The notes: generated by a model from the letters alone, not told the origin. A stretch of DNA of 64,000 bases from a bacterium (GCA_963675755.2 CAXXMD010000003.1:960001-1024000); one strand, 5' to 3'. Counted from the stretch's first letter, positions 1-64,000 are shown. A program made the numbers and translations.

Positions 1-1
1 A

Positions 2-1342
2 GCCGACATCAAACAACTGGATATAAACCGACAATTTGCCATATACTATAATGAAAAACGCCCCTTTTTTCTGGAAGGCAATGACTTTTTCAGCACCCTG
101 TCCAACGGGGTTTACACCCGCTCCCTTGCCGATCCTGTTGGGGGAATTAAACTCACCGGCAAAGAAGGCAACCACACCATTGGCTTTTTCAGCGTTCAGG
201 ATAAAATCACAAACTTTATTTTCCCGGGACCGGAAGGCTCAGACAGCGGCTCCCTTGAACAGCAAAACACCAGCAGCGTAATGCGCTATAAATATGATGT
301 TGGTGAATCTTCCAACATTGGTATGCTGGTCACAGACCGGGAAGGCAAAGACTATTACAGCCGTCTGGGTTCCATTGATGCCACATTAAAATTGACCCAA
401 AAAGATGAACTGGTGTTTCAGGTCTTGAATTCAAGTACACAATATCCGGATTCTATAATCAACGAATATGACCAGAAGCAAGGCACCATAAGTGGTACTT
501 CTATAACATCTTATTATGAGCACGATACACGAAAATACAATGTATATGGATATTACTCACAGGTTTCTCCTGATTATCGTGCCGACCTGGGGTTTACCAC
601 CCGCTCGGGTTACCATTACACCGAAGCAGGCGGTACCTGGAAATGGCGGCGCGATCCGGGAAGCTGGTTCACCCAAATTACCTGGTATGGCAGTTATGAT
701 CTGAGACGCGACTGGCAGTATAGACCCATGCATAAAGCATTTACCTCGCGGATTTACTATGAAGGCCCCTGGCAGATCTATGCCGGTGCCTACTTTGAGC
801 ATGGTCGGGATATTTTTGAAGGTGACAGTTATCGGATGAACAATGTACAATTCTGGACCGGCTCCAGACCCTCGGGATTTATCCGTCTAAGTTTATGGGG
901 TGAATACGGTGACGATATTGACTATTGCAATAACCGTCCGGGTACCAGCTTGAATCTATCCCCCACCATTGAACTTCGTCCCGGTAAACATTTAAACCTG
1001 GAAATGGGGCACACCTGGGAAAAACTGGATGTAGCTCCGGGAAGATTGTACACCGCCAATTCCAGCAAATTTAAAGTCATATACCAATTTTCAAAACGCA
1101 TCTTTGTGCGGGCAATACTACAAAAAATGGTATACGACTGCAATGTCTCGCTTTACAAAGACGATGATGTAGATCCAAAAGAAAAAACTTTTTTCAGCCA
1201 GCTCCTGTTTTCTTACAAAATCAATCCCCAAACGGTACTGTTTCTGGGCTATTCAGACAATTATTGGGGTGATCATGTGGATCCATTAACCCGTACAGAC
1301 CGTGTATTCTTTGCCAAAATGGGTTATGCCTGGAGAATATAA
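2..1342 (+). CDS. DUF5916-domain / CBM9-like outer-membrane protein, 5' truncated by the window edge
   Basis: The frame is open from base 2 (ADIKQLDINRQFAIYYNEKRPFFLEG...) and in frame with ORF 281..1342. The EKRPFFLEG motif and C-terminal 'LFSYKINPQTVLFLGY...FFAKMGYAWRI' beta-strands are typical of this family. Confidence 0.75.
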   Translation, partial: ADIKQLDINRQFAIYYNEKRPFFLEGNDFFSTLSNGVYTRSLADPVGGIKLTGKEGNHTIGFFSVQDKITNFIFPGPEGSDSGSLEQQNTSSVMRYKYDVGESSNIGMLVTDREGKDYYSRLGSIDATLKLTQKDELVFQVLNSSTQYPDSIINEYDQKQGTISGTSITSYYEHDTRKYNVYGYYSQVSPDYRADLGFTTRSGYHYTEAGGTWKWRRDPGSWFTQITWYGSYDLRRDWQYRPMHKAFTSRIYYEGPWQIYAGAYFEHGRDIFEGDSYRMNNVQFWTGSRPSGFIRLSLWGEYGDDIDYCNNRPGTSLNLSPTIELRPGKHLNLEMGHTWEKLDVAPGRLYTANSSKFKVIYQFSKRIFVRAILQKMVYDCNVSLYKDDDVDPKEKTFFSQLLFSYKINPQTVLFLGYSDNYWGDHVDPLTRTDRVFFAKMGYAWRI

Positions 1343-1360
1343 AAAAACCTTACCTTGAAA

Positions 1361-1406
1361 AAATGTGACCCGAATTACATTCATTTACGGAATATAACCG
1401 TATAAT
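1361..1406 (+). promoter_or_regulatory. CRP/FNR-family-like box with TATAAT -10 (class II-type geometry)
   Basis: AAATGTGA-CCCGAA-TTACATT at 1361-1381 (CRP consensus AAATGTGA-N6-TCACATTT). TATAAT at 1401-1406 puts the box centre at about -41.5. Confidence 0.55.
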
Positions 1407-1456
1407 TTACTTGTTATTCAACCTATAAACTATAGTTAAAGGGAAGGATATAAAGT

Positions 1457-1885
1457 ATGAGGGTCACAGTTATTATGTTGTCCGTATTAATGCTGTTCTC
1501 ATGTGCAGGCAGTAAATCCGGTAAATCCGGGCCTTATAAAATCACAATTTCTGAAGGCGGTGGTATTACAGGTCAACGCCTTGGATTTCACATGGATGAT
1601 ACGGGGCTCGTACAAAAATGGACTCAAATGCCGGGACAAGAAGAACAAATAGAGTGGGAAAAATCCGGTAATTCAAAAAAAATCTATAAATTCAAAAAAA
1701 CCATCGAATCATCACTCACCGATATAAATATCGATCAATCTTCCAATATGTCAAGATTGCTGACAATACAACAGCAGGATACAACACGGCAATGGAGATT
1801 TCCGGCTACACTCACCTCACAGGAAATACCACTGGTGTTAACATCGCTGTATCAGGATATTTACGAGTATTGCTCAGGTCTTTAA
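1457..1885 (+). CDS. Lipoprotein, possibly emfourin-like M4 protease inhibitor
   Basis: Lipobox LFSC. 'ITISEGGGITGQR' and C-terminal 'EIPLVLTSLY' recall emfourin-type motifs. Directly upstream of an M4 peptidase. Confidence 0.6.
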   Translation: MRVTVIMLSVLMLFSCAGSKSGKSGPYKITISEGGGITGQRLGFHMDDTGLVQKWTQMPGQEEQIEWEKSGNSKKIYKFKKTIESSLTDINIDQSSNMSRLLTIQQQDTTRQWRFPATLTSQEIPLVLTSLYQDIYEYCSGL

Positions 1886-1927
1886 AAATTTCGCAGTTGG
1901 CAAATTCAATCATCTCAGGAGTTAAAC

Positions 1928-4900
1928 ATGAAACATGTTACGATTATATTACTTTTATGCGCGTTTCTCTCAGGGACGGCATTTTCATCCACAAATGCAT
2001 TAACGGACAAAAAAAACGCCCGTCCGGTTGCTAACGACAAAACAACCGGTATCGAACAGGCAAAATTAAAAACAATCAGCGAAAAAATCAGTCAGTTTAG
2101 AAACGCCCCCAAAGCGGCTAAACGTCAAAAAAATACAATCAATTATCAATTACCTACTGCCCAAAAACAGGCATTGATTGAACTCATAAGAGACCCGAAC
2201 CGTAACATTCAGATTGAATGGTCACAGGACGGCAGCAGTCCCATATTTATCGAGGCAGAAAATCTGTTATCTGATGAAATGTCAGGTAACACCATCAACC
2301 AATCTCTTAACGCTTTTGCTCCCAGGGCAAAACGATTGCTGGGTTTGGAAAACCAGGATGACAAGTTGGTTTTTGTTAAACAACAAACCGACGCGCTGGG
2401 CATGACCCATGTACGTATGCATCAGTCTTTTGCCAATGTTCCGGTATATGGCCGTGACCTTTATTACCATTTTGATAAAGATAACAAACTGGTAGGTATA
2501 AACGGTCGCACAACGCCTTTGCCTAAATCTCTTGATATTCAACCCTCTGTTACTGCCCGTAATGCAGAGATCCAGGCAATTCAATACCTGGGATTAAAAG
2601 ATACTGACTCTGTACCGGTACAAAGCAGGCTGGTTATTTATCCCATGCAGGACGAATTTCCCCTGACCTATATTGTAAATGTAAAACCAACTCTGGCTGA
2701 AAACTGGGATATTGTAATTGATGCCCATTCAGGTAATGTATTAAAGAAAATTAACCGCATCTGTTATGATGGCGCAGTAAACGCAAGTGGTATGGATCTG
2801 CAAGGCAATACCCGTAATTTTAGTTCCTATCAACTCGGCAGCGATCACTATTTAATTGACACCTCTAAACCCATGTTTAATGCCGGTCAATCCCAAATAC
2901 CAGACAATGTGGTAGGCGGAATTGTTGTCCTTGACGCTCAAAATGGCGACGGCAGCCAACTGTATTACAACACATCAACCAATGCAAATTCATGGAGCGT
3001 GCCAAATGCTATCAGTGCAATTGCAAACGGTGGTGTAGTTTATGATTATTATCGCAATATCCACAACCGTAACAGCATTGACGGCAATGGCGGTACCATG
3101 TATATTGTAGTCAATTTTGACAATAATTATAATAATGCTTTCTGGAATGGCCAGTTTATGGTATTTGGCAATGGGGACAACCAGCAATTCAGCGATCTTG
3201 CCGGTGCGTTGGATGTAACCGCTCACGAAATGAGCCACGGTGTTATTGAACATACCGCAAACCTGATCTATGAAGAACAGTCAGGTGCCTTGAACGAATC
3301 TTTTGCCGATGTTTTTGGCGTTGCCGCAGAATTTTATCATGAAGGCGCTAACGGTGACTGGCTGGTAGGCGAGGATGTAACGACTCCCTCTGTTGCCAAT
3401 GACGCACTTCGCGATATGATCCAACCGGATGGTCCCAATGTGGGTGGCGGTCTTCAACCGGGGCACATGAACCAATATCAGACTCTTCCCAACACCGAAG
3501 ATGGCGACAATGGCGGTGTTCATGTGAACAGCGGTATACCCAACAGGGCTTTTTATCTTGTTGCCAACACCGTTGGTGTTGAAAAAGCAGAACAGATCTA
3601 TTATCGTGCTCTTTCAGTGTATTTAACCCGCAGCTCTCAATTTATTGATGCCAGAATAGCAATTCTCAAATCAGCTTCTGATCTCTATGGAGAAAATTCT
3701 ACAGAATATCAGGCGGTTCAAAGTGCATTTAATACAGTAGGAATTTTGGATGGTGAAGGCTCTACATTACCTGATATTGAACCTCAGGTACAAGGTGTTG
3801 ACTGGATCCTGGCTGTAGATTCCGGGACCCGTGCGCTCTATCGCATCAGCCTTGATGCGGAAACCATTGAAATGATTTCTGCTTCTCCCGTGCTGAACAA
3901 GCCTTCAGTAACAGACGATGGTGAATTTGTATTGTTTGTGGATTATGATTACAATCCCAGAATCGTAGCTATTGATGGCAGTGCGGAACAGCAACTGGAC
4001 GATTCAGGTACATTTTGGAACCTGGCATACTCACCCAATGGTAATTATATTGCGGCAACTTCAAACGTTGCGGATGGCCTGATCTATCTTTTTGATATGG
4101 TCAATACAGACAACGTCTACCAGTATCCGCTTTATGCACAGACATATACCGAAGGCGCACAATCCTCTACGGTATTGTATGCCGATGCAATGGACTGGAC
4201 CCTTGACAGTCAGTATCTGGTTTATGATGCTTATAATATTGCGGCTACCGCAACCGGTGATACCCTGGATTATTGGGATATCAACTTTTTGCGTATTGCA
4301 GACGGCACAGTGATCCGTGCTTTTCCTCCACAGGATATTGGTGTGAACCTTGGCAATCCCGTTCTGGCATCCAACAATGATTATATTATGGCATTTGATT
4401 TTGTAGACGCAAACGGAGAGGTTACCGCTTATGGCGCCAACCTGGAGACCGGTGATGTTGGTGTGATCACAAGAAATGGTTACGCCATCTCTAGGCCTGA
4501 TTTTTCTTCAGATGACTCGGCAGTAATTTATGAATATACCGATGGTAATAATTATGGTGTATTTGTAACCAGCTTGCTTGATGATGGTATAACCGGTGCA
4601 GGTGATGATTTTCAATTTTTGTCCGGTGCAATTTATCCATTATGGGTAACAAGAGGCACTCGTCCCGAAACTGCAGTTGAAGAAAATGATATTAAAATAC
4701 CAAGTGCATTAACATTGCATCAGAATTATCCCAATCCCTTTAATCCGGAAACAACCATACGTTTTGATCTGCCTGAGAACATGAATGTACGTTTGGATGT
4801 TTACAATGTTCTGGGTAGAAATGTCATGTCCGTTGCAGATGGATTTTATACCGCTGGATCGCATCAAATCAAATTCAACGGTCAGGATTTACCAAGCGGT

Positions 4901-4966
4901 ATTTATTACTATCGTTTGACAACCCCAATGGGGACTGAAACACAAAAAATGTTATTATTGAAATAA
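1928..4966 (+). CDS. Secreted M4 (thermolysin/bacillolysin) metallopeptidase with FTP/PepSY propeptide, TolB-like beta-propeller and FlgD-Ig/T9SS-like C-terminal domain
   Basis: Signal peptide; NNAFWNG, HEMSH, GALNESFAD and DNGGVHVNSG motifs; C-terminal LHQNYPNPFNPET...KMLLLK. Confidence 0.93.
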   Translation: MKHVTIILLLCAFLSGTAFSSTNALTDKKNARPVANDKTTGIEQAKLKTISEKISQFRNAPKAAKRQKNTINYQLPTAQKQALIELIRDPNRNIQIEWSQDGSSPIFIEAENLLSDEMSGNTINQSLNAFAPRAKRLLGLENQDDKLVFVKQQTDALGMTHVRMHQSFANVPVYGRDLYYHFDKDNKLVGINGRTTPLPKSLDIQPSVTARNAEIQAIQYLGLKDTDSVPVQSRLVIYPMQDEFPLTYIVNVKPTLAENWDIVIDAHSGNVLKKINRICYDGAVNASGMDLQGNTRNFSSYQLGSDHYLIDTSKPMFNAGQSQIPDNVVGGIVVLDAQNGDGSQLYYNTSTNANSWSVPNAISAIANGGVVYDYYRNIHNRNSIDGNGGTMYIVVNFDNNYNNAFWNGQFMVFGNGDNQQFSDLAGALDVTAHEMSHGVIEHTANLIYEEQSGALNESFADVFGVAAEFYHEGANGDWLVGEDVTTPSVANDALRDMIQPDGPNVGGGLQPGHMNQYQTLPNTEDGDNGGVHVNSGIPNRAFYLVANTVGVEKAEQIYYRALSVYLTRSSQFIDARIAILKSASDLYGENSTEYQAVQSAFNTVGILDGEGSTLPDIEPQVQGVDWILAVDSGTRALYRISLDAETIEMISASPVLNKPSVTDDGEFVLFVDYDYNPRIVAIDGSAEQQLDDSGTFWNLAYSPNGNYIAATSNVADGLIYLFDMVNTDNVYQYPLYAQTYTEGAQSSTVLYADAMDWTLDSQYLVYDAYNIAATATGDTLDYWDINFLRIADGTVIRAFPPQDIGVNLGNPVLASNNDYIMAFDFVDANGEVTAYGANLETGDVGVITRNGYAISRPDFSSDDSAVIYEYTDGNNYGVFVTSLLDDGITGAGDDFQFLSGAIYPLWVTRGTRPETAVEENDIKIPSALTLHQNYPNPFNPETTIRFDLPENMNVRLDVYNVLGRNVMSVADGFYTAGSHQIKFNGQDLPSGIYYYRLTTPMGTETQKMLLLK

Positions 4967-4973
4967 TTTACTA

Positions 4974-5001
4974 TTTCCGGGAGGTTCACACCTCCCGGAA
5001 A
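4974..5001 (+). terminator. Stem-loop, probable intrinsic terminator
   Basis: TTTCCGGGAGGT-TCAC-ACCTCCCGGAAA, 8 nt after the peptidase stop. Confidence 0.7.
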
Positions 5002-5056
5002 AGTTGTAGAAATATTTTTCAGATATAAATTGTATAGAATATATTACAGGTGATTT

Positions 5057-6280
5057 ATGAACAGTTCTATTAAACATATATCGCTTATTTTAACAGTCAT
5101 GACAATCAGCATCCTGCTGATCATCAACTGCGGCGGAGATTCCTCAAACAACCCTACATCACCAGCAGCCGAAATAACCGTTACAATAAGCCCAACCACA
5201 GTAACGCTTGAACCGGGTGGAACACAGCAATTTTCAGTCACCATATCCGGGACCGAAGACACTGCCGTTACCTGGATTGTAGAAAATGATATTGGTACCA
5301 TAACCCAAAATGGATTATACACAGCACCGGTAATGATTTCCGGTCAATCTGTAACCGCTACTGTCAAAGTCATTTCAAATGCAGACGCTACCAAGGAAGG
5401 GACGAGTACCGTTACCATCGCAAAACCTCCGGTTGAATTGTCAACAATCGCTCAAGACGGATACAACGCCCCGCAATATATGAAATCAACAGGTGAAGAA
5501 GCTCTTGCTTTGGGAGCCGAGGCGGTTTGGCAGGCCAGTTTGATCAATGGCGGCCAGACCCTGATCACAACAGGCACATTAACGCAAACCGCTGTCAATA
5601 GCGATAATTTCACCTACTCTGCATCACCCAATGACAAACTGGTGGTAAAATTTGCAAACGGCACAACTGTTAGTTTCCTGGTCACTAAAATGGATGGCGA
5701 TTTTAGCAGCAATAGCGAAAACTTTATACAGCAGCCGCACGAATTTCAAATTACCATGCAGATCAGTGATGGAACGGACATTGAGATCTATTCCTATCAG
5801 AACAACGGTCAAAAACTGGGTTCCTTAAAGGGAGCCGTGGTTTATGAAAACAAAACCTGGCAGGTCGACATTGACTTGCAGGGCAGCTACAGCTTTGATG
5901 TAGGCTCTGGCAGTTCTTATGAAAATGAAGAACAGATATCCGGAACTCTCTCCAGTACTGACTTTTCCATGACCATGAATGAATATTATCATTATCAAAG
6001 CATTTATGTAGACAATTTTGTTGAAAATGTAGAGCGTCGTTCCAACAGTACATGGGTACAAAACAATACCACATACGCGCTCAAGGATGTGGTTATCCGC
6101 AAGGCATTTTTCAACTCTAAACCCTCAGAGCTGGACTCTTATTGGATCGTCCAGGGAAGTCTTTTGGAAAACAATGTGCAGATTGGACAAATCATAGCCG
6201 GTACAGAAACCGGATACCTGAAAATCTGGATGCAGCTTGCCGATGAAAATGTATTGCTTGAACAATATTTGTTGAATTAA
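5057..6280 (+). CDS. Lipoprotein with N-terminal Ig-like (Big_2-type) domain
   Basis: Lipobox-like IINC; 'VTISPTTVTLEPGGTQQFS...VTW...GTITQNGLYTAP' Ig-like signature; beta-rich remainder. Confidence 0.75.
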   Translation: MNSSIKHISLILTVMTISILLIINCGGDSSNNPTSPAAEITVTISPTTVTLEPGGTQQFSVTISGTEDTAVTWIVENDIGTITQNGLYTAPVMISGQSVTATVKVISNADATKEGTSTVTIAKPPVELSTIAQDGYNAPQYMKSTGEEALALGAEAVWQASLINGGQTLITTGTLTQTAVNSDNFTYSASPNDKLVVKFANGTTVSFLVTKMDGDFSSNSENFIQQPHEFQITMQISDGTDIEIYSYQNNGQKLGSLKGAVVYENKTWQVDIDLQGSYSFDVGSGSSYENEEQISGTLSSTDFSMTMNEYYHYQSIYVDNFVENVERRSNSTWVQNNTTYALKDVVIRKAFFNSKPSELDSYWIVQGSLLENNVQIGQIIAGTETGYLKIWMQLADENVLLEQYLLN

Positions 6281-6305
6281 ATCCTAAACTCTTACTGTTT
6301 TATTT

Positions 6306-6339
6306 ACCGTAAGCTGTTCAATACAGCTTGCGGTTTTTT
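6306..6339 (+). terminator. Intrinsic terminator
   Basis: ACCGTAAGCTGT-TCAAT-ACAGCTTGCGGT followed by a T-tract. Confidence 0.75.
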
Positions 6340-6340
6340 A

Positions 6341-6369
6341 TTGAATAAAAAGTACGAATCTATTATACT
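6341..6369 (+). promoter_or_regulatory. Sigma-70-type promoter
   Basis: TTGAAT-N17-TATACT upstream of AAGGAGG and ATG at 6391. Confidence 0.6.
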
Positions 6370-6390
6370 ATTGCCAACAAGGAGGATACA

Positions 6391-7116
6391 ATGAAACAAC
6401 TATTTATAATACTTTTGGCGGCCACAACCATGATGTTTGCAGCAAACGATTTTGAATCCGATACCTTTTCCACATCTAAAGGGGACTTGAAAATCACATT
6501 CATCGGTCACGGTACGTTGATGATGGAATTTGACGGCAAGGTTATCCATATCGATCCATGGACCCGTCTGGCAGATTACACTACCCTGCCCAAAGCCGAT
6601 ATAATCCTGATTACCCATGAGCATGGAGACCATCTCGACGCCAATGCCATTGATCAGGCCAGCAAAGAAAGCACAAAAATTCTGCTCACGCAAATTTGTT
6701 ATGACAAACTCGGCAAAGGCACGGTTATAAATAATGGTGATACAAAAGAGTTGTTGGGACTAACTATTAATGCAGTACCGGCTTATAATATTGTCAATAT
6801 GCGCGGAGAAGGCAATCCCTATCACCCCAAAGGCAATGGTAACGGATATGTCATCTCCTTTGGTGACAAACGCGTATATGTCGCAGGAGATACGGAAAAC
6901 ATACCTGAAATGACTAACCTGGGCAAAATCGATATTGCATTTGTTCCCATGAATCTGCCCTACACCATGACTCCGGAAATGGCAGCAGACGCGGCCCGCA
7001 AAATCAAACCGGCGGTACTGTATCCCTATCATTTTGGCGAAACCGATACAAACCAATTGCTGGAATTGTTTAAAGACAACCAGAATATAGACATAAGAAT
7101 CAGGAAATTACAATAA
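6391..7116 (+). CDS. MBL-fold metallo-hydrolase (secreted/periplasmic)
   Basis: THEHGDH, YHPKG..NGY, AGDTE and YPYH motifs; signal peptide. Confidence 0.9.
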   Translation: MKQLFIILLAATTMMFAANDFESDTFSTSKGDLKITFIGHGTLMMEFDGKVIHIDPWTRLADYTTLPKADIILITHEHGDHLDANAIDQASKESTKILLTQICYDKLGKGTVINNGDTKELLGLTINAVPAYNIVNMRGEGNPYHPKGNGNGYVISFGDKRVYVAGDTENIPEMTNLGKIDIAFVPMNLPYTMTPEMAADAARKIKPAVLYPYHFGETDTNQLLELFKDNQNIDIRIRKLQ

Positions 7117-7255
7117 AGGATATTTTATAAAGCGATTACTATTATTCCTGTAGCTGTATACGTCTATATGTTTCGTCATCCAATCTCAGTAAAATGGAAA
7201 GACGGTAACGTACTCGATCTTTTCTCAGAACAAACACCAAAGGCATAAAAATTAT

Positions 7256-7289
7256 AAAGCCCTTGCGAGATCTCGTAAGGGCTTTTTTT
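7256..7289 (+). terminator. Intrinsic terminator
   Basis: AAAGCCCTTGCGAG-AT-CTCGTAAGGGCTTTTTTT. Confidence 0.8.
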
Positions 7290-7290
7290 A

Positions 7291-7306
7291 CGGCACACAT
7301 CTTGCA
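7291..7306 (+). promoter_or_regulatory. Sigma-54 (-24/-12) promoter candidate
   Basis: CGGCACACATCTTGCA has exact GG-N10-GC spacing and lies immediately after a terminator. Confidence 0.55.
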
Positions 7307-7426
7307 TTTAACTGCACACTCCAACATTCCACAATCTGACCGGGATGAAGAGGTGGTGGAAGGGACAACAATCAAAATCAAAGCATAGTGTGTACTGTGT
7401 ATTCATGAATTATGGAGGAATGAACC

Positions 7427-8152
7427 ATGAAAAAAATGAGTACAATCCTAATCATTACCATCCTGGCAGGAATGTGGTTAATGGGTTGTGAAAAATCACC
7501 AATGGGTCCTGATGCATCCAGCCTCTCCCAGAGTGACATTGCAAAAAAACCGGTCAAATTCATCAAAATTAATGATGGTATATTATTATACCCTGCGGGA
7601 CATTCCCTGCAAGATCAACCCTTGAAAACAGGTGTAGATATTTTTGGGTACAACTTTCAGGGCAAAAATTTCAATGGGTTTTTTATTAATGCCTATCTGG
7701 GCGCGGAAGGTTACCCTCCTTACGACGGAAATGACCAGGCCTATCTTGAACAAAATCCAGAGGTTGCGTTGCATTGGGCATGGCCATTCAAAGATGCAAT
7801 CTTGGAAATGCACTGGAACGATAGCTGGTTGTCCAACAAGGATAAAAATCTTGACGGATTTCTTGACAGACATTATAATTACTTTTCTTACCTGGGCTCA
7901 GGAGCACAATTGACCAATCTGATTACCTGGAGTGATGATTGGGGTGACCATTCTTATTATGCTGTAATTCAGGCTGCACCATTAACTGCGGTCAGCAATG
8001 GATTTGAATGGTTCAATGAAGATGGTACTAATTTAGGCAGAGCAATATGGGAATCCTTTATCATTGTTGAAGAAGCGGGTGACCCCTTTATCAGTCCCGC
8101 AGCACCAGGTGTAGGTGTATGGATTGGTTCGCCAGTTAGTATCATTATGTAA
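7427..8152 (+). CDS. Hypothetical lipoprotein
   Basis: GGAGG RBS; lipobox LMGC; aromatic-rich domain (WNDSWLSNKD, LDRH) of unknown function. Confidence 0.75.
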   Translation: MKKMSTILIITILAGMWLMGCEKSPMGPDASSLSQSDIAKKPVKFIKINDGILLYPAGHSLQDQPLKTGVDIFGYNFQGKNFNGFFINAYLGAEGYPPYDGNDQAYLEQNPEVALHWAWPFKDAILEMHWNDSWLSNKDKNLDGFLDRHYNYFSYLGSGAQLTNLITWSDDWGDHSYYAVIQAAPLTAVSNGFEWFNEDGTNLGRAIWESFIIVEEAGDPFISPAAPGVGVWIGSPVSIIM

Positions 8153-8189
8153 GACTGTAGCAGAAATATTTTTACTATATACTTTTCAC

Positions 8190-8219
8190 AACTGGTGGGA
8201 CAATCTTGTCTCATCAGTT
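8190..8219 (+). terminator. Stem-loop after lipoprotein gene
   Basis: AACTGGTGGGACAA-TC-TTGTCTCATCAGTT (pairs with G-U wobble). Confidence 0.5.
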
Positions 8220-8406
8220 TAGTGAATTGGCACATGTCTGCCACATTTCTTCAATCCAATTCTATCTCTTGAAAATCATTATTTAAACCTATGATTCAGT
8301 TTTCACTTTTTGTGACACTATTGCTACACACCCAATTCTCCTTGGATATATCCGTTCAATAGATTATATTGTTACGCTTTTCCGAACAAACAATCAAAGA
8401 GAGAAT

Positions 8407-8958
8407 ATGAACCGAACATTTTTTAGCGTATTGCCCGTATTTATAATCATGTCAATTCCTGCATTTTTAACAGCACAGGTTAACAGCTCAGTTTTAAACC
8501 GATCAAACAATCTTGTTTTTGTGAATCCGGATAACAATCTTTCCTATCTACAATCCGTATCTATTGAAAACACAACGTCCGGTAGCACCGCTCCAACAAA
8601 ACCAGTCAATTCAATTGTAGCAAAACAACTCGTATACAGCCCTCTGGTTGGATTATTATTTGGATTTGCGGGGGCTGCTGCTGGTTACGCAATTGACATG
8701 TCTGGTTCACACGATGACTTTGATGGATTGGTTGGTATCGTCTTTGGCGGAAGTTTGGGATTAATAACCGGAACAAGCTTGGGGGTTTATAAAATCGGTC
8801 AACGTAATGGTCTGGATGGTTCGCTCACTGTGACCTTTTTATCCTCTTTCGTAGGGACTGTCGCTGGTTTAGCCGCAAGTGTTGCTGGTGAGAATGTTAT
8901 TCCACTTTTATTTATTCCACAAGCCTGTGCAACCATAGGTTATCATATTTCTCTCTAA
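8407..8958 (+). CDS. Hypothetical membrane protein (Gly-rich hydrophobic C-terminal half)
   Basis: Signal peptide followed by glycine-zipper-like hydrophobic segments. Confidence 0.7.
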   Translation: MNRTFFSVLPVFIIMSIPAFLTAQVNSSVLNRSNNLVFVNPDNNLSYLQSVSIENTTSGSTAPTKPVNSIVAKQLVYSPLVGLLFGFAGAAAGYAIDMSGSHDDFDGLVGIVFGGSLGLITGTSLGVYKIGQRNGLDGSLTVTFLSSFVGTVAGLAASVAGENVIPLLFIPQACATIGYHISL

Positions 8959-9071
8959 CCTGATAACACTAAAAAACAGCTCCATTTAACAATGAGTATA
9001 AACAGAATAACTATTTTTCTGTTTCATCCAATGGATTTAATTACTATCTTTTTTTATAAAATTGAATCAAA

Positions 9072-9764
9072 ATGGAGTACACAATGAACAAGATCAAACT
9101 CTTTACTGTTTTAATCGTTATATTTCTGGCACTTTACTCTTTTGCGCTTACTCCCGTTGAAAATCCGGATCCCCACCGGTTTGATGATGCCATACAAACC
9201 TTTATCAAATTCGATCAAAAAAACGCATTCCCCGAGAATCCCATCCTGTTCGCGGGCAGCTCCAGTATCCGCATGTGGATGAGTCACGATGCCTTTCCAG
9301 ACTTGCCCATCATAAATCGTGGATTTGGCGGCGCGCATATCTCTGATGTCAATTTTTTCATCAACGATGTTGTAATGAAATACAGTCCTAAAATCATTGT
9401 GTTTTATTGCGGAGACAATGACATCGCCGGTAAAAAGCCACCGGAACAGGTAGTTAATGATTACAAAACCTTGGTGGAAACCGTACACAAACAGTTCCCC
9501 AAAACAAAATTTGTATATGTCCCCATAAAACCCAGCATTAAACGATGGGACATGTGGCCAACAATGGAAACCACCAACAACATGATCAAAGAATATTCTG
9601 AAACATCCAAAACTTTATTTTATGTAGATATTGCTACCCCTATGTTTGGCAAAGACGGCAAACCCATGCAGGACCTGTTTCTGGATGACGGATTGCACCT
9701 GAATGAAAAGGGATATGAGCTTTGGAACAGCATTGTGGGACCCTTGCTGAAAAAAATAGATTAA
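9072..9764 (+). CDS. SGNH/GDSL-family esterase/lipase
   Basis: FAGSSS, NRGFGG, YCGDND and DGLHLN blocks; signal peptide (start may be the second Met, 9084). Confidence 0.9.
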   Translation: MEYTMNKIKLFTVLIVIFLALYSFALTPVENPDPHRFDDAIQTFIKFDQKNAFPENPILFAGSSSIRMWMSHDAFPDLPIINRGFGGAHISDVNFFINDVVMKYSPKIIVFYCGDNDIAGKKPPEQVVNDYKTLVETVHKQFPKTKFVYVPIKPSIKRWDMWPTMETTNNMIKEYSETSKTLFYVDIATPMFGKDGKPMQDLFLDDGLHLNEKGYELWNSIVGPLLKKID

Positions 9765-9777
9765 CACGGAGCCAGAT

Positions 9778-11028
9778 ATGAAAAGACGCCGGTTCATCCA
9801 AACTACAGCCATGGCTGCATTGTCGGGAGGAGTTATGCGTTGTACATCACCTGAAACTGAAACAGGACTCAGGTATGCCATATCTACACTCACCTCGGGT
9901 CCGCAGAACCATTTTTTCGGGTATTATGGCATCTGTCCCTGGAACGGCAAAGAGACAAAAATACTGTCATTACAGAGTCCTTTTCAGGACCATATGCCCG
10001 AGCCAAACGAACCGGCAGTGATTGGACTGGTGGATGCCAAGACCGGTGGGTTTTCACCCATAACCCAAACCCGCGCCTGGAACTTTCAACAGGGCGCCAT
10101 GCTGCACTGGCATCCCGCACATCTCAATTCAAAAATCCTCTTCAACGACCGTGAAAAGGATGAACTGGTCTCTGTGATTTATGATCTAAAAACATCCAAT
10201 CGTCGTGTATTACCCCGCCCCGTTAACGCAATGGGGCATCAGGGCAAACACGCCCTTTGCCTCACTTATGGACGTATGGGTCGTTTGCGTAAAGTTGTGG
10301 GTTACGCGGGCACAGTAGATCCAAATCCTAACGATCCGCACCCGGACAATGACGGTGTTTTTCTGATGGACCTTGAAACCGGTGAAACCAGACTGATTGT
10401 TTCCATCAAACAGGTGTACGAGATGCTGGTGCCTAAACATCCAGAGCTGAAAGAAAAACACATGTGGTTCAATCATGTGGTTTTTAATCCCTCCGACACC
10501 CGCTTCTTTTTTCTGGCGCGCATCCGACAAGACAATGGCAGGCTTGAGACCGGTATGTTTGCTGCGGATACGGATGGCGGAAACCTCACCGAGGTAGTGC
10601 CTTATGGCTCTAGCGTTTCCCATTTTGACTGGCGTAGTGATACCGAAATTGTAGCTACGTTTATTCACAATACCCCGGGAAGGGCACATTTTCTTTTAAC
10701 AGACGGAGATAACCATTTTGAGCATCTAGGTGGTGGTATGCTGGACTTTGACGGGCACTGCTCCTTTGGTCCCGATAAAAACTGGATGGTAACAGACCGC
10801 AATCTGGATGAAACTCTGGAAAAGTCTATAATTCTCTACAATCTCGCAACCCGTGAATACATTGAAATGGGCCGCATTAACATGCGTGATCGTCGTTTTT
10901 TCAGAGGAGACCTGCGCTGTGATCTGCATCCCCGTTGGAACCGCAGCGGCAACCAGATCTGCTTTGACGGTATTGCCAACGACGGTACCCGTCAACTGCA
11001 TCTTGTGAATTTAAATTTGGTGGCGTAA
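9778..11028 (+). CDS. Tat-exported beta-propeller protein, oligogalacturonide-lyase/TolB-like
   Basis: RRRF twin-arginine signal; HFFGYY, AWNFQQG and RCDLHPRW motifs. Confidence 0.7.
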   Translation: MKRRRFIQTTAMAALSGGVMRCTSPETETGLRYAISTLTSGPQNHFFGYYGICPWNGKETKILSLQSPFQDHMPEPNEPAVIGLVDAKTGGFSPITQTRAWNFQQGAMLHWHPAHLNSKILFNDREKDELVSVIYDLKTSNRRVLPRPVNAMGHQGKHALCLTYGRMGRLRKVVGYAGTVDPNPNDPHPDNDGVFLMDLETGETRLIVSIKQVYEMLVPKHPELKEKHMWFNHVVFNPSDTRFFFLARIRQDNGRLETGMFAADTDGGNLTEVVPYGSSVSHFDWRSDTEIVATFIHNTPGRAHFLLTDGDNHFEHLGGGMLDFDGHCSFGPDKNWMVTDRNLDETLEKSIILYNLATREYIEMGRINMRDRRFFRGDLRCDLHPRWNRSGNQICFDGIANDGTRQLHLVNLNLVA

Positions 11029-11039
11029 AGCAAAAAATT

Positions 11040-11250
11040 AACCGCTCGCTTTGCTCGATGAACACAGATAAACGCGGATAAATAAACACATTCCGGTCCT
11101 TTGATACATTTGCCCGGTACCATCAAGGTGCCGGGCAAATCACTATCTTTCATTCTTGATACAAGGCTCTGCCTTGTAACCCATGTCAACAAAAATCCCT
11201 TGATAACTAACTGGTTATGTGACAAACGTCCCAATCCAATATCCTGTGAT
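11040..11250 (+). repeat. Mosaic palindromic intergenic repeat, copy 1
   Basis: Modules GCTCGATGAACACAGATAAACGC, TACAAGGCTCTGCCTTGTAACC and TGTGACAAACGTCCCAATCCAATATCC recur in the same order at 20059-20264. It also contains hairpin ATTTGCCCGGTACC-ATCAA-GGTGCCGGGCAAAT (11108-11140). Confidence 0.8.
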
Positions 11251-11284
11251 ACTCAAATATGTATCAAGATCAAAAATTCACATT

Positions 11285-11344
11285 CCGGTTCCTGAGTTCA
11301 AAGGATTGTACCGAGGTGCAATCCTTTGAGTATCGAAGGACTGG
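11285..11344 (+). repeat. CCGGTTsCTGAGT...GTATCGAAGsACyGG palindromic element with internal hairpin
   Basis: Same arms as the reverse complement of 14525-14576, with a different inner hairpin. Confidence 0.7.
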
Positions 11345-11387
11345 ATATTCACTATCTTAACCCCATCCATCTTGATTCAGACAAAAA

Positions 11388-12155
11388 TCACTCATACCAT
11401 TCGTCAAACTTGCATGCATCCAGTTCGATAAAATATTCAGCGATCTTGGGCAGCAGGTCGTTCAGGTAGCGCTGGCCTTTTTCAAGCGTGGCTTTTTTCG
11501 GATTGCCGATACCCGTGTCCTCGGTTACCTCTGACCACTCCCGTTGTGCCCAGGCCCAGCCCTCTTGCATTGCTTTGAACTTGAACTGTTTGGCATTGCC
11601 GTCTCCGGCTTCTTCCAATGGCAAAATCAGATCCGGCGCCATCTCCATCATGATGCTGGTCTCCAGTTCTGAACCGTGATCTCCGGTATCTTCAAAGTAT
11701 TCGGATTCATCCAGTATCTTGTACCAGCTCAACATGGTAATAAACATTTCGGGTAGACGCGGCTGCAGTTCACGTAGCATCTGCTTAAAATCATTGCCGC
11801 CATGACTATTCACAATCACCACCTTGGGGATCTGCTGGTTCGCCAGTGATACGAGGATATCATAAAGTACGGCCATCTGTGTAGAGGGATTCATATTGAT
11901 GTCAAAGGGGATATCAAGTTGACCGGTATTCACCCCAAAGGGCACAGCCGGAAGCACCATCACTTTGGCACCCGCATCCCAGGCGATGCGTGCGGCCTCG
12001 GCGCAAATGTACTCGCTTTCAATCACATCGGTACCATAGGGTAAATGGAGATTGTGCGCTTCGGTGGCGCCCCACGGTAAAATAGCAACATTGTAATCCG
12101 TTGCTTTCACAGTCTTGTACTGCACTTCTTTGAGTATATATGGACGCGATTTCAA
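11388..12155 (-). CDS. Creatininase / creatinine amidohydrolase family protein
   Basis: GATEAHNLHLPYGTD, NSHGGN and DHGSELETS motifs; TTG start with AGGAG RBS. Confidence 0.92.
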   Translation of the reverse strand: MKSRPYILKEVQYKTVKATDYNVAILPWGATEAHNLHLPYGTDVIESEYICAEAARIAWDAGAKVMVLPAVPFGVNTGQLDIPFDINMNPSTQMAVLYDILVSLANQQIPKVVIVNSHGGNDFKQMLRELQPRLPEMFITMLSWYKILDESEYFEDTGDHGSELETSIMMEMAPDLILPLEEAGDGNAKQFKFKAMQEGWAWAQREWSEVTEDTGIGNPKKATLEKGQRYLNDLLPKIAEYFIELDACKFDEWYE

Positions 12156-12250
12156 ATCAGGCTCCTTTTTTTCACTATTTCATTGCATTTTAGATTGTGA
12201 AACAATATGTTAATATATCCAATTCGATATTATAATATAAGGATTTTACC

Positions 12251-13702
12251 ATGCCAAATGCAATCACTTCCCGCAGATCGTTTCTCAAATCCCTAAGTGC
12301 CGGATGTATTGGTGCGTCTCTGTTATCCATGCACTGTACAACAAAATCATCCAAACTCCCAAATTTTATCATTATTTTTTGTGACGATCTGGGTTACGGG
12401 GACGTGGGCTGCTTTGGCTCAAAACTGCATCGCACCCCCAATCTCGATGCCATGGCACAGGCCGGCACCAAATTCACCAGTTTTTATGTCTCCAGCGGTG
12501 TGTGTTCACCCTCCCGCTCCAGTCTAATGACCGGCTGCTATTCACAAAGAGTGGACATGAATATGAACGCCGAACCAGTGGGGAAAAATAAAATGCGCCA
12601 GGTTCTTTTCCCGGTTGCGAAAAAGGGACTGAATCCCAACGAGATCACCATCGCCGAGCTGCTTAAACCCAAGGGATACGCTACTGCATGCATCGGCAAG
12701 TGGCACTTGGGAGACCAGCCCGAGTTCCTGCCCACAAAACAGGGATTCGATCTCTATTATGGCATCCCCTACAGCAATGACATGGGTGCTAAACAGTTTA
12801 ATATCAATCCGCCACTCCCCCTCATGCTGAATGAAAAGGTTATAGAGGCACCGGTGGACCAAAACACCATCACCAAACGTTATACGGAAAAGGCCATAGA
12901 ATTCATTACCGAAAATAAAGATAACCCCTTTTTCCTGTACTTTCCGCACGCCATGCCGCATAATCCCGTACATGCCAGTAAAGCCTTTCAGGGAAAATCC
13001 GCCAACAATGGATACGGTGATGCCGTTGAAGAAATTGACTGGTCAACCGGCCAGATCCTAAACACTTTGAAAGAATTTGGGCTGGATGAAAACACCCTGG
13101 TAATCTTTACTTCAGACAATGGTGCGTCTCCCAGTTATGGCGGTAACAATCTACCGCTAAAAGGCTGGAAAGGCAGTACCCTGGAGGGAGGCATGCGCGT
13201 TCCCTGTATTATGAAATGGACCGGTAAAATCCCACAAAACCACGAGTGCAATGAATTGACCTCCACCATGGACCTGTTACCGACTTTATGTACATTAGCC
13301 GGAACCACACCACCGCAGGACAGGATCATTGATGGTAAAGACATCCATCCCCTTATCTTTGGCAATCCGGGAGCAAGAACTCCGCATCAGGTCTTTTATT
13401 ATTATCAAAAGGATCAACTTCAGGCCCTGCGTTCCGGTCCCTGGAAACTGCACCTGCCCCTTGAAAACAAATACAAAGCAGTGCACCTTCTTGATACCGT
13501 CCCGTCGGAACTGGAACTTTATAATCTGGAAGAGGACATTGCCGAAAGCAATAATATTGCGGATCAGCACCCCGATGTTGTTGAAATACTATTAGACATT
13601 GCTGAAAGAGCCAGACGCGAATTGGGCGACAAGGACCGACCCGGCGAACAGGTCCGCCCCGCCGGCATTGTGGTCAGCCCCAAACCCATTGTAATGGATT
13701 GA
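12251..13702 (+). CDS. Cys-type (formylglycine-dependent) sulfatase, Tat-exported
   Basis: SRRSFLK signal; DDLGYGD, CSPSRSSLMTG, GKWHLG and FTSDNG motifs. Confidence 0.93.
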   Translation: MPNAITSRRSFLKSLSAGCIGASLLSMHCTTKSSKLPNFIIIFCDDLGYGDVGCFGSKLHRTPNLDAMAQAGTKFTSFYVSSGVCSPSRSSLMTGCYSQRVDMNMNAEPVGKNKMRQVLFPVAKKGLNPNEITIAELLKPKGYATACIGKWHLGDQPEFLPTKQGFDLYYGIPYSNDMGAKQFNINPPLPLMLNEKVIEAPVDQNTITKRYTEKAIEFITENKDNPFFLYFPHAMPHNPVHASKAFQGKSANNGYGDAVEEIDWSTGQILNTLKEFGLDENTLVIFTSDNGASPSYGGNNLPLKGWKGSTLEGGMRVPCIMKWTGKIPQNHECNELTSTMDLLPTLCTLAGTTPPQDRIIDGKDIHPLIFGNPGARTPHQVFYYYQKDQLQALRSGPWKLHLPLENKYKAVHLLDTVPSELELYNLEEDIAESNNIADQHPDVVEILLDIAERARRELGDKDRPGEQVRPAGIVVSPKPIVMD

Positions 13703-13727
13703 TAAATTATTTTATCGAAAATGTATT

Positions 13728-13753
13728 GTAAGGGCGGACCTGTGTGTCCGCCC
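13728..13753 (+). repeat. REP-like palindrome
   Basis: GTAA-GGGCGGAC-CTGTGT-GTCCGCCC: GTAG-like tetranucleotide followed by a GC-rich stem. Confidence 0.55.
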
Positions 13754-13778
13754 ATTATTCTAAAAAAAGAGACCGATT

Positions 13779-14411
13779 ATGAAAAATAAACACTTCTCAA
13801 AAAAATCCTTTCTGTACATTCATCCAATTCTCTTATTTTTTTTACTATTCGCTTGTCAAAACTCGCCAAAAGAAGAACCTATTTCAAAAAATGACCACTC
13901 TCTTGAAAAGATACTATCATCTGATACTGTTATTGCAGAGCAAACAAATCTCGTTGAAAACAAAATCCCTAAAGAGGTCACTACTTTTATCCAAGAGCAA
14001 ATGAAGGAATTTAGAATCCCTGATTTGGATGATTATATTCCAGACTGGCAACAAATCACCTTAATTCAAACATCAACACCATTTCTTGAAAAAAGTGACT
14101 TTAATGGAGACGGAATAGTTGACTATATCATATTATTACTCAACAATCAAAACGAACTGGTTCTTTTTGCGTTACATACAAAACCTGAATCCCCCGGTAC
14201 TAACTTTGATCAAATTTTGATAGCCAATTATGGAAAACTCTCCGGCAAAATACAATCCGTTCTTGAAATAGAAGAAAAAGGAGTTTGGGAAACACCATTT
14301 GAAACAATAAAAATTGATAATGATGGAATAGCGGTTAATCTTATTGACGATAGTTTTACCATGCTTTATTATTGGAATGGAGATAAATATATTAGAGTAT
14401 TTATTGACTAA
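13779..14411 (+). CDS. Hypothetical lipoprotein (AT-rich), with DFNGDG FG-GAP-like loop
   Basis: Lipobox LFAC; DFNGDGIVDY motif; visibly lower GC than neighbours. Confidence 0.7.
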   Translation: MKNKHFSKKSFLYIHPILLFFLLFACQNSPKEEPISKNDHSLEKILSSDTVIAEQTNLVENKIPKEVTTFIQEQMKEFRIPDLDDYIPDWQQITLIQTSTPFLEKSDFNGDGIVDYIILLLNNQNELVLFALHTKPESPGTNFDQILIANYGKLSGKIQSVLEIEEKGVWETPFETIKIDNDGIAVNLIDDSFTMLYYWNGDKYIRVFID

Positions 14412-14524
14412 CAAATAAAAAGCAAAGAGAATAGTTCATTACAAATAAATTCCTTGTCCACAGAATAATATTGATATAGAACAAAATTGACGTCCTTTGT
14501 CCGCTGCAGGCGGCCCAGATGACG

Positions 14525-14576
14525 CCGGTGCTTCGATACACTCGTCCGAAAAAATGGACTCGCACTCAGCAACCGG
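14525..14576 (-). repeat. CCGGTTsCTGAGT...GTATCGAAGsACyGG palindromic element, second copy
   Basis: Reverse complement reads CCGGTTGCTGAGT-GCGAGTCCATTTTTTCGGACGAGT-GTATCGAAGCACCGG. Confidence 0.7.
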
Positions 14577-14679
14577 CTTGTAATTATTATCAATTTAATA
14601 TATAGTCAATAACAATTAATCCACTTAATTAGTATAAAACATTGAATTACCAGTCATATGTATTTGAAGGAGGAATAAA

Positions 14680-16119
14680 ATGATTGGATATATTTTCCAC
14701 AAAAGAACACTCTTTTTATTTATCACTTTATTAGCATTTTGCACCCTTGCAACCGCCTCAGAAAAACCGCGGGTGTTTGTGCTAACCGATATTGAAAACG
14801 AACCCGATGATGCCATGTCCATGGTGCGGTTTCTCACATATGCCAACCATTTCGACATTGAAGGATTGATTGCCACCACATCCATTCACCAGCAGAATCG
14901 TACCGCACCGCAACGCATCCGCAGGATTGTTGAGGCATACGGCAAGGTCCGTGACAACCTGGAACTGCACGAGCCCGGTTACCCCACGGGTGAACAGCTC
15001 TTGTCCGTGGTTAGCGAAGGATTACCGGAATATGGCATTGACGCTGTGGGTAAAGGCAAAGACTCGCCCGGTTCCGAAATGCTGATCAAAGCCGTGGACC
15101 GTGACGATCCGCGTCCCCTCTGGGTGACAGTCTGGGGCGGACCCAATGTGCTGGCCCAGGCATTATGGAAAGTGCGGGAAACCCGCTCCGCAAAAGAACT
15201 GGAAAAATTTGTTGCCAAATTAAGAGTATATACCATATCCGATCAGGACAATAGCGGTCCCTGGCTGCGCAAAGAGTTCCCCAACCTGTTTTACATTGCA
15301 AGCCCCGGGTTCAACGCCGGCGGCGCGTACCATCACGCAACCTGGAGCGGTATCAGCGGCGATTATTTTCACGGTCGTTTCACAGGTGCAGACTTTATGC
15401 TGGTGACCAACGAATGGCTGGACCGCAACATCCGGCGTAAAGGCCCCCTGGGCGCCGAGTATCCTTTATGGGAGTTCCTGATGGAAGGCGATACGCCGTC
15501 ATTTCTCAATCTTGTCAACAATGGCCTGAGCAATCCCGAACATCCCAATTGGGGCGGCTGGGGCGGTCGCTACGAGCTCTATACCCCGCGCATGCAAAAA
15601 TGGTTTCTTTATCCCGAAACGCGTCCCTTTTGGACTGACGCGGATGACGAAGTATTGGGCATTGACAACCGCTGGCACACCGACAATCACGCCACCATCT
15701 GGCGCTGGCGTGAAGCGTATCAGAACGATTTTTCGGCAAGAATGGACTGGACCATCAAGCCTTATGCTGAGGCCAATCATCCCCCAATCGTAAAACTGGA
15801 CCATCCCGCGCAAATAACCGCCCAAAAGGGTGATGTCATTAAACTCGCTGCCACAAACTGCAGCGACCCTGATGGCGACGCGCTGTCGTACAACTGGTTT
15901 TACTATAACGAAGCGGGTACCTTTCCGGCATCCAGCGCGCGTACAGGACAGCCGGTAGCAATTCAAAATTTTGACCAGCCGCAGGCCTGGTTTACCGTGC
16001 CCTCAAGCAGGGTCATGCCGCCGGGCACAGGCACCATGCATATCATCCTGGCTGTCACCGACCATGGCACCCCAAGGTTAACGCGCTATCAGCGGGTGAT
16101 AGTTGATGTAAAGGAATAA
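14680..16119 (+). CDS. DUF1593 (nucleoside-hydrolase-like, Sde182-type) secreted protein with C-terminal Ig/REJ-like domain
   Basis: [55 protein letters not shown] and ANHPP motifs. Confidence 0.9.
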
Positions 16120-16140
16120 AAATTATTTCAACTTTTGCAA

Positions 16141-16168
16141 TTGCCAGGCACCTTATGATGCCTGGCAA
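16141..16168. repeat. Palindrome related to the 11108-11140 hairpin
   Basis: TTGCCAGGCACC-TTAT-GATGCCTGGCAA versus TTGCCCGGTACC-ATCAA-GGTGCCGGGCAA. Confidence 0.6.
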
Positions 16169-16190
16169 AAAACACTGAAAGGACAATACC

Positions 16191-18557
16191 GTGAAACGCT
16201 ATATCCTAATATTCCTCCTCTTTGCTGCATTTCTTTCTGCCTACGGATCAGAAACGATCCTGTGGTATGAACAACCGGCAAACCAGTGGGTAAATGCCCT
16301 GCCTCTTGGTAATGGGCGGATGGGAGCGATGGTTTTTGGCGGTGTATTGAATGAGCGCCTTCAGTTAAATGAAGAAAGCCTATGGGCTGGAGAGCCGTTC
16401 GATACATATCCCGATAATTTCAAAGAGAACCTTGTACAATTACAGGATATGGTCCTTGAAGGAAAAATTGCTGAGGCCAGCGCCTTTGGTCACAAAACGA
16501 TGTTTAAAAAACCGACATCGTTCAGATCATATGAACCTCTTGCCGACCTGCAACTGGAATTTCAACACGCCCCGGAAATCACAGAATATAGACGCGATCT
16601 GGATCTGATCAGCGGCATTGCCACAGTACAGTACAAGGCCGGGGGCATTTCCTATAGACGTGAAATTCTCATATCTGCTGTTGATGATGTAATTGCTGTA
16701 CGACTCACAGCAGACAAACCGGGAGCTATCAGTACGTCGGTGACGTTGACACGAAAGAAGGATATGCTGTTGAGTACTGAAAACAATATACTCAAGATGG
16801 ACGGCCAGATAATAGATATTGAAGCACCAGAGGCATATGATGACAATGCGGGCGGATCAGGACCAGGTGGACCACACATGAAATTCGCCGGCCGGTTGAT
16901 TGTAAAAACAACAGGAGGTACTGTCAGGGCAGAAAACGACAGGCTGGTTATAGATAAAGCAGATGAAGCGCTGTTGTTGTTTACCGGAACAACGGATTAT
17001 AACCTCAAAAAAATGAATTTCGACCGATCAATAGACCCTGGTAAAACAGCAGACATTATACTAAAGAAAGCAGTAAAAAAAACGTGGAAAGAAATAAAAA
17101 CCGATCACGAAAAAGAACATCGTCCGATTATGGAACGGGTGCAACTCGATCTCGGAAAATCAGCAAACAATAATCTTTCTACGGACAAACGACTCGCTGC
17201 GTTAAAAGAAGGAACCAATGATCCCGGATTGGTGACATTGTACTTTCAATACGGACGTTATCTGCTGATGAGCGGATCACGCCGTCCTGGCTGCCTGCCT
17301 CTAAATCTACAGGGGATCTGGAACGAAGAAATGTGGGCCCCATGGGAGTCAGACTATCATCTCAACATCAATCTCCAAATGAACTATTGGCCGGTAGATA
17401 TCTGTAATCTTTCCGAAACGATCGATCCACTGGTGGACTGGTTTGAGCTTTTGATGGAGAAAGGAAAGGTTTCGGCAAGAATATTGTATGACTCGGATGG
17501 CTGGATATCCTATACAGCGACAAATCCTTTTGGAAGAACAACAGGAAGTGGATCAAATCCGGGTTCTCAGTTTCAAAATGGTTTCCTGGATCCGCTTGCA
17601 GGTGCATGGATGGCAATGACTTTGTGGCGTCATTACGAATTCACACAAGATGAAGCATTCCTGAAACAAAAGGCCTACCCAATACTCAAGGGGGCCGCCA
17701 GGTTCCTTTTGGATTACATGCGAACAGATAAAGACGGTTATCTTTTAATTGTGCCTTCCACATCACCAGAAAACGAATATATCCACCCGGAAACGAAAAA
17801 GCCCGTAAGGATAACACGAGGATCAACGTATCATATGACCCTGGTCAAGGTTGTATTTAATGCCGTAATCAGTGGATCAACAATCCTGGATACTGACCAA
17901 ACATTCAGGAGTGAGCTGGAAGCTGCTTTAAAAAAACTGCCGCCAATGATGATTAGTGCGGACGGTACGATCCAGGAATGGATAAAAGACTATCAAGAAC
18001 AAGATCCAAAGCATCGGCATGTCTCGCATCTGTTGGGGTTATATCCGTTCTCTACCATACAACCAAAACAGGAAAAGCTGTTTGCCGCAGCCCGCAAAAC
18101 ACTGGAGCGTCGTGGATTTGGCGGAGATGTTGGCTGGAGCAATGCATGGAAGACAAGTTTTTTTGCGCGACTTGGTGATCCGGAACAGGCACATTTCTAC
18201 ATCAACAGACTGATAAGCCGCAACGGATTTCCGAATCTGATGGATGCGTGCTGGCCGGGCAGGGTATTTCAGATTGATGGCAATTTCGGCGGCTCGGCAG
18301 GAATAGCCGAGATGCTGCTCCAAAGCCACGCAAACGAAATACATCTGCTGCCGGCATTACCACAGGAATGGGCAACAGGTTCAGTTCATGGTTTAAAAGC
18401 ACGCGGAGGGTTTATTGTAGATATAGAATGGAGAGATGGAATACTTTTGAAAGCAGTCATCCATTCACTTGCAGACAAACCCTGCATAGTGAGATACGGC
18501 AATAAAGTGAAGCAATTGGACCTCACAACAGGTAAAAGCACTATTGTCAAATTATGA
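16191..18557 (+). CDS. Glycoside hydrolase family 95 (alpha-L-fucosidase/L-galactosidase)
   Basis: ALPLGNGRMGAMVFGG, FQYGRYLL, NLQGIW, NINLQMNYW, HRHVSHL and FQIDGNFG motifs; GTG start. Confidence 0.95.
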   Translation: MKRYILIFLLFAAFLSAYGSETILWYEQPANQWVNALPLGNGRMGAMVFGGVLNERLQLNEESLWAGEPFDTYPDNFKENLVQLQDMVLEGKIAEASAFGHKTMFKKPTSFRSYEPLADLQLEFQHAPEITEYRRDLDLISGIATVQYKAGGISYRREILISAVDDVIAVRLTADKPGAISTSVTLTRKKDMLLSTENNILKMDGQIIDIEAPEAYDDNAGGSGPGGPHMKFAGRLIVKTTGGTVRAENDRLVIDKADEALLLFTGTTDYNLKKMNFDRSIDPGKTADIILKKAVKKTWKEIKTDHEKEHRPIMERVQLDLGKSANNNLSTDKRLAALKEGTNDPGLVTLYFQYGRYLLMSGSRRPGCLPLNLQGIWNEEMWAPWESDYHLNINLQMNYWPVDICNLSETIDPLVDWFELLMEKGKVSARILYDSDGWISYTATNPFGRTTGSGSNPGSQFQNGFLDPLAGAWMAMTLWRHYEFTQDEAFLKQKAYPILKGAARFLLDYMRTDKDGYLLIVPSTSPENEYIHPETKKPVRITRGSTYHMTLVKVVFNAVISGSTILDTDQTFRSELEAALKKLPPMMISADGTIQEWIKDYQEQDPKHRHVSHLLGLYPFSTIQPKQEKLFAAARKTLERRGFGGDVGWSNAWKTSFFARLGDPEQAHFYINRLISRNGFPNLMDACWPGRVFQIDGNFGGSAGIAEMLLQSHANEIHLLPALPQEWATGSVHGLKARGGFIVDIEWRDGILLKAVIHSLADKPCIVRYGNKVKQLDLTTGKSTIVKL

Positions 18558-18590
18558 CAAGCCGCTTGAATGTTATCCACGGAGAATTGA

Positions 18591-19994
18591 ATGACAATTA
18601 GAAACCTTTTCTACTTGACTATACTAATCACTTTGATGTCAAAACCCGTAATGGCGGAAACCCGTGTCATAAAAATTGACAACTCGCTTGTTGATGGAAA
18701 TGCACTAAACCTTGGCGACAAAATGTTCGGAGAAGCAAGGTATGGGAATGCAATTAACGGGTGCTCTTTTCAGCAGGATGCAATTGTTTCGCACAGGGAT
18801 TACCAATACATAGGTTTCTATGATGGCAATCGGCAGGTCTGTATCGCCAGACGTAAACTGCCGGGTGGTCCCTGGGAGACGATACGTTTCAATGATTATC
18901 AATTCAAGAGCAATGACGCCCACAATACGATCTCTATTGGCATTTGCCCCAAAGACGGAACGATCCATATGGCATTTGACCACCATGGAGATTCACTACA
19001 CTACCGGGTTTCCCACAAGGGGATTGCCAACAAACCTGAAACAACCCAATGGAAGGCCTCTCTTTTTGGTCCGATCCTGTCAGAACTGGAAAAAGACAAA
19101 AAAATCAAAATAACCTATCCCCGTTTCTGGCAGACTCCCGATGGTGATTTGCAATTCTGTTACCGTTTACGAGGGTCCGGCAATGGTGATCGGATGTTGG
19201 TGGATTATAATCCAGAAACCGGATTGTGGGAAAATACACACCAAATCGATTCTTCAAAAGGGACTTTTACAGATACTCTGGGGTCCAGCGACTCCCGTTG
19301 CTCCTACCCAAACGGCTACACCTATGGCCCAAACGGAAATTTGCATGCGACCTGGGTCTGGCGGGAAAGCAGCCAGGGCTCAAACCATGACCTTATCTAT
19401 GTATATAGTAAAGACCGGGGTAATATATGGTTGAACAATGCCGGTAACCCCATAGACGGTCCTCCCAGAGTTGATTCCCCGGGTATAACCGTTATCAATA
19501 TTGATCGCAGATATGCGCTGATGAATACCCATGGCCAGGCTGTAGATTCACAAGGACGCACCCATGTAGTAATGTGGCATTGTACTAAAGCTTCACTGAA
19601 AGCGGCTGACAGCAAACCGGGTGAATATATATGGGGTAAACCGGAAGCCCGCCGCTACTTTCATTACTGGCGGATGGCAGATGGGACATGGAAACAAACA
19701 GAGCTGCCCGGAATTGCGGGTAACCGTCCCAAACTGTTCATGGACAAGGCCGACAATGCATATTTAATCTTTGAAAAAGAGGGTAACCTCGTCATCATGA
19801 GTGCACAAGCCACAAACAAATGGTCGGACTGGAAAGAAGTTCATTCCGAAGAGGGCCCATTTCACAATGAGATGCTGGGGGATTATTATCGATGGAAAAA
19901 GAGTGGTATACTTTCTGTTATGGTGCAGGAAAGCCCAAAGCAGAATCACGAGCCGACCGCACTACGTATTATCGATTTTAAATTTAATCAGTAA
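18591..19994 (+). CDS. BNR-4 repeat-containing secreted protein (beta-propeller, possible polysaccharide lyase)
   Basis: DAHNTISIG..DGTIHMAFDHH, TYPRF, WVWRE and NHDLIYVYSKDRG (Asp-box) motifs. Confidence 0.8.
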   Translation: MTIRNLFYLTILITLMSKPVMAETRVIKIDNSLVDGNALNLGDKMFGEARYGNAINGCSFQQDAIVSHRDYQYIGFYDGNRQVCIARRKLPGGPWETIRFNDYQFKSNDAHNTISIGICPKDGTIHMAFDHHGDSLHYRVSHKGIANKPETTQWKASLFGPILSELEKDKKIKITYPRFWQTPDGDLQFCYRLRGSGNGDRMLVDYNPETGLWENTHQIDSSKGTFTDTLGSSDSRCSYPNGYTYGPNGNLHATWVWRESSQGSNHDLIYVYSKDRGNIWLNNAGNPIDGPPRVDSPGITVINIDRRYALMNTHGQAVDSQGRTHVVMWHCTKASLKAADSKPGEYIWGKPEARRYFHYWRMADGTWKQTELPGIAGNRPKLFMDKADNAYLIFEKEGNLVIMSAQATNKWSDWKEVHSEEGPFHNEMLGDYYRWKKSGILSVMVQESPKQNHEPTALRIIDFKFNQ

Positions 19995-20023
19995 TTAAGA
20001 GAATTCAGGTTACAACTTTTTAA

Positions 20024-20049
20024 AAGGGTGGCTCTCCGGAGCCGCCCTT
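20024..20049. terminator. Stem-loop between convergent genes
   Basis: AAGGGTGGCTC-TCCG-GAGCCGCCCTT. Confidence 0.6.
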
Positions 20050-20058
20050 AAATAAACT

Positions 20059-20264
20059 ACCCGCTCCGCTCGATGAACGCAGATTAACGCTAGTAATCTT
20101 CACCTGTTTTGTCTGCTTTCATCCGCGATTCCCTACTGGTTACAAGGTTCTGCCTTGTAACCTATTCCAATATATTTCAAAAAGGCCAAGACTGCAATTT
20201 AAAAGAAACCAACATTGCTGATCATCAGCTATGGGACGAACGTCCCAATCCAATATCCCGCGAT
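20059..20264 (+). repeat. Mosaic palindromic intergenic repeat, copy 2
   Basis: GCTCGATGAACGCAGATTAACGC, GGTTACAAGGTTCTGCCTTGTAACC and TGGGACGAACGTCCCAATCCAATATCC, in the same order as at 11040-11250. Confidence 0.8.
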
Positions 20265-20312
20265 TCTTGTACTATAAAGATTTGCTTCCCTAAGCGATAA
20301 TAACTAAAAAAA

Positions 20313-20969
20313 TCAATAAAACCACTCAACCAGGAAACCAAAGCTAATAAAGGGCTGATTGATCTTGATCCCTTTAATCTCACTTATATTGGTAAAATCG
20401 ATATGAGAAAACAATTTATATGTCAAATTTTCACTCTTTGCGCCAATACCCAGTTCAAAGCCAAAAGATGAACTCTTTTGAGGATAAAACAATTGCTCAC
20501 CATATGTATCATAATAATCATATTTATAGTTTGGAGGTGCGGAAGAAAATAGCAGTTCTTTTTTGGTCTTTTCACTAAAATCAGCTAAACACAAAGATAA
20601 AACCGGTCCCACAGAAACAAATACGGGATGCTGATTCATTGAAAACTGATAATTATACAAAATGGGCACTTGCAGATAAAGCAGTTGAATATCAATGTCC
20701 CATAAATAAATAGAATTCGCCCAGCCTCCCACTGACTTGTTGGTTACTAATGTTCGTTTACTGGAAAAGATCAATCCATAACTGGTAAAAGCTCCTGTAT
20801 CCAAACTGTTTTCTCGTATGAATCCCAAATGAAAGCCCGGCTCCATTTCTGTATATATATCATAAAAACGTGATACATTCACACCAGCAGTTAGCCCCCA
20901 GCGCGTATTGCCAAACGCACATTGAGAAACAGCTAGCAATAATAGTAAAAGAATCTGGATTTTTTTCAT
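20313..20969 (-). CDS. Outer-membrane beta-barrel (PorT/porin family) protein
   Basis: Start at MKKIQ (AGGGGAG RBS); signal peptide; 'WGLTAGVNVS', 'YLQVPIL' and C-terminal aromatic strand ...VEWFY. Confidence 0.75.
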   Translation of the reverse strand: MKKIQILLLLLLAVSQCAFGNTRWGLTAGVNVSRFYDIYTEMEPGFHLGFIRENSLDTGAFTSYGLIFSSKRTLVTNKSVGGWANSIYLWDIDIQLLYLQVPILYNYQFSMNQHPVFVSVGPVLSLCLADFSEKTKKELLFSSAPPNYKYDYYDTYGEQLFYPQKSSSFGFELGIGAKSENLTYKLFSHIDFTNISEIKGIKINQPFISFGFLVEWFY

Positions 20970-21030
20970 GGTTCTCCCCTTTATTAAATATGAACCACCC
21001 GTACTTTTTAATGAAAGCAAATAATGTTTA

Positions 21031-21082
21031 AATCTGTGTTCCGCTGTGCTTGCCCGCCTGCTGGCGGATTCATTTGTGGTTA
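21031..21082 (-). repeat. AACCACArATGAA...AACACAGAT element carrying an inserted CCGCCAGCAGGCGG palindrome
   Basis: Reverse complement TTAACCACAAATGAA-TCCGCCAGCAGGCGGGCAAG-CACAGCGGAACACAGAT; resembles the first module at 11040 and 20059. Confidence 0.55.
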
Positions 21083-21106
21083 ATATTTATTCTTTATCAA
21101 ACACAG

Positions 21107-21868
21107 CTATAACACAATTTCCCCATCATCAACATACGCTTTAGTTGCCGTATCAAAAGGCAGATCATGTCCACCCATAATGATCCCCTCAAAGTCTTCA
21201 ATGCGGGCTTTGCTGGCCACATACGAATCCGAGTTGTACCGCGGCACGGTCTCGCGCAGGTTGCGCTTCCAGAACAGTTTGCTGGGCATGGCATCTCCGG
21301 CCAGCAGCATATTTCGGGTTTCCCCTTTTACCAGAACCGAATGGTGCCCCGGCGTGTGACCGGGTGTGGACCAAAATTCTAAATACCCTGGTAAATCGGG
21401 CTTGTCTTCAATCCACTCTACTTTTTCAACAGGACCAATCCCCTGAATGTTCCAGAACCGTTCTGCCGTACGCTGTGCGGAAACCGCATGGCGCTCCGCC
21501 TGTTTAGAGGTATACTCGGGGAAATATTTTAAAAATACGGATAACGGATCGTTCGTCTCTAAAATTGCGGCAGAAAACTCGCGCGTAAAATCATAATCGG
21601 TTTTGCTAAGCACTATGCGCGCGTTTTTAAACGCCGGATTATTGCCCGCATGGTCCGGGTGCACATGGGTATTGAGAACAATATCTATATCCTCAACCCC
21701 AAGTCCTACCGAATCCAATTGTTTGAAAATATCATCATGCCCCACATATCCGGTATCCACCAGAATGGTTGTTTGCGGAGATTTGATAACAGCGGCCATC
21801 AGCCACATATTGACTTTACGGCCGCCAAAGTTGGGCATTTTCATTGCAAGGGGAATTACGGAAACCAT
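21107..21868 (-). CDS. MBL-fold metallo-hydrolase (AHL-lactonase-like)
   Basis: LVDTG, THVHPDH, TPGHTPGH, AGDA and GGHD motifs. Confidence 0.88.
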   Translation of the reverse strand: MVSVIPLAMKMPNFGGRKVNMWLMAAVIKSPQTTILVDTGYVGHDDIFKQLDSVGLGVEDIDIVLNTHVHPDHAGNNPAFKNARIVLSKTDYDFTREFSAAILETNDPLSVFLKYFPEYTSKQAERHAVSAQRTAERFWNIQGIGPVEKVEWIEDKPDLPGYLEFWSTPGHTPGHHSVLVKGETRNMLLAGDAMPSKLFWKRNLRETVPRYNSDSYVASKARIEDFEGIIMGGHDLPFDTATKAYVDDGEIVL

Positions 21869-23118
21869 TATTCACCCAACATGTGTGTAACCATTCCGCT
21901 CAGCAGCTTGGGTTCAAACCAGGTGGACTTGGGTGGCATTACCATGCCAGCGTCCGCAACATCCATTACCTGCCCCATCTGGGTAGGACACAGTGCAAAT
22001 GCTACTGCAAAATCTCCACTGTTGACCAGCTTTTCAAGCGTCTGAATACAGTCCAGCCCACCCACAAATTTAATTCGGGTATCGGTACGGGGATCCTGAA
22101 TGTTTAGCATGGGGTTCAAAACCAGATCCTGCAGTAGCGCCACATCCAAACGGCCCACTTCATCTCTGCCGGTCATCATGGACTCGTTTGCTGAAATCAA
22201 GTGCCATTTGCCTTCAAGGTAAACACCAAAGCTGTTTTTATTTTCAGGACCTTTAAACGATCCGCTGACAGGTTCAAGAGAGAACCCAGCGGATTTAATT
22301 TTCTCCAACAATTCAGATGCAGTATTGCCATTCAGGTCCTTAACAACCCGGTTATAGGGCAATATCAACAATTCATCCTCAGGAAAACTCACCGTGAGAA
22401 AAAAGTTAAATTCTTCATTTCCTGTATAATCGGGATTCTCTGCGCGCATTCGCTTGCAATACTCGGCTGCACCTTCGGAACGATGGTGTCCATCCGCAAT
22501 ATACAATGCAGGTATAGCGTCAAATTCGTCTTTGATTTCACTGACCTGCTTTTCATCATCAACCAGATAAAAGATGTGTCGAATATCAAAATGACTCACA
22601 AAATCATAAACCGGTTCGGTTTCCATTGCTGCCCGAATTAAAGCCTTAACCTTGTCATTTTGTTTATAAGCTAAAAATATGGGGCCTGTTTGTGCTTCAA
22701 GCGCAAGCATAAGATTCACACGATCATTCACTTTATCAGGTCGTGTATGTTCGTGCTTTTTCACAATATTGTTCATATACTCATCTACAGATGCACAGGC
22801 AACAAGACCGGTTTGTTCATGATCTCCCATAATTTGTTTATAAATATAATAACAGGGCTTTTCATCATGAACCAGGGTGCCGTCATTAATAAACGCGGTC
22901 AGGTTACTTTTGCCCTTGTCATAAACAACCTGATCATACTGGGAAATACCGGGGTCCAGATCAATTTCAGGTTTAATTACATGCAAAAAACTTTTCGGAT
23001 TATCCTGTGCCATAATCCGAGCTTCTTTCGAGTCCAATACATCATAAGGTAGTGAAGCCACTTTTGCTGCTATTTCCTGCGCGGGTCTTAATCCTTTAAA
23101 CGGAATCAGTTTTGCCAT
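21868..23118 (-). CDS. DUF1015 family protein
   Basis: PYDV, KKHEHT, YIADGHHR and C-terminal MPPKSTWFEPKL signatures. Confidence 0.92.
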   Translation of the reverse strand: MAKLIPFKGLRPAQEIAAKVASLPYDVLDSKEARIMAQDNPKSFLHVIKPEIDLDPGISQYDQVVYDKGKSNLTAFINDGTLVHDEKPCYYIYKQIMGDHEQTGLVACASVDEYMNNIVKKHEHTRPDKVNDRVNLMLALEAQTGPIFLAYKQNDKVKALIRAAMETEPVYDFVSHFDIRHIFYLVDDEKQVSEIKDEFDAIPALYIADGHHRSEGAAEYCKRMRAENPDYTGNEEFNFFLTVSFPEDELLILPYNRVVKDLNGNTASELLEKIKSAGFSLEPVSGSFKGPENKNSFGVYLEGKWHLISANESMMTGRDEVGRLDVALLQDLVLNPMLNIQDPRTDTRIKFVGGLDCIQTLEKLVNSGDFAVAFALCPTQMGQVMDVADAGMVMPPKSTWFEPKLLSGMVTHMLGE

Positions 23119-23324
23119 AACTTTTCTTCCTTATGTTAAATTCATTAAATAAAAGACAAATTTCGCTGAAATTGATTACACTTTTCAAGAAAATCACTTG
23201 ATTTGTACACATACTTTTCATTACTTTATGTACTTGATCTGAATGAATATAGTATTTTCAATATAAACATTCCAGCACTATTGCAAATTCTTGCATTTAT
23301 GAAGCGAAAAATTTTGAGGAGTAG

Positions 23325-25634
23325 ATGACAGAACCGGTCCGCATACTGATACTGGACGATTCCGAAACCGATACTGAATTGATGGTCCGCGAGTTGAACA
23401 AAGACGACATGCCGTTCACCTCCTTTGCGGTTGATAATAAAATTGATTATGTTAATGCATTAAAAGAATTCAAACCCGATCTGGTTTTGTCTGATTTTAA
23501 CTTGCCGCATTTCACAGGTCTGGATGCTATTGACCTGGTACAATCTCTTCAACCTTCAATTCCATTAATTATTGTAACGGGTGATCTAGACGAACAAACC
23601 GCAACCCAATGCATACAAAACGGTGCCTGGGATTATGTTTTAAAAGACAATCTGGCCCGCTTGCCCCGAATTGTTCGCAGTGCATTAATCCACAAACATA
23701 CTCTTTCTCACAAAGAACGCGAACAAACAGTACATAAAGAGTATATTCAACAATTTGAATGCATATTGGGTTCCATGCAAAATGCAATGACAGTGGTATA
23801 TGATTATGATGGTGTTTACAAACAGGCATGGGCAAGTCCGCAAATATATGAGCATTATGGAATCAACACCGAAATGCTGGTAGGAAGATCGCTGTCAAAC
23901 TTTTATTCACCCAAAGATGCCATCAACAGAATTACCCAGATCCGAAATATATTTGAAACAGGCGAAACATTTAGCGATACTTCATTAATTAAACTGCCCA
24001 AGGGTGAATTCTGGCTGGATATTACTTTATCACCCCTTAGAAACGAAACCAATAAAATCACGGGTGTAATTGGATTCCTGCTTGACGTTACCGAAAGAAC
24101 CAAAGCTGAGAATGAACTGATTCGTCTTGCAACAGCCTTTGAACAGGTTGCAGAATGTATTGTAATAACAGATACCAATGCCAACATACAATATGTCAAT
24201 CCAGTTGTTGAACGTATTACCGGATTTTCAAGAGATGAGCTTTTAAACCAAAATTGCAGAATTTTCAACAGTCAAAAACATGACAAAACCTTTTTCACAG
24301 ACATGTGGAAAACTATACTCAGCGGTGACATTTGGAACGGTCACATCTTTAACAAGAAAAAAGATGGTACCGTTTACGAAGAAGAAGTAACCATATCTCC
24401 TATCAGAAACACCAGGGGCTCTATTACTAATTATGTAGCAGTTAAACGTGATGTCACCAATGAAGTAAAAATGGAAAAACAACTGCGTCAGGCCCAGAAA
24501 ATGGAAGCTATTGGTACATTGGCCGGTGGTATTGCTCACGACTTTAATAATATTCTTGCCGCTATTCTCGGTTATACCGAACTATCTCTAAGAGACCTCA
24601 AGGAAGACTCTAAACTCTATAAACACTTGCAGCAGGTATTGCAGGCCGGTTATCGCGCCAAAGATCTGATCAAACAGATCCTGGCATTCAGCCGTCAGGG
24701 TCAGCAGGAAGTTAAACCATTACAAATCAGCCTGATCATAAAAGAAGTATTGAAACTTCTGCGCGCGTCACTTCCCACAACCATAGAGATACGTCAAAAC
24801 ATCAGAACACATAAAAGCCTGGTATTTGCAGATCCCACACAGATTCATCAATTGATCATGAATTTATGTACCAATGCAGCCCACGCAATGCGTCACAGTG
24901 GGGGAATCCTTGAAGTTAGCATGTCTGAAATAGAAATCACCCCCAAAGATGCAAACCATTATCATGGTCTATCCGCTGGTCCCTTTATCAAACTATCGGT
25001 TACAGATAGCGGTCATGGTATGGCGCCTGAAATTTCAGAAAGAATTTTTGAACCCTATTTTACAACTAAAAAACCCGGTGAAGGTACCGGTATGGGATTG
25101 TCAGTGGTACATGGTATTGTAAAAAGTCATAATGGAGATATTTCCGTTTACAGTGAAATTGGCAAAGGCACAACGTTTAATATATTCCTTCCACGAATTG
25201 AAGAAGCCACTGAAGAAAAAGAAGAGCACGACTCTATCCTTCCCCATGGTTCAGAGAATATATTGTTTGTTGACGATGAAGTGACGCTTGTTGAAATTGG
25301 TCAGGAAATGCTTGAACAATTGGGTTATAATGTAATTGCCAAATCAAACAGTACCGAAGCTCTGGAGCTGTTTGAACAACACCCCTATGATTTTGATCTA
25401 ATCATAACCGACCAAACCATGCCCACATTAACCGGTGCGGAACTGGCAAAAAAAATATTGGAAATCAGACCAGAAATACCTATAGTATTATGTACAGGGT
25501 TTAGTGAAGTTATTTCCGAAGAAAAAGCCAAAGAAATTGGTATTCATGAATTTATCATGAAGCCTATATTTATGAAAGAAATTGCTTTTGTAATTCGTAA
25601 ATTGTTAGATCATGAAACCGTAGAGGGGAAATAA
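23325..25634 (+). CDS. Hybrid sensor histidine kinase (REC-PAS-PAS-HisKA-HATPase-REC)
   Basis: LAGGIAHDFNN H-box, NLCTNA, DSGHGM and GEGTGMGL boxes; N- and C-terminal receiver domains. Confidence 0.95.
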   Translation: MTEPVRILILDDSETDTELMVRELNKDDMPFTSFAVDNKIDYVNALKEFKPDLVLSDFNLPHFTGLDAIDLVQSLQPSIPLIIVTGDLDEQTATQCIQNGAWDYVLKDNLARLPRIVRSALIHKHTLSHKEREQTVHKEYIQQFECILGSMQNAMTVVYDYDGVYKQAWASPQIYEHYGINTEMLVGRSLSNFYSPKDAINRITQIRNIFETGETFSDTSLIKLPKGEFWLDITLSPLRNETNKITGVIGFLLDVTERTKAENELIRLATAFEQVAECIVITDTNANIQYVNPVVERITGFSRDELLNQNCRIFNSQKHDKTFFTDMWKTILSGDIWNGHIFNKKKDGTVYEEEVTISPIRNTRGSITNYVAVKRDVTNEVKMEKQLRQAQKMEAIGTLAGGIAHDFNNILAAILGYTELSLRDLKEDSKLYKHLQQVLQAGYRAKDLIKQILAFSRQGQQEVKPLQISLIIKEVLKLLRASLPTTIEIRQNIRTHKSLVFADPTQIHQLIMNLCTNAAHAMRHSGGILEVSMSEIEITPKDANHYHGLSAGPFIKLSVTDSGHGMAPEISERIFEPYFTTKKPGEGTGMGLSVVHGIVKSHNGDISVYSEIGKGTTFNIFLPRIEEATEEKEEHDSILPHGSENILFVDDEVTLVEIGQEMLEQLGYNVIAKSNSTEALELFEQHPYDFDLIITDQTMPTLTGAELAKKILEIRPEIPIVLCTGFSEVISEEKAKEIGIHEFIMKPIFMKEIAFVIRKLLDHETVEGK

Positions 25635-25635
25635 T

Positions 25636-27349
<1,714 letters not shown>

Positions 27350-27367
27350 GTTAACAATTTAATCAAA

Positions 27368-27709
27368 CTATTTATTAAAGCTGGCGATTGCCTCGCCTGT
27401 GTTTTCATAAACATTAAACACGGACAGGAGTTTTGTTATCTTGAGCAGACTCTTGACTCGTTCCGTAACAGATGCAAGTTTCAAATCTCCACCTGCATTT
27501 CGGATTGTGGTTAAAGCGCTGATTAAAATCCCAAGACCGCTGCTGTTCATCCAATTCACTTCGGATAAATCAGCAACAACTCTGGTTTTACCGGCTTCAA
27601 TCAACTCATGAAGCTTGTCGTTCAAAGCAGCAGCATCCGGTCCACCCATGATCTTGCCAGACAGATCTAAAATAATAATATCGTTTTCTAAATGTTCAAT
27701 AATTTCCAT
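27368..27709 (-). CDS. STAS-domain anti-sigma factor antagonist
   Basis: DLSEVNWMNSSGLGILI motif. Confidence 0.92.
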   Translation of the reverse strand: MEIIEHLENDIIILDLSGKIMGGPDAAALNDKLHELIEAGKTRVVADLSEVNWMNSSGLGILISALTTIRNAGGDLKLASVTERVKSLLKITKLLSVFNVYENTGEAIASFNK

Positions 27710-27747
27710 AATACTCTCCCAATCCGTTAATACTGCATGGAAGGTTC

Positions 27748-28659
27748 TTATTTTCTCTTTTTGTCAGCAGTACGCATTTGCCATTCTACAACAATAGGGC
27801 TTGCTACAAACAGAGAAGAATACGTACCAATGAGCACACCAATTATTAATGCAAAGGCAAAACTGTGTATTACTTCACCACCCATAATATAGAGTACAAG
27901 TACTACAATCAAAGTAGTTAGTGAAGTAATGATGGTACGGCTCAATGTCTGGTTCAAACTGATATTAACCAGATTATCAAAATTTTCGCGACGCAGAATT
28001 TTCAAATTCTCACGAATTCTGTCAAATACAACAATGGTATCATTCAATGAATAACCCACAATTGTCAAAAACGCCGCAACAACAGCAAGTGATATTTCAA
28101 AATTCAACAGTGAAAAAATTCCTAGTGTGATAAACACATCATGGAAGAGTGCGGCAACCGCGGCAACCGCGTATTTGAATTCGAAACGGAAACTGATATA
28201 AACCAAAATACCTGCCAGTGAAAACAAAATTGCCAAAATGGCTGCTGTACGCAACTCGCTACCAATCTTGGGACCAATTTCCGTCACTGCACGGATATCA
28301 TAGGTGTTATCCGGAAAATCTTTGGTTAATTCGGTTTCCATAACGGTGGCAGCTTCTGCACCTTCTTCAAGCTGTTCCACACGGATAATAAATTCGTTAT
28401 CTTTGGGTAAACCAATCCGCTTAATTTCCGCTCTGCCAAACCCGATATCGCTTAACGATTCACGAAGTTCGCCGGGGGCAACTGTTTTTTCAAATTTCAA
28501 CTGTAATGATGTACCACCTGTAAAGTCGATACCATACTGGGGGCCTTTATGTAAAAACAATGAAAAAAAGCTGATCAGGATCAATACCCCTGAGAAAATA
28601 TAAGCATATTTTCGATTGGGGATAATTTTCAGGTTTTGTAATTCTTTAAAAAATTGCAT
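27748..28659 (-). CDS. secF: Protein translocase subunit SecF
   Basis: GIDFTGG, GYSLNDTIVVFDRIRE and GTYSS motifs. Confidence 0.97.
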   Translation of the reverse strand: MQFFKELQNLKIIPNRKYAYIFSGVLILISFFSLFLHKGPQYGIDFTGGTSLQLKFEKTVAPGELRESLSDIGFGRAEIKRIGLPKDNEFIIRVEQLEEGAEAATVMETELTKDFPDNTYDIRAVTEIGPKIGSELRTAAILAILFSLAGILVYISFRFEFKYAVAAVAALFHDVFITLGIFSLLNFEISLAVVAAFLTIVGYSLNDTIVVFDRIRENLKILRRENFDNLVNISLNQTLSRTIITSLTTLIVVLVLYIMGGEVIHSFAFALIIGVLIGTYSSLFVASPIVVEWQMRTADKKRK

Positions 28660-28683
28660 TCTGCTTCCATCTCCTCAGAATTA

Positions 28684-30738
28684 TTAAATACTCAACTTTT
28701 TGATAGCATAACGTGACGTAATTAAATCAAAAATCAACCGGGTAACAACAATGGCGGTAAACATACTTGCCAAAATACCGATAGACAACGTCAATGCAAA
28801 TCCCTTAATGGGACCGGTACCAAAACTATACAACGCAACCGCGGTGATCAATGTTGTAATATTGGCATCTAAAATGGTAGAAAATGCACGGTTATAACCA
28901 CTGTCTATGGAAGCCCTGATGGTTTTACCGGTCTTGATTTCTTCTCTAATTCTTTCAAAAATCAATACATTTGCGTCAACCGCCATACCTACTGTCAAGA
29001 TAATTCCGGCGATACCCGGCAGGGTCAACGTAGCATGAAAACTTGCAATTACTGCCATAACAAATACAATGTTTAATAAAAGTGCAAAATCCGCAATGAT
29101 ACCGGATGCACGATAATAAAAAATCATAAAAAGAATTACCAGCAGTATTCCGATTAATGCTGAATTCTGACCTTTTTTAATGGAATCATGTCCCAAAGAA
29201 GGTCCAACTGTATTTTCAGTAATAACATGAATAGGAGCAGGTAAAGCACCGGCACGCAATGTCAATGCTAAATCTTTAGCTTCATCCATATTACCAACTT
29301 CAATTCTTGCACTTCCTGAAGGAATTTTTTCTTTAATTCTGGGAGCTGATGCAACTTTATTATCCAGTACAATTGCCAGGAATTTGCCAACATTCATACC
29401 GGTAACACGTGCAAAAGTTTTGGTACCTTCATTGTTCAGTTCCATATGAACTTCGGCCTCACCAGCGTTAAAACTGTTTTGACCGCCGCCGCCTACTTGA
29501 ACCTGGGCATCGGTAAGTGTAGAACCCAACAATTCTGCTTCTTTTTTAATAAGATGCAATTCCGAATATACCTGTTCATTCAGCACTGTATTTTCCATAC
29601 CCCACAAAAATTCAGCATCCGCAGGTACTACATCCTGAACTTCGGGCATTTGCAAAATACGTTGTACTGCACGTTCGTTCTGAACAGGAACGAAAATTTC
29701 ACTACGGTTTGGCAAACGACGCATTAAAGAAGAGAACGGTTTGTCTGCAAATGTTTTTTCATCAACAACAATGTCACCATTTTCATCTTTGCTTTCAGTT
29801 GCTACTTCTTCATCGTCTCCAAACAATTCATTAATAGACATATTTTTATCTTCTGCGGTTTCACCAACTTCAGATGAATCCACTTTAGACTGGTCCAGTT
29901 CACTCACATCAAATTCTTCACCAAGACGTAACTTTCTAACAACACGATCAATATCATTAATAGTAGAAACGACAATGTCGGTATCTTTAACAAGCTTGAA
30001 TTCAAGCAACGCTGTTTTACCAATAACTTCTTTTGCGCGTTGAATGTTCTGAATACCCGCAAGTTCGATAACAATCCGGCGAGTTCCTTCTTTTTGAATA
30101 GAAGGCTCAGAAACACCAAACTGGTCAATACGGTTACGAATATTTTCCAAAGTACGATCAATTGAATCTTCGGCTTCTCTTTTCAGATCCTCAACGATTT
30201 CATCATCGCTTTGCCCTTTACGGCCATAATAACGATTCAATTGGATATTGCGGCTTTTAAAGTTTCCCGTTAATACATCGAAAAACTCTTTATTTTCCTC
30301 TTCAACTTGTTGCTGGGTTGCAACAACCACATCTTCAAGGCGATCATCTTTGATCTTGGCTTTTTCTCTCATTAATTGAGGCAAGTCTACTTCATACACC
30401 AGATAGGTACCACCCTGAAGGTCAAGTCCCTGTCTTATTGCATTGCCTTCAACTTTGACAATCTTGGTATTTAATTTAATCAACTCATTGGCAACTTCCA
30501 AAGTTTGATCAAGCGTATCACCGCTTACAGCATCGCGCACCAGGGTTTCAAGATCTCCCTGAGTAACGCCGGATTCAATTTCGGCAACTTCAAGGCCGGT
30601 TAAATCATTAATTTGTCCAACCAGCGCGGCCTCTTTATCCTGAAGATCACCCAGTTGAAATGTTGGATATAGTGATAATATCGATAGTACAATAAATGTC
30701 ACTATGAGTATCAGTCGAAACAGATGGCCTCTTTGCAT
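28684..30738 (-). CDS. secD: Protein translocase subunit SecD
   Basis: GLDLQGG, RIDQFGVSEP, LRAGALPAP and AVDANVLIFERIREE motifs. Confidence 0.97.
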   Translation of the reverse strand: MQRGHLFRLILIVTFIVLSILSLYPTFQLGDLQDKEAALVGQINDLTGLEVAEIESGVTQGDLETLVRDAVSGDTLDQTLEVANELIKLNTKIVKVEGNAIRQGLDLQGGTYLVYEVDLPQLMREKAKIKDDRLEDVVVATQQQVEEENKEFFDVLTGNFKSRNIQLNRYYGRKGQSDDEIVEDLKREAEDSIDRTLENIRNRIDQFGVSEPSIQKEGTRRIVIELAGIQNIQRAKEVIGKTALLEFKLVKDTDIVVSTINDIDRVVRKLRLGEEFDVSELDQSKVDSSEVGETAEDKNMSINELFGDDEEVATESKDENGDIVVDEKTFADKPFSSLMRRLPNRSEIFVPVQNERAVQRILQMPEVQDVVPADAEFLWGMENTVLNEQVYSELHLIKKEAELLGSTLTDAQVQVGGGGQNSFNAGEAEVHMELNNEGTKTFARVTGMNVGKFLAIVLDNKVASAPRIKEKIPSGSARIEVGNMDEAKDLALTLRAGALPAPIHVITENTVGPSLGHDSIKKGQNSALIGILLVILFMIFYYRASGIIADFALLLNIVFVMAVIASFHATLTLPGIAGIILTVGMAVDANVLIFERIREEIKTGKTIRASIDSGYNRAFSTILDANITTLITAVALYSFGTGPIKGFALTLSIGILASMFTAIVVTRLIFDLITSRYAIKKLSI

Positions 30739-30786
30739 AGATGTAGAACCTCCAAACGATTAATAACAAAAAACGAAAAGACAGAC

Positions 30787-30816
30787 AATATACAAATTTT
30801 TACACATAAAAGTCAA
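30787..30816 (-). promoter_or_regulatory. Sigma-70-type promoter for secD
   Basis: Minus strand TTGACT-N18-TATATT. Confidence 0.5.
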
Positions 30817-30927
30817 ACAAAAATCAACTCTTATCAGTCAATCAAAAATACAATTAGAAATTTATGAAATATGAAACAAAAATCCAAATTTTTCGTAACC
30901 TATAGTGAAATAAACCGGAGTTTTTTT

Positions 30928-31563
30928 ATGAAAAAACTGCTTTCTACAGCAATATTTATCATTCTTTCTGTTCAATTATATGCCATGAATATATCGGTAA
31001 ACAAGTCTATCTATATCGATGATGGCGACAATAGCGGCAGCTGTTCTACTGTAAATGGCAGCATTCACGTTGGTAATGATTGCAAAGTATCCGGCACATG
31101 CCGGTCAGTTAACGGATCCATACGCATCGGGAAAAATGGCCAAATCCGCAGTCTGCAATCCGTTAATGGATCAATAAAAATTGCCGAAGATACGCATGTA
31201 CGCGGCAGCATATCTTCTGTAAACGGATCCATAAACTGTAAATTTGGAACTAAAATTGAAGACAATATTGAAACAGTTAACGGATCCATAACTCTTTATG
31301 GAACAACTGTAAATGAAAATATTACTACTTATAACGGCAATATATCATTGCGAAAAGGCTCAACTGTAAAAAACGATATTATTGTCAAAGACAACAAGAG
31401 CGATACAAACCGTGAAAAGCCCCTTTATATCATTATCGGTAAAAATTGTCGCGTCAAAGGCGACATCATCAACAAGGAAAAAGATATAGAGGTTGTAGTT
31501 AAAATTGCCAAACATGCAAAAGTAGAGGGTGAAATGAAAAACGTTATCATAGAGAGCAATTAA
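30928..31563 (+). CDS. Secreted beta-helix repeat protein (DUF4097/adhesin-like)
   Basis: Signal peptide from MKKLL; five (S/T)VNGSI repeats plus a TYNGNI variant, spaced ~17 aa apart. Confidence 0.75.
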   Translation: MKKLLSTAIFIILSVQLYAMNISVNKSIYIDDGDNSGSCSTVNGSIHVGNDCKVSGTCRSVNGSIRIGKNGQIRSLQSVNGSIKIAEDTHVRGSISSVNGSINCKFGTKIEDNIETVNGSITLYGTTVNENITTYNGNISLRKGSTVKNDIIVKDNKSDTNREKPLYIIIGKNCRVKGDIINKEKDIEVVVKIAKHAKVEGEMKNVIIESN

Positions 31564-32969
31564 CCACCCAATACCTCAACCAGAATTTTTTCCAACATTT
31601 CTGCTTCTTTATCTGTAACCGTGCGCATATCCAGATACAATGCATCATTTTTAACATATCCCATAACGGGTTGTTCATAGGTTCTAAAAATTTTGCCAAG
31701 TTTTTCAATGGACTGCTTTTGAGACGTAATTTCAAGCGCAGCACTTTTGATTTTTTCAAGAGGTAAAGCACCGCTGCCAGCCTGGGCAAAGCTTTCTTTC
31801 AACTCGACTTTATAATCTGTAATCTCGCTTTTCTTTAAAGCATTATATATTTTTTCTGCCCGTTTATAAACATTTTCAGATGACTCTGTAAACATGCTCA
31901 ACACCCGGTGACCATCGGATATTGGATCTTTATGAAAAAACAGTTCCAATGTTGCTTCCAGTGCAGCATAGATAAGCTTATCACACCGTACTGCCCGCAT
32001 GATGGGATTTTTTTCAATTATATCAATCCACTTCTTTTTCCCCACAATAATACCACTTTGGGGTCCGCCCAACACCTTGTCACCGCTAAAGGTAACCACA
32101 TCGGCACCACTGCGAATACTGTCCTGCACCAAGGGTTCATATGGCAATCCATATTGCTCAAGATCTAAAAGCACACCCCCACCCAGATCATGTATAACAG
32201 GTATATCTCTATCTTTAACCAATTGAGACAATTCATCAATACCTACTTCATGGGTAAAGCCCAACACTCTGAAATTTGAAGTATGCGCCACCATTATAGC
32301 GCCAGTTTCATTTGAAATGGCATTTTCATAATCGCTGATTTTGGTCTTGTTTGTAGTGCCCACTTCAACCATTTTGGCGCCGCTTTTCTCCATCACATCC
32401 GGTATACGAAAAGATCCGCCAATCTCTACCAACTGTCCACGTGAGACAATTGCCTCGCGGTTAAATGCAAGCGTGTTCAACGCAATAAAAACAGCCGCGG
32501 CATTATTATTTACAACCACAGCAGCCTCTGCTCCTGTCAGATGGCACAACATTTTACTGACATGTTCATGCCGAACACCTCTCTTGCCACTCTCCATATC
32601 CAGTTCCAGATTGGTATATCCCTGCATAATTTTATTAACATGCGCTTGAGCAGAGGGTGAAAAGGGCGCTCTTCCCAGTCCTGTATGGAGAATGATGCCT
32701 GTTGCATTGATAACCGGCTTGAGTGCCGGCTTAAATTCATCTGCCAGGATCTGTCCGACTTTATCAAAAATTAAACTTGTAAATGCTTCTTTATCTGCTT
32801 TATAATTTCCCTTTTCTTCAAGGATATCTGCTCTCAGGGCCTCCAATACTCGCTGGCACTGGGATTTGATTATATCTCTTGAATATTCTTTCAATAATGC
32901 TTCAAAGGTGTTTTCACCCAGCAGGGAATCAACAGAAGGTAATTGTTTTAAAATATCTTGTTTGCTCAT
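31560..32969 (-). CDS. selA: L-seryl-tRNA(Sec) selenium transferase
   Basis: LPSVD N-terminus; VINATGIILHTGLGRA, VNNNAAAV, EIGGSFRIPD, EVGTTN and FSGDKVLGGPQ (PLP lysine). Confidence 0.95.
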   Translation of the reverse strand: MSKQDILKQLPSVDSLLGENTFEALLKEYSRDIIKSQCQRVLEALRADILEEKGNYKADKEAFTSLIFDKVGQILADEFKPALKPVINATGIILHTGLGRAPFSPSAQAHVNKIMQGYTNLELDMESGKRGVRHEHVSKMLCHLTGAEAAVVVNNNAAAVFIALNTLAFNREAIVSRGQLVEIGGSFRIPDVMEKSGAKMVEVGTTNKTKISDYENAISNETGAIMVAHTSNFRVLGFTHEVGIDELSQLVKDRDIPVIHDLGGGVLLDLEQYGLPYEPLVQDSIRSGADVVTFSGDKVLGGPQSGIIVGKKKWIDIIEKNPIMRAVRCDKLIYAALEATLELFFHKDPISDGHRVLSMFTESSENVYKRAEKIYNALKKSEITDYKVELKESFAQAGSGALPLEKIKSAALEITSQKQSIEKLGKIFRTYEQPVMGYVKNDALYLDMRTVTDKEAEMLEKILVEVLGG

Positions 32970-34171
32970 ACATTAACCAAATGTTTACGGGTATCCGGCA
33001 AGAACATGGCCGCAATTGCAGCCATAACGCCTAGTATAATTAAAACCATAAATGCGGATTTCATTCCAAATTTATCAGCATACCAGCCCAAAGGTGTTAC
33101 CAGTAATCCTCCAACACCCCAGGATACTCCCATCATCAGGGAAGATACCGTGTTTACCCGCGAAGGATATAATTCCTGGGCCATTATAATTACCACCGGA
33201 ATGGATCCATATATAAACACACCGGCAAGCGCCAACATTAAAAAGGCGAGTACTCCTTGAAGCTGAAGAAAAAGGTACAGGCATGGTAATGAAAGAAACA
33301 ATGTTAATACAATAATCCGTTTTTTGCCCAAATAATCAGACAAGCTGCCGCCTATCATAGAACCTACCGCACCGGACAATTCAAACAATGTTATGGCAGA
33401 GCCTGAAATAAACAGTGAAAAAGATTTATTATGCAAATAAATGGGCAGATAGGTAATAAAACCGACAATGATAAAAGCCCTGACGGATACAATCACCCAC
33501 AAAAACACCAGGGAGGAATGCTTTTTAAAATCCAACTTGGGTAAACTAGCGCTTTTTTGTCTAACCGGCACATGTTCAAAAGAAGGCAAAGTTAGAAACA
33601 TAAATCCTGAAATTAATATACCAAAAATCATTGTAATCAGACTGTATTGTAAACCCAGATAGGTAACAATAGGAATTATGATAATGGGGCCCAAGGCATG
33701 CCCGGCACTGCCGCCAGTGACAAATATAGACATACCCAGTCCCGCCCGTCGTCCACTGGCGCGGGTGGTATATACTGCAGATTGGGGATGAAAAGCAGCC
33801 GTACCCAACCCGGAAATAATAACAAATAAAACCAGCATCCCATAACTGTTCAAAACGCCAATACAGCCCAGAAAAATGGCTGTAACCAATGGACCAAACA
33901 CAACCAGATACGGATGTTTTGTCTTGTCCGCAATATGCCCGAAAACCGGCTGTGCAAGCGAGTTAAAAACAGACATGAATGATATCAACGCACCAGCAAG
34001 GGGCAGACCAAAACCAATCTTTTCCATTAACAACGGCAGCAATGGCGGCACAAAGCCGGGGTATACATCATTTACAAAATGACCGGCGGATAGAACTGCC
34101 ACGCGATCTACCTGCATGGGTTCCTGCGAGGATGCGGGTAAAGGTTCTTTTCTTGAACGGAAAAATTTCAT
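32966..34171 (-). CDS. MFS transporter (Fsr/fosmidomycin-resistance-like)
   Basis: GHFVND, QPVFGHIAD, GTAAFHP and GSLSDYLGKK motifs; ~12 TM segments. Confidence 0.92.
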   Translation of the reverse strand: MKFFRSRKEPLPASSQEPMQVDRVAVLSAGHFVNDVYPGFVPPLLPLLMEKIGFGLPLAGALISFMSVFNSLAQPVFGHIADKTKHPYLVVFGPLVTAIFLGCIGVLNSYGMLVLFVIISGLGTAAFHPQSAVYTTRASGRRAGLGMSIFVTGGSAGHALGPIIIIPIVTYLGLQYSLITMIFGILISGFMFLTLPSFEHVPVRQKSASLPKLDFKKHSSLVFLWVIVSVRAFIIVGFITYLPIYLHNKSFSLFISGSAITLFELSGAVGSMIGGSLSDYLGKKRIIVLTLFLSLPCLYLFLQLQGVLAFLMLALAGVFIYGSIPVVIIMAQELYPSRVNTVSSLMMGVSWGVGGLLVTPLGWYADKFGMKSAFMVLIILGVMAAIAAMFLPDTRKHLVNV

Positions 34172-34830
34172 GATGTGGATTTACCTGCCTTAATAACGAT
34201 AAACACTCCAATACCTATCAACAGGATGGGAATAATCATATCTGCTCGCAACCAGGAAACTGACTCGGCATAGACAACAATTGCCAACAATAAACATCCT
34301 GCAGCAGGAAAGATAGCCCATTTTAAACGATACTGTTCTGAAGCCAGGGAATACAAATAAAAAAAAGTTAATCCAACTCCCAGAAAAAAGACAACCCCGC
34401 CAATATCTCCATTAGTCATGAGATTAAATTCTTCTACCAAAACAATGGTACCAACCGTAAGCATTGTACCGGCAGGGATTATAGCCCACCAATGATCATG
34501 GTTCCGGTAATATACCATACCAAAGATCAAAGCTCCAGCCCATAAAAACGCGATCCCAATAATCTCTTCGGGGAAAAAGCTAAAATCCTTGAACAGCATG
34601 GAAACCCCAAAAATAAACAGAAAAAGCGAAGGGATGATTGCCCACCAGTTCCCGTTTTTTTGACGATATACATGAAAAAACATAAAAGATAATAATAAAA
34701 AGAAAACACCACCTAAAAAATCATCTGCATTATCCAATATACCAATATTATTCATTAAAAGGATAAAGCCAAAAACCACAATTGCGGCTCCGAGATACAA
34801 ACCTCGTTTTTTATCGTTCATGTCTCCCAC
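34168..34830 (-). CDS. Hypothetical multi-pass membrane protein (LiaF/DUF5668-like repeats)
   Basis: Repeated WWAIIP / WAIFP hydrophobic hairpins; ATGA overlap with the MFS gene. Confidence 0.75.
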   Translation of the reverse strand: MGDMNDKKRGLYLGAAIVVFGFILLMNNIGILDNADDFLGGVFFLLLSFMFFHVYRQKNGNWWAIIPSLFLFIFGVSMLFKDFSFFPEEIIGIAFLWAGALIFGMVYYRNHDHWWAIIPAGTMLTVGTIVLVEEFNLMTNGDIGGVVFFLGVGLTFFYLYSLASEQYRLKWAIFPAAGCLLLAIVVYAESVSWLRADMIIPILLIGIGVFIVIKAGKSTS

Positions 34831-34867
34831 CTTAAATAATTACACTGTAAAATACAAGGTAAGCAAT

Positions 34868-36478
34868 TTAAAATTTGTATAAAAGTTCAAAATTTAAAAG
34901 ATTGCTGATAGTGTTGGCTCCTTCAAGCTCCTGGTCTGTGTCATAATCGATCATACCCATCCCATTGATCTCAATACTTGAAGTTATGTCCCAGGAGAGA
35001 TAGAAAAAGAAAGAATTGATATTGCGGTTTGAATAAAGGGATAGTCCTGAATAATCATAACTGGTGTAATTGGGGTATCGCTGGGCCTGATAAGAATTGG
35101 AGATACTGGCAAGAAAACCATTCATCATCATAATATCCAGAGTAAATACCGGGCCATGCGAATAAAAATCTTCAATCTGTACGGATTCATCTGTTTCTCC
35201 GCCAACATCATGCAATTTATTTCTAAATCTATACCCCAGTTGCAGTGTAAAATAATCACCCAAACCTGTCTCAAAACCTGGTTCAACATTATAATCCAAA
35301 TAATCCGGAATGGAGGATGTTATTGTCTCGTACGCGCGGGATTCAACTTCAAACTCTAACATAAAGCGCGTATCACCAAACAGAGTATAGCGCAAATCAG
35401 CCAGGTTGTAAATATCACTGAAATCATTGGTGTATAATGAATCAATATAACCATGTACATATTGCCGGGTTCTGTATCTGAACATATCTGTCAAAGAAAA
35501 ACGGGTGTATAAATCTGGCCATAATTGCGCATTTAAAGAGGACTCATCATAATCACGTAAAGCATCCAATCCGTATTTGCGAAAACGACTCTCGCCTCCT
35601 ACTTTGAGACGTCCAAAGTCCGGTATGCGGGTTTCTGCTGACAATTGCAGACGATTCTGTTTGTAATTTGAGAAATACTCTGACTCGATGTTATATTTTC
35701 GCAGTTCAAATTCATCATCAAGAGAAAAAACAAGCTTTTCAATGGGTTGATAATAGAACCCCGCTTCAAAACTATTATCAAAAAAGCTAAATTCTGTATT
35801 CTGTTTGTATGATGTTTTTTCAGAGGCGTTTTTAAAAACTCCGCGAAATTTATTCGTAAACTTTTGATAATGTTCCAGATAAATACTGGCCGAGTTGTAT
35901 TCCTGACTGGATTTCAACTCGATTTGCATCTGGCTCTGTATCGTTTCTCCCTTTTCAAAATCAAGGTAAACTCTTAATCCACCATGAGGATTAGTCTGTT
36001 CGTCCGTAATGGTACTGTCTTTTTCATTGAAAACAAGACCAAACTTTTGCTGCCAGTATTCTGAACCAGTAAAAGCAACAAAATCCCATTTCAGGGATGA
36101 AGACGGTTTTTGGTATTGAACACCAGGTACTGCCAGTGTTTGGACCATAGGTTGTTCCAATAAACCGATAACATTTTCCAGATACTCTGCAGCAATATCG
36201 TACATGTGCTCATCAGCTAAAAGGACTGCATCCTGTACAAGCAATTTGACTTCTGCTAAAATATCCGTTTCAACATTCGGACTTTGCTTGAGCAATCGCT
36301 CAATATGGGACATTTTAATCTGGTAAAGTGTATATTCCGCAGATGCGGATTCATCCTGTGCTGAATTAACAGTGGGTTCTACTGCAAAGGAAAGCGTACA
36401 AACAAATAAAACCAACCCCAGAATACTATTTTTCAGTAATGCAGTGATCTCGTACAACTCCCGACGATTACTGATCAA
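34868..36478 (-). CDS. Probable outer-membrane beta-barrel with N-terminal helical domain
   Basis: Signal peptide, ~60-aa helical segment, then alternating aromatic beta-strands ending in FELLYKF. Start codon uncertain. Confidence 0.7.
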   Translation of the reverse strand: MISNRRELYEITALLKNSILGLVLFVCTLSFAVEPTVNSAQDESASAEYTLYQIKMSHIERLLKQSPNVETDILAEVKLLVQDAVLLADEHMYDIAAEYLENVIGLLEQPMVQTLAVPGVQYQKPSSSLKWDFVAFTGSEYWQQKFGLVFNEKDSTITDEQTNPHGGLRVYLDFEKGETIQSQMQIELKSSQEYNSASIYLEHYQKFTNKFRGVFKNASEKTSYKQNTEFSFFDNSFEAGFYYQPIEKLVFSLDDEFELRKYNIESEYFSNYKQNRLQLSAETRIPDFGRLKVGGESRFRKYGLDALRDYDESSLNAQLWPDLYTRFSLTDMFRYRTRQYVHGYIDSLYTNDFSDIYNLADLRYTLFGDTRFMLEFEVESRAYETITSSIPDYLDYNVEPGFETGLGDYFTLQLGYRFRNKLHDVGGETDESVQIEDFYSHGPVFTLDIMMMNGFLASISNSYQAQRYPNYTSYDYSGLSLYSNRNINSFFFYLSWDITSSIEINGMGMIDYDTDQELEGANTISNLLNFELLYKF

Positions 36479-36504
36479 TCATGGCCCCGCTGCCGGGGCC
36501 ATGA
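36479..36504 (-). terminator. GC-rich intra-operon hairpin without U-tract
   Basis: TCATGGCCCC-GCTGCC-GGGGCCATGA between the surface-protein stop and the barrel start. Confidence 0.55.
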
Positions 36505-36513
36505 CAGTCAATT

Positions 36514-39500
36514 TTATTTAATAAATATCATTCGTTTTTGATCAACAAACCGCCCGGATTCGGACTGCGCCTCCATCCGGTAAATATACATACCAGATGC
36601 CAGCACAACACCGTTATTATCGGTTCCATCCCACGATAATGAATACGCACCGGCTTGTCTTGAGCCTTCAAATATAGTACGCACATTTTTACCAAGCAAA
36701 TTAAAAATCTGTAATTTTACCTGCGCGGTATTGGGCAATACAAACCGAATGGTTGTTGACGGATTAAATGGATTGGGATAATTTTGTTCAAGCTGATACG
36801 CAACAGGTACAATTATTTCCGTTTCAATATCAGTTGTTACATCACCCAAAACAATAACCGTGTCATATACTTCCAAACCATCACCAACACTCAGGTCTTC
36901 AGAATTTTCCTCGGATGTTCCGTTCAAATAACTTTCATCATAACCGGTTTGTGATGCCATAAGAGAATACTTGCCAGCGGGCACACCATGCAGCAAGAAA
37001 CTACCATCAGCTTCGGTGATTTCAGCCGCAATGACCTCACCTGCCTGCTTTGCAACTACAAGCGCGCCTTCTTTAGCATTACCTTTTTTATCTACAATCA
37101 AACCTTTAATCGTATAAGCACCTTCTTCCTGCGCTGCCAAATTAAAATTTATTTCCGATGTAACAATGTCGGTTTCCACGGTTACTGTTTCAGCGTCCAG
37201 CCATGAATATACATTGTCATAAAATTCACCAACATAATTCAGGGCACGACAACTGATAATATAATCACCAGGAGTTACACCCAGAATTTCATAAGAACCA
37301 TCAGGGCCGGTTACTCCTCTGCGGGGTTTTGCAAAATCCAAAGGCATCATGGTTACTACTGCGCCTTCAACCGGTATCTCACCACTCTCATCCATAACAA
37401 CACCAGAGATTCCACTACCGCTCAACTCGACGGCTGCAAGGGTAAAATTGATATTTACATTAGAGCCGGACTCTAAAAGTTCGATCTCATCTGCATCTTC
37501 TCTGCTCACCTCATCAAGATACCATTCACGTTCATATCCACGTTTTACTGCAATTGCAAGATACTCGCCGGCAGGCAATCCCTTAATGGTCCAAAAACCA
37601 TCAGCGTCTGTTTTTGCAGCTTTTCTCAACTTGCCGTCAACGCGTTCCACTCTAACTATAGCATTTTCCAGTGGTGTTGCGGACTCGGAATCAACAACCT
37701 GACCGCCAAGAATTCCACCGACTGACAATGTAAAATCAATATCCTGTACCGGTACACCACTTTCAACTGTAACTTTTGTAGCATTTGCAAGCGAGTCAGC
37801 TTCCTGCCAAAATTCAACCAGATAACTGTCAGCATTGGCTGCTACAAAAAACTCACCAGTTGGTACGGAAGGAATTACATAGTCACCGTTTTCATCTGTA
37901 ATTGCACTGAATTTCCGTCCATATCCGTACAAGTTGCCTTCATAAAACGCGGCAACACGTACACCCTGCATGGTTACACCTGTATTTTCATCTGTAACTG
38001 TTCCGGATATACTGCCAAATGGCGCCAAACCTACTTTTATTACAGTATGCTGATCTTTAAAAATCTGCACAGGCGTTGCTGTTTCTGCCTCATCTACCCC
38101 ATCAAACCATTCAGGTACAAAATCGGATGCCCGGGTGTATACAAGGTAAAATCCAGGATTCAACTGTAAAGAGAATGCTCCGTTTTCATCTGTGCGGGCA
38201 ACATGTCTAAACTGATTCAAAAATCCTTCACCCGTCTGCGGGCTTTCTGATAGCAATTCACGTACGGCTACAATAGCACCTTCAATGGGCGATCCATCTG
38301 CATCACTGGTTACTACACCAGTTAAAGCGTTGGTTACTGTTAATGTCATATCAATACCCGATGTTTCATCAGGCGCGGTTACACTGACAGGAGTAACATC
38401 TTCGGGCAAACGAACATTATCATAATATTCTGCAACATATCCTGATTTATTGGCATACACTGCGTATGAGCCTGTTTTCATACCGGTAATTGCATATTCA
38501 CCATTTACATCACTCAATGCGTGATAACGACGAGTAGGATTTACTGCAAGTGCTGCTGTAAGGCTAACACCTTCAATCGGTTCACCGGTGGCTTCATCAG
38601 TGATAACACCGGTAATACTGCCACCCGTGCCCAGTTCAAAATTAATTCCCGTCACATCTTCCTCCTCACCCACACTAACCGGAGTCGTTTGATCAAAATC
38701 TGTCACATTGTCATAAAACTCTCGTATATATCCGTCGGCTTCAGCGACAACAACAAAATTACCCGGTACAAGATTATCAAACATATAACTGCCATCATTA
38801 GATACATCCATTATTTTCCGCTGAACCGGAATTCCTAAACGAATAACCGCAACTTTGGCCCCGTCAATTACACTGCTGCCTTCATCGGTTACTGTACCGG
38901 AAATAGAACCGGTAGGTTCAGAACTAACCAATACTTCTGCTTCACCTTTAAATTGCACACCTTCAATATCAACAACTGCCGTTACCGTTCCTTCGGCAAA
39001 CCGTGGACCGGCGGTAAAAACGCCTTCATCCGAAATCACGCCAATACTTTTGGGAGACACCAACCAGCGCACACCATCAATTCGTAATGAAATACCATTG
39101 GGGCCTTTGGCAATTGCTGCAAATGTTAAATTTCCCAGAGGTTCTACAATAGCTTGTTCTGGTTCTACTATAATACTAATTTCAGGATCAGGTGATTCTC
39201 CTACAATAACAAGTGCATCACCAGACATCCGCTCTCCCTTAATCCTTGCGGTTGCAGTAACAGTTGCTCTAACAAATTCATCTCCTGCTACAAAATAGCC
39301 TTCGTTTGAAATCGTACCGGCAGTTTCCGGAGAAACACTCCATTCGTATTCATCAACCGTCAGCGGTACACCCAGTTCTGAAAAGGCCTGGGCTTCATAT
39401 TGCAAACCTTCACCATAATCAATCCATTGACGCTGAGGATGTAATACAATTGTTTGAGAAAACAGAGTCCCCGTCAAAATAATGACCAGTAGACACACCA

Positions 39501-39528
39501 ATCCTGTTGAAAATTTATGTGGTAACAT
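36514..39528 (-). CDS. Large acidic surface protein: 2 Ig-like domains, 7 carboxypeptidase-regulatory-like (CnaB-type) repeats and a FlgD-Ig/T9SS-like C-terminal domain
   Basis: Repeats 'GSISGxVTD..G.PIEGA.V...TD.NG.Y.I...GY..E.YD'; C-terminal LEQNYPNPFNPST...WDGTD...KRMIFIK; AAGGAG RBS. Confidence 0.88.
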   Translation of the reverse strand: MLPHKFSTGLVCLLVIILTGTLFSQTIVLHPQRQWIDYGEGLQYEAQAFSELGVPLTVDEYEWSVSPETAGTISNEGYFVAGDEFVRATVTATARIKGERMSGDALVIVGESPDPEISIIVEPEQAIVEPLGNLTFAAIAKGPNGISLRIDGVRWLVSPKSIGVISDEGVFTAGPRFAEGTVTAVVDIEGVQFKGEAEVLVSSEPTGSISGTVTDEGSSVIDGAKVAVIRLGIPVQRKIMDVSNDGSYMFDNLVPGNFVVVAEADGYIREFYDNVTDFDQTTPVSVGEEEDVTGINFELGTGGSITGVITDEATGEPIEGVSLTAALAVNPTRRYHALSDVNGEYAITGMKTGSYAVYANKSGYVAEYYDNVRLPEDVTPVSVTAPDETSGIDMTLTVTNALTGVVTSDADGSPIEGAIVAVRELLSESPQTGEGFLNQFRHVARTDENGAFSLQLNPGFYLVYTRASDFVPEWFDGVDEAETATPVQIFKDQHTVIKVGLAPFGSISGTVTDENTGVTMQGVRVAAFYEGNLYGYGRKFSAITDENGDYVIPSVPTGEFFVAANADSYLVEFWQEADSLANATKVTVESGVPVQDIDFTLSVGGILGGQVVDSESATPLENAIVRVERVDGKLRKAAKTDADGFWTIKGLPAGEYLAIAVKRGYEREWYLDEVSREDADEIELLESGSNVNINFTLAAVELSGSGISGVVMDESGEIPVEGAVVTMMPLDFAKPRRGVTGPDGSYEILGVTPGDYIISCRALNYVGEFYDNVYSWLDAETVTVETDIVTSEINFNLAAQEEGAYTIKGLIVDKKGNAKEGALVVAKQAGEVIAAEITEADGSFLLHGVPAGKYSLMASQTGYDESYLNGTSEENSEDLSVGDGLEVYDTVIVLGDVTTDIETEIIVPVAYQLEQNYPNPFNPSTTIRFVLPNTAQVKLQIFNLLGKNVRTIFEGSRQAGAYSLSWDGTDNNGVVLASGMYIYRMEAQSESGRFVDQKRMIFIK

Positions 39529-39692
39529 GACATTCTCCTTAAAATGATATTGATTTTAAATGGGTAATAAACTAACTTGGAGGAAATAGCTCCGTTTGGG
39601 TCGTTTCTTTGGCATCCCAACCATAATTGAAACAGCAACCTGAGCGGGGCTTATCCTTCACTTAACGATCTAAACACAGATCACCACCTCCT

Positions 39693-41138
39693 TTATTGAA
39701 TTTTGTCTAATAAATTAAATCCCAATTTTATATATTCATTCGCGGCTATTGCCTGATTATTTGCCAGTGCCTGTTCAGCTCGCCGCAGCATTTTTTTCGC
39801 TTCAGTAACAAAATCTACATTTGTTTCAGTGTCTTCACGCGATTCATATTTATGAATCTCTTGTTCAAGCTGATCTGCTCTTGCTCGTACATCTTCCTGG
39901 TTAATCTTGACATCTGAAGCTGTTGAAGAAGCAGCATTTACAAAACGATTTCCCGCGTATATCATTTCAAGTGCCAATCGGGTGCGTCCTTCGCCAAGAT
40001 ATCTTTGAGCATCGTCAGCACTCGACTGTGCAGCTTTGAGCAATTCATTCCGGGTTCCGGTTCCGCTATTATCTTTTTGTCTGTCTATTTCATCACGCAA
40101 TCGTCCAAGTTCTTGCTCTACCCGGTCATTCATCTGAGCTGGCGTATTGCTCCAAAGGCGGGTCAACACATTCCTACCCAAAACAGCCCGTCGTATAGCA
40201 ATCTCGTATCGTTCTCCGTTCAATGCCGTATTGGCCTGTGTGTAAATCCGCTCAACTCGGTCCAGAACAAAACCAGCCTGTGAGCCGGATTGTACATTGA
40301 TTTCATTACGTGCTGTGTTTAACAACTCTCCAAGCATTTCCACTTCTTCAATAGCCTGTTCACGTATGGAAAAGCCCTGTCCCTGACAGAGATCTATAGC
40401 ACGCAGCAACAATCGGGTATTACTGTAATATAAGCCAATAGCAACTTTATAATTACCAGATTGAACTGCCTGTAATATATTGTGATATTGTTCTTTCGCC
40501 TGGTTGATCAGTTTTATAGCCTGTTCATCATTACAACTGCCGATCAGTTCCTCTGCACGATTGACGAGTTCCAGATATTTTTCTTTTTCTTCTTCAAGGG
40601 TTTCCGGATTCACCGTCAGACCTGATGTACGAACAAGCCCGATTGATCGCTCTGCGTAAAATTTTGCAACCCGAAAATGCTCCATAGCCTTTCGAGTCTG
40701 TTTATTCCGTAATGCGCGTATTCCGGCTTGACGGTTCTCTTTGGCCTGACTCAACATTCGTTCCGCTTCACGGTTATTCATTCCCGGAACTAGCTGCTCA
40801 GCATTCCGGATCAATTCATCTATCTGTTCCTGTATCCTGTCGACCGGAACGGCTGTAATACGATCAATGGCCTGATTTATCAGCACCAAAGCCGCTTTTA
40901 TCTTGGCGGTTGCCAGAGTGTTTCGTCCACGACTAAAAAAAGATACCGCCTCATCCCGCTGTCGAATAGCGCTATCAATCCATTGTTCAGCCTGACTGTC
41001 AGGAAACAACTTTAACAGCTCCTGTGCGGCATCGATTTTGGAATTCAACACATCTAAACCGTTTCTCGCGTTTTGCGCGTTAACAGCAGATACCAAAATC
41101 ATCAAGGCTAAAATTGTATATATTATTCTTTTCATCAT
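39693..41138 (-). CDS. Secreted/periplasmic all-helical protein with six ~75-aa repeats
   Basis: Signal peptide (..SAVNA); repeats such as QAEQWIDSA..A..G...A, EAERMLSQA, QAIKLINQA, QAGFVLDRV, NELLKAA and DFVTEA. Confidence 0.8.
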   Translation of the reverse strand: MMKRIIYTILALMILVSAVNAQNARNGLDVLNSKIDAAQELLKLFPDSQAEQWIDSAIRQRDEAVSFFSRGRNTLATAKIKAALVLINQAIDRITAVPVDRIQEQIDELIRNAEQLVPGMNNREAERMLSQAKENRQAGIRALRNKQTRKAMEHFRVAKFYAERSIGLVRTSGLTVNPETLEEEKEKYLELVNRAEELIGSCNDEQAIKLINQAKEQYHNILQAVQSGNYKVAIGLYYSNTRLLLRAIDLCQGQGFSIREQAIEEVEMLGELLNTARNEINVQSGSQAGFVLDRVERIYTQANTALNGERYEIAIRRAVLGRNVLTRLWSNTPAQMNDRVEQELGRLRDEIDRQKDNSGTGTRNELLKAAQSSADDAQRYLGEGRTRLALEMIYAGNRFVNAASSTASDVKINQEDVRARADQLEQEIHKYESREDTETNVDFVTEAKKMLRRAEQALANNQAIAANEYIKLGFNLLDKIQ

Positions 41139-41161
41139 ATTTGCTTTTTTTTGATTATATC

Positions 41162-41177
41162 AGCAACTGATATGCCA
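41162..41177 (-). promoter_or_regulatory. Sigma-54 (-24/-12) promoter
   Basis: Minus strand TGGCATATCAGTTGCT, exact GG-N10-GC spacing; predicted +1 near 41151. Confidence 0.7.
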
Positions 41178-41273
41178 TATCTTTTCACAACTACCATTCG
41201 CGGCATAAACCATTCAAAAACAGAATGTTAACGACAAACAATGTAATAGAAATAATTTATAATATTATAAAAC

Positions 41274-41311
41274 CGTACTTTTACGTACAATTGGGTGTAC
41301 CTGTAGGTACA
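41274..41311. promoter_or_regulatory. Tandem palindromic sites, candidate enhancer-binding-protein UAS
   Basis: CGTAC-TTTTAC-GTACA (41274-41289) and TGTAC-CTGTAG-GTACA (41296-41311), 22 bp apart, about -130 and -152 from the sigma-54 start. Confidence 0.55.
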
Positions 41312-41312
41312 T

Positions 41313-43847
41313 TTATTGATGGAAAAAAGTATTCAACTCTGATAAAATCTGTTCCCGCGATGCAAAAACATTTTTGCACTCTGGCAACGATCTTAGAAAG
41401 CGTTTACCATAGCTTTTATTAATAACACGATTGTCAAAGATAATTACACATCCCCTGTCTGTTTTTCGTCTGATCAGACGTCCGAATCCTTGTTTAAATT
41501 TCAACACGGCAAGTGGTACCGCATATTCCATAAACGGATTCCCGCCATCTTTTTCAATGGCCTCATATCTTGCTTCTATTATGGGCTCACTGGGTACCTG
41601 GAACGGCAGCTTGGTGATGATTACCGATTCCAGCGCGTCTCCCTCTACATCCACACCTTCCCAAAAACTGTCTGTACCAAACAATACCGATGTTTTTTCC
41701 CGCTTGAACTGGTTCAAAAGATCATGACGGTTCATACTGCCCTGTTTTAATACACGAATACCATGCTCGGCTAAAGGTCCTTCGAGCTGTCTGAATATCA
41801 TGTTCAACAGCCCGAATGAAGTAAACAGCACAAAAGCCCGTCCTTCAGAGACCAACAGTGCATCCAAAACAGACTTGGACAGTTCAGACGCAAAATTTTG
41901 ACTACGTGGGTCCGGCATATCTTTGGGCACCGCCATGATGACCTGTTCCTTATAATTAAACGGAGCAGGCAATTGCGCGCAAATGTTTCGTTTTTCCTCT
42001 ACCAGCGTCAATCCCAATCGTTCACGAATGAAATCAAACTTGTTATCGCTGGTTAGCGTTGCGGATGTCATAATTATGGTTTCAAAAGTATCAAAAACTG
42101 CTTCTTTCATTACCTGGTCGATATGCAGAGGTGAAACCTGAAAATGCAAAATTGACCGGTTGCGATAGGCCGGCTTTGCCTCAATCCATCGGATATCTTC
42201 TTCGCTCGAATTGAACAGCACTTCGGTTAAAATATCTGCAGCAGCTTCTATACGCTCGGCATTGGCTTCAACTTCAATGAGATTATTTAGCATCTCTTCA
42301 CCGTCAGAACGAACACCGCGCTTGACAGTTTCCGTTAAACGTAACAGTACTGATGACAAAATTTTCAACTGCTGAATAAATTCTTTAAAATGCGCATCTA
42401 ATCCCGTATCATAAATCACCTGATCAACAATATGAGGAAGCAGGCGCAGCTTGATTTCCTTTTCATCCAGAACACCGGTTTTTTGCTCTCGGGTCTGCAA
42501 AACCTGATAGAGCGAGTCCATAAGCTCGTCATTCATTGCAGCGATCTGTTCAATCAGATCAACCAGCTCTCCATCAATGGTCATGATAATTCGCTGCACA
42601 ATGTCGTCCGGTACAGCCGCTTTTTTTGATAATAAACGATGTTTTAATGTATGCAGATGCCCCTTGTAAATCGCTTTTTTACGACGGTGCAAACGGTTCA
42701 ATATACGCACCAAGCCCGCACGGGTAACCCGGCTGCCAAAATAGTGGGTTGCAACATGCTCCAGATGATGGGCTTCATCAAATACAATAGCCTGGTATGG
42801 AGGTAATATAGCAGCGTCGGCAAAGCTGCCGGTTTGCCGGCGTACCGCAAGGTCGGCAAATAACAGATGATGGTTCACCACCAGTATATGCGCTCGAGCG
42901 GCTTTACGACGGGCCTTGTTCACAAAACATTCACGAAAATATTTACACCGGCTGTGCGTACAGGTATCACTTTCAGCGGCAATTTTTTCCCATACTGTTG
43001 CGGAAGGAATGACCGAAAGGTCCGCTTTACTGCCGTCTTGAGATTGCCTTGCCCAATGGATCAGCTCCTGCAGCTCTTCAATCTCATGCTCTTCCGCAAG
43101 GGCTGCAAAGTCAGATTCTACATCATCCGCTTTGCGCAGACAGACATAATTGGAACGTCCTTTAACCAGCACAGCCTCAAATTCAGGGTCCAGTGCCTTT
43201 TGCAGTAACGGGATGTCTTTGTTGATCAATTGCTCTTGCAGATTAATTGTATTGGTAGATACTACAACTCGTGTTTTGTTTCGAACGGCCCAATAAATGG
43301 CAGGTACAAGATACGCCATGGTTTTTCCGGTACCGGTCCCTGCTTCTATCAATGCAATTTTTTTCTCGTTATACCCCGCACAAATAGAACTCAACATATC
43401 AATTTGCTGCTGGCGCTCTTCAAATCCATTAATGTGCCGGGCAATGGGACCTTCTTTTTGTAATAACGCTTCCATCTCTTGCAGATCCAGCAAGACTTTG
43501 TCGCGCTTGGCAAAAGGTTCAACCACTACGTATACATCATCTACATCATTGTTAACGATATAAAAAGCAACGCTGAAAGAATCGAGTCCCGAAGCAATAT
43601 TCAGATCGGGTGATGAGGGTTTGAGCATACCTGAGGGATGATTGTGAATGACAACATCCGCCTCCCGCGCAATTTTTAGGATAGCCGGTACGGCAGATTC
43701 GTTTCCCCGTGCAACAGCGTCTACTTTGTGAACAATCAAATCTTCTTCGGTATACCCTACAAAAAAGACTTCATTGCCGCCAGCTTCGGCAATAGCTTGC
43801 CGCATGGTTTCGATCGCTTCCGGGGATATATATTTTTCTATATTCAA
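41313..43847 (-). CDS. DinG/XPD-family Fe-S helicase with N-terminal JAB/MPN (RadC-like) domain
   Basis: N-terminal NEVFF...HNHPSG..KPS..D; EAGTGTGKT, Cys cluster (CLRK...CTHSRCKYFREC), DEAH, SATL, SFWEGVD and QGFGRLIR. Confidence 0.93.
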   Translation of the reverse strand: MNIEKYISPEAIETMRQAIAEAGGNEVFFVGYTEEDLIVHKVDAVARGNESAVPAILKIAREADVVIHNHPSGMLKPSSPDLNIASGLDSFSVAFYIVNNDVDDVYVVVEPFAKRDKVLLDLQEMEALLQKEGPIARHINGFEERQQQIDMLSSICAGYNEKKIALIEAGTGTGKTMAYLVPAIYWAVRNKTRVVVSTNTINLQEQLINKDIPLLQKALDPEFEAVLVKGRSNYVCLRKADDVESDFAALAEEHEIEELQELIHWARQSQDGSKADLSVIPSATVWEKIAAESDTCTHSRCKYFRECFVNKARRKAARAHILVVNHHLLFADLAVRRQTGSFADAAILPPYQAIVFDEAHHLEHVATHYFGSRVTRAGLVRILNRLHRRKKAIYKGHLHTLKHRLLSKKAAVPDDIVQRIIMTIDGELVDLIEQIAAMNDELMDSLYQVLQTREQKTGVLDEKEIKLRLLPHIVDQVIYDTGLDAHFKEFIQQLKILSSVLLRLTETVKRGVRSDGEEMLNNLIEVEANAERIEAAADILTEVLFNSSEEDIRWIEAKPAYRNRSILHFQVSPLHIDQVMKEAVFDTFETIIMTSATLTSDNKFDFIRERLGLTLVEEKRNICAQLPAPFNYKEQVIMAVPKDMPDPRSQNFASELSKSVLDALLVSEGRAFVLFTSFGLLNMIFRQLEGPLAEHGIRVLKQGSMNRHDLLNQFKREKTSVLFGTDSFWEGVDVEGDALESVIITKLPFQVPSEPIIEARYEAIEKDGGNPFMEYAVPLAVLKFKQGFGRLIRRKTDRGCVIIFDNRVINKSYGKRFLRSLPECKNVFASREQILSELNTFFHQ

Positions 43848-43855
43848 TGCATGCC

Positions 43856-44824
43856 TCAGGAGGGAAGCACTTCTTTGGTGGGCTCCAGATACTCGGCTTT
43901 ATAGCCAATATCTCTGATATAATTTGGAAAATCTTTATCACCATGAGTGGTATAAACCATGGCAGGGTCAACTTTTTTAATAAAATCCAAAAGTTCCTGA
44001 AAATCTGCATGATCACTCAAGGCAATAGAATGGTGACTATTGAACCGGAAACCCTTATTACTGTTGGCCCATCCGGATAAAAAAACAGTCCGGTATTGGT
44101 TTGGCAGATTTTTAATCCTTCGCGACATCATCAAATGGGGTGGAATAATCAATACTTCACCCATCACCATATCTTTTTCATACCAGGGCGAACAATTTTT
44201 AAAGCGTACCCCAAAATCATAATAGACCTTGGAAAAACGCCATGCCGAATGATGGACTTTGACCTTGTATCCCAGATCACCAATTATCTTCATAGCCTCC
44301 TGGGCCTTACCCAGACCATATCCCATCACCACCGGCGTAATGCCTTTGAGCAGGCAATCATCAATAAAGTCCATAATATCATCTACAAGCTTTTCACGGG
44401 AATGGGGATTCACATATTCCGGTCTGCCAAAAGTGGATTCCATAATCAGAATATCTGCCTGAGGAATCTGGATAGGTTCGCAGGTCTCGTTCTCCTGCAC
44501 CTTGAAATCACCGGAATACAATAGAGATTGACCCTCGTAATCAACTTTGATCATTGCAGAACCAAGCACATGGCCCGCAGAGTACAAGGTAATTTTAGAA
44601 TTATCAAGTTCAAAAGTGTCGCCATAGTCAAGAGAGATTGTCTCTTTTTGTTTAGCGCGCATGGCATGAAAACGCAGGGTGGCAGGTGTGCCCAGAACCA
44701 TGTCATGATTTTTTAAATGATCACTATGTCCGTGAGAAATAAAAGAAAAGGGAGTTTTTCGATGTGCATCAATCCAAAAAGGGGTGTGTTTTAATTTAAC
44801 GCCGCGTACATCATATGAGAACAT
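43856..44824 (-). CDS. MBL/beta-CASP nuclease (DNA-damage exonuclease-like)
   Basis: SHGHSDH, AGHVLGS, YSGDF, MESTFG, LGKAQE, SDHADF and THG motifs. Confidence 0.9.
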   Translation of the reverse strand: MFSYDVRGVKLKHTPFWIDAHRKTPFSFISHGHSDHLKNHDMVLGTPATLRFHAMRAKQKETISLDYGDTFELDNSKITLYSAGHVLGSAMIKVDYEGQSLLYSGDFKVQENETCEPIQIPQADILIMESTFGRPEYVNPHSREKLVDDIMDFIDDCLLKGITPVVMGYGLGKAQEAMKIIGDLGYKVKVHHSAWRFSKVYYDFGVRFKNCSPWYEKDMVMGEVLIIPPHLMMSRRIKNLPNQYRTVFLSGWANSNKGFRFNSHHSIALSDHADFQELLDFIKKVDPAMVYTTHGDKDFPNYIRDIGYKAEYLEPTKEVLPS

Positions 44825-44839
44825 AAGCTTTTTAATTTG

Positions 44840-45424
44840 TTATAATATCTGGTTAATTTTATCTAAAAAGTACTGATGGACCATAGGATCATCAGACAAT
44901 TCCGGGTGAAAAGATGCCACCAGAATGTTACCTTGTTCGGCAAGCACAACGTTATCATTGTGCCAGCCCAAAGGTTTTACACCGTTACCACAGGAAACGA
45001 TTCTGGGAGCTCTAATAAAGACACCTTCATACTTTTCAGTCTTGCCATTCAATTCAAGACGTACATCATCTATAAAGGAATCTACCTGGCGGCCATACGC
45101 ATTACGTGCGGTTTCAATATCAATTAATCCCAGCGTATCAACCGGTTCACGGGTAATGGTCTTTGACAACATGATCAATCCTGCACAGGTCCCGAAAACC
45201 GGGTGATCTTGAGCAAACTCGATCACCGGTTTCCACATGTCATGTTTTTTTAACAACAATGACAGCGTGGTAGACTCGCCACCAGGAACAATAAGACCAC
45301 CGCACTTTAAAAGTTCGGCAACTGTTTTTACCAAAAGAACGTTGACGCCCAGAGAATCCAGCATTTTCTGATGTTTATCAAAATCACCCTGAAGCGCTAA
45401 AATACCGACTGTTTTCATATTCAC
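44840..45424 (-). CDS. pdxT: Pyridoxal 5'-phosphate synthase glutaminase subunit
   Basis: LALQGDF, PGGEST, GTCAG, RNAYGRQVDSF, FIRAP and FHPEL motifs. Confidence 0.97.
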   Translation of the reverse strand: MNMKTVGILALQGDFDKHQKMLDSLGVNVLLVKTVAELLKCGGLIVPGGESTTLSLLLKKHDMWKPVIEFAQDHPVFGTCAGLIMLSKTITREPVDTLGLIDIETARNAYGRQVDSFIDDVRLELNGKTEKYEGVFIRAPRIVSCGNGVKPLGWHNDNVVLAEQGNILVASFHPELSDDPMVHQYFLDKINQIL

Positions 45425-45445
45425 TATCCGAAAATGCAGGTCCGC

Positions 45446-46330
45446 TTACCAACCACGGTCAGCCATCCGCTCCTCTTTTGGGATCGATGACATTTCAAGA
45501 CCCGGCATAGCGTCGCCCAGACCTTCTGAAACGCGGGCAATCAAATCAAAATCCATATAATGTGTTGTAGCAGAAACAATCGCTTTTGCCCGTGATTCGG
45601 GATCATCAGATTTAAAAATACCACTACCAACAAACACAGTTTCAGCGCCCAACTGCATCATTAAAGACGCATCCGCAGGAGTAGCAACGCCACCCGCAGA
45701 AAAATTGGGTACAGGTAGTTTTCCGGTTTCTTTGATCTGACGCAGCAGTTCAACCGGTGCACCAAGATTTTTGGCTTCGGTTACCAGTTCTTCTTCACCC
45801 AATGTGGTGATACGTCTGAGTCCGCTTTGTACGGTACGCATATGACGAACCGCTTCTACAATATTTCCGCTGCCGGCCTCGCCTTTGGTACGGATCATTG
45901 CCGCACCTTCAGAAATACGACGCAGGGCTTCGCCCAAATTACGACATCCACAAACAAACGGTACTTTGAATTTCCATTTATCTACATGAAATTCTTCATC
46001 AGCAGGAGTAAGAACTTCACTTTCATCTATAAAATCTACACCCAATGCTTCTAATACCTGGGCTTCTGCAAAATGGCCTATACGACATTTCGCCATTACC
46101 GGAATAGAAACAACTTGCTGTATCGCTTTAATAACCGTTGGATCAGACATACGTGCAACACCGCCATGCGCTCTAATGTCCGCAGGGATACGCTCAAGTG
46201 CCATAACAGCTACTGCACCGGCACTTTCCGCAATTTTGGCCTGTTCCGGAGTCGTCACATCCATAATGACTCCGCCTTTGAGCATTTCTGCCAGGCCTAC
46301 TTTTAATTTAAAATCATTAGCGTCTTTCAT
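45446..46330 (-). CDS. pdxS: Pyridoxal 5'-phosphate synthase lyase subunit
   Basis: [27 protein letters not shown] and GGVATPADA motifs. Confidence 0.98.
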
Positions 46331-46362
46331 CGCTCACGCCTCTCTTTATTAATTAGAAAAGT

Positions 46363-46391
46363 AATCTAAATATTTAATATCAAATATTCAA
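46363..46391 (-). promoter_or_regulatory. Sigma-70-type promoter for pdxS
   Basis: Minus strand TTGAAT-N17-TAGATT. Confidence 0.45.
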
Positions 46392-46451
46392 GAAAAATAC
46401 GTTATTAAAACGTTAGTTCATTGAATGTTATTTCCGGTTTGAAGGTTTGGA

Positions 46452-48638
46452 TTATAAACCCAAACGACGGTTGTTAGACGAGCGGCTCTCACGCTCACCG
46501 GTGTGCTTTTCACATTTGGTTTGCGGTAGAAAACGTACGTCACAGATTTCGCCAAGAACATCCGGACAATAATCCGTTGCCAGCTGCTTGGTTTCACGAC
46601 ACACTTCAACCTGTACCACATTTTCCGGTTTTTCAAAATCCATAACCGGTAACTGCAACGTATCGTGCGCGGCTTTGATAAACGGAGCATTGATGGGCAG
46701 TGCTGCTCTGGCTCCTGATTGTCTTTCTCCTAACGACATGGACGGATCATCTAATCCCACCCAGACACCCGATACAATCTGCGGTGTAAAGGTTACATAC
46801 CAGGCGTCAGTAAAGTCGTTGGTAGTTCCGGTTTTACCACCCGCCGGACGATAAAAATTATATCGTGATCTGGAAGCAATACCCGTTCCTCGTGACGCAA
46901 CCGTTTTTAACAAATCTGCAATTATATATGCGGTTTCTTCCCGCAATACCCCTTTACTTTGCGGATTTGCGCGGTCTATTACATTACCATATTTATCTTC
47001 TACTCTGCTCACATAGTGCGGTTCTACTAAAACGCCCTTGTTGGCAAACGCGCCAAAAGCAGATATAATTTCTATAGGATGAACACCAATAGCACCCAGG
47101 GCAATTGCATCTACCGCCTGTAATGGTGTTGTAATACCCAGATAGCGGGCATAACGGATTACTTCTTCCGGTGGCACATCTTCCTGTACCAGTCTTGCGG
47201 TAACCAGGTTCAAAGAACGCCGCAGCGCTTCACGCATGGTTGTCAAACCGCCCAAAGATCCATCATAATTGTGCGGAGTCCAGCGTGTACCGTCTACCAT
47301 ATGAACAACAATGGGCTGATTCAGTTTTTCATAAAAAGGCATTATTCCATTGTCAACGGCAGCAGTATAAACAAAGGGTTTGAAAACCGAACCCGGCTGA
47401 CGAACAGCCTGTACAGCTCTGTTAAACTCACTCTCTTTAAAATCACGTCCGCCAATCATGGCAAGTATGTTCCCGGTTCGGGGATCAAGAGCAACCAACG
47501 CTACCTGAACTTTACACTTTAATGCAATCAATGAATCTACATATGCTGTATCCGCCATAATGGCTTCCAGTGAGCGCTTTTCAAGCATGCTGGGAGGTAC
47601 CAGTCTTACAAAGTTTTTCCTTTTGTGCATATTACGGTTCACAACCTTTTGCAGTTCCGGCAAATGGTTTTTCACCGCACTCTCTGCACAGGCTTGCACG
47701 CGACTGTCAAGCGTTGTAAAAATCTGCATTCCGCTTGTATAGATCTCGGTACTGTCTTTGGCGTACATTTTTCTGCGTACTTCTTCGGTAAAATAGGGAG
47801 CAATATCTATATTTACTGTACTGTCCTGACTTGCAAAAACAATATCTTTTTGGACCGCTTCATCATACTCTTTGGCAGTAATAAACTCGTGTCTCAGCAT
47901 ACGACGAAGCACAAGATCACGTCGGGTTTTGACATAATTTTGAATACGTTCATTTCTAGCATACAAAGATGGATTCAACCTTCCCGGTGCCTGCAGCATA
48001 CCGGTTAAAACCGCGCATTCTTCAACTCCCAATTCCGTATTGGTTTTGCCAAAATATTTTTGTGCGGCGGCTTCGTATCCATAAGTGCCAAATGCAAACT
48101 GAACATGATTTAAATACATCTCCATCAGTTCGTCTTTGGTATAACGTCGTTCAAGCTGAATTGCCGTGAATACTTCATTGATCTTGCGGGTTACGTTTTT
48201 ATCAAGGGTAAGATACAAAGTACGGGCAAGCTGTTGTGTAATGGTACTTGCTCCTTCTTCCTTGCTTCCTGTTAACAAAAAACTCAGGGTTACTTTGACA
48301 AAACGAGGCGGATAAATACCCCAGTGTTTTCCAAAGTGATGATCTTCTGTTGCAAGAATAGAATTAACAACAAGCGGAGCAAACTCTGACAAAGGTTTGT
48401 AAATACGCTGGTCTGTTAAAAACTCTTTTAATAAAACTCCATCCGCTGAATATACTTGAGAAGGCAGATTTGGAGAAATATTTTCAAGTCTTTCTGAATC
48501 GGGAAGGTTTCGGGTAAAGATAAAAATAAATGCAACACCCAGTACAGCAATACCCAAAACCAAATATAAAAACCTGTTGATAAATTTTCTTAATACTGTT
48601 TTTTCTTTTTTAGGTTGATTGTTTTTTCTTCTTTTCAT
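46452..48638 (-). CDS. Class A penicillin-binding protein (PBP1A family)
   Basis: TEDHHF and GASTITQQLAR (glycosyltransferase); QPGSVFKP, SLN and KTGT (transpeptidase). Confidence 0.95.
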   Translation of the reverse strand: MKRRKNNQPKKEKTVLRKFINRFLYLVLGIAVLGVAFIFIFTRNLPDSERLENISPNLPSQVYSADGVLLKEFLTDQRIYKPLSEFAPLVVNSILATEDHHFGKHWGIYPPRFVKVTLSFLLTGSKEEGASTITQQLARTLYLTLDKNVTRKINEVFTAIQLERRYTKDELMEMYLNHVQFAFGTYGYEAAAQKYFGKTNTELGVEECAVLTGMLQAPGRLNPSLYARNERIQNYVKTRRDLVLRRMLRHEFITAKEYDEAVQKDIVFASQDSTVNIDIAPYFTEEVRRKMYAKDSTEIYTSGMQIFTTLDSRVQACAESAVKNHLPELQKVVNRNMHKRKNFVRLVPPSMLEKRSLEAIMADTAYVDSLIALKCKVQVALVALDPRTGNILAMIGGRDFKESEFNRAVQAVRQPGSVFKPFVYTAAVDNGIMPFYEKLNQPIVVHMVDGTRWTPHNYDGSLGGLTTMREALRRSLNLVTARLVQEDVPPEEVIRYARYLGITTPLQAVDAIALGAIGVHPIEIISAFGAFANKGVLVEPHYVSRVEDKYGNVIDRANPQSKGVLREETAYIIADLLKTVASRGTGIASRSRYNFYRPAGGKTGTTNDFTDAWYVTFTPQIVSGVWVGLDDPSMSLGERQSGARAALPINAPFIKAAHDTLQLPVMDFEKPENVVQVEVCRETKQLATDYCPDVLGEICDVRFLPQTKCEKHTGERESRSSNNRRLGL

Positions 48639-48660
48639 CTCTATTCAGTTCATCGTCCTG

Positions 48661-49686
48661 TTAATATTGTTTAATCTGGGTCAGGATTTTCCTGTACAAA
48701 TTCAAATTTTCTAAAACCATACCGGTACCCCGCACAACAGCCAGTTTGGGCTCTTCAGACACAATAACGGGCAACTTTGTTTCTTCTCGCAGACGAAGAT
48801 CAAGTCCGGTCAACAGCGAAGCCCCACCAGACATTAAAATCCCTCTGTCCAGAATGTCAGCAGAGAGTTCGGGAGGAGTAGATTCCAGGCATTGTTTTAC
48901 CGCGCTCACAATAGAGTCCACAGTTTCTGTCAATGCATCCTGAATTTGCATAGCCGTTATATCAACGGTTTTGGGTATACCTTCAATTAAATCACGACCC
49001 TTTACAGCTGTACCGCCATCCGGTGTGACCGGTGCGGCGCTGCCATATTCACATTTTAACAATTCCGCTGTATTTTCACCGATCAGCAGATTGAATTCTT
49101 TTTTAAAGTATTGGATAATAGCTTCATTCATTTCATCGCCACCAATACGCACAGAAGTTGCATTCACTATACCATACATAGAAATCACTGCAATCTCTGT
49201 GGTGCCTCCACCTATATCAATCACCATACTTCCCACCGGTTGATCAATAGGCAGCCCCAAACCAATAGCCGCAGCCATAGGTTCTTCAATGAGATGTACT
49301 TCTTTGGCTCCGGCATGTTCGGCAGCATCCCGTACGGCTCGTTTTTCCACTTCGGTAATTCCAGATGGAATACATATCGCAATACGGGGCCTGGGAATCA
49401 ACGAAGGTGATGATTTTTTTATGAAATAACGGATCATTTGTTCCGCAAGATCAAAGTCTGCAATCACACCATCTTTTAAGGGACGAACAGTAATAATTTC
49501 TCCGGGTGTTCGCCCTACCATCTCTTTTGCTTCAAAACCAAAAGCCAATATCTCTTGTGTGCGTTTTCGTATGGCGACCACAGAGGGCTCATTTAATACA
49601 ATATCCCGGTTCTTGGCAAATACCAGTGTATTTGCAGTACCCAGATCAATTGCAAGATCGTTAGAAAACAGGGAAGATAGTTTCAT
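48661..49686 (-). CDS. mreB: Rod shape-determining actin homologue MreB
   Basis: IDLGTANT, RPLKDGVIADF, EEPMAAAIG and DIGGGTTE motifs. Confidence 0.97.
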   Translation of the reverse strand: MKLSSLFSNDLAIDLGTANTLVFAKNRDIVLNEPSVVAIRKRTQEILAFGFEAKEMVGRTPGEIITVRPLKDGVIADFDLAEQMIRYFIKKSSPSLIPRPRIAICIPSGITEVEKRAVRDAAEHAGAKEVHLIEEPMAAAIGLGLPIDQPVGSMVIDIGGGTTEIAVISMYGIVNATSVRIGGDEMNEAIIQYFKKEFNLLIGENTAELLKCEYGSAAPVTPDGGTAVKGRDLIEGIPKTVDITAMQIQDALTETVDSIVSAVKQCLESTPPELSADILDRGILMSGGASLLTGLDLRLREETKLPVIVSEEPKLAVVRGTGMVLENLNLYRKILTQIKQY

Positions 49687-49713
49687 ATCTAATACTCTTG
49701 GTTATTATCTAAA

Positions 49714-51279
49714 TTAATGACGGAAATGCCGTGTACCGGTCATAACCATTGCCATATTGTGTTCATCTGCCGCGGTTACAACCTCTTCATCACGAACCGA
49801 TCCACCGGGCTGAATTACTGCTACTGCACCAGCTTCTGCCGCAGCATCCACTCCATCGCGGAACGGAAAGTACGCATCCGAGATCAGTACCGAATTATCA
49901 AGCGAAAGACCTGCGTCATGGGCTTTTTGAACTGCAAATTTTGATGAATCAACACGTGACATTTGTCCGGCGCCTATACCCAGCACTCTGGATTCATTCA
50001 CAAAAATTACCGCGTTACTTTTGACCCATTTACAGATTTTCCAGCCAAACTCCATAGCCAGCCATTCAGAGTCGGTAGGTTGACGTTTTGTAGCCACCTT
50101 GAATTGAGATTTATCATCAAATCCCAGATCCAGATTCTGCATCAGATAACCACCGGATACCGATCTCAAATCATTACCCTTGAACACAGGATTATCCTGG
50201 GGCCATTCAATTAAACGAATGTTTTTCTTTTTGGTCAATATTTCAAATGCTTTTTCAGAAAAAGAGGGGGCTACAATTACTTCTAAAAAGACTTTGGACA
50301 TTTTTTCAGCCATCTCTTCATTGATTTCACGGTTGGCCGCAACAATACCACCATACGCGGAAACCGGATCTGTCTCATTTGCCATTTCATACGCTTTGGC
50401 AATATCTTCATCCATTGCCGCGCCACAAGGATTATTGTGCTTTAATATTACAACACCAGGGCGATCAAATTCCTGTGACAATCCAATTGCAGCATTCAGA
50501 TCCAGAATATTATTAAAGCTGAGTTCTTTACCATGGAGCTTGTTGGCAGCAACAATACCATAAGGTTCAAGTGTTGCGTCAGCATAATATGCGGCATTTT
50601 GATGGGGATTTTCACCATATCTTAATCCCTGGACTTTTTTCAATTTTAAATTTATTGTATCAGGCATTTCTGCTTCTTCTGTGCCTTTGGCAAGATATGC
50701 TGAAATAGCAGTGTCATATTCAGCTGTACGTTGGAAAGCGGCGAGTGACAGGGCTTTGCGGGTTTCCAAAGTAAGGCTGCCATTTCCTGTTTCCAGTTCA
50801 TTCATAACCGTTTCATATTGTGAAGCATCGGTCAATACAGCAACGCCAGGGAAATTCTTGGCTGCTGCACGAATCATACAGGGGCCGCCTATATCAATAT
50901 TTTCAAGAGCGGTATCAATTGTTACATCGGGCTGAGCTACTGTCTTTTCAAAAGGATACAGGTTCACAACTACCATATCAATAGGGGTAATGTCATGCGC
51001 TTTAATTTCTTCCATCTGTTCGGGTTTACTACGCTTGGCAAGAATGCCGCCATGCACACGGGGATGAAGGGTTTTTACGCGTCCTCCCAATATTTCAGGG
51101 AATCCGGTAACATCTGATACAGAAGTGACGGCTATGCCGCTTTCAGTTAAATGCTTTGCTGTTCCACCAGTCGATAAAATTTCCACACCCATTTCAACCA
51201 ATCTTTTTGCAAAATCAACCAGTCCGGTCTTGTCATAAACACTAATTAATGCCCGTTTTATATTAACGTCTGCTGACAC
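49714..51279 (-). CDS. purH: Bifunctional AICAR transformylase / IMP cyclohydrolase
   Basis: [34 protein letters not shown] and GTRHFRH motifs. Confidence 0.98.
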
Positions 51280-51322
51280 CTGAAACTCCTTTATTTATAA
51301 TTTTCAGTATTAAATAATTATT

Positions 51323-51351
51323 AATATAGTGAAAAATACATCTTTATGCAA
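51323..51351 (-). promoter_or_regulatory. Sigma-70-type promoter for purH
   Basis: Minus strand TTGCAT-N17-TATATT. Confidence 0.5.
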
Positions 51352-51364
51352 TAACGCACATTGT

Positions 51365-52009
51365 TCAGTCTTCTTTAATGACGACTTTCCTGCCTTCCAC
51401 TGAAATGCACCTGTCAGCGAAATATTTTATAGCCTGCGGATAGATTTCATGTTCTATTTTGAGAACTCGCTGATGCAGGGTTTCTACCGTATCGTCACAT
51501 TTTACCGGCACACATTTCTGACAAACCGGAGGGCCGGTATCATACTCTTCATCTACAATATGCACGGTAGCTCCGGATACTTTGGCGCCATAATCCAACA
51601 CTGCCTGATGAACATTTTTGCCATACAATCCCTGTCCGCCAAAAGATGGCAATAACGCCGGATGAATATTCAGCATTCGGCCCTTGTAAGCACGAACAAC
51701 CTCGGTTGGCATCTTGCGCATGTATCCCGCCAGCACAACCAAATCGGTTTCATACTTTTCCAGCACGCTTAGCATGTGGTCAGAAAACGCTTTAAAATCT
51801 TCAAAGTGTGTGTGCGAAATATGATGTGAAGGAATATTGTGCTGTCTAGCCAGCTCCATTGCACCCGCTTTTGATTTATTGCAAATAATTGTAACCACTT
51901 TTGCATTGATATCGCCAGCTTCAATGTGCTTTAAGATGGATGCTATATTTGATCCCCTGCCGGAAGCAAAAGCAGCGATTTTTAAAGGAGCACTTGTTTT
52001 ATCTGCCAT
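51365..52009 (-). CDS. purN: Phosphoribosylglycinamide formyltransferase
   Basis: SGRGSN, LAGYMR, NIHPALLP and GATVH..DEEYDTGP motifs. Confidence 0.97.
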   Translation of the reverse strand: MADKTSAPLKIAAFASGRGSNIASILKHIEAGDINAKVVTIICNKSKAGAMELARQHNIPSHHISHTHFEDFKAFSDHMLSVLEKYETDLVVLAGYMRKMPTEVVRAYKGRMLNIHPALLPSFGGQGLYGKNVHQAVLDYGAKVSGATVHIVDEEYDTGPPVCQKCVPVKCDDTVETLHQRVLKIEHEIYPQAIKYFADRCISVEGRKVVIKED

Positions 52010-52949
52010 TTACTAAAGACTCCATATATGTTAATTTTTCCTGATTTGTGTCTAAAACAGATTTTATGCCCAAAGGCAGCGAAATCTTGATATCAGCATG
52101 ACCATAAAATACATTACCAATGACAGGTATATTCAAATCTTTTATGTAATGCTCAACAATATCATCCAGATCAACAGGTTCTTCAGACATTTTATCAACA
52201 CAATTCGTAAACTGTCCCAAAACCAAACCCTTAATCTTGTACAATACCCCCGAATTTTTCAACTGCGCAAACAAACGATCAATTTTATACAAATCTTCAC
52301 CAACATCTTCAAGAAACAAAATACTGTTTCTAAAATCCGGTATAAAATTTGTGCCCAGCAAACCCGTCAATACAGTCATGCAGCCGCCAATCAAGCGACC
52401 TTTGGCTATGCCTTGCCGGTATACTTTGACAGGTCCGCCAATTTCTGCAAAAGAAAGCTCTGGCTGAGAATCTCCGGTCAACTGCTGCCAAAAGGACTTT
52501 TCAGAAAGCGTATCCATGCCGGTTTTCAAGTCCACAGCCACCATCGGTCCTGATAAAGAGACCAAACCGGACTTTTTATATAATGCCAGTTGAAGCGCAG
52601 TAATATCACTATAGCCCACCAGCCACTTGGGTTGTTTACGTATAACTTTATAATCTATTGCATTCAGAATACGGGGCGTTCCATAACCACCACGAGAAGT
52701 CAAAATAGCTTTGATTTGAGGATCGCTGAACATTCGGTTAATATCGTGTTCACGCTGCTGATCGCTGCCGGCCAGATAGCCATTCTTGTCTGCAATACTG
52801 CTGCCTTTAACAATTTCATACCCCCTGCTTTTTAAATATTCAACACCCTCTAAAAATGCATCATATTTCTCCCCAAACAAGGGACTTGCAGGAGAAATAA
52901 CACCAATGCAGTCGCCGGGCTTTAATGCAGCAGGTTTTCTGATTTTCAC
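51999..52949 (-). CDS. LD-carboxypeptidase (peptidase S66, LdcA-like)
   Basis: RGGYG, GYSDITAL, FLEDV and GH catalytic motifs. Confidence 0.93.
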   Translation of the reverse strand: MKIRKPAALKPGDCIGVISPASPLFGEKYDAFLEGVEYLKSRGYEIVKGSSIADKNGYLAGSDQQREHDINRMFSDPQIKAILTSRGGYGTPRILNAIDYKVIRKQPKWLVGYSDITALQLALYKKSGLVSLSGPMVAVDLKTGMDTLSEKSFWQQLTGDSQPELSFAEIGGPVKVYRQGIAKGRLIGGCMTVLTGLLGTNFIPDFRNSILFLEDVGEDLYKIDRLFAQLKNSGVLYKIKGLVLGQFTNCVDKMSEEPVDLDDIVEHYIKDLNIPVIGNVFYGHADIKISLPLGIKSVLDTNQEKLTYMESLVNGR

Positions 52950-52972
52950 AAACGGTCTCTCAAGGATGGACA

Positions 52973-52996
52973 GGCCCGAAAGGGTATTTTCGGGCC
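52973..52996 (-). terminator. Stem-loop after GWxTD gene
   Basis: GGCCCGAAA-GGGTAT-TTTCGGGCC; no clear U-tract. Confidence 0.45.
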
Positions 52997-53005
52997 GTGT
53001 TAAAT

Positions 53006-54289
53006 TTATCTCAAATACATCTGTAATTCGTACATGGATTGAGGATAATAGAATCGATAATCGCCAAAGCCAGTCTTGTCTACAAATTCAAACCTGCGGT
53101 TCAATCTGTAATAATTCCAGATCTCCCAGGGACGCATATCGCTTGGGTATGGATCACGTGCAATATCATCCGGCGGACCCAGCAAAACATACAGCATACC
53201 CCGATCTGTTCTCCAGCCCTCGCGCTGCATTACGGAAAAATAACGGTTTGCAAATTCAATACGCCCATAATGCGCATCCATTGCCTCATTCACTTCTGTT
53301 CCCGGAGTTGGATCGTGACGTTTCCAAAACTTTTTAAACTCTTCCATCTTTTCATCATCCGGGGCTTTTTTCAACAACTTCCACTCACCAGGAGTTGCAA
53401 TATACTCGATCTGACGAATTGCCATATCCAGGTTTTGTGCGGTTCCGGGTAAACCTTCCATCCGGATAAAGAAATTTTTCTCTTCTTTTGCTTTTTTCCC
53501 GCCGGCTTTTACTTCAAGCCTGAACTCATATCCATCCGGGGGTAAAGAATCTATTGGCAATTCTATTGAGGCCAGCGTACGGCTGCCAGTCAAATCAATT
53601 GAATACTCGTCTTTCAATTCCAACTTGGCATTTATCGCATCAATCTCGTATTTTATTTCAGCAGTGGCAGCATCTGTCTGATTATAAATCTCAAAAAAAG
53701 CAAAAGCGGGTGGATTCAATCCTTTAGCTACATTGGTAACCGTTGGAGAGATGCTTTTAATGCCCGCGGAATCAATCTCAATATCTTTGAGATATGCAAT
53801 ATCAGACAACATCACTTTATCTTTTGTAAACTCTTTTAATTTGAGCTTAAATTTTATCGCATAGCTCTTTTCAGATTCAAGATCCTGAACAGAAACTGCA
53901 GCCATATATTCATCAGGTTCCAGATCAAACTGGGCATGTGTAGAGCTGTACATATTCAGCGAATTGGTCTCATCAAATCGTTCTACAAGCAACTCTTCTT
54001 TCCAAATCTTCCCATCAACCTGAAATTCATCATCATCATAAATGACCATTGTCACTTCATACTTAGCTTCAAATCCACTGTCTTTTTTGATAAATTGCAA
54101 ATCATCATACTTGACTTCTACATAGACATTTATCCTGCTCAATTCAGGGTTATCCGGAACCGCAACATTCACAACATCTACATTATAAGGCATCTCAATC
54201 CTGGCAGTTGTACGTGTCATATTAGGTTGAGCATATATTAAAGACAGAGAAAATAACACAATTACAGATAGTCTCTTCATTACTTTCAT
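53006..54289 (-). CDS. GWxTD domain-containing protein
   Basis: FWKRHDPTPGT..NE, RIEFAN, GWRTDRG..Y...GPPD and EIWNY motifs; signal peptide. Confidence 0.92.
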   Translation of the reverse strand: MKVMKRLSVIVLFSLSLIYAQPNMTRTTARIEMPYNVDVVNVAVPDNPELSRINVYVEVKYDDLQFIKKDSGFEAKYEVTMVIYDDDEFQVDGKIWKEELLVERFDETNSLNMYSSTHAQFDLEPDEYMAAVSVQDLESEKSYAIKFKLKLKEFTKDKVMLSDIAYLKDIEIDSAGIKSISPTVTNVAKGLNPPAFAFFEIYNQTDAATAEIKYEIDAINAKLELKDEYSIDLTGSRTLASIELPIDSLPPDGYEFRLEVKAGGKKAKEEKNFFIRMEGLPGTAQNLDMAIRQIEYIATPGEWKLLKKAPDDEKMEEFKKFWKRHDPTPGTEVNEAMDAHYGRIEFANRYFSVMQREGWRTDRGMLYVLLGPPDDIARDPYPSDMRPWEIWNYYRLNRRFEFVDKTGFGDYRFYYPQSMYELQMYLR

Positions 54290-54322
54290 AATATTACCTT
54301 TTTACCAACACAATCATACTCT

Positions 54323-54351
54323 ATTATACAATTAAAACAATTCACATTCAA
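54323..54351 (-). promoter_or_regulatory. Sigma-70-type promoter for the GWxTD gene
   Basis: Minus strand TTGAAT-N17-TATAAT. Confidence 0.65.
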
Positions 54352-54355
54352 GTGT

Positions 54356-55645
54356 TCATTCCGACAACTTGGCATGCAAATCATAAATATCGGCGTTTGT
54401 AATTTTTACATTCACAATATCACCAATGTTAGCTGATACTGGCAAAGGTATTAATACAGAGTTGTCTATTTCAGGTGCGTCCCACTGTGTTCTGCCGATC
54501 GCTGCATTGATCTCTGTATCAATTTCATCGATGATTACCGGAATCTTTTTGCCAATCAGCTCCTTATTCTTTAAATACGTTATCTCTGCCTGAAGTTCCA
54601 TAATTTCGTTTTTGCGTTGTTCTTTTACATCCGCAGGTATATCATCCGGCAATTTATATGCACGTGTACCTTCTTCATGCGAATAGGTAAATGCACCAAG
54701 TCGTTCAAACCTAAATTCTTGCACAAAATCCAGCAATTCCAGATAATTATCTTCCGTTTCACCAGGATACCCGGTAATTACCGTAGTACGTAACATCAAT
54801 TCGGGTATCTCTTTACGCATTTGACGAATCAGAGTCTCAATTTGTTTACGTGTCACGTTCCGGCCCATAGCTTTTAAAATGGGGTCGGATATATGCTGAA
54901 CGGGTAAATCGATATACTTTACTACTTTATCCAGTTCTGCTATTGTGTGGATAAATGAATCCTGCCAATGTGCGGGATGCGTATACAATAGCCTGATCCA
55001 TTCAAGGCCATCAAGAGCGTTCAGCTCTCGGAGCAATGCGTCTAATCCTTTTGATTGATCGAGATCTCTGCCATACATGGTTGTGTCTTGCGCAACCAGC
55101 ATGATCTCACGAACTCCTGCCGAAACCAGGTTTTGCGCTTCATTCATTATACTATCGTATGGTCTGCTCACAAAATCGCCCTTAATCAGAGGAATTGCGC
55201 AATAACTGCAGCGATTGTTACAACCTTCGGCTATTTTTAAATATGCAAAATGAGAAGGCGTTATACGTAACCTTTCCAACTGTTCAACATAGGGCAGACT
55301 CAGGCTTTTATTGAGATTTCTAAGTGTTGTGGCAATCTCGGTTGTATCAAAATACTCGTCAACCTGGGGAATCTCTTTGCGGAGTTCATCTTTGTAACGC
55401 TGAGGCAAACATCCTGATACAAACACTTTGAATTGGGGATTATCTTTTTTTTGCTCAACGGCTTCCAGAATTTTATCAATAGATTCCTGTTTGGCGTCAT
55501 CAATAAATGCACAGGTATTGATAATTACTGCGTCTGCCTGCTCAACCAGATCGACAATCTCCACCCCTTCGCCTATTCCACCCAGAATAAATTCCAGATC
55601 GATCTCGTTCTTGGGACACCCCAAACTTATATATGATAGTTTCAC
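54356..55645 (-). CDS. rimO: Ribosomal protein uS12 methylthiotransferase
   Basis: SLGCPKN, NTCAFI, AYLKIAEGCNNRCSYCAIP and DAPEID (TRAM) motifs. Confidence 0.95.
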   Translation of the reverse strand: MKLSYISLGCPKNEIDLEFILGGIGEGVEIVDLVEQADAVIINTCAFIDDAKQESIDKILEAVEQKKDNPQFKVFVSGCLPQRYKDELRKEIPQVDEYFDTTEIATTLRNLNKSLSLPYVEQLERLRITPSHFAYLKIAEGCNNRCSYCAIPLIKGDFVSRPYDSIMNEAQNLVSAGVREIMLVAQDTTMYGRDLDQSKGLDALLRELNALDGLEWIRLLYTHPAHWQDSFIHTIAELDKVVKYIDLPVQHISDPILKAMGRNVTRKQIETLIRQMRKEIPELMLRTTVITGYPGETEDNYLELLDFVQEFRFERLGAFTYSHEEGTRAYKLPDDIPADVKEQRKNEIMELQAEITYLKNKELIGKKIPVIIDEIDTEINAAIGRTQWDAPEIDNSVLIPLPVSANIGDIVNVKITNADIYDLHAKLSE

Positions 55646-56553
55646 TGAAACAATGCCTCTACAAAAAGGTCAGCATCAAATTCCTGCAGATCGTCTATCT
55701 GCTCTCCTAAACCAATATAACGGACCGGTATACCCAGTTCCTTAACAATTGAAAATACAATTCCGCCTTTGGCGGTTCCATCCAGTTTAGTCAGTACTAT
55801 ACCCGTAATATTAACAGATTCTGCAAATTTCTTGGCCTGCACCAGCCCATTCTGTCCGGTGGTAGCATCCATAACCATTAACACTTGATGAGGAACATTT
55901 GGATTTTGCCTTTGAATAACCCGATGGATCTTGTCCAGCTCGGCCATCAGGTTCACTTTGGTATGCAGCCTGCCAGCGGTATCAATAATCAATACATCCA
56001 TATCTTTGGCAACAGCTGAATTATATGCATCGTACGCAACAGACGCCGGATCAGCACCTGTTTGGGGTTGAATGACTTCAGAAGCGGTTCGCTCAGCCCA
56101 AACACACAGTTGCTCAATTGCAGCCGCTCTGAACGTATCTGCAGCTGCCAGCATTACTTTTTTGTTCTGTTGTTTTAGAATATTGGCAAGTTTACCTATA
56201 GTCGTTGTTTTTCCGGTACCATTTACGCCAATAACACTGATCACATGTGGTCGCTGGCTCATATCAATCGATTGTTCCGGAAGATCCTTGAATACCTGGG
56301 CAAGTTCTCTTTTTAAAAGATTGATTACATCATCAGAGGATTTTATCGGTTCCCGTTTGCTTTTTTCTTCAAGATTTTCAATAATCTTTTCAGAGGTTTC
56401 AACACCTACATCACTCAAAATCAACAATTCTTCAAGCTCTTCCAGCACATCGCGGTCAATTTTTTTGCCCAGTGTTACAACATTTTGAATATTGTCTACA
56501 AAACCGGCCTTTGTCTTGGCAAGGCCTTTTTTTAATTTATCTGCTAAACCCAA
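55642..56553 (-). CDS. ftsY: Signal recognition particle receptor FtsY
   Basis: GVNGTGKTTT, DTFRAAA, DTAGR and TKLDGTAKGG motifs. Confidence 0.97.
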   Translation of the reverse strand: MGLADKLKKGLAKTKAGFVDNIQNVVTLGKKIDRDVLEELEELLILSDVGVETSEKIIENLEEKSKREPIKSSDDVINLLKRELAQVFKDLPEQSIDMSQRPHVISVIGVNGTGKTTTIGKLANILKQQNKKVMLAAADTFRAAAIEQLCVWAERTASEVIQPQTGADPASVAYDAYNSAVAKDMDVLIIDTAGRLHTKVNLMAELDKIHRVIQRQNPNVPHQVLMVMDATTGQNGLVQAKKFAESVNITGIVLTKLDGTAKGGIVFSIVKELGIPVRYIGLGEQIDDLQEFDADLFVEALFQ

Positions 56554-56564
56554 TTCTCATTTCC

Positions 56565-57176
56565 TTACTTGCTCTTGTAAATATTTTCAATTCTTTCTTT
56601 CAGCTTTACAGATTTTCTGATAATGGTTTCCATATGATTAAAAAAGTAGATTATTAATGAAAAAGGTATCAGAAAAATAGAAATCCACAAAGCAATCTCT
56701 TTTGCAATGGGGACCTGAAGTGTGTATAAAATGATAACCAATGCCAGAAATGTTGCTGTAAATTTACCCGGCATGTTAGATTCCATAATGGTTCTTTTGC
56801 GCTTGATAACCAGCATACTGCCCAGAAGGATAAAAAAATCACGTCCAATAACAATGGCAACAAACCAGGCAGGCAATCCCTTTTTCATGGCAAGCAGCAG
56901 CATAACCGAGGCTACACTCAGCTTGTCAATCAACGGGTCAAGTAATCGACCCAGTTGAGACGTCATGTTCAATTTCCGGGCAAAAAATCCATCCAGAAAA
57001 TCGGTAAAACTGGCCAGCAGCATAAACAGCAGGGCCAACCGATCTCCCGTCGTGGTGCCCATCCATAAAAAATACAAAACAAAGGGTAAAAAACCCAATC
57101 GGCTCAAAGTTAAAATATTCGGTAGTCCAAAAACATTCTTGTCTTCCGCAAGCAGTTCCCTAATACTGGATTTCAT
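56565..57176 (-). CDS. CDP-alcohol phosphatidyltransferase (PgsA-like)
   Basis: LPNILTLSR; TDFLDGFFAR.......GRLLDPLIDK signature. Confidence 0.92.
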   Translation of the reverse strand: MKSSIRELLAEDKNVFGLPNILTLSRLGFLPFVLYFLWMGTTTGDRLALLFMLLASFTDFLDGFFARKLNMTSQLGRLLDPLIDKLSVASVMLLLAMKKGLPAWFVAIVIGRDFFILLGSMLVIKRKRTIMESNMPGKFTATFLALVIILYTLQVPIAKEIALWISIFLIPFSLIIYFFNHMETIIRKSVKLKERIENIYKSK

Positions 57177-57185
57177 AAAACCCTC

Positions 57186-58358
57186 TTAGGTAAAGACTTT
57201 GATTGCCTCGAGAATTAATGATGGCTTTTTGACCATTGCTGACTTGAACAGACCTAAAATACTTCTTTTTTCCATAGGTAAATCCAGAATTACTTTTGCA
57301 GTATCATCAAGGTCTTTGTCACTCATATTATACACAAATTCTTTTAATTTATAAAATATTTTATTCTTTTTTCCTTCAGAATTATGCCATAATTTTTGAT
57401 ATTCGCTGAGTCGCTTTGCTGTAAAATTCTTTTCCTGTACCGCCTTACCGGCAACAATACCCGCAAATTTACCGGCCACCATACCATTCACAATACCACC
57501 TCCCGAAACCGGATTCACCTGTCTTGCGGCATCACCAACGAGCATTAATCCATCAGCATAAATTTCGTCCTGTTCAAGGCTACAAGGATCTCCGCCAACC
57601 ACAGTTGTAATAATTGCTGCGTTTGGAAAATACTCTTTCATAAACTCTTCAAGATACTGGTACACACTCTTGTCTTTTGAAGCCTCACCTGAAATACCCA
57701 AACCTACATTTGCCAATCCATTCCCTTTGGGGAACACCCACAAATACCCTTTGGGGGCGATTGAGCTTGAAAAATAAAAATGACAATAGTTCTCATCCAG
57801 ATCAATATTTTGAGCTGTATACTGTGCGCAGGTTTCCATATCTTTCATGGGAACACGGGTTTTTAATCCGGCCCAACGGCCAACGCGTGACTCTACACCA
57901 TCCGCACCAATTACAATATCAGCGAATATTTCATATTCGTTGCCAAGATGTTTTACTTTAACGCCAGCAACTTTTTCATCTTTGATAATAAGATCGTAAA
58001 CATAAGCTTTTGTTATTATTTCAGCACCTTCTTTGGCGGCAAGTTCTGCAAGTCCCTGATCAAACTTTTTGCGATTCAACACATATCCAACTTCTTTTGA
58101 ATCAACTTTAACTTCCATGCCTGACGGCGAGTACAGCATAACACCGGTAATTTTTTGATCAATCCATTGGGGTTCCAGCTTGTCCAATACGGTTAATACG
58201 CCTTTTTCACCCACACCTTCCGCGCAGCGAACAGGAACACCTACTTCACGGTCTTTTTCAAGCATCAATACAGACGCTCCTGATTGAGCAGCAAAACGAG
58301 CTGCCGTAGAACCCGCAGGGCCGGCGCCAACGACTATAACATCATATTTATTCTTCAT
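57186..58358 (-). CDS. Geranylgeranyl reductase family FAD oxidoreductase, archaeal DGGGPL-reductase-like
   Basis: Start at MKNKYD; GAGPAG, PVRCAEG, PKGYLWVFPKG (PxxYxWxFP) and GLMLVGDAA...GGGI motifs. Confidence 0.9.
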   Translation of the reverse strand: MKNKYDVIVVGAGPAGSTAARFAAQSGASVLMLEKDREVGVPVRCAEGVGEKGVLTVLDKLEPQWIDQKITGVMLYSPSGMEVKVDSKEVGYVLNRKKFDQGLAELAAKEGAEIITKAYVYDLIIKDEKVAGVKVKHLGNEYEIFADIVIGADGVESRVGRWAGLKTRVPMKDMETCAQYTAQNIDLDENYCHFYFSSSIAPKGYLWVFPKGNGLANVGLGISGEASKDKSVYQYLEEFMKEYFPNAAIITTVVGGDPCSLEQDEIYADGLMLVGDAARQVNPVSGGGIVNGMVAGKFAGIVAGKAVQEKNFTAKRLSEYQKLWHNSEGKKNKIFYKLKEFVYNMSDKDLDDTAKVILDLPMEKRSILGLFKSAMVKKPSLILEAIKVFT

Positions 58359-58530
58359 CTTTAGCCTCCAATGCGCGTATCGGACAGATATATACACAAT
58401 TCATACAAACCGTACATTTATCTGTAATTTCCAGATCATTTTCTGACAATTCAATTGCATCATGAGGGCAAACACCCACACAGGTGCCGCAAAAATCGCA
58501 TAATTCACGATTATAAATAATTTTTTTCAT
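58348..58530 (-). CDS. 2[4Fe-4S] ferredoxin
   Basis: CDFCGTCVGVCP and CTVCMNCVYICP; stop overlaps the reductase start. Confidence 0.92.
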   Translation of the reverse strand: MKKIIYNRELCDFCGTCVGVCPHDAIELSENDLEITDKCTVCMNCVYICPIRALEAKDEE

Positions 58531-58540
58531 AAGTTATCCC

Positions 58541-59500
58541 TTATTTCATGCTCAAACTTGGGTAAACAATATTAAATCTCTTTTTATAATACCATTTTGA
58601 AAAATAGAATACAAATACAATTAATACCAGATACAGTGGGAAACGATAACAAATAACCAACGAAAGAAACAATGCAGCGAATTTATTGGTAGTGAGTATA
58701 TGTTTGACTGACTGGTTCAGGGTTGTAAAAATAAAAAATGGCAAAATCAACAGCGTGGGAATTAAAACAATAATATCGCGAGTCAATAGTCCAAAGACAA
58801 TGGCAATAACATCAGAAATCAATCCACCCCATATTGCTGCCTTGGCACCATATTTTACCGCAACCGTTATCTTTTCAGAGGCTTTATCACCCTCTATGTC
58901 GGGTATAGTGGTGTAAAAATAGACTGCCATCATGCCCAGAATATAGGGAGCACCGTAATATATCATATTCCATTGTGGCTGACCTTGTATCATCCATCCA
59001 AAAGAAAACACAATGAATCCACCAAAAAAATTGGGCAAAAATCCACCAATGGGTTTGTTTTTCATGACCAATGGTTTGCAGCTATACATCCAACCCATTA
59101 TAATATAGGCCAATATCATTACAACCGCCAATGGCCAATAAACAAACGCCAAAATCCCGATTGGCAAAACAGTCAACAAGATCGTTTCAATATAGGCGTT
59201 TACCAGTTTGATATCACCATTTGCAATGAGAAACAACTTTTTATTTAACCGGTCAGTTTCTACATCTTCAATTTGGTTTACAAGAAAAACCGCTCCCATC
59301 AAAAGCGTAAATAATCCCAGATATACAAAAACGGAAATATCAAAATCCGCAATCACAACCAGCCTTGCTGGTTGTGATGCAGATAATATATCGAAACGAT
59401 TCTGTGCCCATACACCGGCAAGCGCAATTGTCCAAACCGGAAAAAACAATGTCGGACGTAATACAAAAATATAGTCCAGAAATTTCAAACCCTTATTCAT
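58541..59500 (-). CDS. UbiA-superfamily prenyltransferase
   Basis: Start at MNKGL; LRP, NQIEDVETDRLN (NxxxDxxxD) and PDIEGD motifs; multi-TM. Confidence 0.88.
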   Translation of the reverse strand: MNKGLKFLDYIFVLRPTLFFPVWTIALAGVWAQNRFDILSASQPARLVVIADFDISVFVYLGLFTLLMGAVFLVNQIEDVETDRLNKKLFLIANGDIKLVNAYIETILLTVLPIGILAFVYWPLAVVMILAYIIMGWMYSCKPLVMKNKPIGGFLPNFFGGFIVFSFGWMIQGQPQWNMIYYGAPYILGMMAVYFYTTIPDIEGDKASEKITVAVKYGAKAAIWGGLISDVIAIVFGLLTRDIIVLIPTLLILPFFIFTTLNQSVKHILTTNKFAALFLSLVICYRFPLYLVLIVFVFYFSKWYYKKRFNIVYPSLSMK

Positions 59501-59549
59501 AAAAAACCACCAGTACGGGGGCCCCCGCATTTATGTAAAGATACTGTTA

Positions 59550-60977
59550 TCAGGAATTTTTTGACTGCTTTACAGATTCATGTTGAAACTTGCCTATTTT
59601 TTCCTCAATAGGAATGGGATAATCTCCCGTAAAGCAAGCAGTACAAAATCCATTTTCAGGAGAAACTGAACTCATCAATCCTTCTTTTGACAAATAGTGA
59701 ATACTGTCGCATCCCAGGTATTCACCAATTTCCTGAACGGATCTGTTATTAGCAATCAACTCTTCTTTACTTGGAAAATCCATACCATAAAAACAGGGTG
59801 AAGTTATAGGGGGTGAACTGACCCGAATATGCACTTCTTTGGCACCAGCCTGACGAATCAATTTCACCAACTGACGAAGTGTTGTTCCACGGACAATAGA
59901 GTCTTCAACCACAACAACGCGCCTGCCCTGTAAAATACCGCGGACTGCATTGAATTTTATACGAACGCTGAAATCTCGCATATTTTGTTTAGGGTGAATA
60001 AAGGTCCTGCCTATATAATGATTACGGATGAGGCCCAGCTCAAATTTAATATTTGATCTGCGAGAAAATCCCACAGCAGCGGTATTGCTCGAGTCCGGAA
60101 CAGAAATTACAATATCCGCTTCTGTTGGCAGCTCTAACGCCAAATTTTTTCCGAGTTTTCTACGGACCTTGTCCACATTTTCATTAAAGATCATACTATC
60201 GGGTCTGGAAAAATAGATAAATTCGAATATACAAGAATGTTTTTTCTTGCCCATATTGACTTTATGAGAAACCAACCCTTCGGCACTAATTTCTATCAAT
60301 TCACCGGGTTCGACATCTCGAATATATTCAGCTCTCACAATATCCAAAGCACAGGTTTCTGAAACAACAAACCAGGCATTACCTTTTTTGCCAATACACA
60401 AGGGCCTGACACCATGAGGATCGCGGGTAGCAAAGATACGATCTTTGGTCAACATGATCAATGAAAATGCTCCGTGGATCTGGTTCAATGCATCAATAAC
60501 CTTGGCGGAAAACTTTCTTTTTTTTGATCGAGCAATCAAGTGTGCAACAACTTCAGTATCTGTAGTGGTCTGAAAAATAGATCCTTCTTGTTCAAGACTT
60601 TCTCTCAAACCACCTGAATTTGTAAAATTCCCATTATGGCTTATTGCCAAAGGACCATCTTTACCGGTAAGCAGCAAAGGTTGGGCATTGATTAAATGGG
60701 TTGAACCTGTTGTGGAATATCGATTGTGCCCAATAGCAATATGCCCTTGAAGGTAATCAAAAATTTTCGGATCAGAATACACATCTGAAACCAATCCCTG
60801 GGCCACATGACGTCTTACTTGTTCACCGTCACTGCTTACAATACCCGAGCTCTCTTGTCCTCTATGCTGTAATGCATATAATCCCAGGTAACTGTAATGT
60901 GCCGCGTTTTTATCTCCAAAAACTCCAACAATACCACAGTTGGATTCTGGCTTGTCTAATTCTCTTTGTTGATTCAT
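59550..60977 (-). CDS. purF: Amidophosphoribosyltransferase
   Basis: Propeptide then CGIVG; LQHRGQES, GHNRYST, EDSIVRGTT and CTACFTG motifs. Confidence 0.98.
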   Translation of the reverse strand: MNQQRELDKPESNCGIVGVFGDKNAAHYSYLGLYALQHRGQESSGIVSSDGEQVRRHVAQGLVSDVYSDPKIFDYLQGHIAIGHNRYSTTGSTHLINAQPLLLTGKDGPLAISHNGNFTNSGGLRESLEQEGSIFQTTTDTEVVAHLIARSKKRKFSAKVIDALNQIHGAFSLIMLTKDRIFATRDPHGVRPLCIGKKGNAWFVVSETCALDIVRAEYIRDVEPGELIEISAEGLVSHKVNMGKKKHSCIFEFIYFSRPDSMIFNENVDKVRRKLGKNLALELPTEADIVISVPDSSNTAAVGFSRRSNIKFELGLIRNHYIGRTFIHPKQNMRDFSVRIKFNAVRGILQGRRVVVVEDSIVRGTTLRQLVKLIRQAGAKEVHIRVSSPPITSPCFYGMDFPSKEELIANNRSVQEIGEYLGCDSIHYLSKEGLMSSVSPENGFCTACFTGDYPIPIEEKIGKFQHESVKQSKNS

Positions 60978-60983
60978 ATGGTT

Positions 60984-61343
60984 TTACTCTACATTGTTTA
61001 ATATAATAAGGCCAATTGTGATACCGGCACAATCTGCAACTAAATCCTTGTAACTAAAATATCGCTTCCTGATTGTGCCGTCATATATTTCTTTAAAAAG
61101 TCCTAATGAAAATGAGAATCCTACTGCCACTCTTTTAGAGGAATGGGTAGAAAATGACAACTCTTCTTTTGCAACATAATTTCCCAAAGCCACCAGATAG
61201 GCACTGGTAATAAAATGGTGGGCTTTATCTGAGGCAAACCAACGATCCTGCATCGAGGTTTGCAAAGAATCGGGATTTGTACTCGTTTCGCAATACCCCG
61301 CCGAAACAACAAAAAGCAGAAATATTGCTAAATAACGTGACAT
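60984..61343 (-). CDS. YfiM/DUF2279-like small membrane protein
   Basis: DRWFASDKAHHF, KEIYD and FSYKDLVAD motifs. Confidence 0.75.
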   Translation of the reverse strand: MSRYLAIFLLFVVSAGYCETSTNPDSLQTSMQDRWFASDKAHHFITSAYLVALGNYVAKEELSFSTHSSKRVAVGFSFSLGLFKEIYDGTIRKRYFSYKDLVADCAGITIGLIILNNVE

Positions 61344-61344
61344 T

Positions 61345-62718
61345 TTAAAAATAATCTCGCGTTGCTAAAATATAAACAAAAATCATGAGTATTGCAACCG
61401 GGCAAATAAAGCGAATTAAAAATGACCACGCAGATTTAAAATAAAAATGGTTGTTTTCCTTTTCAACTTCACCAAAAACCGATTTGACGCCCCATTTATA
61501 GGCAACAAAAACGGATATTAACAATGCACCCAGTGTAAGCGAATAATTTCCCAGAATTACATTGGCAAGATCCAGAAAACCCATTTTAAACAAGGGTAAA
61601 CTCGACAACCACTTGGAGGCTCCTGTGGATAGTGCTGAGGGAATGCCCAACACAAACGACAACAAACCCAAAATCACGACCGCTTTGGTGCGTGTCCATT
61701 TCCATTCATCAACAACAAAAGAAACAGCCACTTCAAGTAACGATATGGTAGAAGTTAATGCGGCAACACTCAATAATAAAAAGAAACCGGCACCAAAAAT
61801 GTATCCACCTGGAATTTTTGCAAAAATTGAAGGCAATAATACAAAAACAAGACCCGGGCCACCATCAGGGCTCAGTCCCATTGCAAACAATGCTGGAAAT
61901 GTCATCAATCCTGCAATTACAGCAATCAGTGTATCAAACAAACAGACATAGCCGGCAGAGATAATCAAATTCTCTTTTTTTGAAATATAACTTCCATAGG
62001 TAATCATGGCACCCATACCCAGGCTAAGTGAAAACAATGCCTGCCCCAAAGCGCGGCCCACTGTTCCTGCGGTTATCTTGGAGAAATCCGGTTTGAGATA
62101 AAAAGAGAGTCCTTCACCCGCTCCCGGCAAGGTTACTGAACGGATAGTCAACAAAACCAACAGAACAAATAAAACCGGCATTAAAATTTTAGCAGCTTTT
62201 TCAATTCCATTAGACACACCACGCATCACAACCAGGATATTAATCACCAGAAACACAAACAGATAAACGATAACGGTTACGGGTTCTTTGACAAAATTAT
62301 TAAAAATAGATACAGATTCATTGGCAGAGGTTAGCTGGTTAAGATCTCCCATCAATGCTTTAACAAAATACCCAACGGTCCAGCCTGCTATCACAGAATA
62401 ATAAGAAAGAATACCAATACCGGTTATTACTCCCAGCACACCCACAAAAACCCAAAAGGTTTTTGGCGCAAGGGCTTTATAAGCTCCAACAGGATTTCGT
62501 TGCGTTGTTCTTCCCACAGCAAGTTCGGCAATCATGACCGGTGCGCCAATCAATATTACAAATGCAATATATAATAAAACAAACGCAGCACCGCCATTCT
62601 GGCCGGTTACATAGGGAAAACGCCAAATGTTTCCCAATCCAATTGCGGATCCCGCTGCTGCTAATACAAAACCAAAGCGGGAACCCCAGGCCCCTCGTTC
62701 CTGTGATGATTGTAACAC
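61345..62718 (-). CDS. Sodium-dependent transporter (SNF/NSS family)
   Basis: WGSRFGFVLAAAGSAIGLGNIWRFPY, QALFSLSLG and GPGLVF motifs. Confidence 0.96.
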   Translation of the reverse strand: MLQSSQERGAWGSRFGFVLAAAGSAIGLGNIWRFPYVTGQNGGAAFVLLYIAFVILIGAPVMIAELAVGRTTQRNPVGAYKALAPKTFWVFVGVLGVITGIGILSYYSVIAGWTVGYFVKALMGDLNQLTSANESVSIFNNFVKEPVTVIVYLFVFLVINILVVMRGVSNGIEKAAKILMPVLFVLLVLLTIRSVTLPGAGEGLSFYLKPDFSKITAGTVGRALGQALFSLSLGMGAMITYGSYISKKENLIISAGYVCLFDTLIAVIAGLMTFPALFAMGLSPDGGPGLVFVLLPSIFAKIPGGYIFGAGFFLLLSVAALTSTISLLEVAVSFVVDEWKWTRTKAVVILGLLSFVLGIPSALSTGASKWLSSLPLFKMGFLDLANVILGNYSLTLGALLISVFVAYKWGVKSVFGEVEKENNHFYFKSAWSFLIRFICPVAILMIFVYILATRDYF

Positions 62719-62745
62719 CTATACCTCCATGACTTTCAAATCTTG

Positions 62746-63255
62746 TTAAAACGGAATTGCCAGAGTAAACTGGTATACAGCATATCGATTATTAGCATAA
62801 ATATCTTGTTCATGTTTCATTTGCATACTAACATTTGGGCTGTCATCAAAATCAGCAAGATGTGCATCTACAAATGCATCGGTCACACTATATAATACTA
62901 CACCAGCCAGCCACCAAATTGCCAGGCTTCGGTTTTCACGGTAAAATTCTTTGTCATAATAATAATCAGACTCTTGTGCCCATTGATTCTGCACAATAGC
63001 GTCAATGACTAATCCGACTTCAGTACCACCAATAACCAATCCTTTGAACCACTTTCCATTATAAAACTGCCCTCCTCCCGGAAGAACCAAAGATCGGAGC
63101 ATAGCTCCGCGGGGAGAGCGTGACATTAGTGTATCCTGCACAACAGATACACTATCTGCAGTTAAGGAATCAGTTGAAGTAATGGTCAGCGTTTGTGCAG
63201 AAGAAATTAAGGGGGAAATGACAAACACTATCAAAATCAGAAAGAGCTGTTTCAT
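62746..63255 (-). CDS. DUF5683-domain protein
   Basis: Start at MKQLF; PRGAMLRSLVLPGGGQFYN and DAFVDAHL motifs. Confidence 0.8.
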   Translation of the reverse strand: MKQLFLILIVFVISPLISSAQTLTITSTDSLTADSVSVVQDTLMSRSPRGAMLRSLVLPGGGQFYNGKWFKGLVIGGTEVGLVIDAIVQNQWAQESDYYYDKEFYRENRSLAIWWLAGVVLYSVTDAFVDAHLADFDDSPNVSMQMKHEQDIYANNRYAVYQFTLAIPF

Positions 63256-63259
63256 CACG

Positions 63260-63649
63260 CTAACCGGCCACCTCGGCAATCGCTTCAATCTCAACAAGTC
63301 CATTTGCAGGAATTTTTCCAGCCTGTAAGGCCAATCTGGCTGGTGGCTCTGTTGGGAAAAAATCAGAATATACAGCATTCATAGCTGCAAAATCTTCAAT
63401 TCTTTGCAGAAAAATAGTTACCTTTAAAACATGATCCATATCTGATCCGGCTGCCAGCAATATTTGTTTAATATTTTCCATGGCCTGACGGGTTTGGTCT
63501 CCCACATTATCTGAAACCAACACACCACTTTTCGGATCAAAACCCAATTGACCTGCGACAAAAATCAGCCCGGCTTTTTCAGATACAACTGCCTGACTAT
63601 AATGCGCCTGAGGCATTGGGGCGTTTTCAGTACTTATAATTTTTTTCAT
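63260..63649 (-). CDS. RidA/YjgF family reactive-intermediate deaminase
   Basis: YSQAV, FVAGQ, FAAMNAVY, PPAR and VEIEAIA motifs. Confidence 0.93.
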   Translation of the reverse strand: MKKIISTENAPMPQAHYSQAVVSEKAGLIFVAGQLGFDPKSGVLVSDNVGDQTRQAMENIKQILLAAGSDMDHVLKVTIFLQRIEDFAAMNAVYSDFFPTEPPARLALQAGKIPANGLVEIEAIAEVAG

Positions 63650-63653
63650 TTAA

Positions 63654-63998
63654 TTATCCCGGTTTGTTAGGTTGATAATAATGTAAAAACAGTTCCCATT
63701 TTTTTGAATGTTCCAAATCTTTATCAGCCAGGAGATCTTGAATAGATATTTCTGCCAGCACTTGTTTTTCTTTATCAACAAGCTGAACGCCTTCTTCCAT
63801 AATATTCAAAATTTTATCCAGCTTTATTTTCTTCAAAGCGTTTATATATTTGGTTTCAAATTTGGTTCCGGCATCGTTATCTATCAGCTGCATCACCTTT
63901 TGAAAATCCATTCGGTCTCTGTAATGACGTCGTGAGGTCAAGGCATCAAACACATCCGCAACGGATATGACTTTGCTTAATTCTGGTATCTCATTTCC
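63654..63998 (-). CDS. HD-GYP domain protein (C-terminal part; 5' end outside window)
   Basis: Frame open to the window edge: GNEIPELSKVISVADVFDALTSRRHYR...GTKF. Confidence 0.8.
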   Translation of the reverse strand, partial: GNEIPELSKVISVADVFDALTSRRHYRDRMDFQKVMQLIDNDAGTKFETKYINALKKIKLDKILNIMEEGVQLVDKEKQVLAEISIQDLLADKDLEHSKKWELFLHYYQPNKPG

Positions 63999-64000
63999 AC

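Follow-up and report, generated by a model that had tools for sequence, protein, structure and literature searches.

A UbiA-type prenyltransferase, a ferredoxin and an archaeal-type geranylgeranyl reductase encoded side by side in a KSB1 bacterium: a possible accessory module of isoprenoid lipid synthesis

Results

The cassette lies on the minus strand of the window (the whole stretch of DNA that was analysed, 64,000 nucleotides), in a KSB1 (Zhuqueibacterota) genome that is 98% complete. In the direction of transcription, the upstream context gene, outside the lipid module, is purF, encoding amidophosphoribosyltransferase (59550..60977; TIGR01134, 514 bits against a cut-off of 350). It is followed by a UbiA-superfamily membrane prenyltransferase, here called UbiAx (58541..59530), a ferredoxin of 60 aa (58348..58530), an archaeal-type geranylgeranyl reductase with FAD (GGR; 57186..58358, the longest ORF reaching 58397) and a PgsA-like CDP-alcohol phosphatidyltransferase (56565..57176), and then by the context genes ftsY (55642..56553; TIGR00064, 362 bits against 260.7) and rimO (54356..55645; TIGR01125, 495 bits against 357). 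From purF to ftsY the genes overlap or are separated by 9-49 nt: 19 or 49 nt between purF and UbiAx, 10 nt between UbiAx and the ferredoxin, 9 nt between GGR and the CDP-alcohol transferase, and 11 nt between the latter and ftsY. The ferredoxin gene runs 11 nt into the GGR gene, whose likely ATG, at 58358, is preceded by GGAGG at a distance of 6 nt; a further overlap, of 4 nt, joins ftsY and rimO. At 0.36-0.43, the G+C content of the region is in line with that of the genome (0.39-0.40). The four cassette genes are real and co-directional, and their packing is tight enough for co-transcription with the housekeeping neighbours. An earlier note on this DNA had described this tight run from purF to ftsY, and the motifs it quoted can be read in the translations (NQIEDVETD and DIEGD in UbiAx, PVRCAEG and PKGYLWVFP in GGR).

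The ferredoxin carries two CxxCxxCxxxCP motifs and scores above the cut-offs of PF00037 (52.5 bits), PF12838 (42.6 bits) and PF13187, as a 2x[4Fe-4S] ferredoxin should; it is the presumed electron donor of the GGR. The reductase is a clear member of its family (TIGR02032, 235.8 bits against 158.8; PF22578 GGR_cat, 103.2 bits against 27), and together with GAGPAG, LVGDAAR and RKKFD the two motifs given above complete the set listed for GGRs in PMC10821996 (GxGxxG, catalytic Cys, PxxYxWxFP, LxGD, RxxFD). The proposal that it is of the archaeal DGGGPL-reductase type held up well: its best solved relative is the DGGGPL reductase of Thermoplasma acidophilum (3oz2, 267 bits), and it scores 312 bits on NF041160 compared with 134 bits on BchP/ChlP and 78 bits on MenJ. 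It falls under the cut-offs of the DGGGPL-reductase equivalogs, which are lineage-specific archaeal models (NF041160, 312 against 780; NF041080, 197 against 580; NF041385, 121 against 700). No other GGR_cat match occurs in the genome. According to the account in PMC10821996, small 4Fe-4S proteins adjoin euryarchaeal GGRs, and the GGR of Methanosarcina acetivorans needs the neighbouring ferredoxin in vivo; the translationally coupled pair found here resembles such loci, as the earlier note had supposed.

The longest ORF of UbiAx encodes 329 aa; translation more likely begins at M11 (59500), for a product of 319 aa, and the database form starts there too. The protein belongs to the UbiA superfamily by its Pfam score (PF01040, 75.5 bits against 34.2), its Asp-rich motifs and its multi-helix membrane fold. 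In an alignment with 50 relatives, N75, D79, D83, Y139, D201 and D205 are invariant and K147 is at least 90% conserved, and these positions correspond to the motifs that PMC9385802 lists for MjDGGGPS (two Asp-rich motifs, Asn and Y...K). The AF2 model (pLDDT 93.6) has ten long helices and is matched by Foldseek with a probability of 1.00 to 4tq3, 6m31, 4od5 and 8djk, the closest folds being AfUbiA and MjDGGGPS (target-normalised TM 0.66-0.72). In profile comparisons with solved structures, AfUbiA scored 79 bits, chlorophyll synthase (9sau) and MjDGGGPS 64 bits each, and DPPR synthase 41 bits. NCBIfam models of several kinds match the members of the alignment (PRK12884 49/50, BchG 48/50, ChlG 45/50, HPT 45/50, DGGGPS 43/50), and no NCBIfam model scores above 47 bits on UbiAx itself. 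Of the UbiA paralogues in the same genome, the nearest by hhalign is DGGGPS-like (E = 2.9e-13), followed by MenA (1.9e-8), a DPPRS-like protein (6e-6) and heme O synthase (0.026). By sequence and profile, UbiAx forms a subfamily of its own, an orphan, within the DGGGPS/chlorophyll-synthase/homogentisate-phytyltransferase part of the superfamily, and it is predicted to have a conserved tenth, C-terminal helix. UbiA enzymes cluster by acceptor (Hemmi et al., quoted in PMC9385802), and the separate clade of UbiAx therefore hints at a different acceptor.

For the CDP-alcohol transferase the family given by the earlier note was confirmed (PF01066, 117.9 bits against 22; DxxDGxxAR...G...D...D in the translation), whereas its place in the cassette became doubtful, as it is a second PgsA-like paralogue with a weak link to the other genes. 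On the pgsA equivalog TIGR00560 it scores 103.6 bits, slightly under the cut-off of 109.1, and a canonical pgsA lies elsewhere (C3:1593362-1594012, 122 bits). Of the 65 loci whose downstream sequence extends for at least 3.5 kb, 44 have it, all in the KSB1-type ftsY context except two (L131 and L140). Nine loci with the UbiAx-ferredoxin-GGR triad and ftsY lack it, and so do 11 of the 13 loci at which the triad stands without the ftsY context. Since the adjacency is confined to KSB1, the transferase is only weakly linked to the module.

A search of the genome for the remaining ether-lipid genes, as suggested in the earlier note, gave a mixed outcome. A GGGP synthase is present (GGGPS; TIGR01769, 220 bits against 161.55; NF003198, 291 bits against 247), which runs counter to the refuting condition set in the earlier note. 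Neither CarS (no PF01864 match in the genome) nor the G1P dehydrogenase EgsA/AraM was found; of seven PF13685 matches in the genome, six classify as AroB or iron alcohol dehydrogenases, none classifies as a G1P dehydrogenase, and the seventh is interrupted by a stop codon. The genome also encodes a bacterial CdsA, which is argued in PMC7852524 to be able to replace CarS, two trans-prenyl diphosphate synthases, MenA (360 bits) and a DPPR-synthase-type UbiA paralogue, the last two as separate genes. The DGGGPS-like UbiA paralogue (L003; 281 aa, C3:1988905-1989750) is 970 kb from the cassette and the GGGPS 100 kb; these two genes are not co-localised.

UbiAx, ferredoxin and GGR are adjacent in 60 of the 69 informative loci, which come from KSB1, Marinimicrobia and other FCB lineages; at the other nine both the ferredoxin and the GGR are missing downstream of UbiAx, and one without the other was seen at none of the 69. 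The three genes occur together at 15 of 20 KSB1 loci, and 13 loci that also have all three, from Marinimicrobia and other FCB lineages, lie outside the ftsY context of KSB1. Of the 72 loci whose upstream sequence extends for at least 1.8 kb, 59 have purF next to UbiAx. Across 151 KSB1 genomes (including the unpublished genomes G088 and G144), GGGPS was found in 143, the DGGGPS-like paralogue in 141, a UbiAx orthologue in 141 and GGR_cat in 147. Of 121 Marinimicrobia genomes sampled, 51 had UbiAx, 96 GGGPS and 107 the DGGGPS-like paralogue. Where UbiAx is present in this sample, GGGPS and GGR each accompany it in 49 of 51 genomes, with the GGR adjacent on the same contig in 47 according to a comparison of tables, while GGGPS is found in 47 of the 70 genomes that have no UbiAx.

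The earlier note had likened the prenyltransferase to the archaeal DGGGP synthase, and the scores speak against this. UbiAx reaches 31 bits on NF009521 and 47 bits on NF009523, and on the DGGGPS equivalogs (NF009521, NF009522, NF009512) its 31 bits stand against a cut-off of 296. The distant paralogue scores 218 and 238 bits on NF009521 and NF009523, and although it is also under the equivalog cut-off, it comes far closer than UbiAx and is as widespread as GGGPS. Because the genome has this better candidate elsewhere, UbiAx would be dispensable for making DGGGP. It is highly doubtful that UbiAx is nevertheless a functional DGGGP synthase, with the 281-aa paralogue having another role or the two being redundant isozymes that differ in chain-length or stereochemical preference. 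The position next to a reductase that would saturate DGGGP-derived lipids, MjDGGGPS being among the nearest folds, the full set of catalytic motifs and the near-universal presence of both UbiAx and GGGPS in KSB1 would suit such an enzyme. However, in Marinimicrobia it is the paralogue that tracks GGGPS, UbiAx being found in less than half of the genomes, and some genomes hold GGGPS, the paralogue and the ferredoxin-GGR pair with no UbiAx at the locus. In addition, the FCB homologues of DGGGPS are described in PMC7852524 as close to the enzymes of TACK archaea, which suits the paralogue and not an orphan family.

The cassette had also been placed inside a bacterial core operon; it did not enter such an operon by insertion but is an old, vertically inherited portion of a synteny block common to KSB1 and Marinimicrobia (DUF5683, snf, yfiM, purF ... 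dinG-like helicase). Adjacency is weaker evidence here than usual, as synteny extends over the whole block in two phyla and takes in the functionally unrelated purF. The UbiAx half and the ferredoxin-GGR half are separable, each occurring without the other. In 18 KSB1 genomes (families f8 and f9) UbiAx is kept and GGR_cat matches are weak only (E 1e-6 to 1e-10); at all three f8/f9 loci inspected (L047, L048 and L050) the ferredoxin-GGR pair is absent. Conversely, 5 of the 10 inspected Marinimicrobia loci have the ferredoxin and the GGR with no room for a UbiA gene. It could be argued from this separate survival, and from the equal synteny of purF, yfiM, snf, DUF5683 and the dinG-like helicase, which have no functional tie, that the adjacency is a historical accident, that UbiAx serves an unrelated process such as cell-envelope polyprenyl chemistry, and that the functional unit is the ferredoxin-GGR pair alone; the absence of fusions between UbiAx and its partners among the proteins searched points, weakly, the same way. 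We consider this improbable, as two isoprenoid-lipid enzymes 10 nt apart amid housekeeping genes are unlikely to be there by chance, Marinimicrobia genomes with two GGR copies (G230 and G252) have one copy adjoining UbiAx, and envelope chemistry would be served by the DPPR-synthase-type paralogue.

Discussion

The cassette probably has a part in producing saturated isoprenoid lipids like those that had been predicted in related bacteria. More specifically, and tentatively, the sequence comparisons point to a ferredoxin-driven saturation module with an accessory C20 prenyltransferase in the ether-lipid pathway that was earlier proposed for FCB bacteria. The 2x[4Fe-4S] ferredoxin would supply the FAD of the archaeal-type GGR with electrons of low potential, and the GGR would saturate the double bonds of C20 isoprenoid chains, the model being the GGR and ferredoxin of M. 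acetivorans. UbiAx would be an active Mg2+-dependent, ten-helix membrane prenyltransferase of the DGGGPS/chlorophyll-synthase/homogentisate-phytyltransferase branch that takes a geranylgeranyl or phytyl (C20) chain from the corresponding diphosphate and attaches it to a membrane-bound acceptor. Glycerol-phosphate lipids would be the likeliest acceptors, for example GGGP or a mono-substituted glycerophosphate related to it; UbiAx would then be a third, accessory prenyltransferase in the FCB ether-lipid pathway and not the canonical DGGGPS. The GGR may act either on the donor or on the product of UbiAx. In KSB1 the PgsA-like neighbour may put a glycerophosphate head group on the CDP-activated product. 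This proposal is weakest where it names an acceptor for UbiAx and gives a role to the PgsA paralogue.

The acceptor could also be something other than a glycerolipid, for example an aromatic head group, a quinone- or tocopherol-like compound or another small molecule, with the ferredoxin and the GGR supplying phytyl diphosphate or saturating the side chain later, and the ether-lipid genes elsewhere in the genome being a separate matter. In plants and cyanobacteria, ChlG or HPT is paired with a GGR-family reductase (ChlP/BchP). The ChlG, BchG and HPT models match 45-48 of the 50 alignment members, about equal to the DGGGPS models, chlorophyll synthase scores the same as MjDGGGPS among the solved structures, and the ether-lipid step is already covered by the separate DGGGPS-like gene. 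The grouping of UbiA enzymes by acceptor, as reported in PMC9385802, would also fit a subfamily with its own substrate. Still, we regard a non-glycerolipid acceptor as rather unlikely. There is no true 4-HPPD in the genome (27 bits against a cut-off of 277), and tocopherol cyclase was unmatched there, although this is a weak control, the family being above its cut-off in 0 of 14 control genomes. MenA is a separate gene and more distant from UbiAx than the DGGGPS-like paralogue, and phototrophy is not ascribed to KSB1 in what PMC11683472 reports on the phylum. The company of UbiAx points in the same direction, GGGPS being found in nearly all Marinimicrobia with UbiAx compared with about two thirds of those that lack it.

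Returning to the saturation module with an accessory prenyltransferase, a bolder version is that UbiAx represents a new acceptor class, placing the C20 chain on a substrate other than GGGP, such as an acyl- or alkyl-glycerophosphate. Saturation by the ferredoxin and the GGR and addition of a head group would then give a hybrid bacterial-archaeal core membrane lipid in KSB1 and many Marinimicrobia. Such a lipid is an unlikely product on the present comparisons, and if it were made, mixed membranes would occur naturally through a dedicated enzyme and not through the promiscuity of imported archaeal enzymes.

Whether archaeal-type or mixed membranes are truly made by any bacteria matters for the "lipid divide" and for the interpretation of isoprenoid ether biomarkers from sediments. 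For FCB bacteria, the set of GGGPS, DGGGPS and GGR is already published. What the locus adds is that the same gene set is near-universal in a whole uncultured phylum, KSB1, that the reductase has its own ferredoxin, as in Euryarchaeota, and that a third, uncharacterised prenyltransferase family stands directly 5' of the ferredoxin-GGR pair in at least two phyla. The UbiAx family thereby offers a concrete candidate, open to cloning, for an unknown step; should UbiAx prove to be a quinone enzyme or a redundant DGGGPS, the locus would be ordinary.

Comparison with known systems

The closest known system is the set of archaeal-type ether-lipid genes described by Villanueva et al. (2021, PMC7852524) and Coleman et al. 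(2019, PMC6431249) for Ca. Cloacimonetes and further FCB bacteria. As the earlier note had stated, FCB bacteria with GGGP and DGGGP synthases are in print, and those with GGGPS, DGGGPS and GGR are proposed in these papers as possible makers of archaeal-type lipids. The likeness extends to GGGPS, a DGGGPS homologue, an archaeal-type GGR, bacterial CdsA and PgsA, and the lack of CarS and of G1P dehydrogenase. In contrast, a third UbiA-type gene or a ferredoxin adjacent to the GGR is not mentioned in the parts of these papers that were consulted, and KSB1 is named once in PMC6431249, in a table list.

Chlorophyll synthase and homogentisate phytyltransferase, together with ChlP/BchP, likewise combine a C20 prenyltransferase of the same branch with a GGR-family reductase, and their HMM similarity to UbiAx is comparable to that of DGGGPS. 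They differ in that no phototrophy or tocopherol genes were detected here and that the present GGR is archaeal-type, scoring 312 bits compared with 134 bits for BchP/ChlP.

The GGR and ferredoxin of M. acetivorans (Isobe et al. 2014 and Ogawa et al. 2014, via PMC10821996 and PMC7852524), compared by description, share with the present pair a small ferredoxin gene, whose product is presumably the specific donor of electrons, directly 5' of a GGR with PxxYxWxFP, LxGD and RxxFD. Here, however, the host is bacterial, an orphan UbiA gene lies 5' of the pair, and the nearest solved GGR is that of T. acidophilum, whose reducer is given as NADP in PMC10821996.

With MjDGGGPS (6m31/7bpu) and the UbiA homologue of A. 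fulgidus (4tq3-4tq6), UbiAx has in common the UbiA fold, the N-terminal amphipathic helix, the two Asp-rich motifs, Y...K and the conserved Asn, but the identity in structural alignments is just 17-20%, and its 31 bits on the DGGGPS equivalogs are far under the cut-offs of 296-353. The motif spacing also differs, UbiAx having NQ..D...D..N.K and Y-x7-K where DGGGPS has N.P-type spacing and Y-x5-K. Beyond both enzymes, UbiAx has the tenth helix, at whose end stands a conserved Y-Y-x-x-R-F...Y-P tail, in which R308, F309 and P314 are invariant.

Results

Pfam and NCBIfam models gave the gene order purF, a UbiA-family gene, a 60-aa ferredoxin, a geranylgeranyl reductase (GGR), a CDP-alcohol phosphatidyltransferase, ftsY and rimO, all genes between 54.3 and 61.0 kb of the window being on the minus strand. 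The earlier note had described an archaeal-style isoprenoid lipid cassette packed into a core operon, and the genes, their order and their packing were borne out, as was the presence in the translations of every motif quoted there. From purF to rimO the genes are separated by 9-49 nt or overlap, and the ferredoxin stop overlaps the likeliest GGR start by 11 nt (ATG at 58358, with GGAGG six bases upstream). A scan with consensus promoters and terminators placed no terminator in the short gaps between genes, its promoter and terminator counts were not clearly above those of shuffled sequences (37 vs 29±6; 13 vs 8±3), and Rfam had no match within the window. Recent horizontal insertion of the cassette was rejected, because the G+C content of the region equals that of the genome and the gene order is common to KSB1 and, in part, to Marinimicrobia.

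The locus is part of a run of about 37 kb (26013-63378) in which nearly all ORFs of at least 200 aa are on the minus strand. The scanned part of this run (39.7-63.4 kb) is almost all housekeeping, with DUF5683, an SNF-type Na+ symporter, a YfiM-like lipoprotein, purF, the cassette, ftsY, rimO, a GWxTD protein, an LD-carboxypeptidase, purN, purH, mreB, a class A PBP, pdxS and a DinG-like helicase. The GWxTD-domain protein (427 aa, 53006-54289, minus strand; TIGR04514, 114 bits) directly follows rimO and keeps its synteny with the cassette across all of KSB1, and a 481-aa ORF of the same strand (39693-41138) had no Pfam match at E <= 1e-6.

The genome encodes no GGR_cat protein other than the cassette's GGR. 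Residues 17-397 of this GGR align with the digeranylgeranylglycerophospholipid reductase of Thermoplasma acidophilum (3oz2) at 267 bits, and the Sulfolobus enzyme gave about 107 bits. Archaeal DGGGPL-reductase models scored 312 bits, which is under the cut-offs of these lineage-specific models, against 134 bits for BchP/ChlP and 78 for MenJ, and the set of archaeal-GGR motifs listed in PMC10821996 is complete (GxGxxG, the catalytic Cys, PxxYxWxFP, LxGD and RxxFD). The same paper describes small 4Fe-4S proteins adjoining GGRs in several Euryarchaeota and a requirement in vivo of the M. acetivorans GGR for its adjoining ferredoxin (PMC10821996). Among the 69 collected loci with enough sequence, ferredoxin and GGR were both found downstream of the UbiA-family gene in 60, neither in nine and one alone in none; the two behave as a single unit in the collected loci.

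When the UbiA-superfamily prenyltransferase of the cassette (UbiAx) was searched exhaustively with HMMER against 1.84 billion cluster representatives, 862 proteins matched at E <= 1e-3, of which 142 reached E <= 1e-30; the family is small and distinct. Those relatives of UbiAx that are named carry the label Zhuqueibacterota or candidate division KSB1, an uncultured phylum that belongs to the FCB superphylum (PMC11683472). Across 50 aligned members the residues of the Asn and two Asp-rich motifs (N75/D79/D83 and D201/D205) do not vary, nor does Y139, and K147 is conserved in at least 90%, and matching catalytic motifs of MjDGGGPS are described in PMC9385802. The AlphaFold model is confident (pLDDT 93.6) and has a short N-terminal helix, nine transmembrane helices and two cap regions. 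A tenth hydrophobic helix ends in a conserved aromatic/basic tail, in which R308, F309 and P314 are invariant, and this helix should return the tail to the membrane face on which the active site lies.

The top Foldseek matches of UbiAx were the A. fulgidus UbiA homologue and MjDGGGPS (17-20% identity), and against solved structures the family profile gave 79 bits with AfUbiA, 64 each with chlorophyll synthase and MjDGGGPS, and 41 with DPPR synthase. Matches of the 50 alignment members to NCBIfam models, all far under the model cut-offs, were most frequent for PRK12884 (archaeal prenyltransferase, 49/50) and BchG (48/50), followed by ChlG and homogentisate phytyltransferase (HPT; 45/50 each), DGGGPS (43/50) and the best MenA model (33/50). 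Five UbiA-superfamily genes are present in the genome and four are readily named: heme O synthase, MenA, a decaprenyl-phosphate phosphoribosyltransferase-like (DPPRS-like) protein and a DGGGPS-like paralogue (281 aa). The last is nearest to UbiAx in hhalign (E 2.9e-13; 26% identity over 148 residues), and MenA (1.9e-8), the DPPRS-like protein (6e-6) and heme O synthase (0.026) are more distant. As with the GGR, placement of UbiAx was by HMM, profile and fold comparisons, and these indicate that it belongs to the branch in which the known enzymes transfer C20 chains to non-quinone acceptors, outside the characterised families of that branch.

The earlier note had considered UbiAx as a possible DGGGP synthase. 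UbiAx reached only 47 bits on NF009523 (archaeal prenyltransferase) and 31 bits on NF009521 (DGGGPS), where the DGGGPS-like paralogue scored 238 and 218 bits, and it meets no curated family; that UbiAx is the true DGGGPS seems very improbable. A non-glycerolipid acceptor, after the manner of ChlG or HPT, would agree with the matches to chlorophyll synthase and HPT models and is somewhat unlikely. Against a tocopherol-like route, no true HPPD was found and no tocopherol cyclase was found, the latter being a weak negative, as none of the control genomes gave a cyclase match above the cut-off either.

Open frames of 644-777 aa in KSB1 family f23, which resembled UbiAx-GGR/purF fusions, were rejected as spurious frames of a G+C-rich genome, and this family has separate UbiAx, ferredoxin and GGR ORFs. 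No fused "Rosetta stone" form of UbiAx was present among proteins of 560-2000 aa, which is weak evidence.

The earlier note had pointed out that GGGP synthase, G1P dehydrogenase and CarS are absent from the window. The window spans 960001-1024000 of contig C3 of the host assembly. In this assembly (6.48 Mb, three contigs, 98% complete) a GGGP synthase (GGGPS) was found about 100 kb from the cassette (TIGR01769, 220 bits vs cut-off 161.55), CarS was not found, and none of the six intact Fe-ADH_2-type proteins was a G1P dehydrogenase. The surroundings of GGGPS and of the DGGGPS-like gene were uninformative (neighbours alaS, CpsB-like, NIF3, dtd and maf). CdsA is present, likewise two trans-prenyl synthases and six CDP-alcohol transferases, including a canonical PgsA (122 bits vs cut-off 109.1) and two PIP-synthase-like proteins. 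With this canonical copy elsewhere in the genome, the transferase of the cassette (103.6 bits) is a second PgsA-like paralogue.

The CDP-alcohol transferases at positions 854322-854978 and 772932-773660 of contig C3 gave 127-157 bits on archaetidylinositol-phosphate/phosphatidylinositol-phosphate synthase models, under the cut-offs, which hints at inositol phospholipids in the host bacterium. On contig C2 (913394-913738) a PssA-like CDP-alcohol transferase match is broken by TAA, which leaves an ORF of only 114 aa; the gene may have decayed to a pseudogene, or the assembly may be at fault here.

Among 151 KSB1 genomes (the four tallies include the unpublished G088 and G144) UbiAx was found in 141 (E <= 1e-20), GGR_cat in 147 (E <= 1e-3), GGGPS in 143 (E <= 1e-10; 141 above the curated cut-off) and the DGGGPS-like paralogue in 141 (E <= 1e-30). 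Twenty KSB1 loci from about 17 families were compared: 15 have yfiM-purF-UbiAx-Fd-GGR-(CDP-OH transferase)-ftsY-rimO-GWxTD, four have UbiAx and then the CDP-OH transferase without the ferredoxin-GGR pair, and one has UbiAx alone. Three of these four (L047, L048 and L050) belong to families f8 and f9, in which the GGR_cat matches of 18 genomes are all weak (E 1e-6 to 1e-10), and the genome of the fourth (L051, family f25) encodes a GGR at another site. The f8/f9 lineages, having lost ferredoxin and GGR from the locus, with only weak GGR_cat paralogues, retain UbiAx together with the CDP-alcohol transferase and GGGPS and, in most cases, the DGGGPS-like gene (tallies including the unpublished G088); their isoprenoid lipids, if made at all, might be unsaturated.

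A wider scan, in which each GTDB species was represented by a single genome, gave 80 loci with the labels KSB1, Calditrichota, Neomarinimicrobiota/Marinimicrobia, WOR-3 and "FCB group", among others; it shares genomes in part with the 20-locus set, so that the counts are not independent, nor are related genomes independent samples. Thirteen UbiAx-ferredoxin-GGR triads lie outside the ftsY context, and in the Marinimicrobia-type loci inspected a DinG-like helicase-exonuclease directly follows the GGR. From the phylum of one such triad, Marinimicrobia, 121 genomes were sampled and overlaps taken by table comparison: UbiAx was found in 51 (an undercount at E <= 1e-30), GGGPS in 96, GGR in 98 and the DGGGPS-like paralogue in 107. 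The 51 genomes with UbiAx had GGGPS, the DGGGPS-like gene and GGR in 49 cases each, and in 47 the GGR was within about 1.3 kb of UbiAx on the same contig. Ten UbiAx-"negative" genomes were inspected: five had no room for a UbiA gene, ferredoxin and GGR directly following purF, yfiM or snf, and one had an unassigned 0.9-kb gap. The other four (loci L148, L149, L151 and L153 of genomes G233, G258, G205 and G213) had a very divergent UbiA-like ORF of 22-29% identity in the same slot, upstream of ferredoxin and GGR. The UbiAx family is thus broader than the profile threshold shows.

Discussion

DUF5683, snf, yfiM, purF and, further on, a dinG-like helicase form an old synteny block, and purF, which is functionally unrelated, adjoins UbiAx in 59 of 72 loci; therefore adjacency alone proves little. 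UbiAx and the ferredoxin-GGR pair are also each found without the other. The position of UbiAx directly upstream of ferredoxin and GGR in two phyla nevertheless argues for a shared pathway, as does the fact that UbiAx and GGR are both isoprenoid-lipid enzymes, and we consider it quite unlikely that the adjacency is accidental. The CDP-alcohol transferase is an uncertain member of the module, because it is found at 44 of 65 loci and is missing both from nine triads of the KSB1 type and, where the ftsY context is lacking, from 11 of 13 triads.

DUF5683 upstream and the DinG-like helicase downstream flank the cassette in KSB1 and Marinimicrobia alike (41313-43847 and 62746-63378 of the window; 4202-4603 and 8335-11157 of locus L141), the helicase being 13 kb from the cassette in KSB1 and its immediate neighbour in Marinimicrobia. 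The block would accordingly have existed before the two phyla diverged.

Since it is the DGGGPS-like paralogue whose distribution follows that of GGGPS, and UbiAx is the less general of the two, UbiAx would be an accessory third prenyltransferase. In the mechanism that we tentatively propose, with a chance of being right as a whole that is a little short of even, the ferredoxin would reduce the FAD of GGR, and GGR would saturate C20 isoprenoid chains. UbiAx would transfer geranylgeranyl or phytyl to a glycerophosphate lipid in the membrane, a reaction that would be a variant step in the ether-lipid pathway of FCB bacteria or branch off from it. After activation by CdsA, the head group may be attached by the PgsA paralogue in KSB1.

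No literature on a bacterial UbiA-ferredoxin-GGR cluster was found in the searchable main text of open papers, and the words lipid, isoprenoid and geranylgeranyl do not occur in the text of the Zhuqueibacterota paper PMC11683472. Coupling of ferredoxin and GGR in bacteria, phylum-wide conservation in KSB1, and the UbiAx family with its fixed place upstream of ferredoxin and GGR were likewise not found in these texts. The supplements of PMC7852524 (the GGR tree of Fig. S15b and co-localisation tables) and of PMC6431249 may already hold the GGR context or KSB1 entries. The idea of the FCB pathway and the archaeal-type GGRs of bacteria are already published (PMC7852524), and in the survey of Coleman et al. 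(PMC6431249) each of the 12 FCB phyla had orthologues of GGGPS and DGGGPS. The gene complement described here is the same as the pattern published for Ca. Cloacimonetes (PMC7852524): GGGPS, DGGGPS, an archaeal-type GGR and bacterial CdsA and PgsA, with neither CarS nor G1P dehydrogenase.
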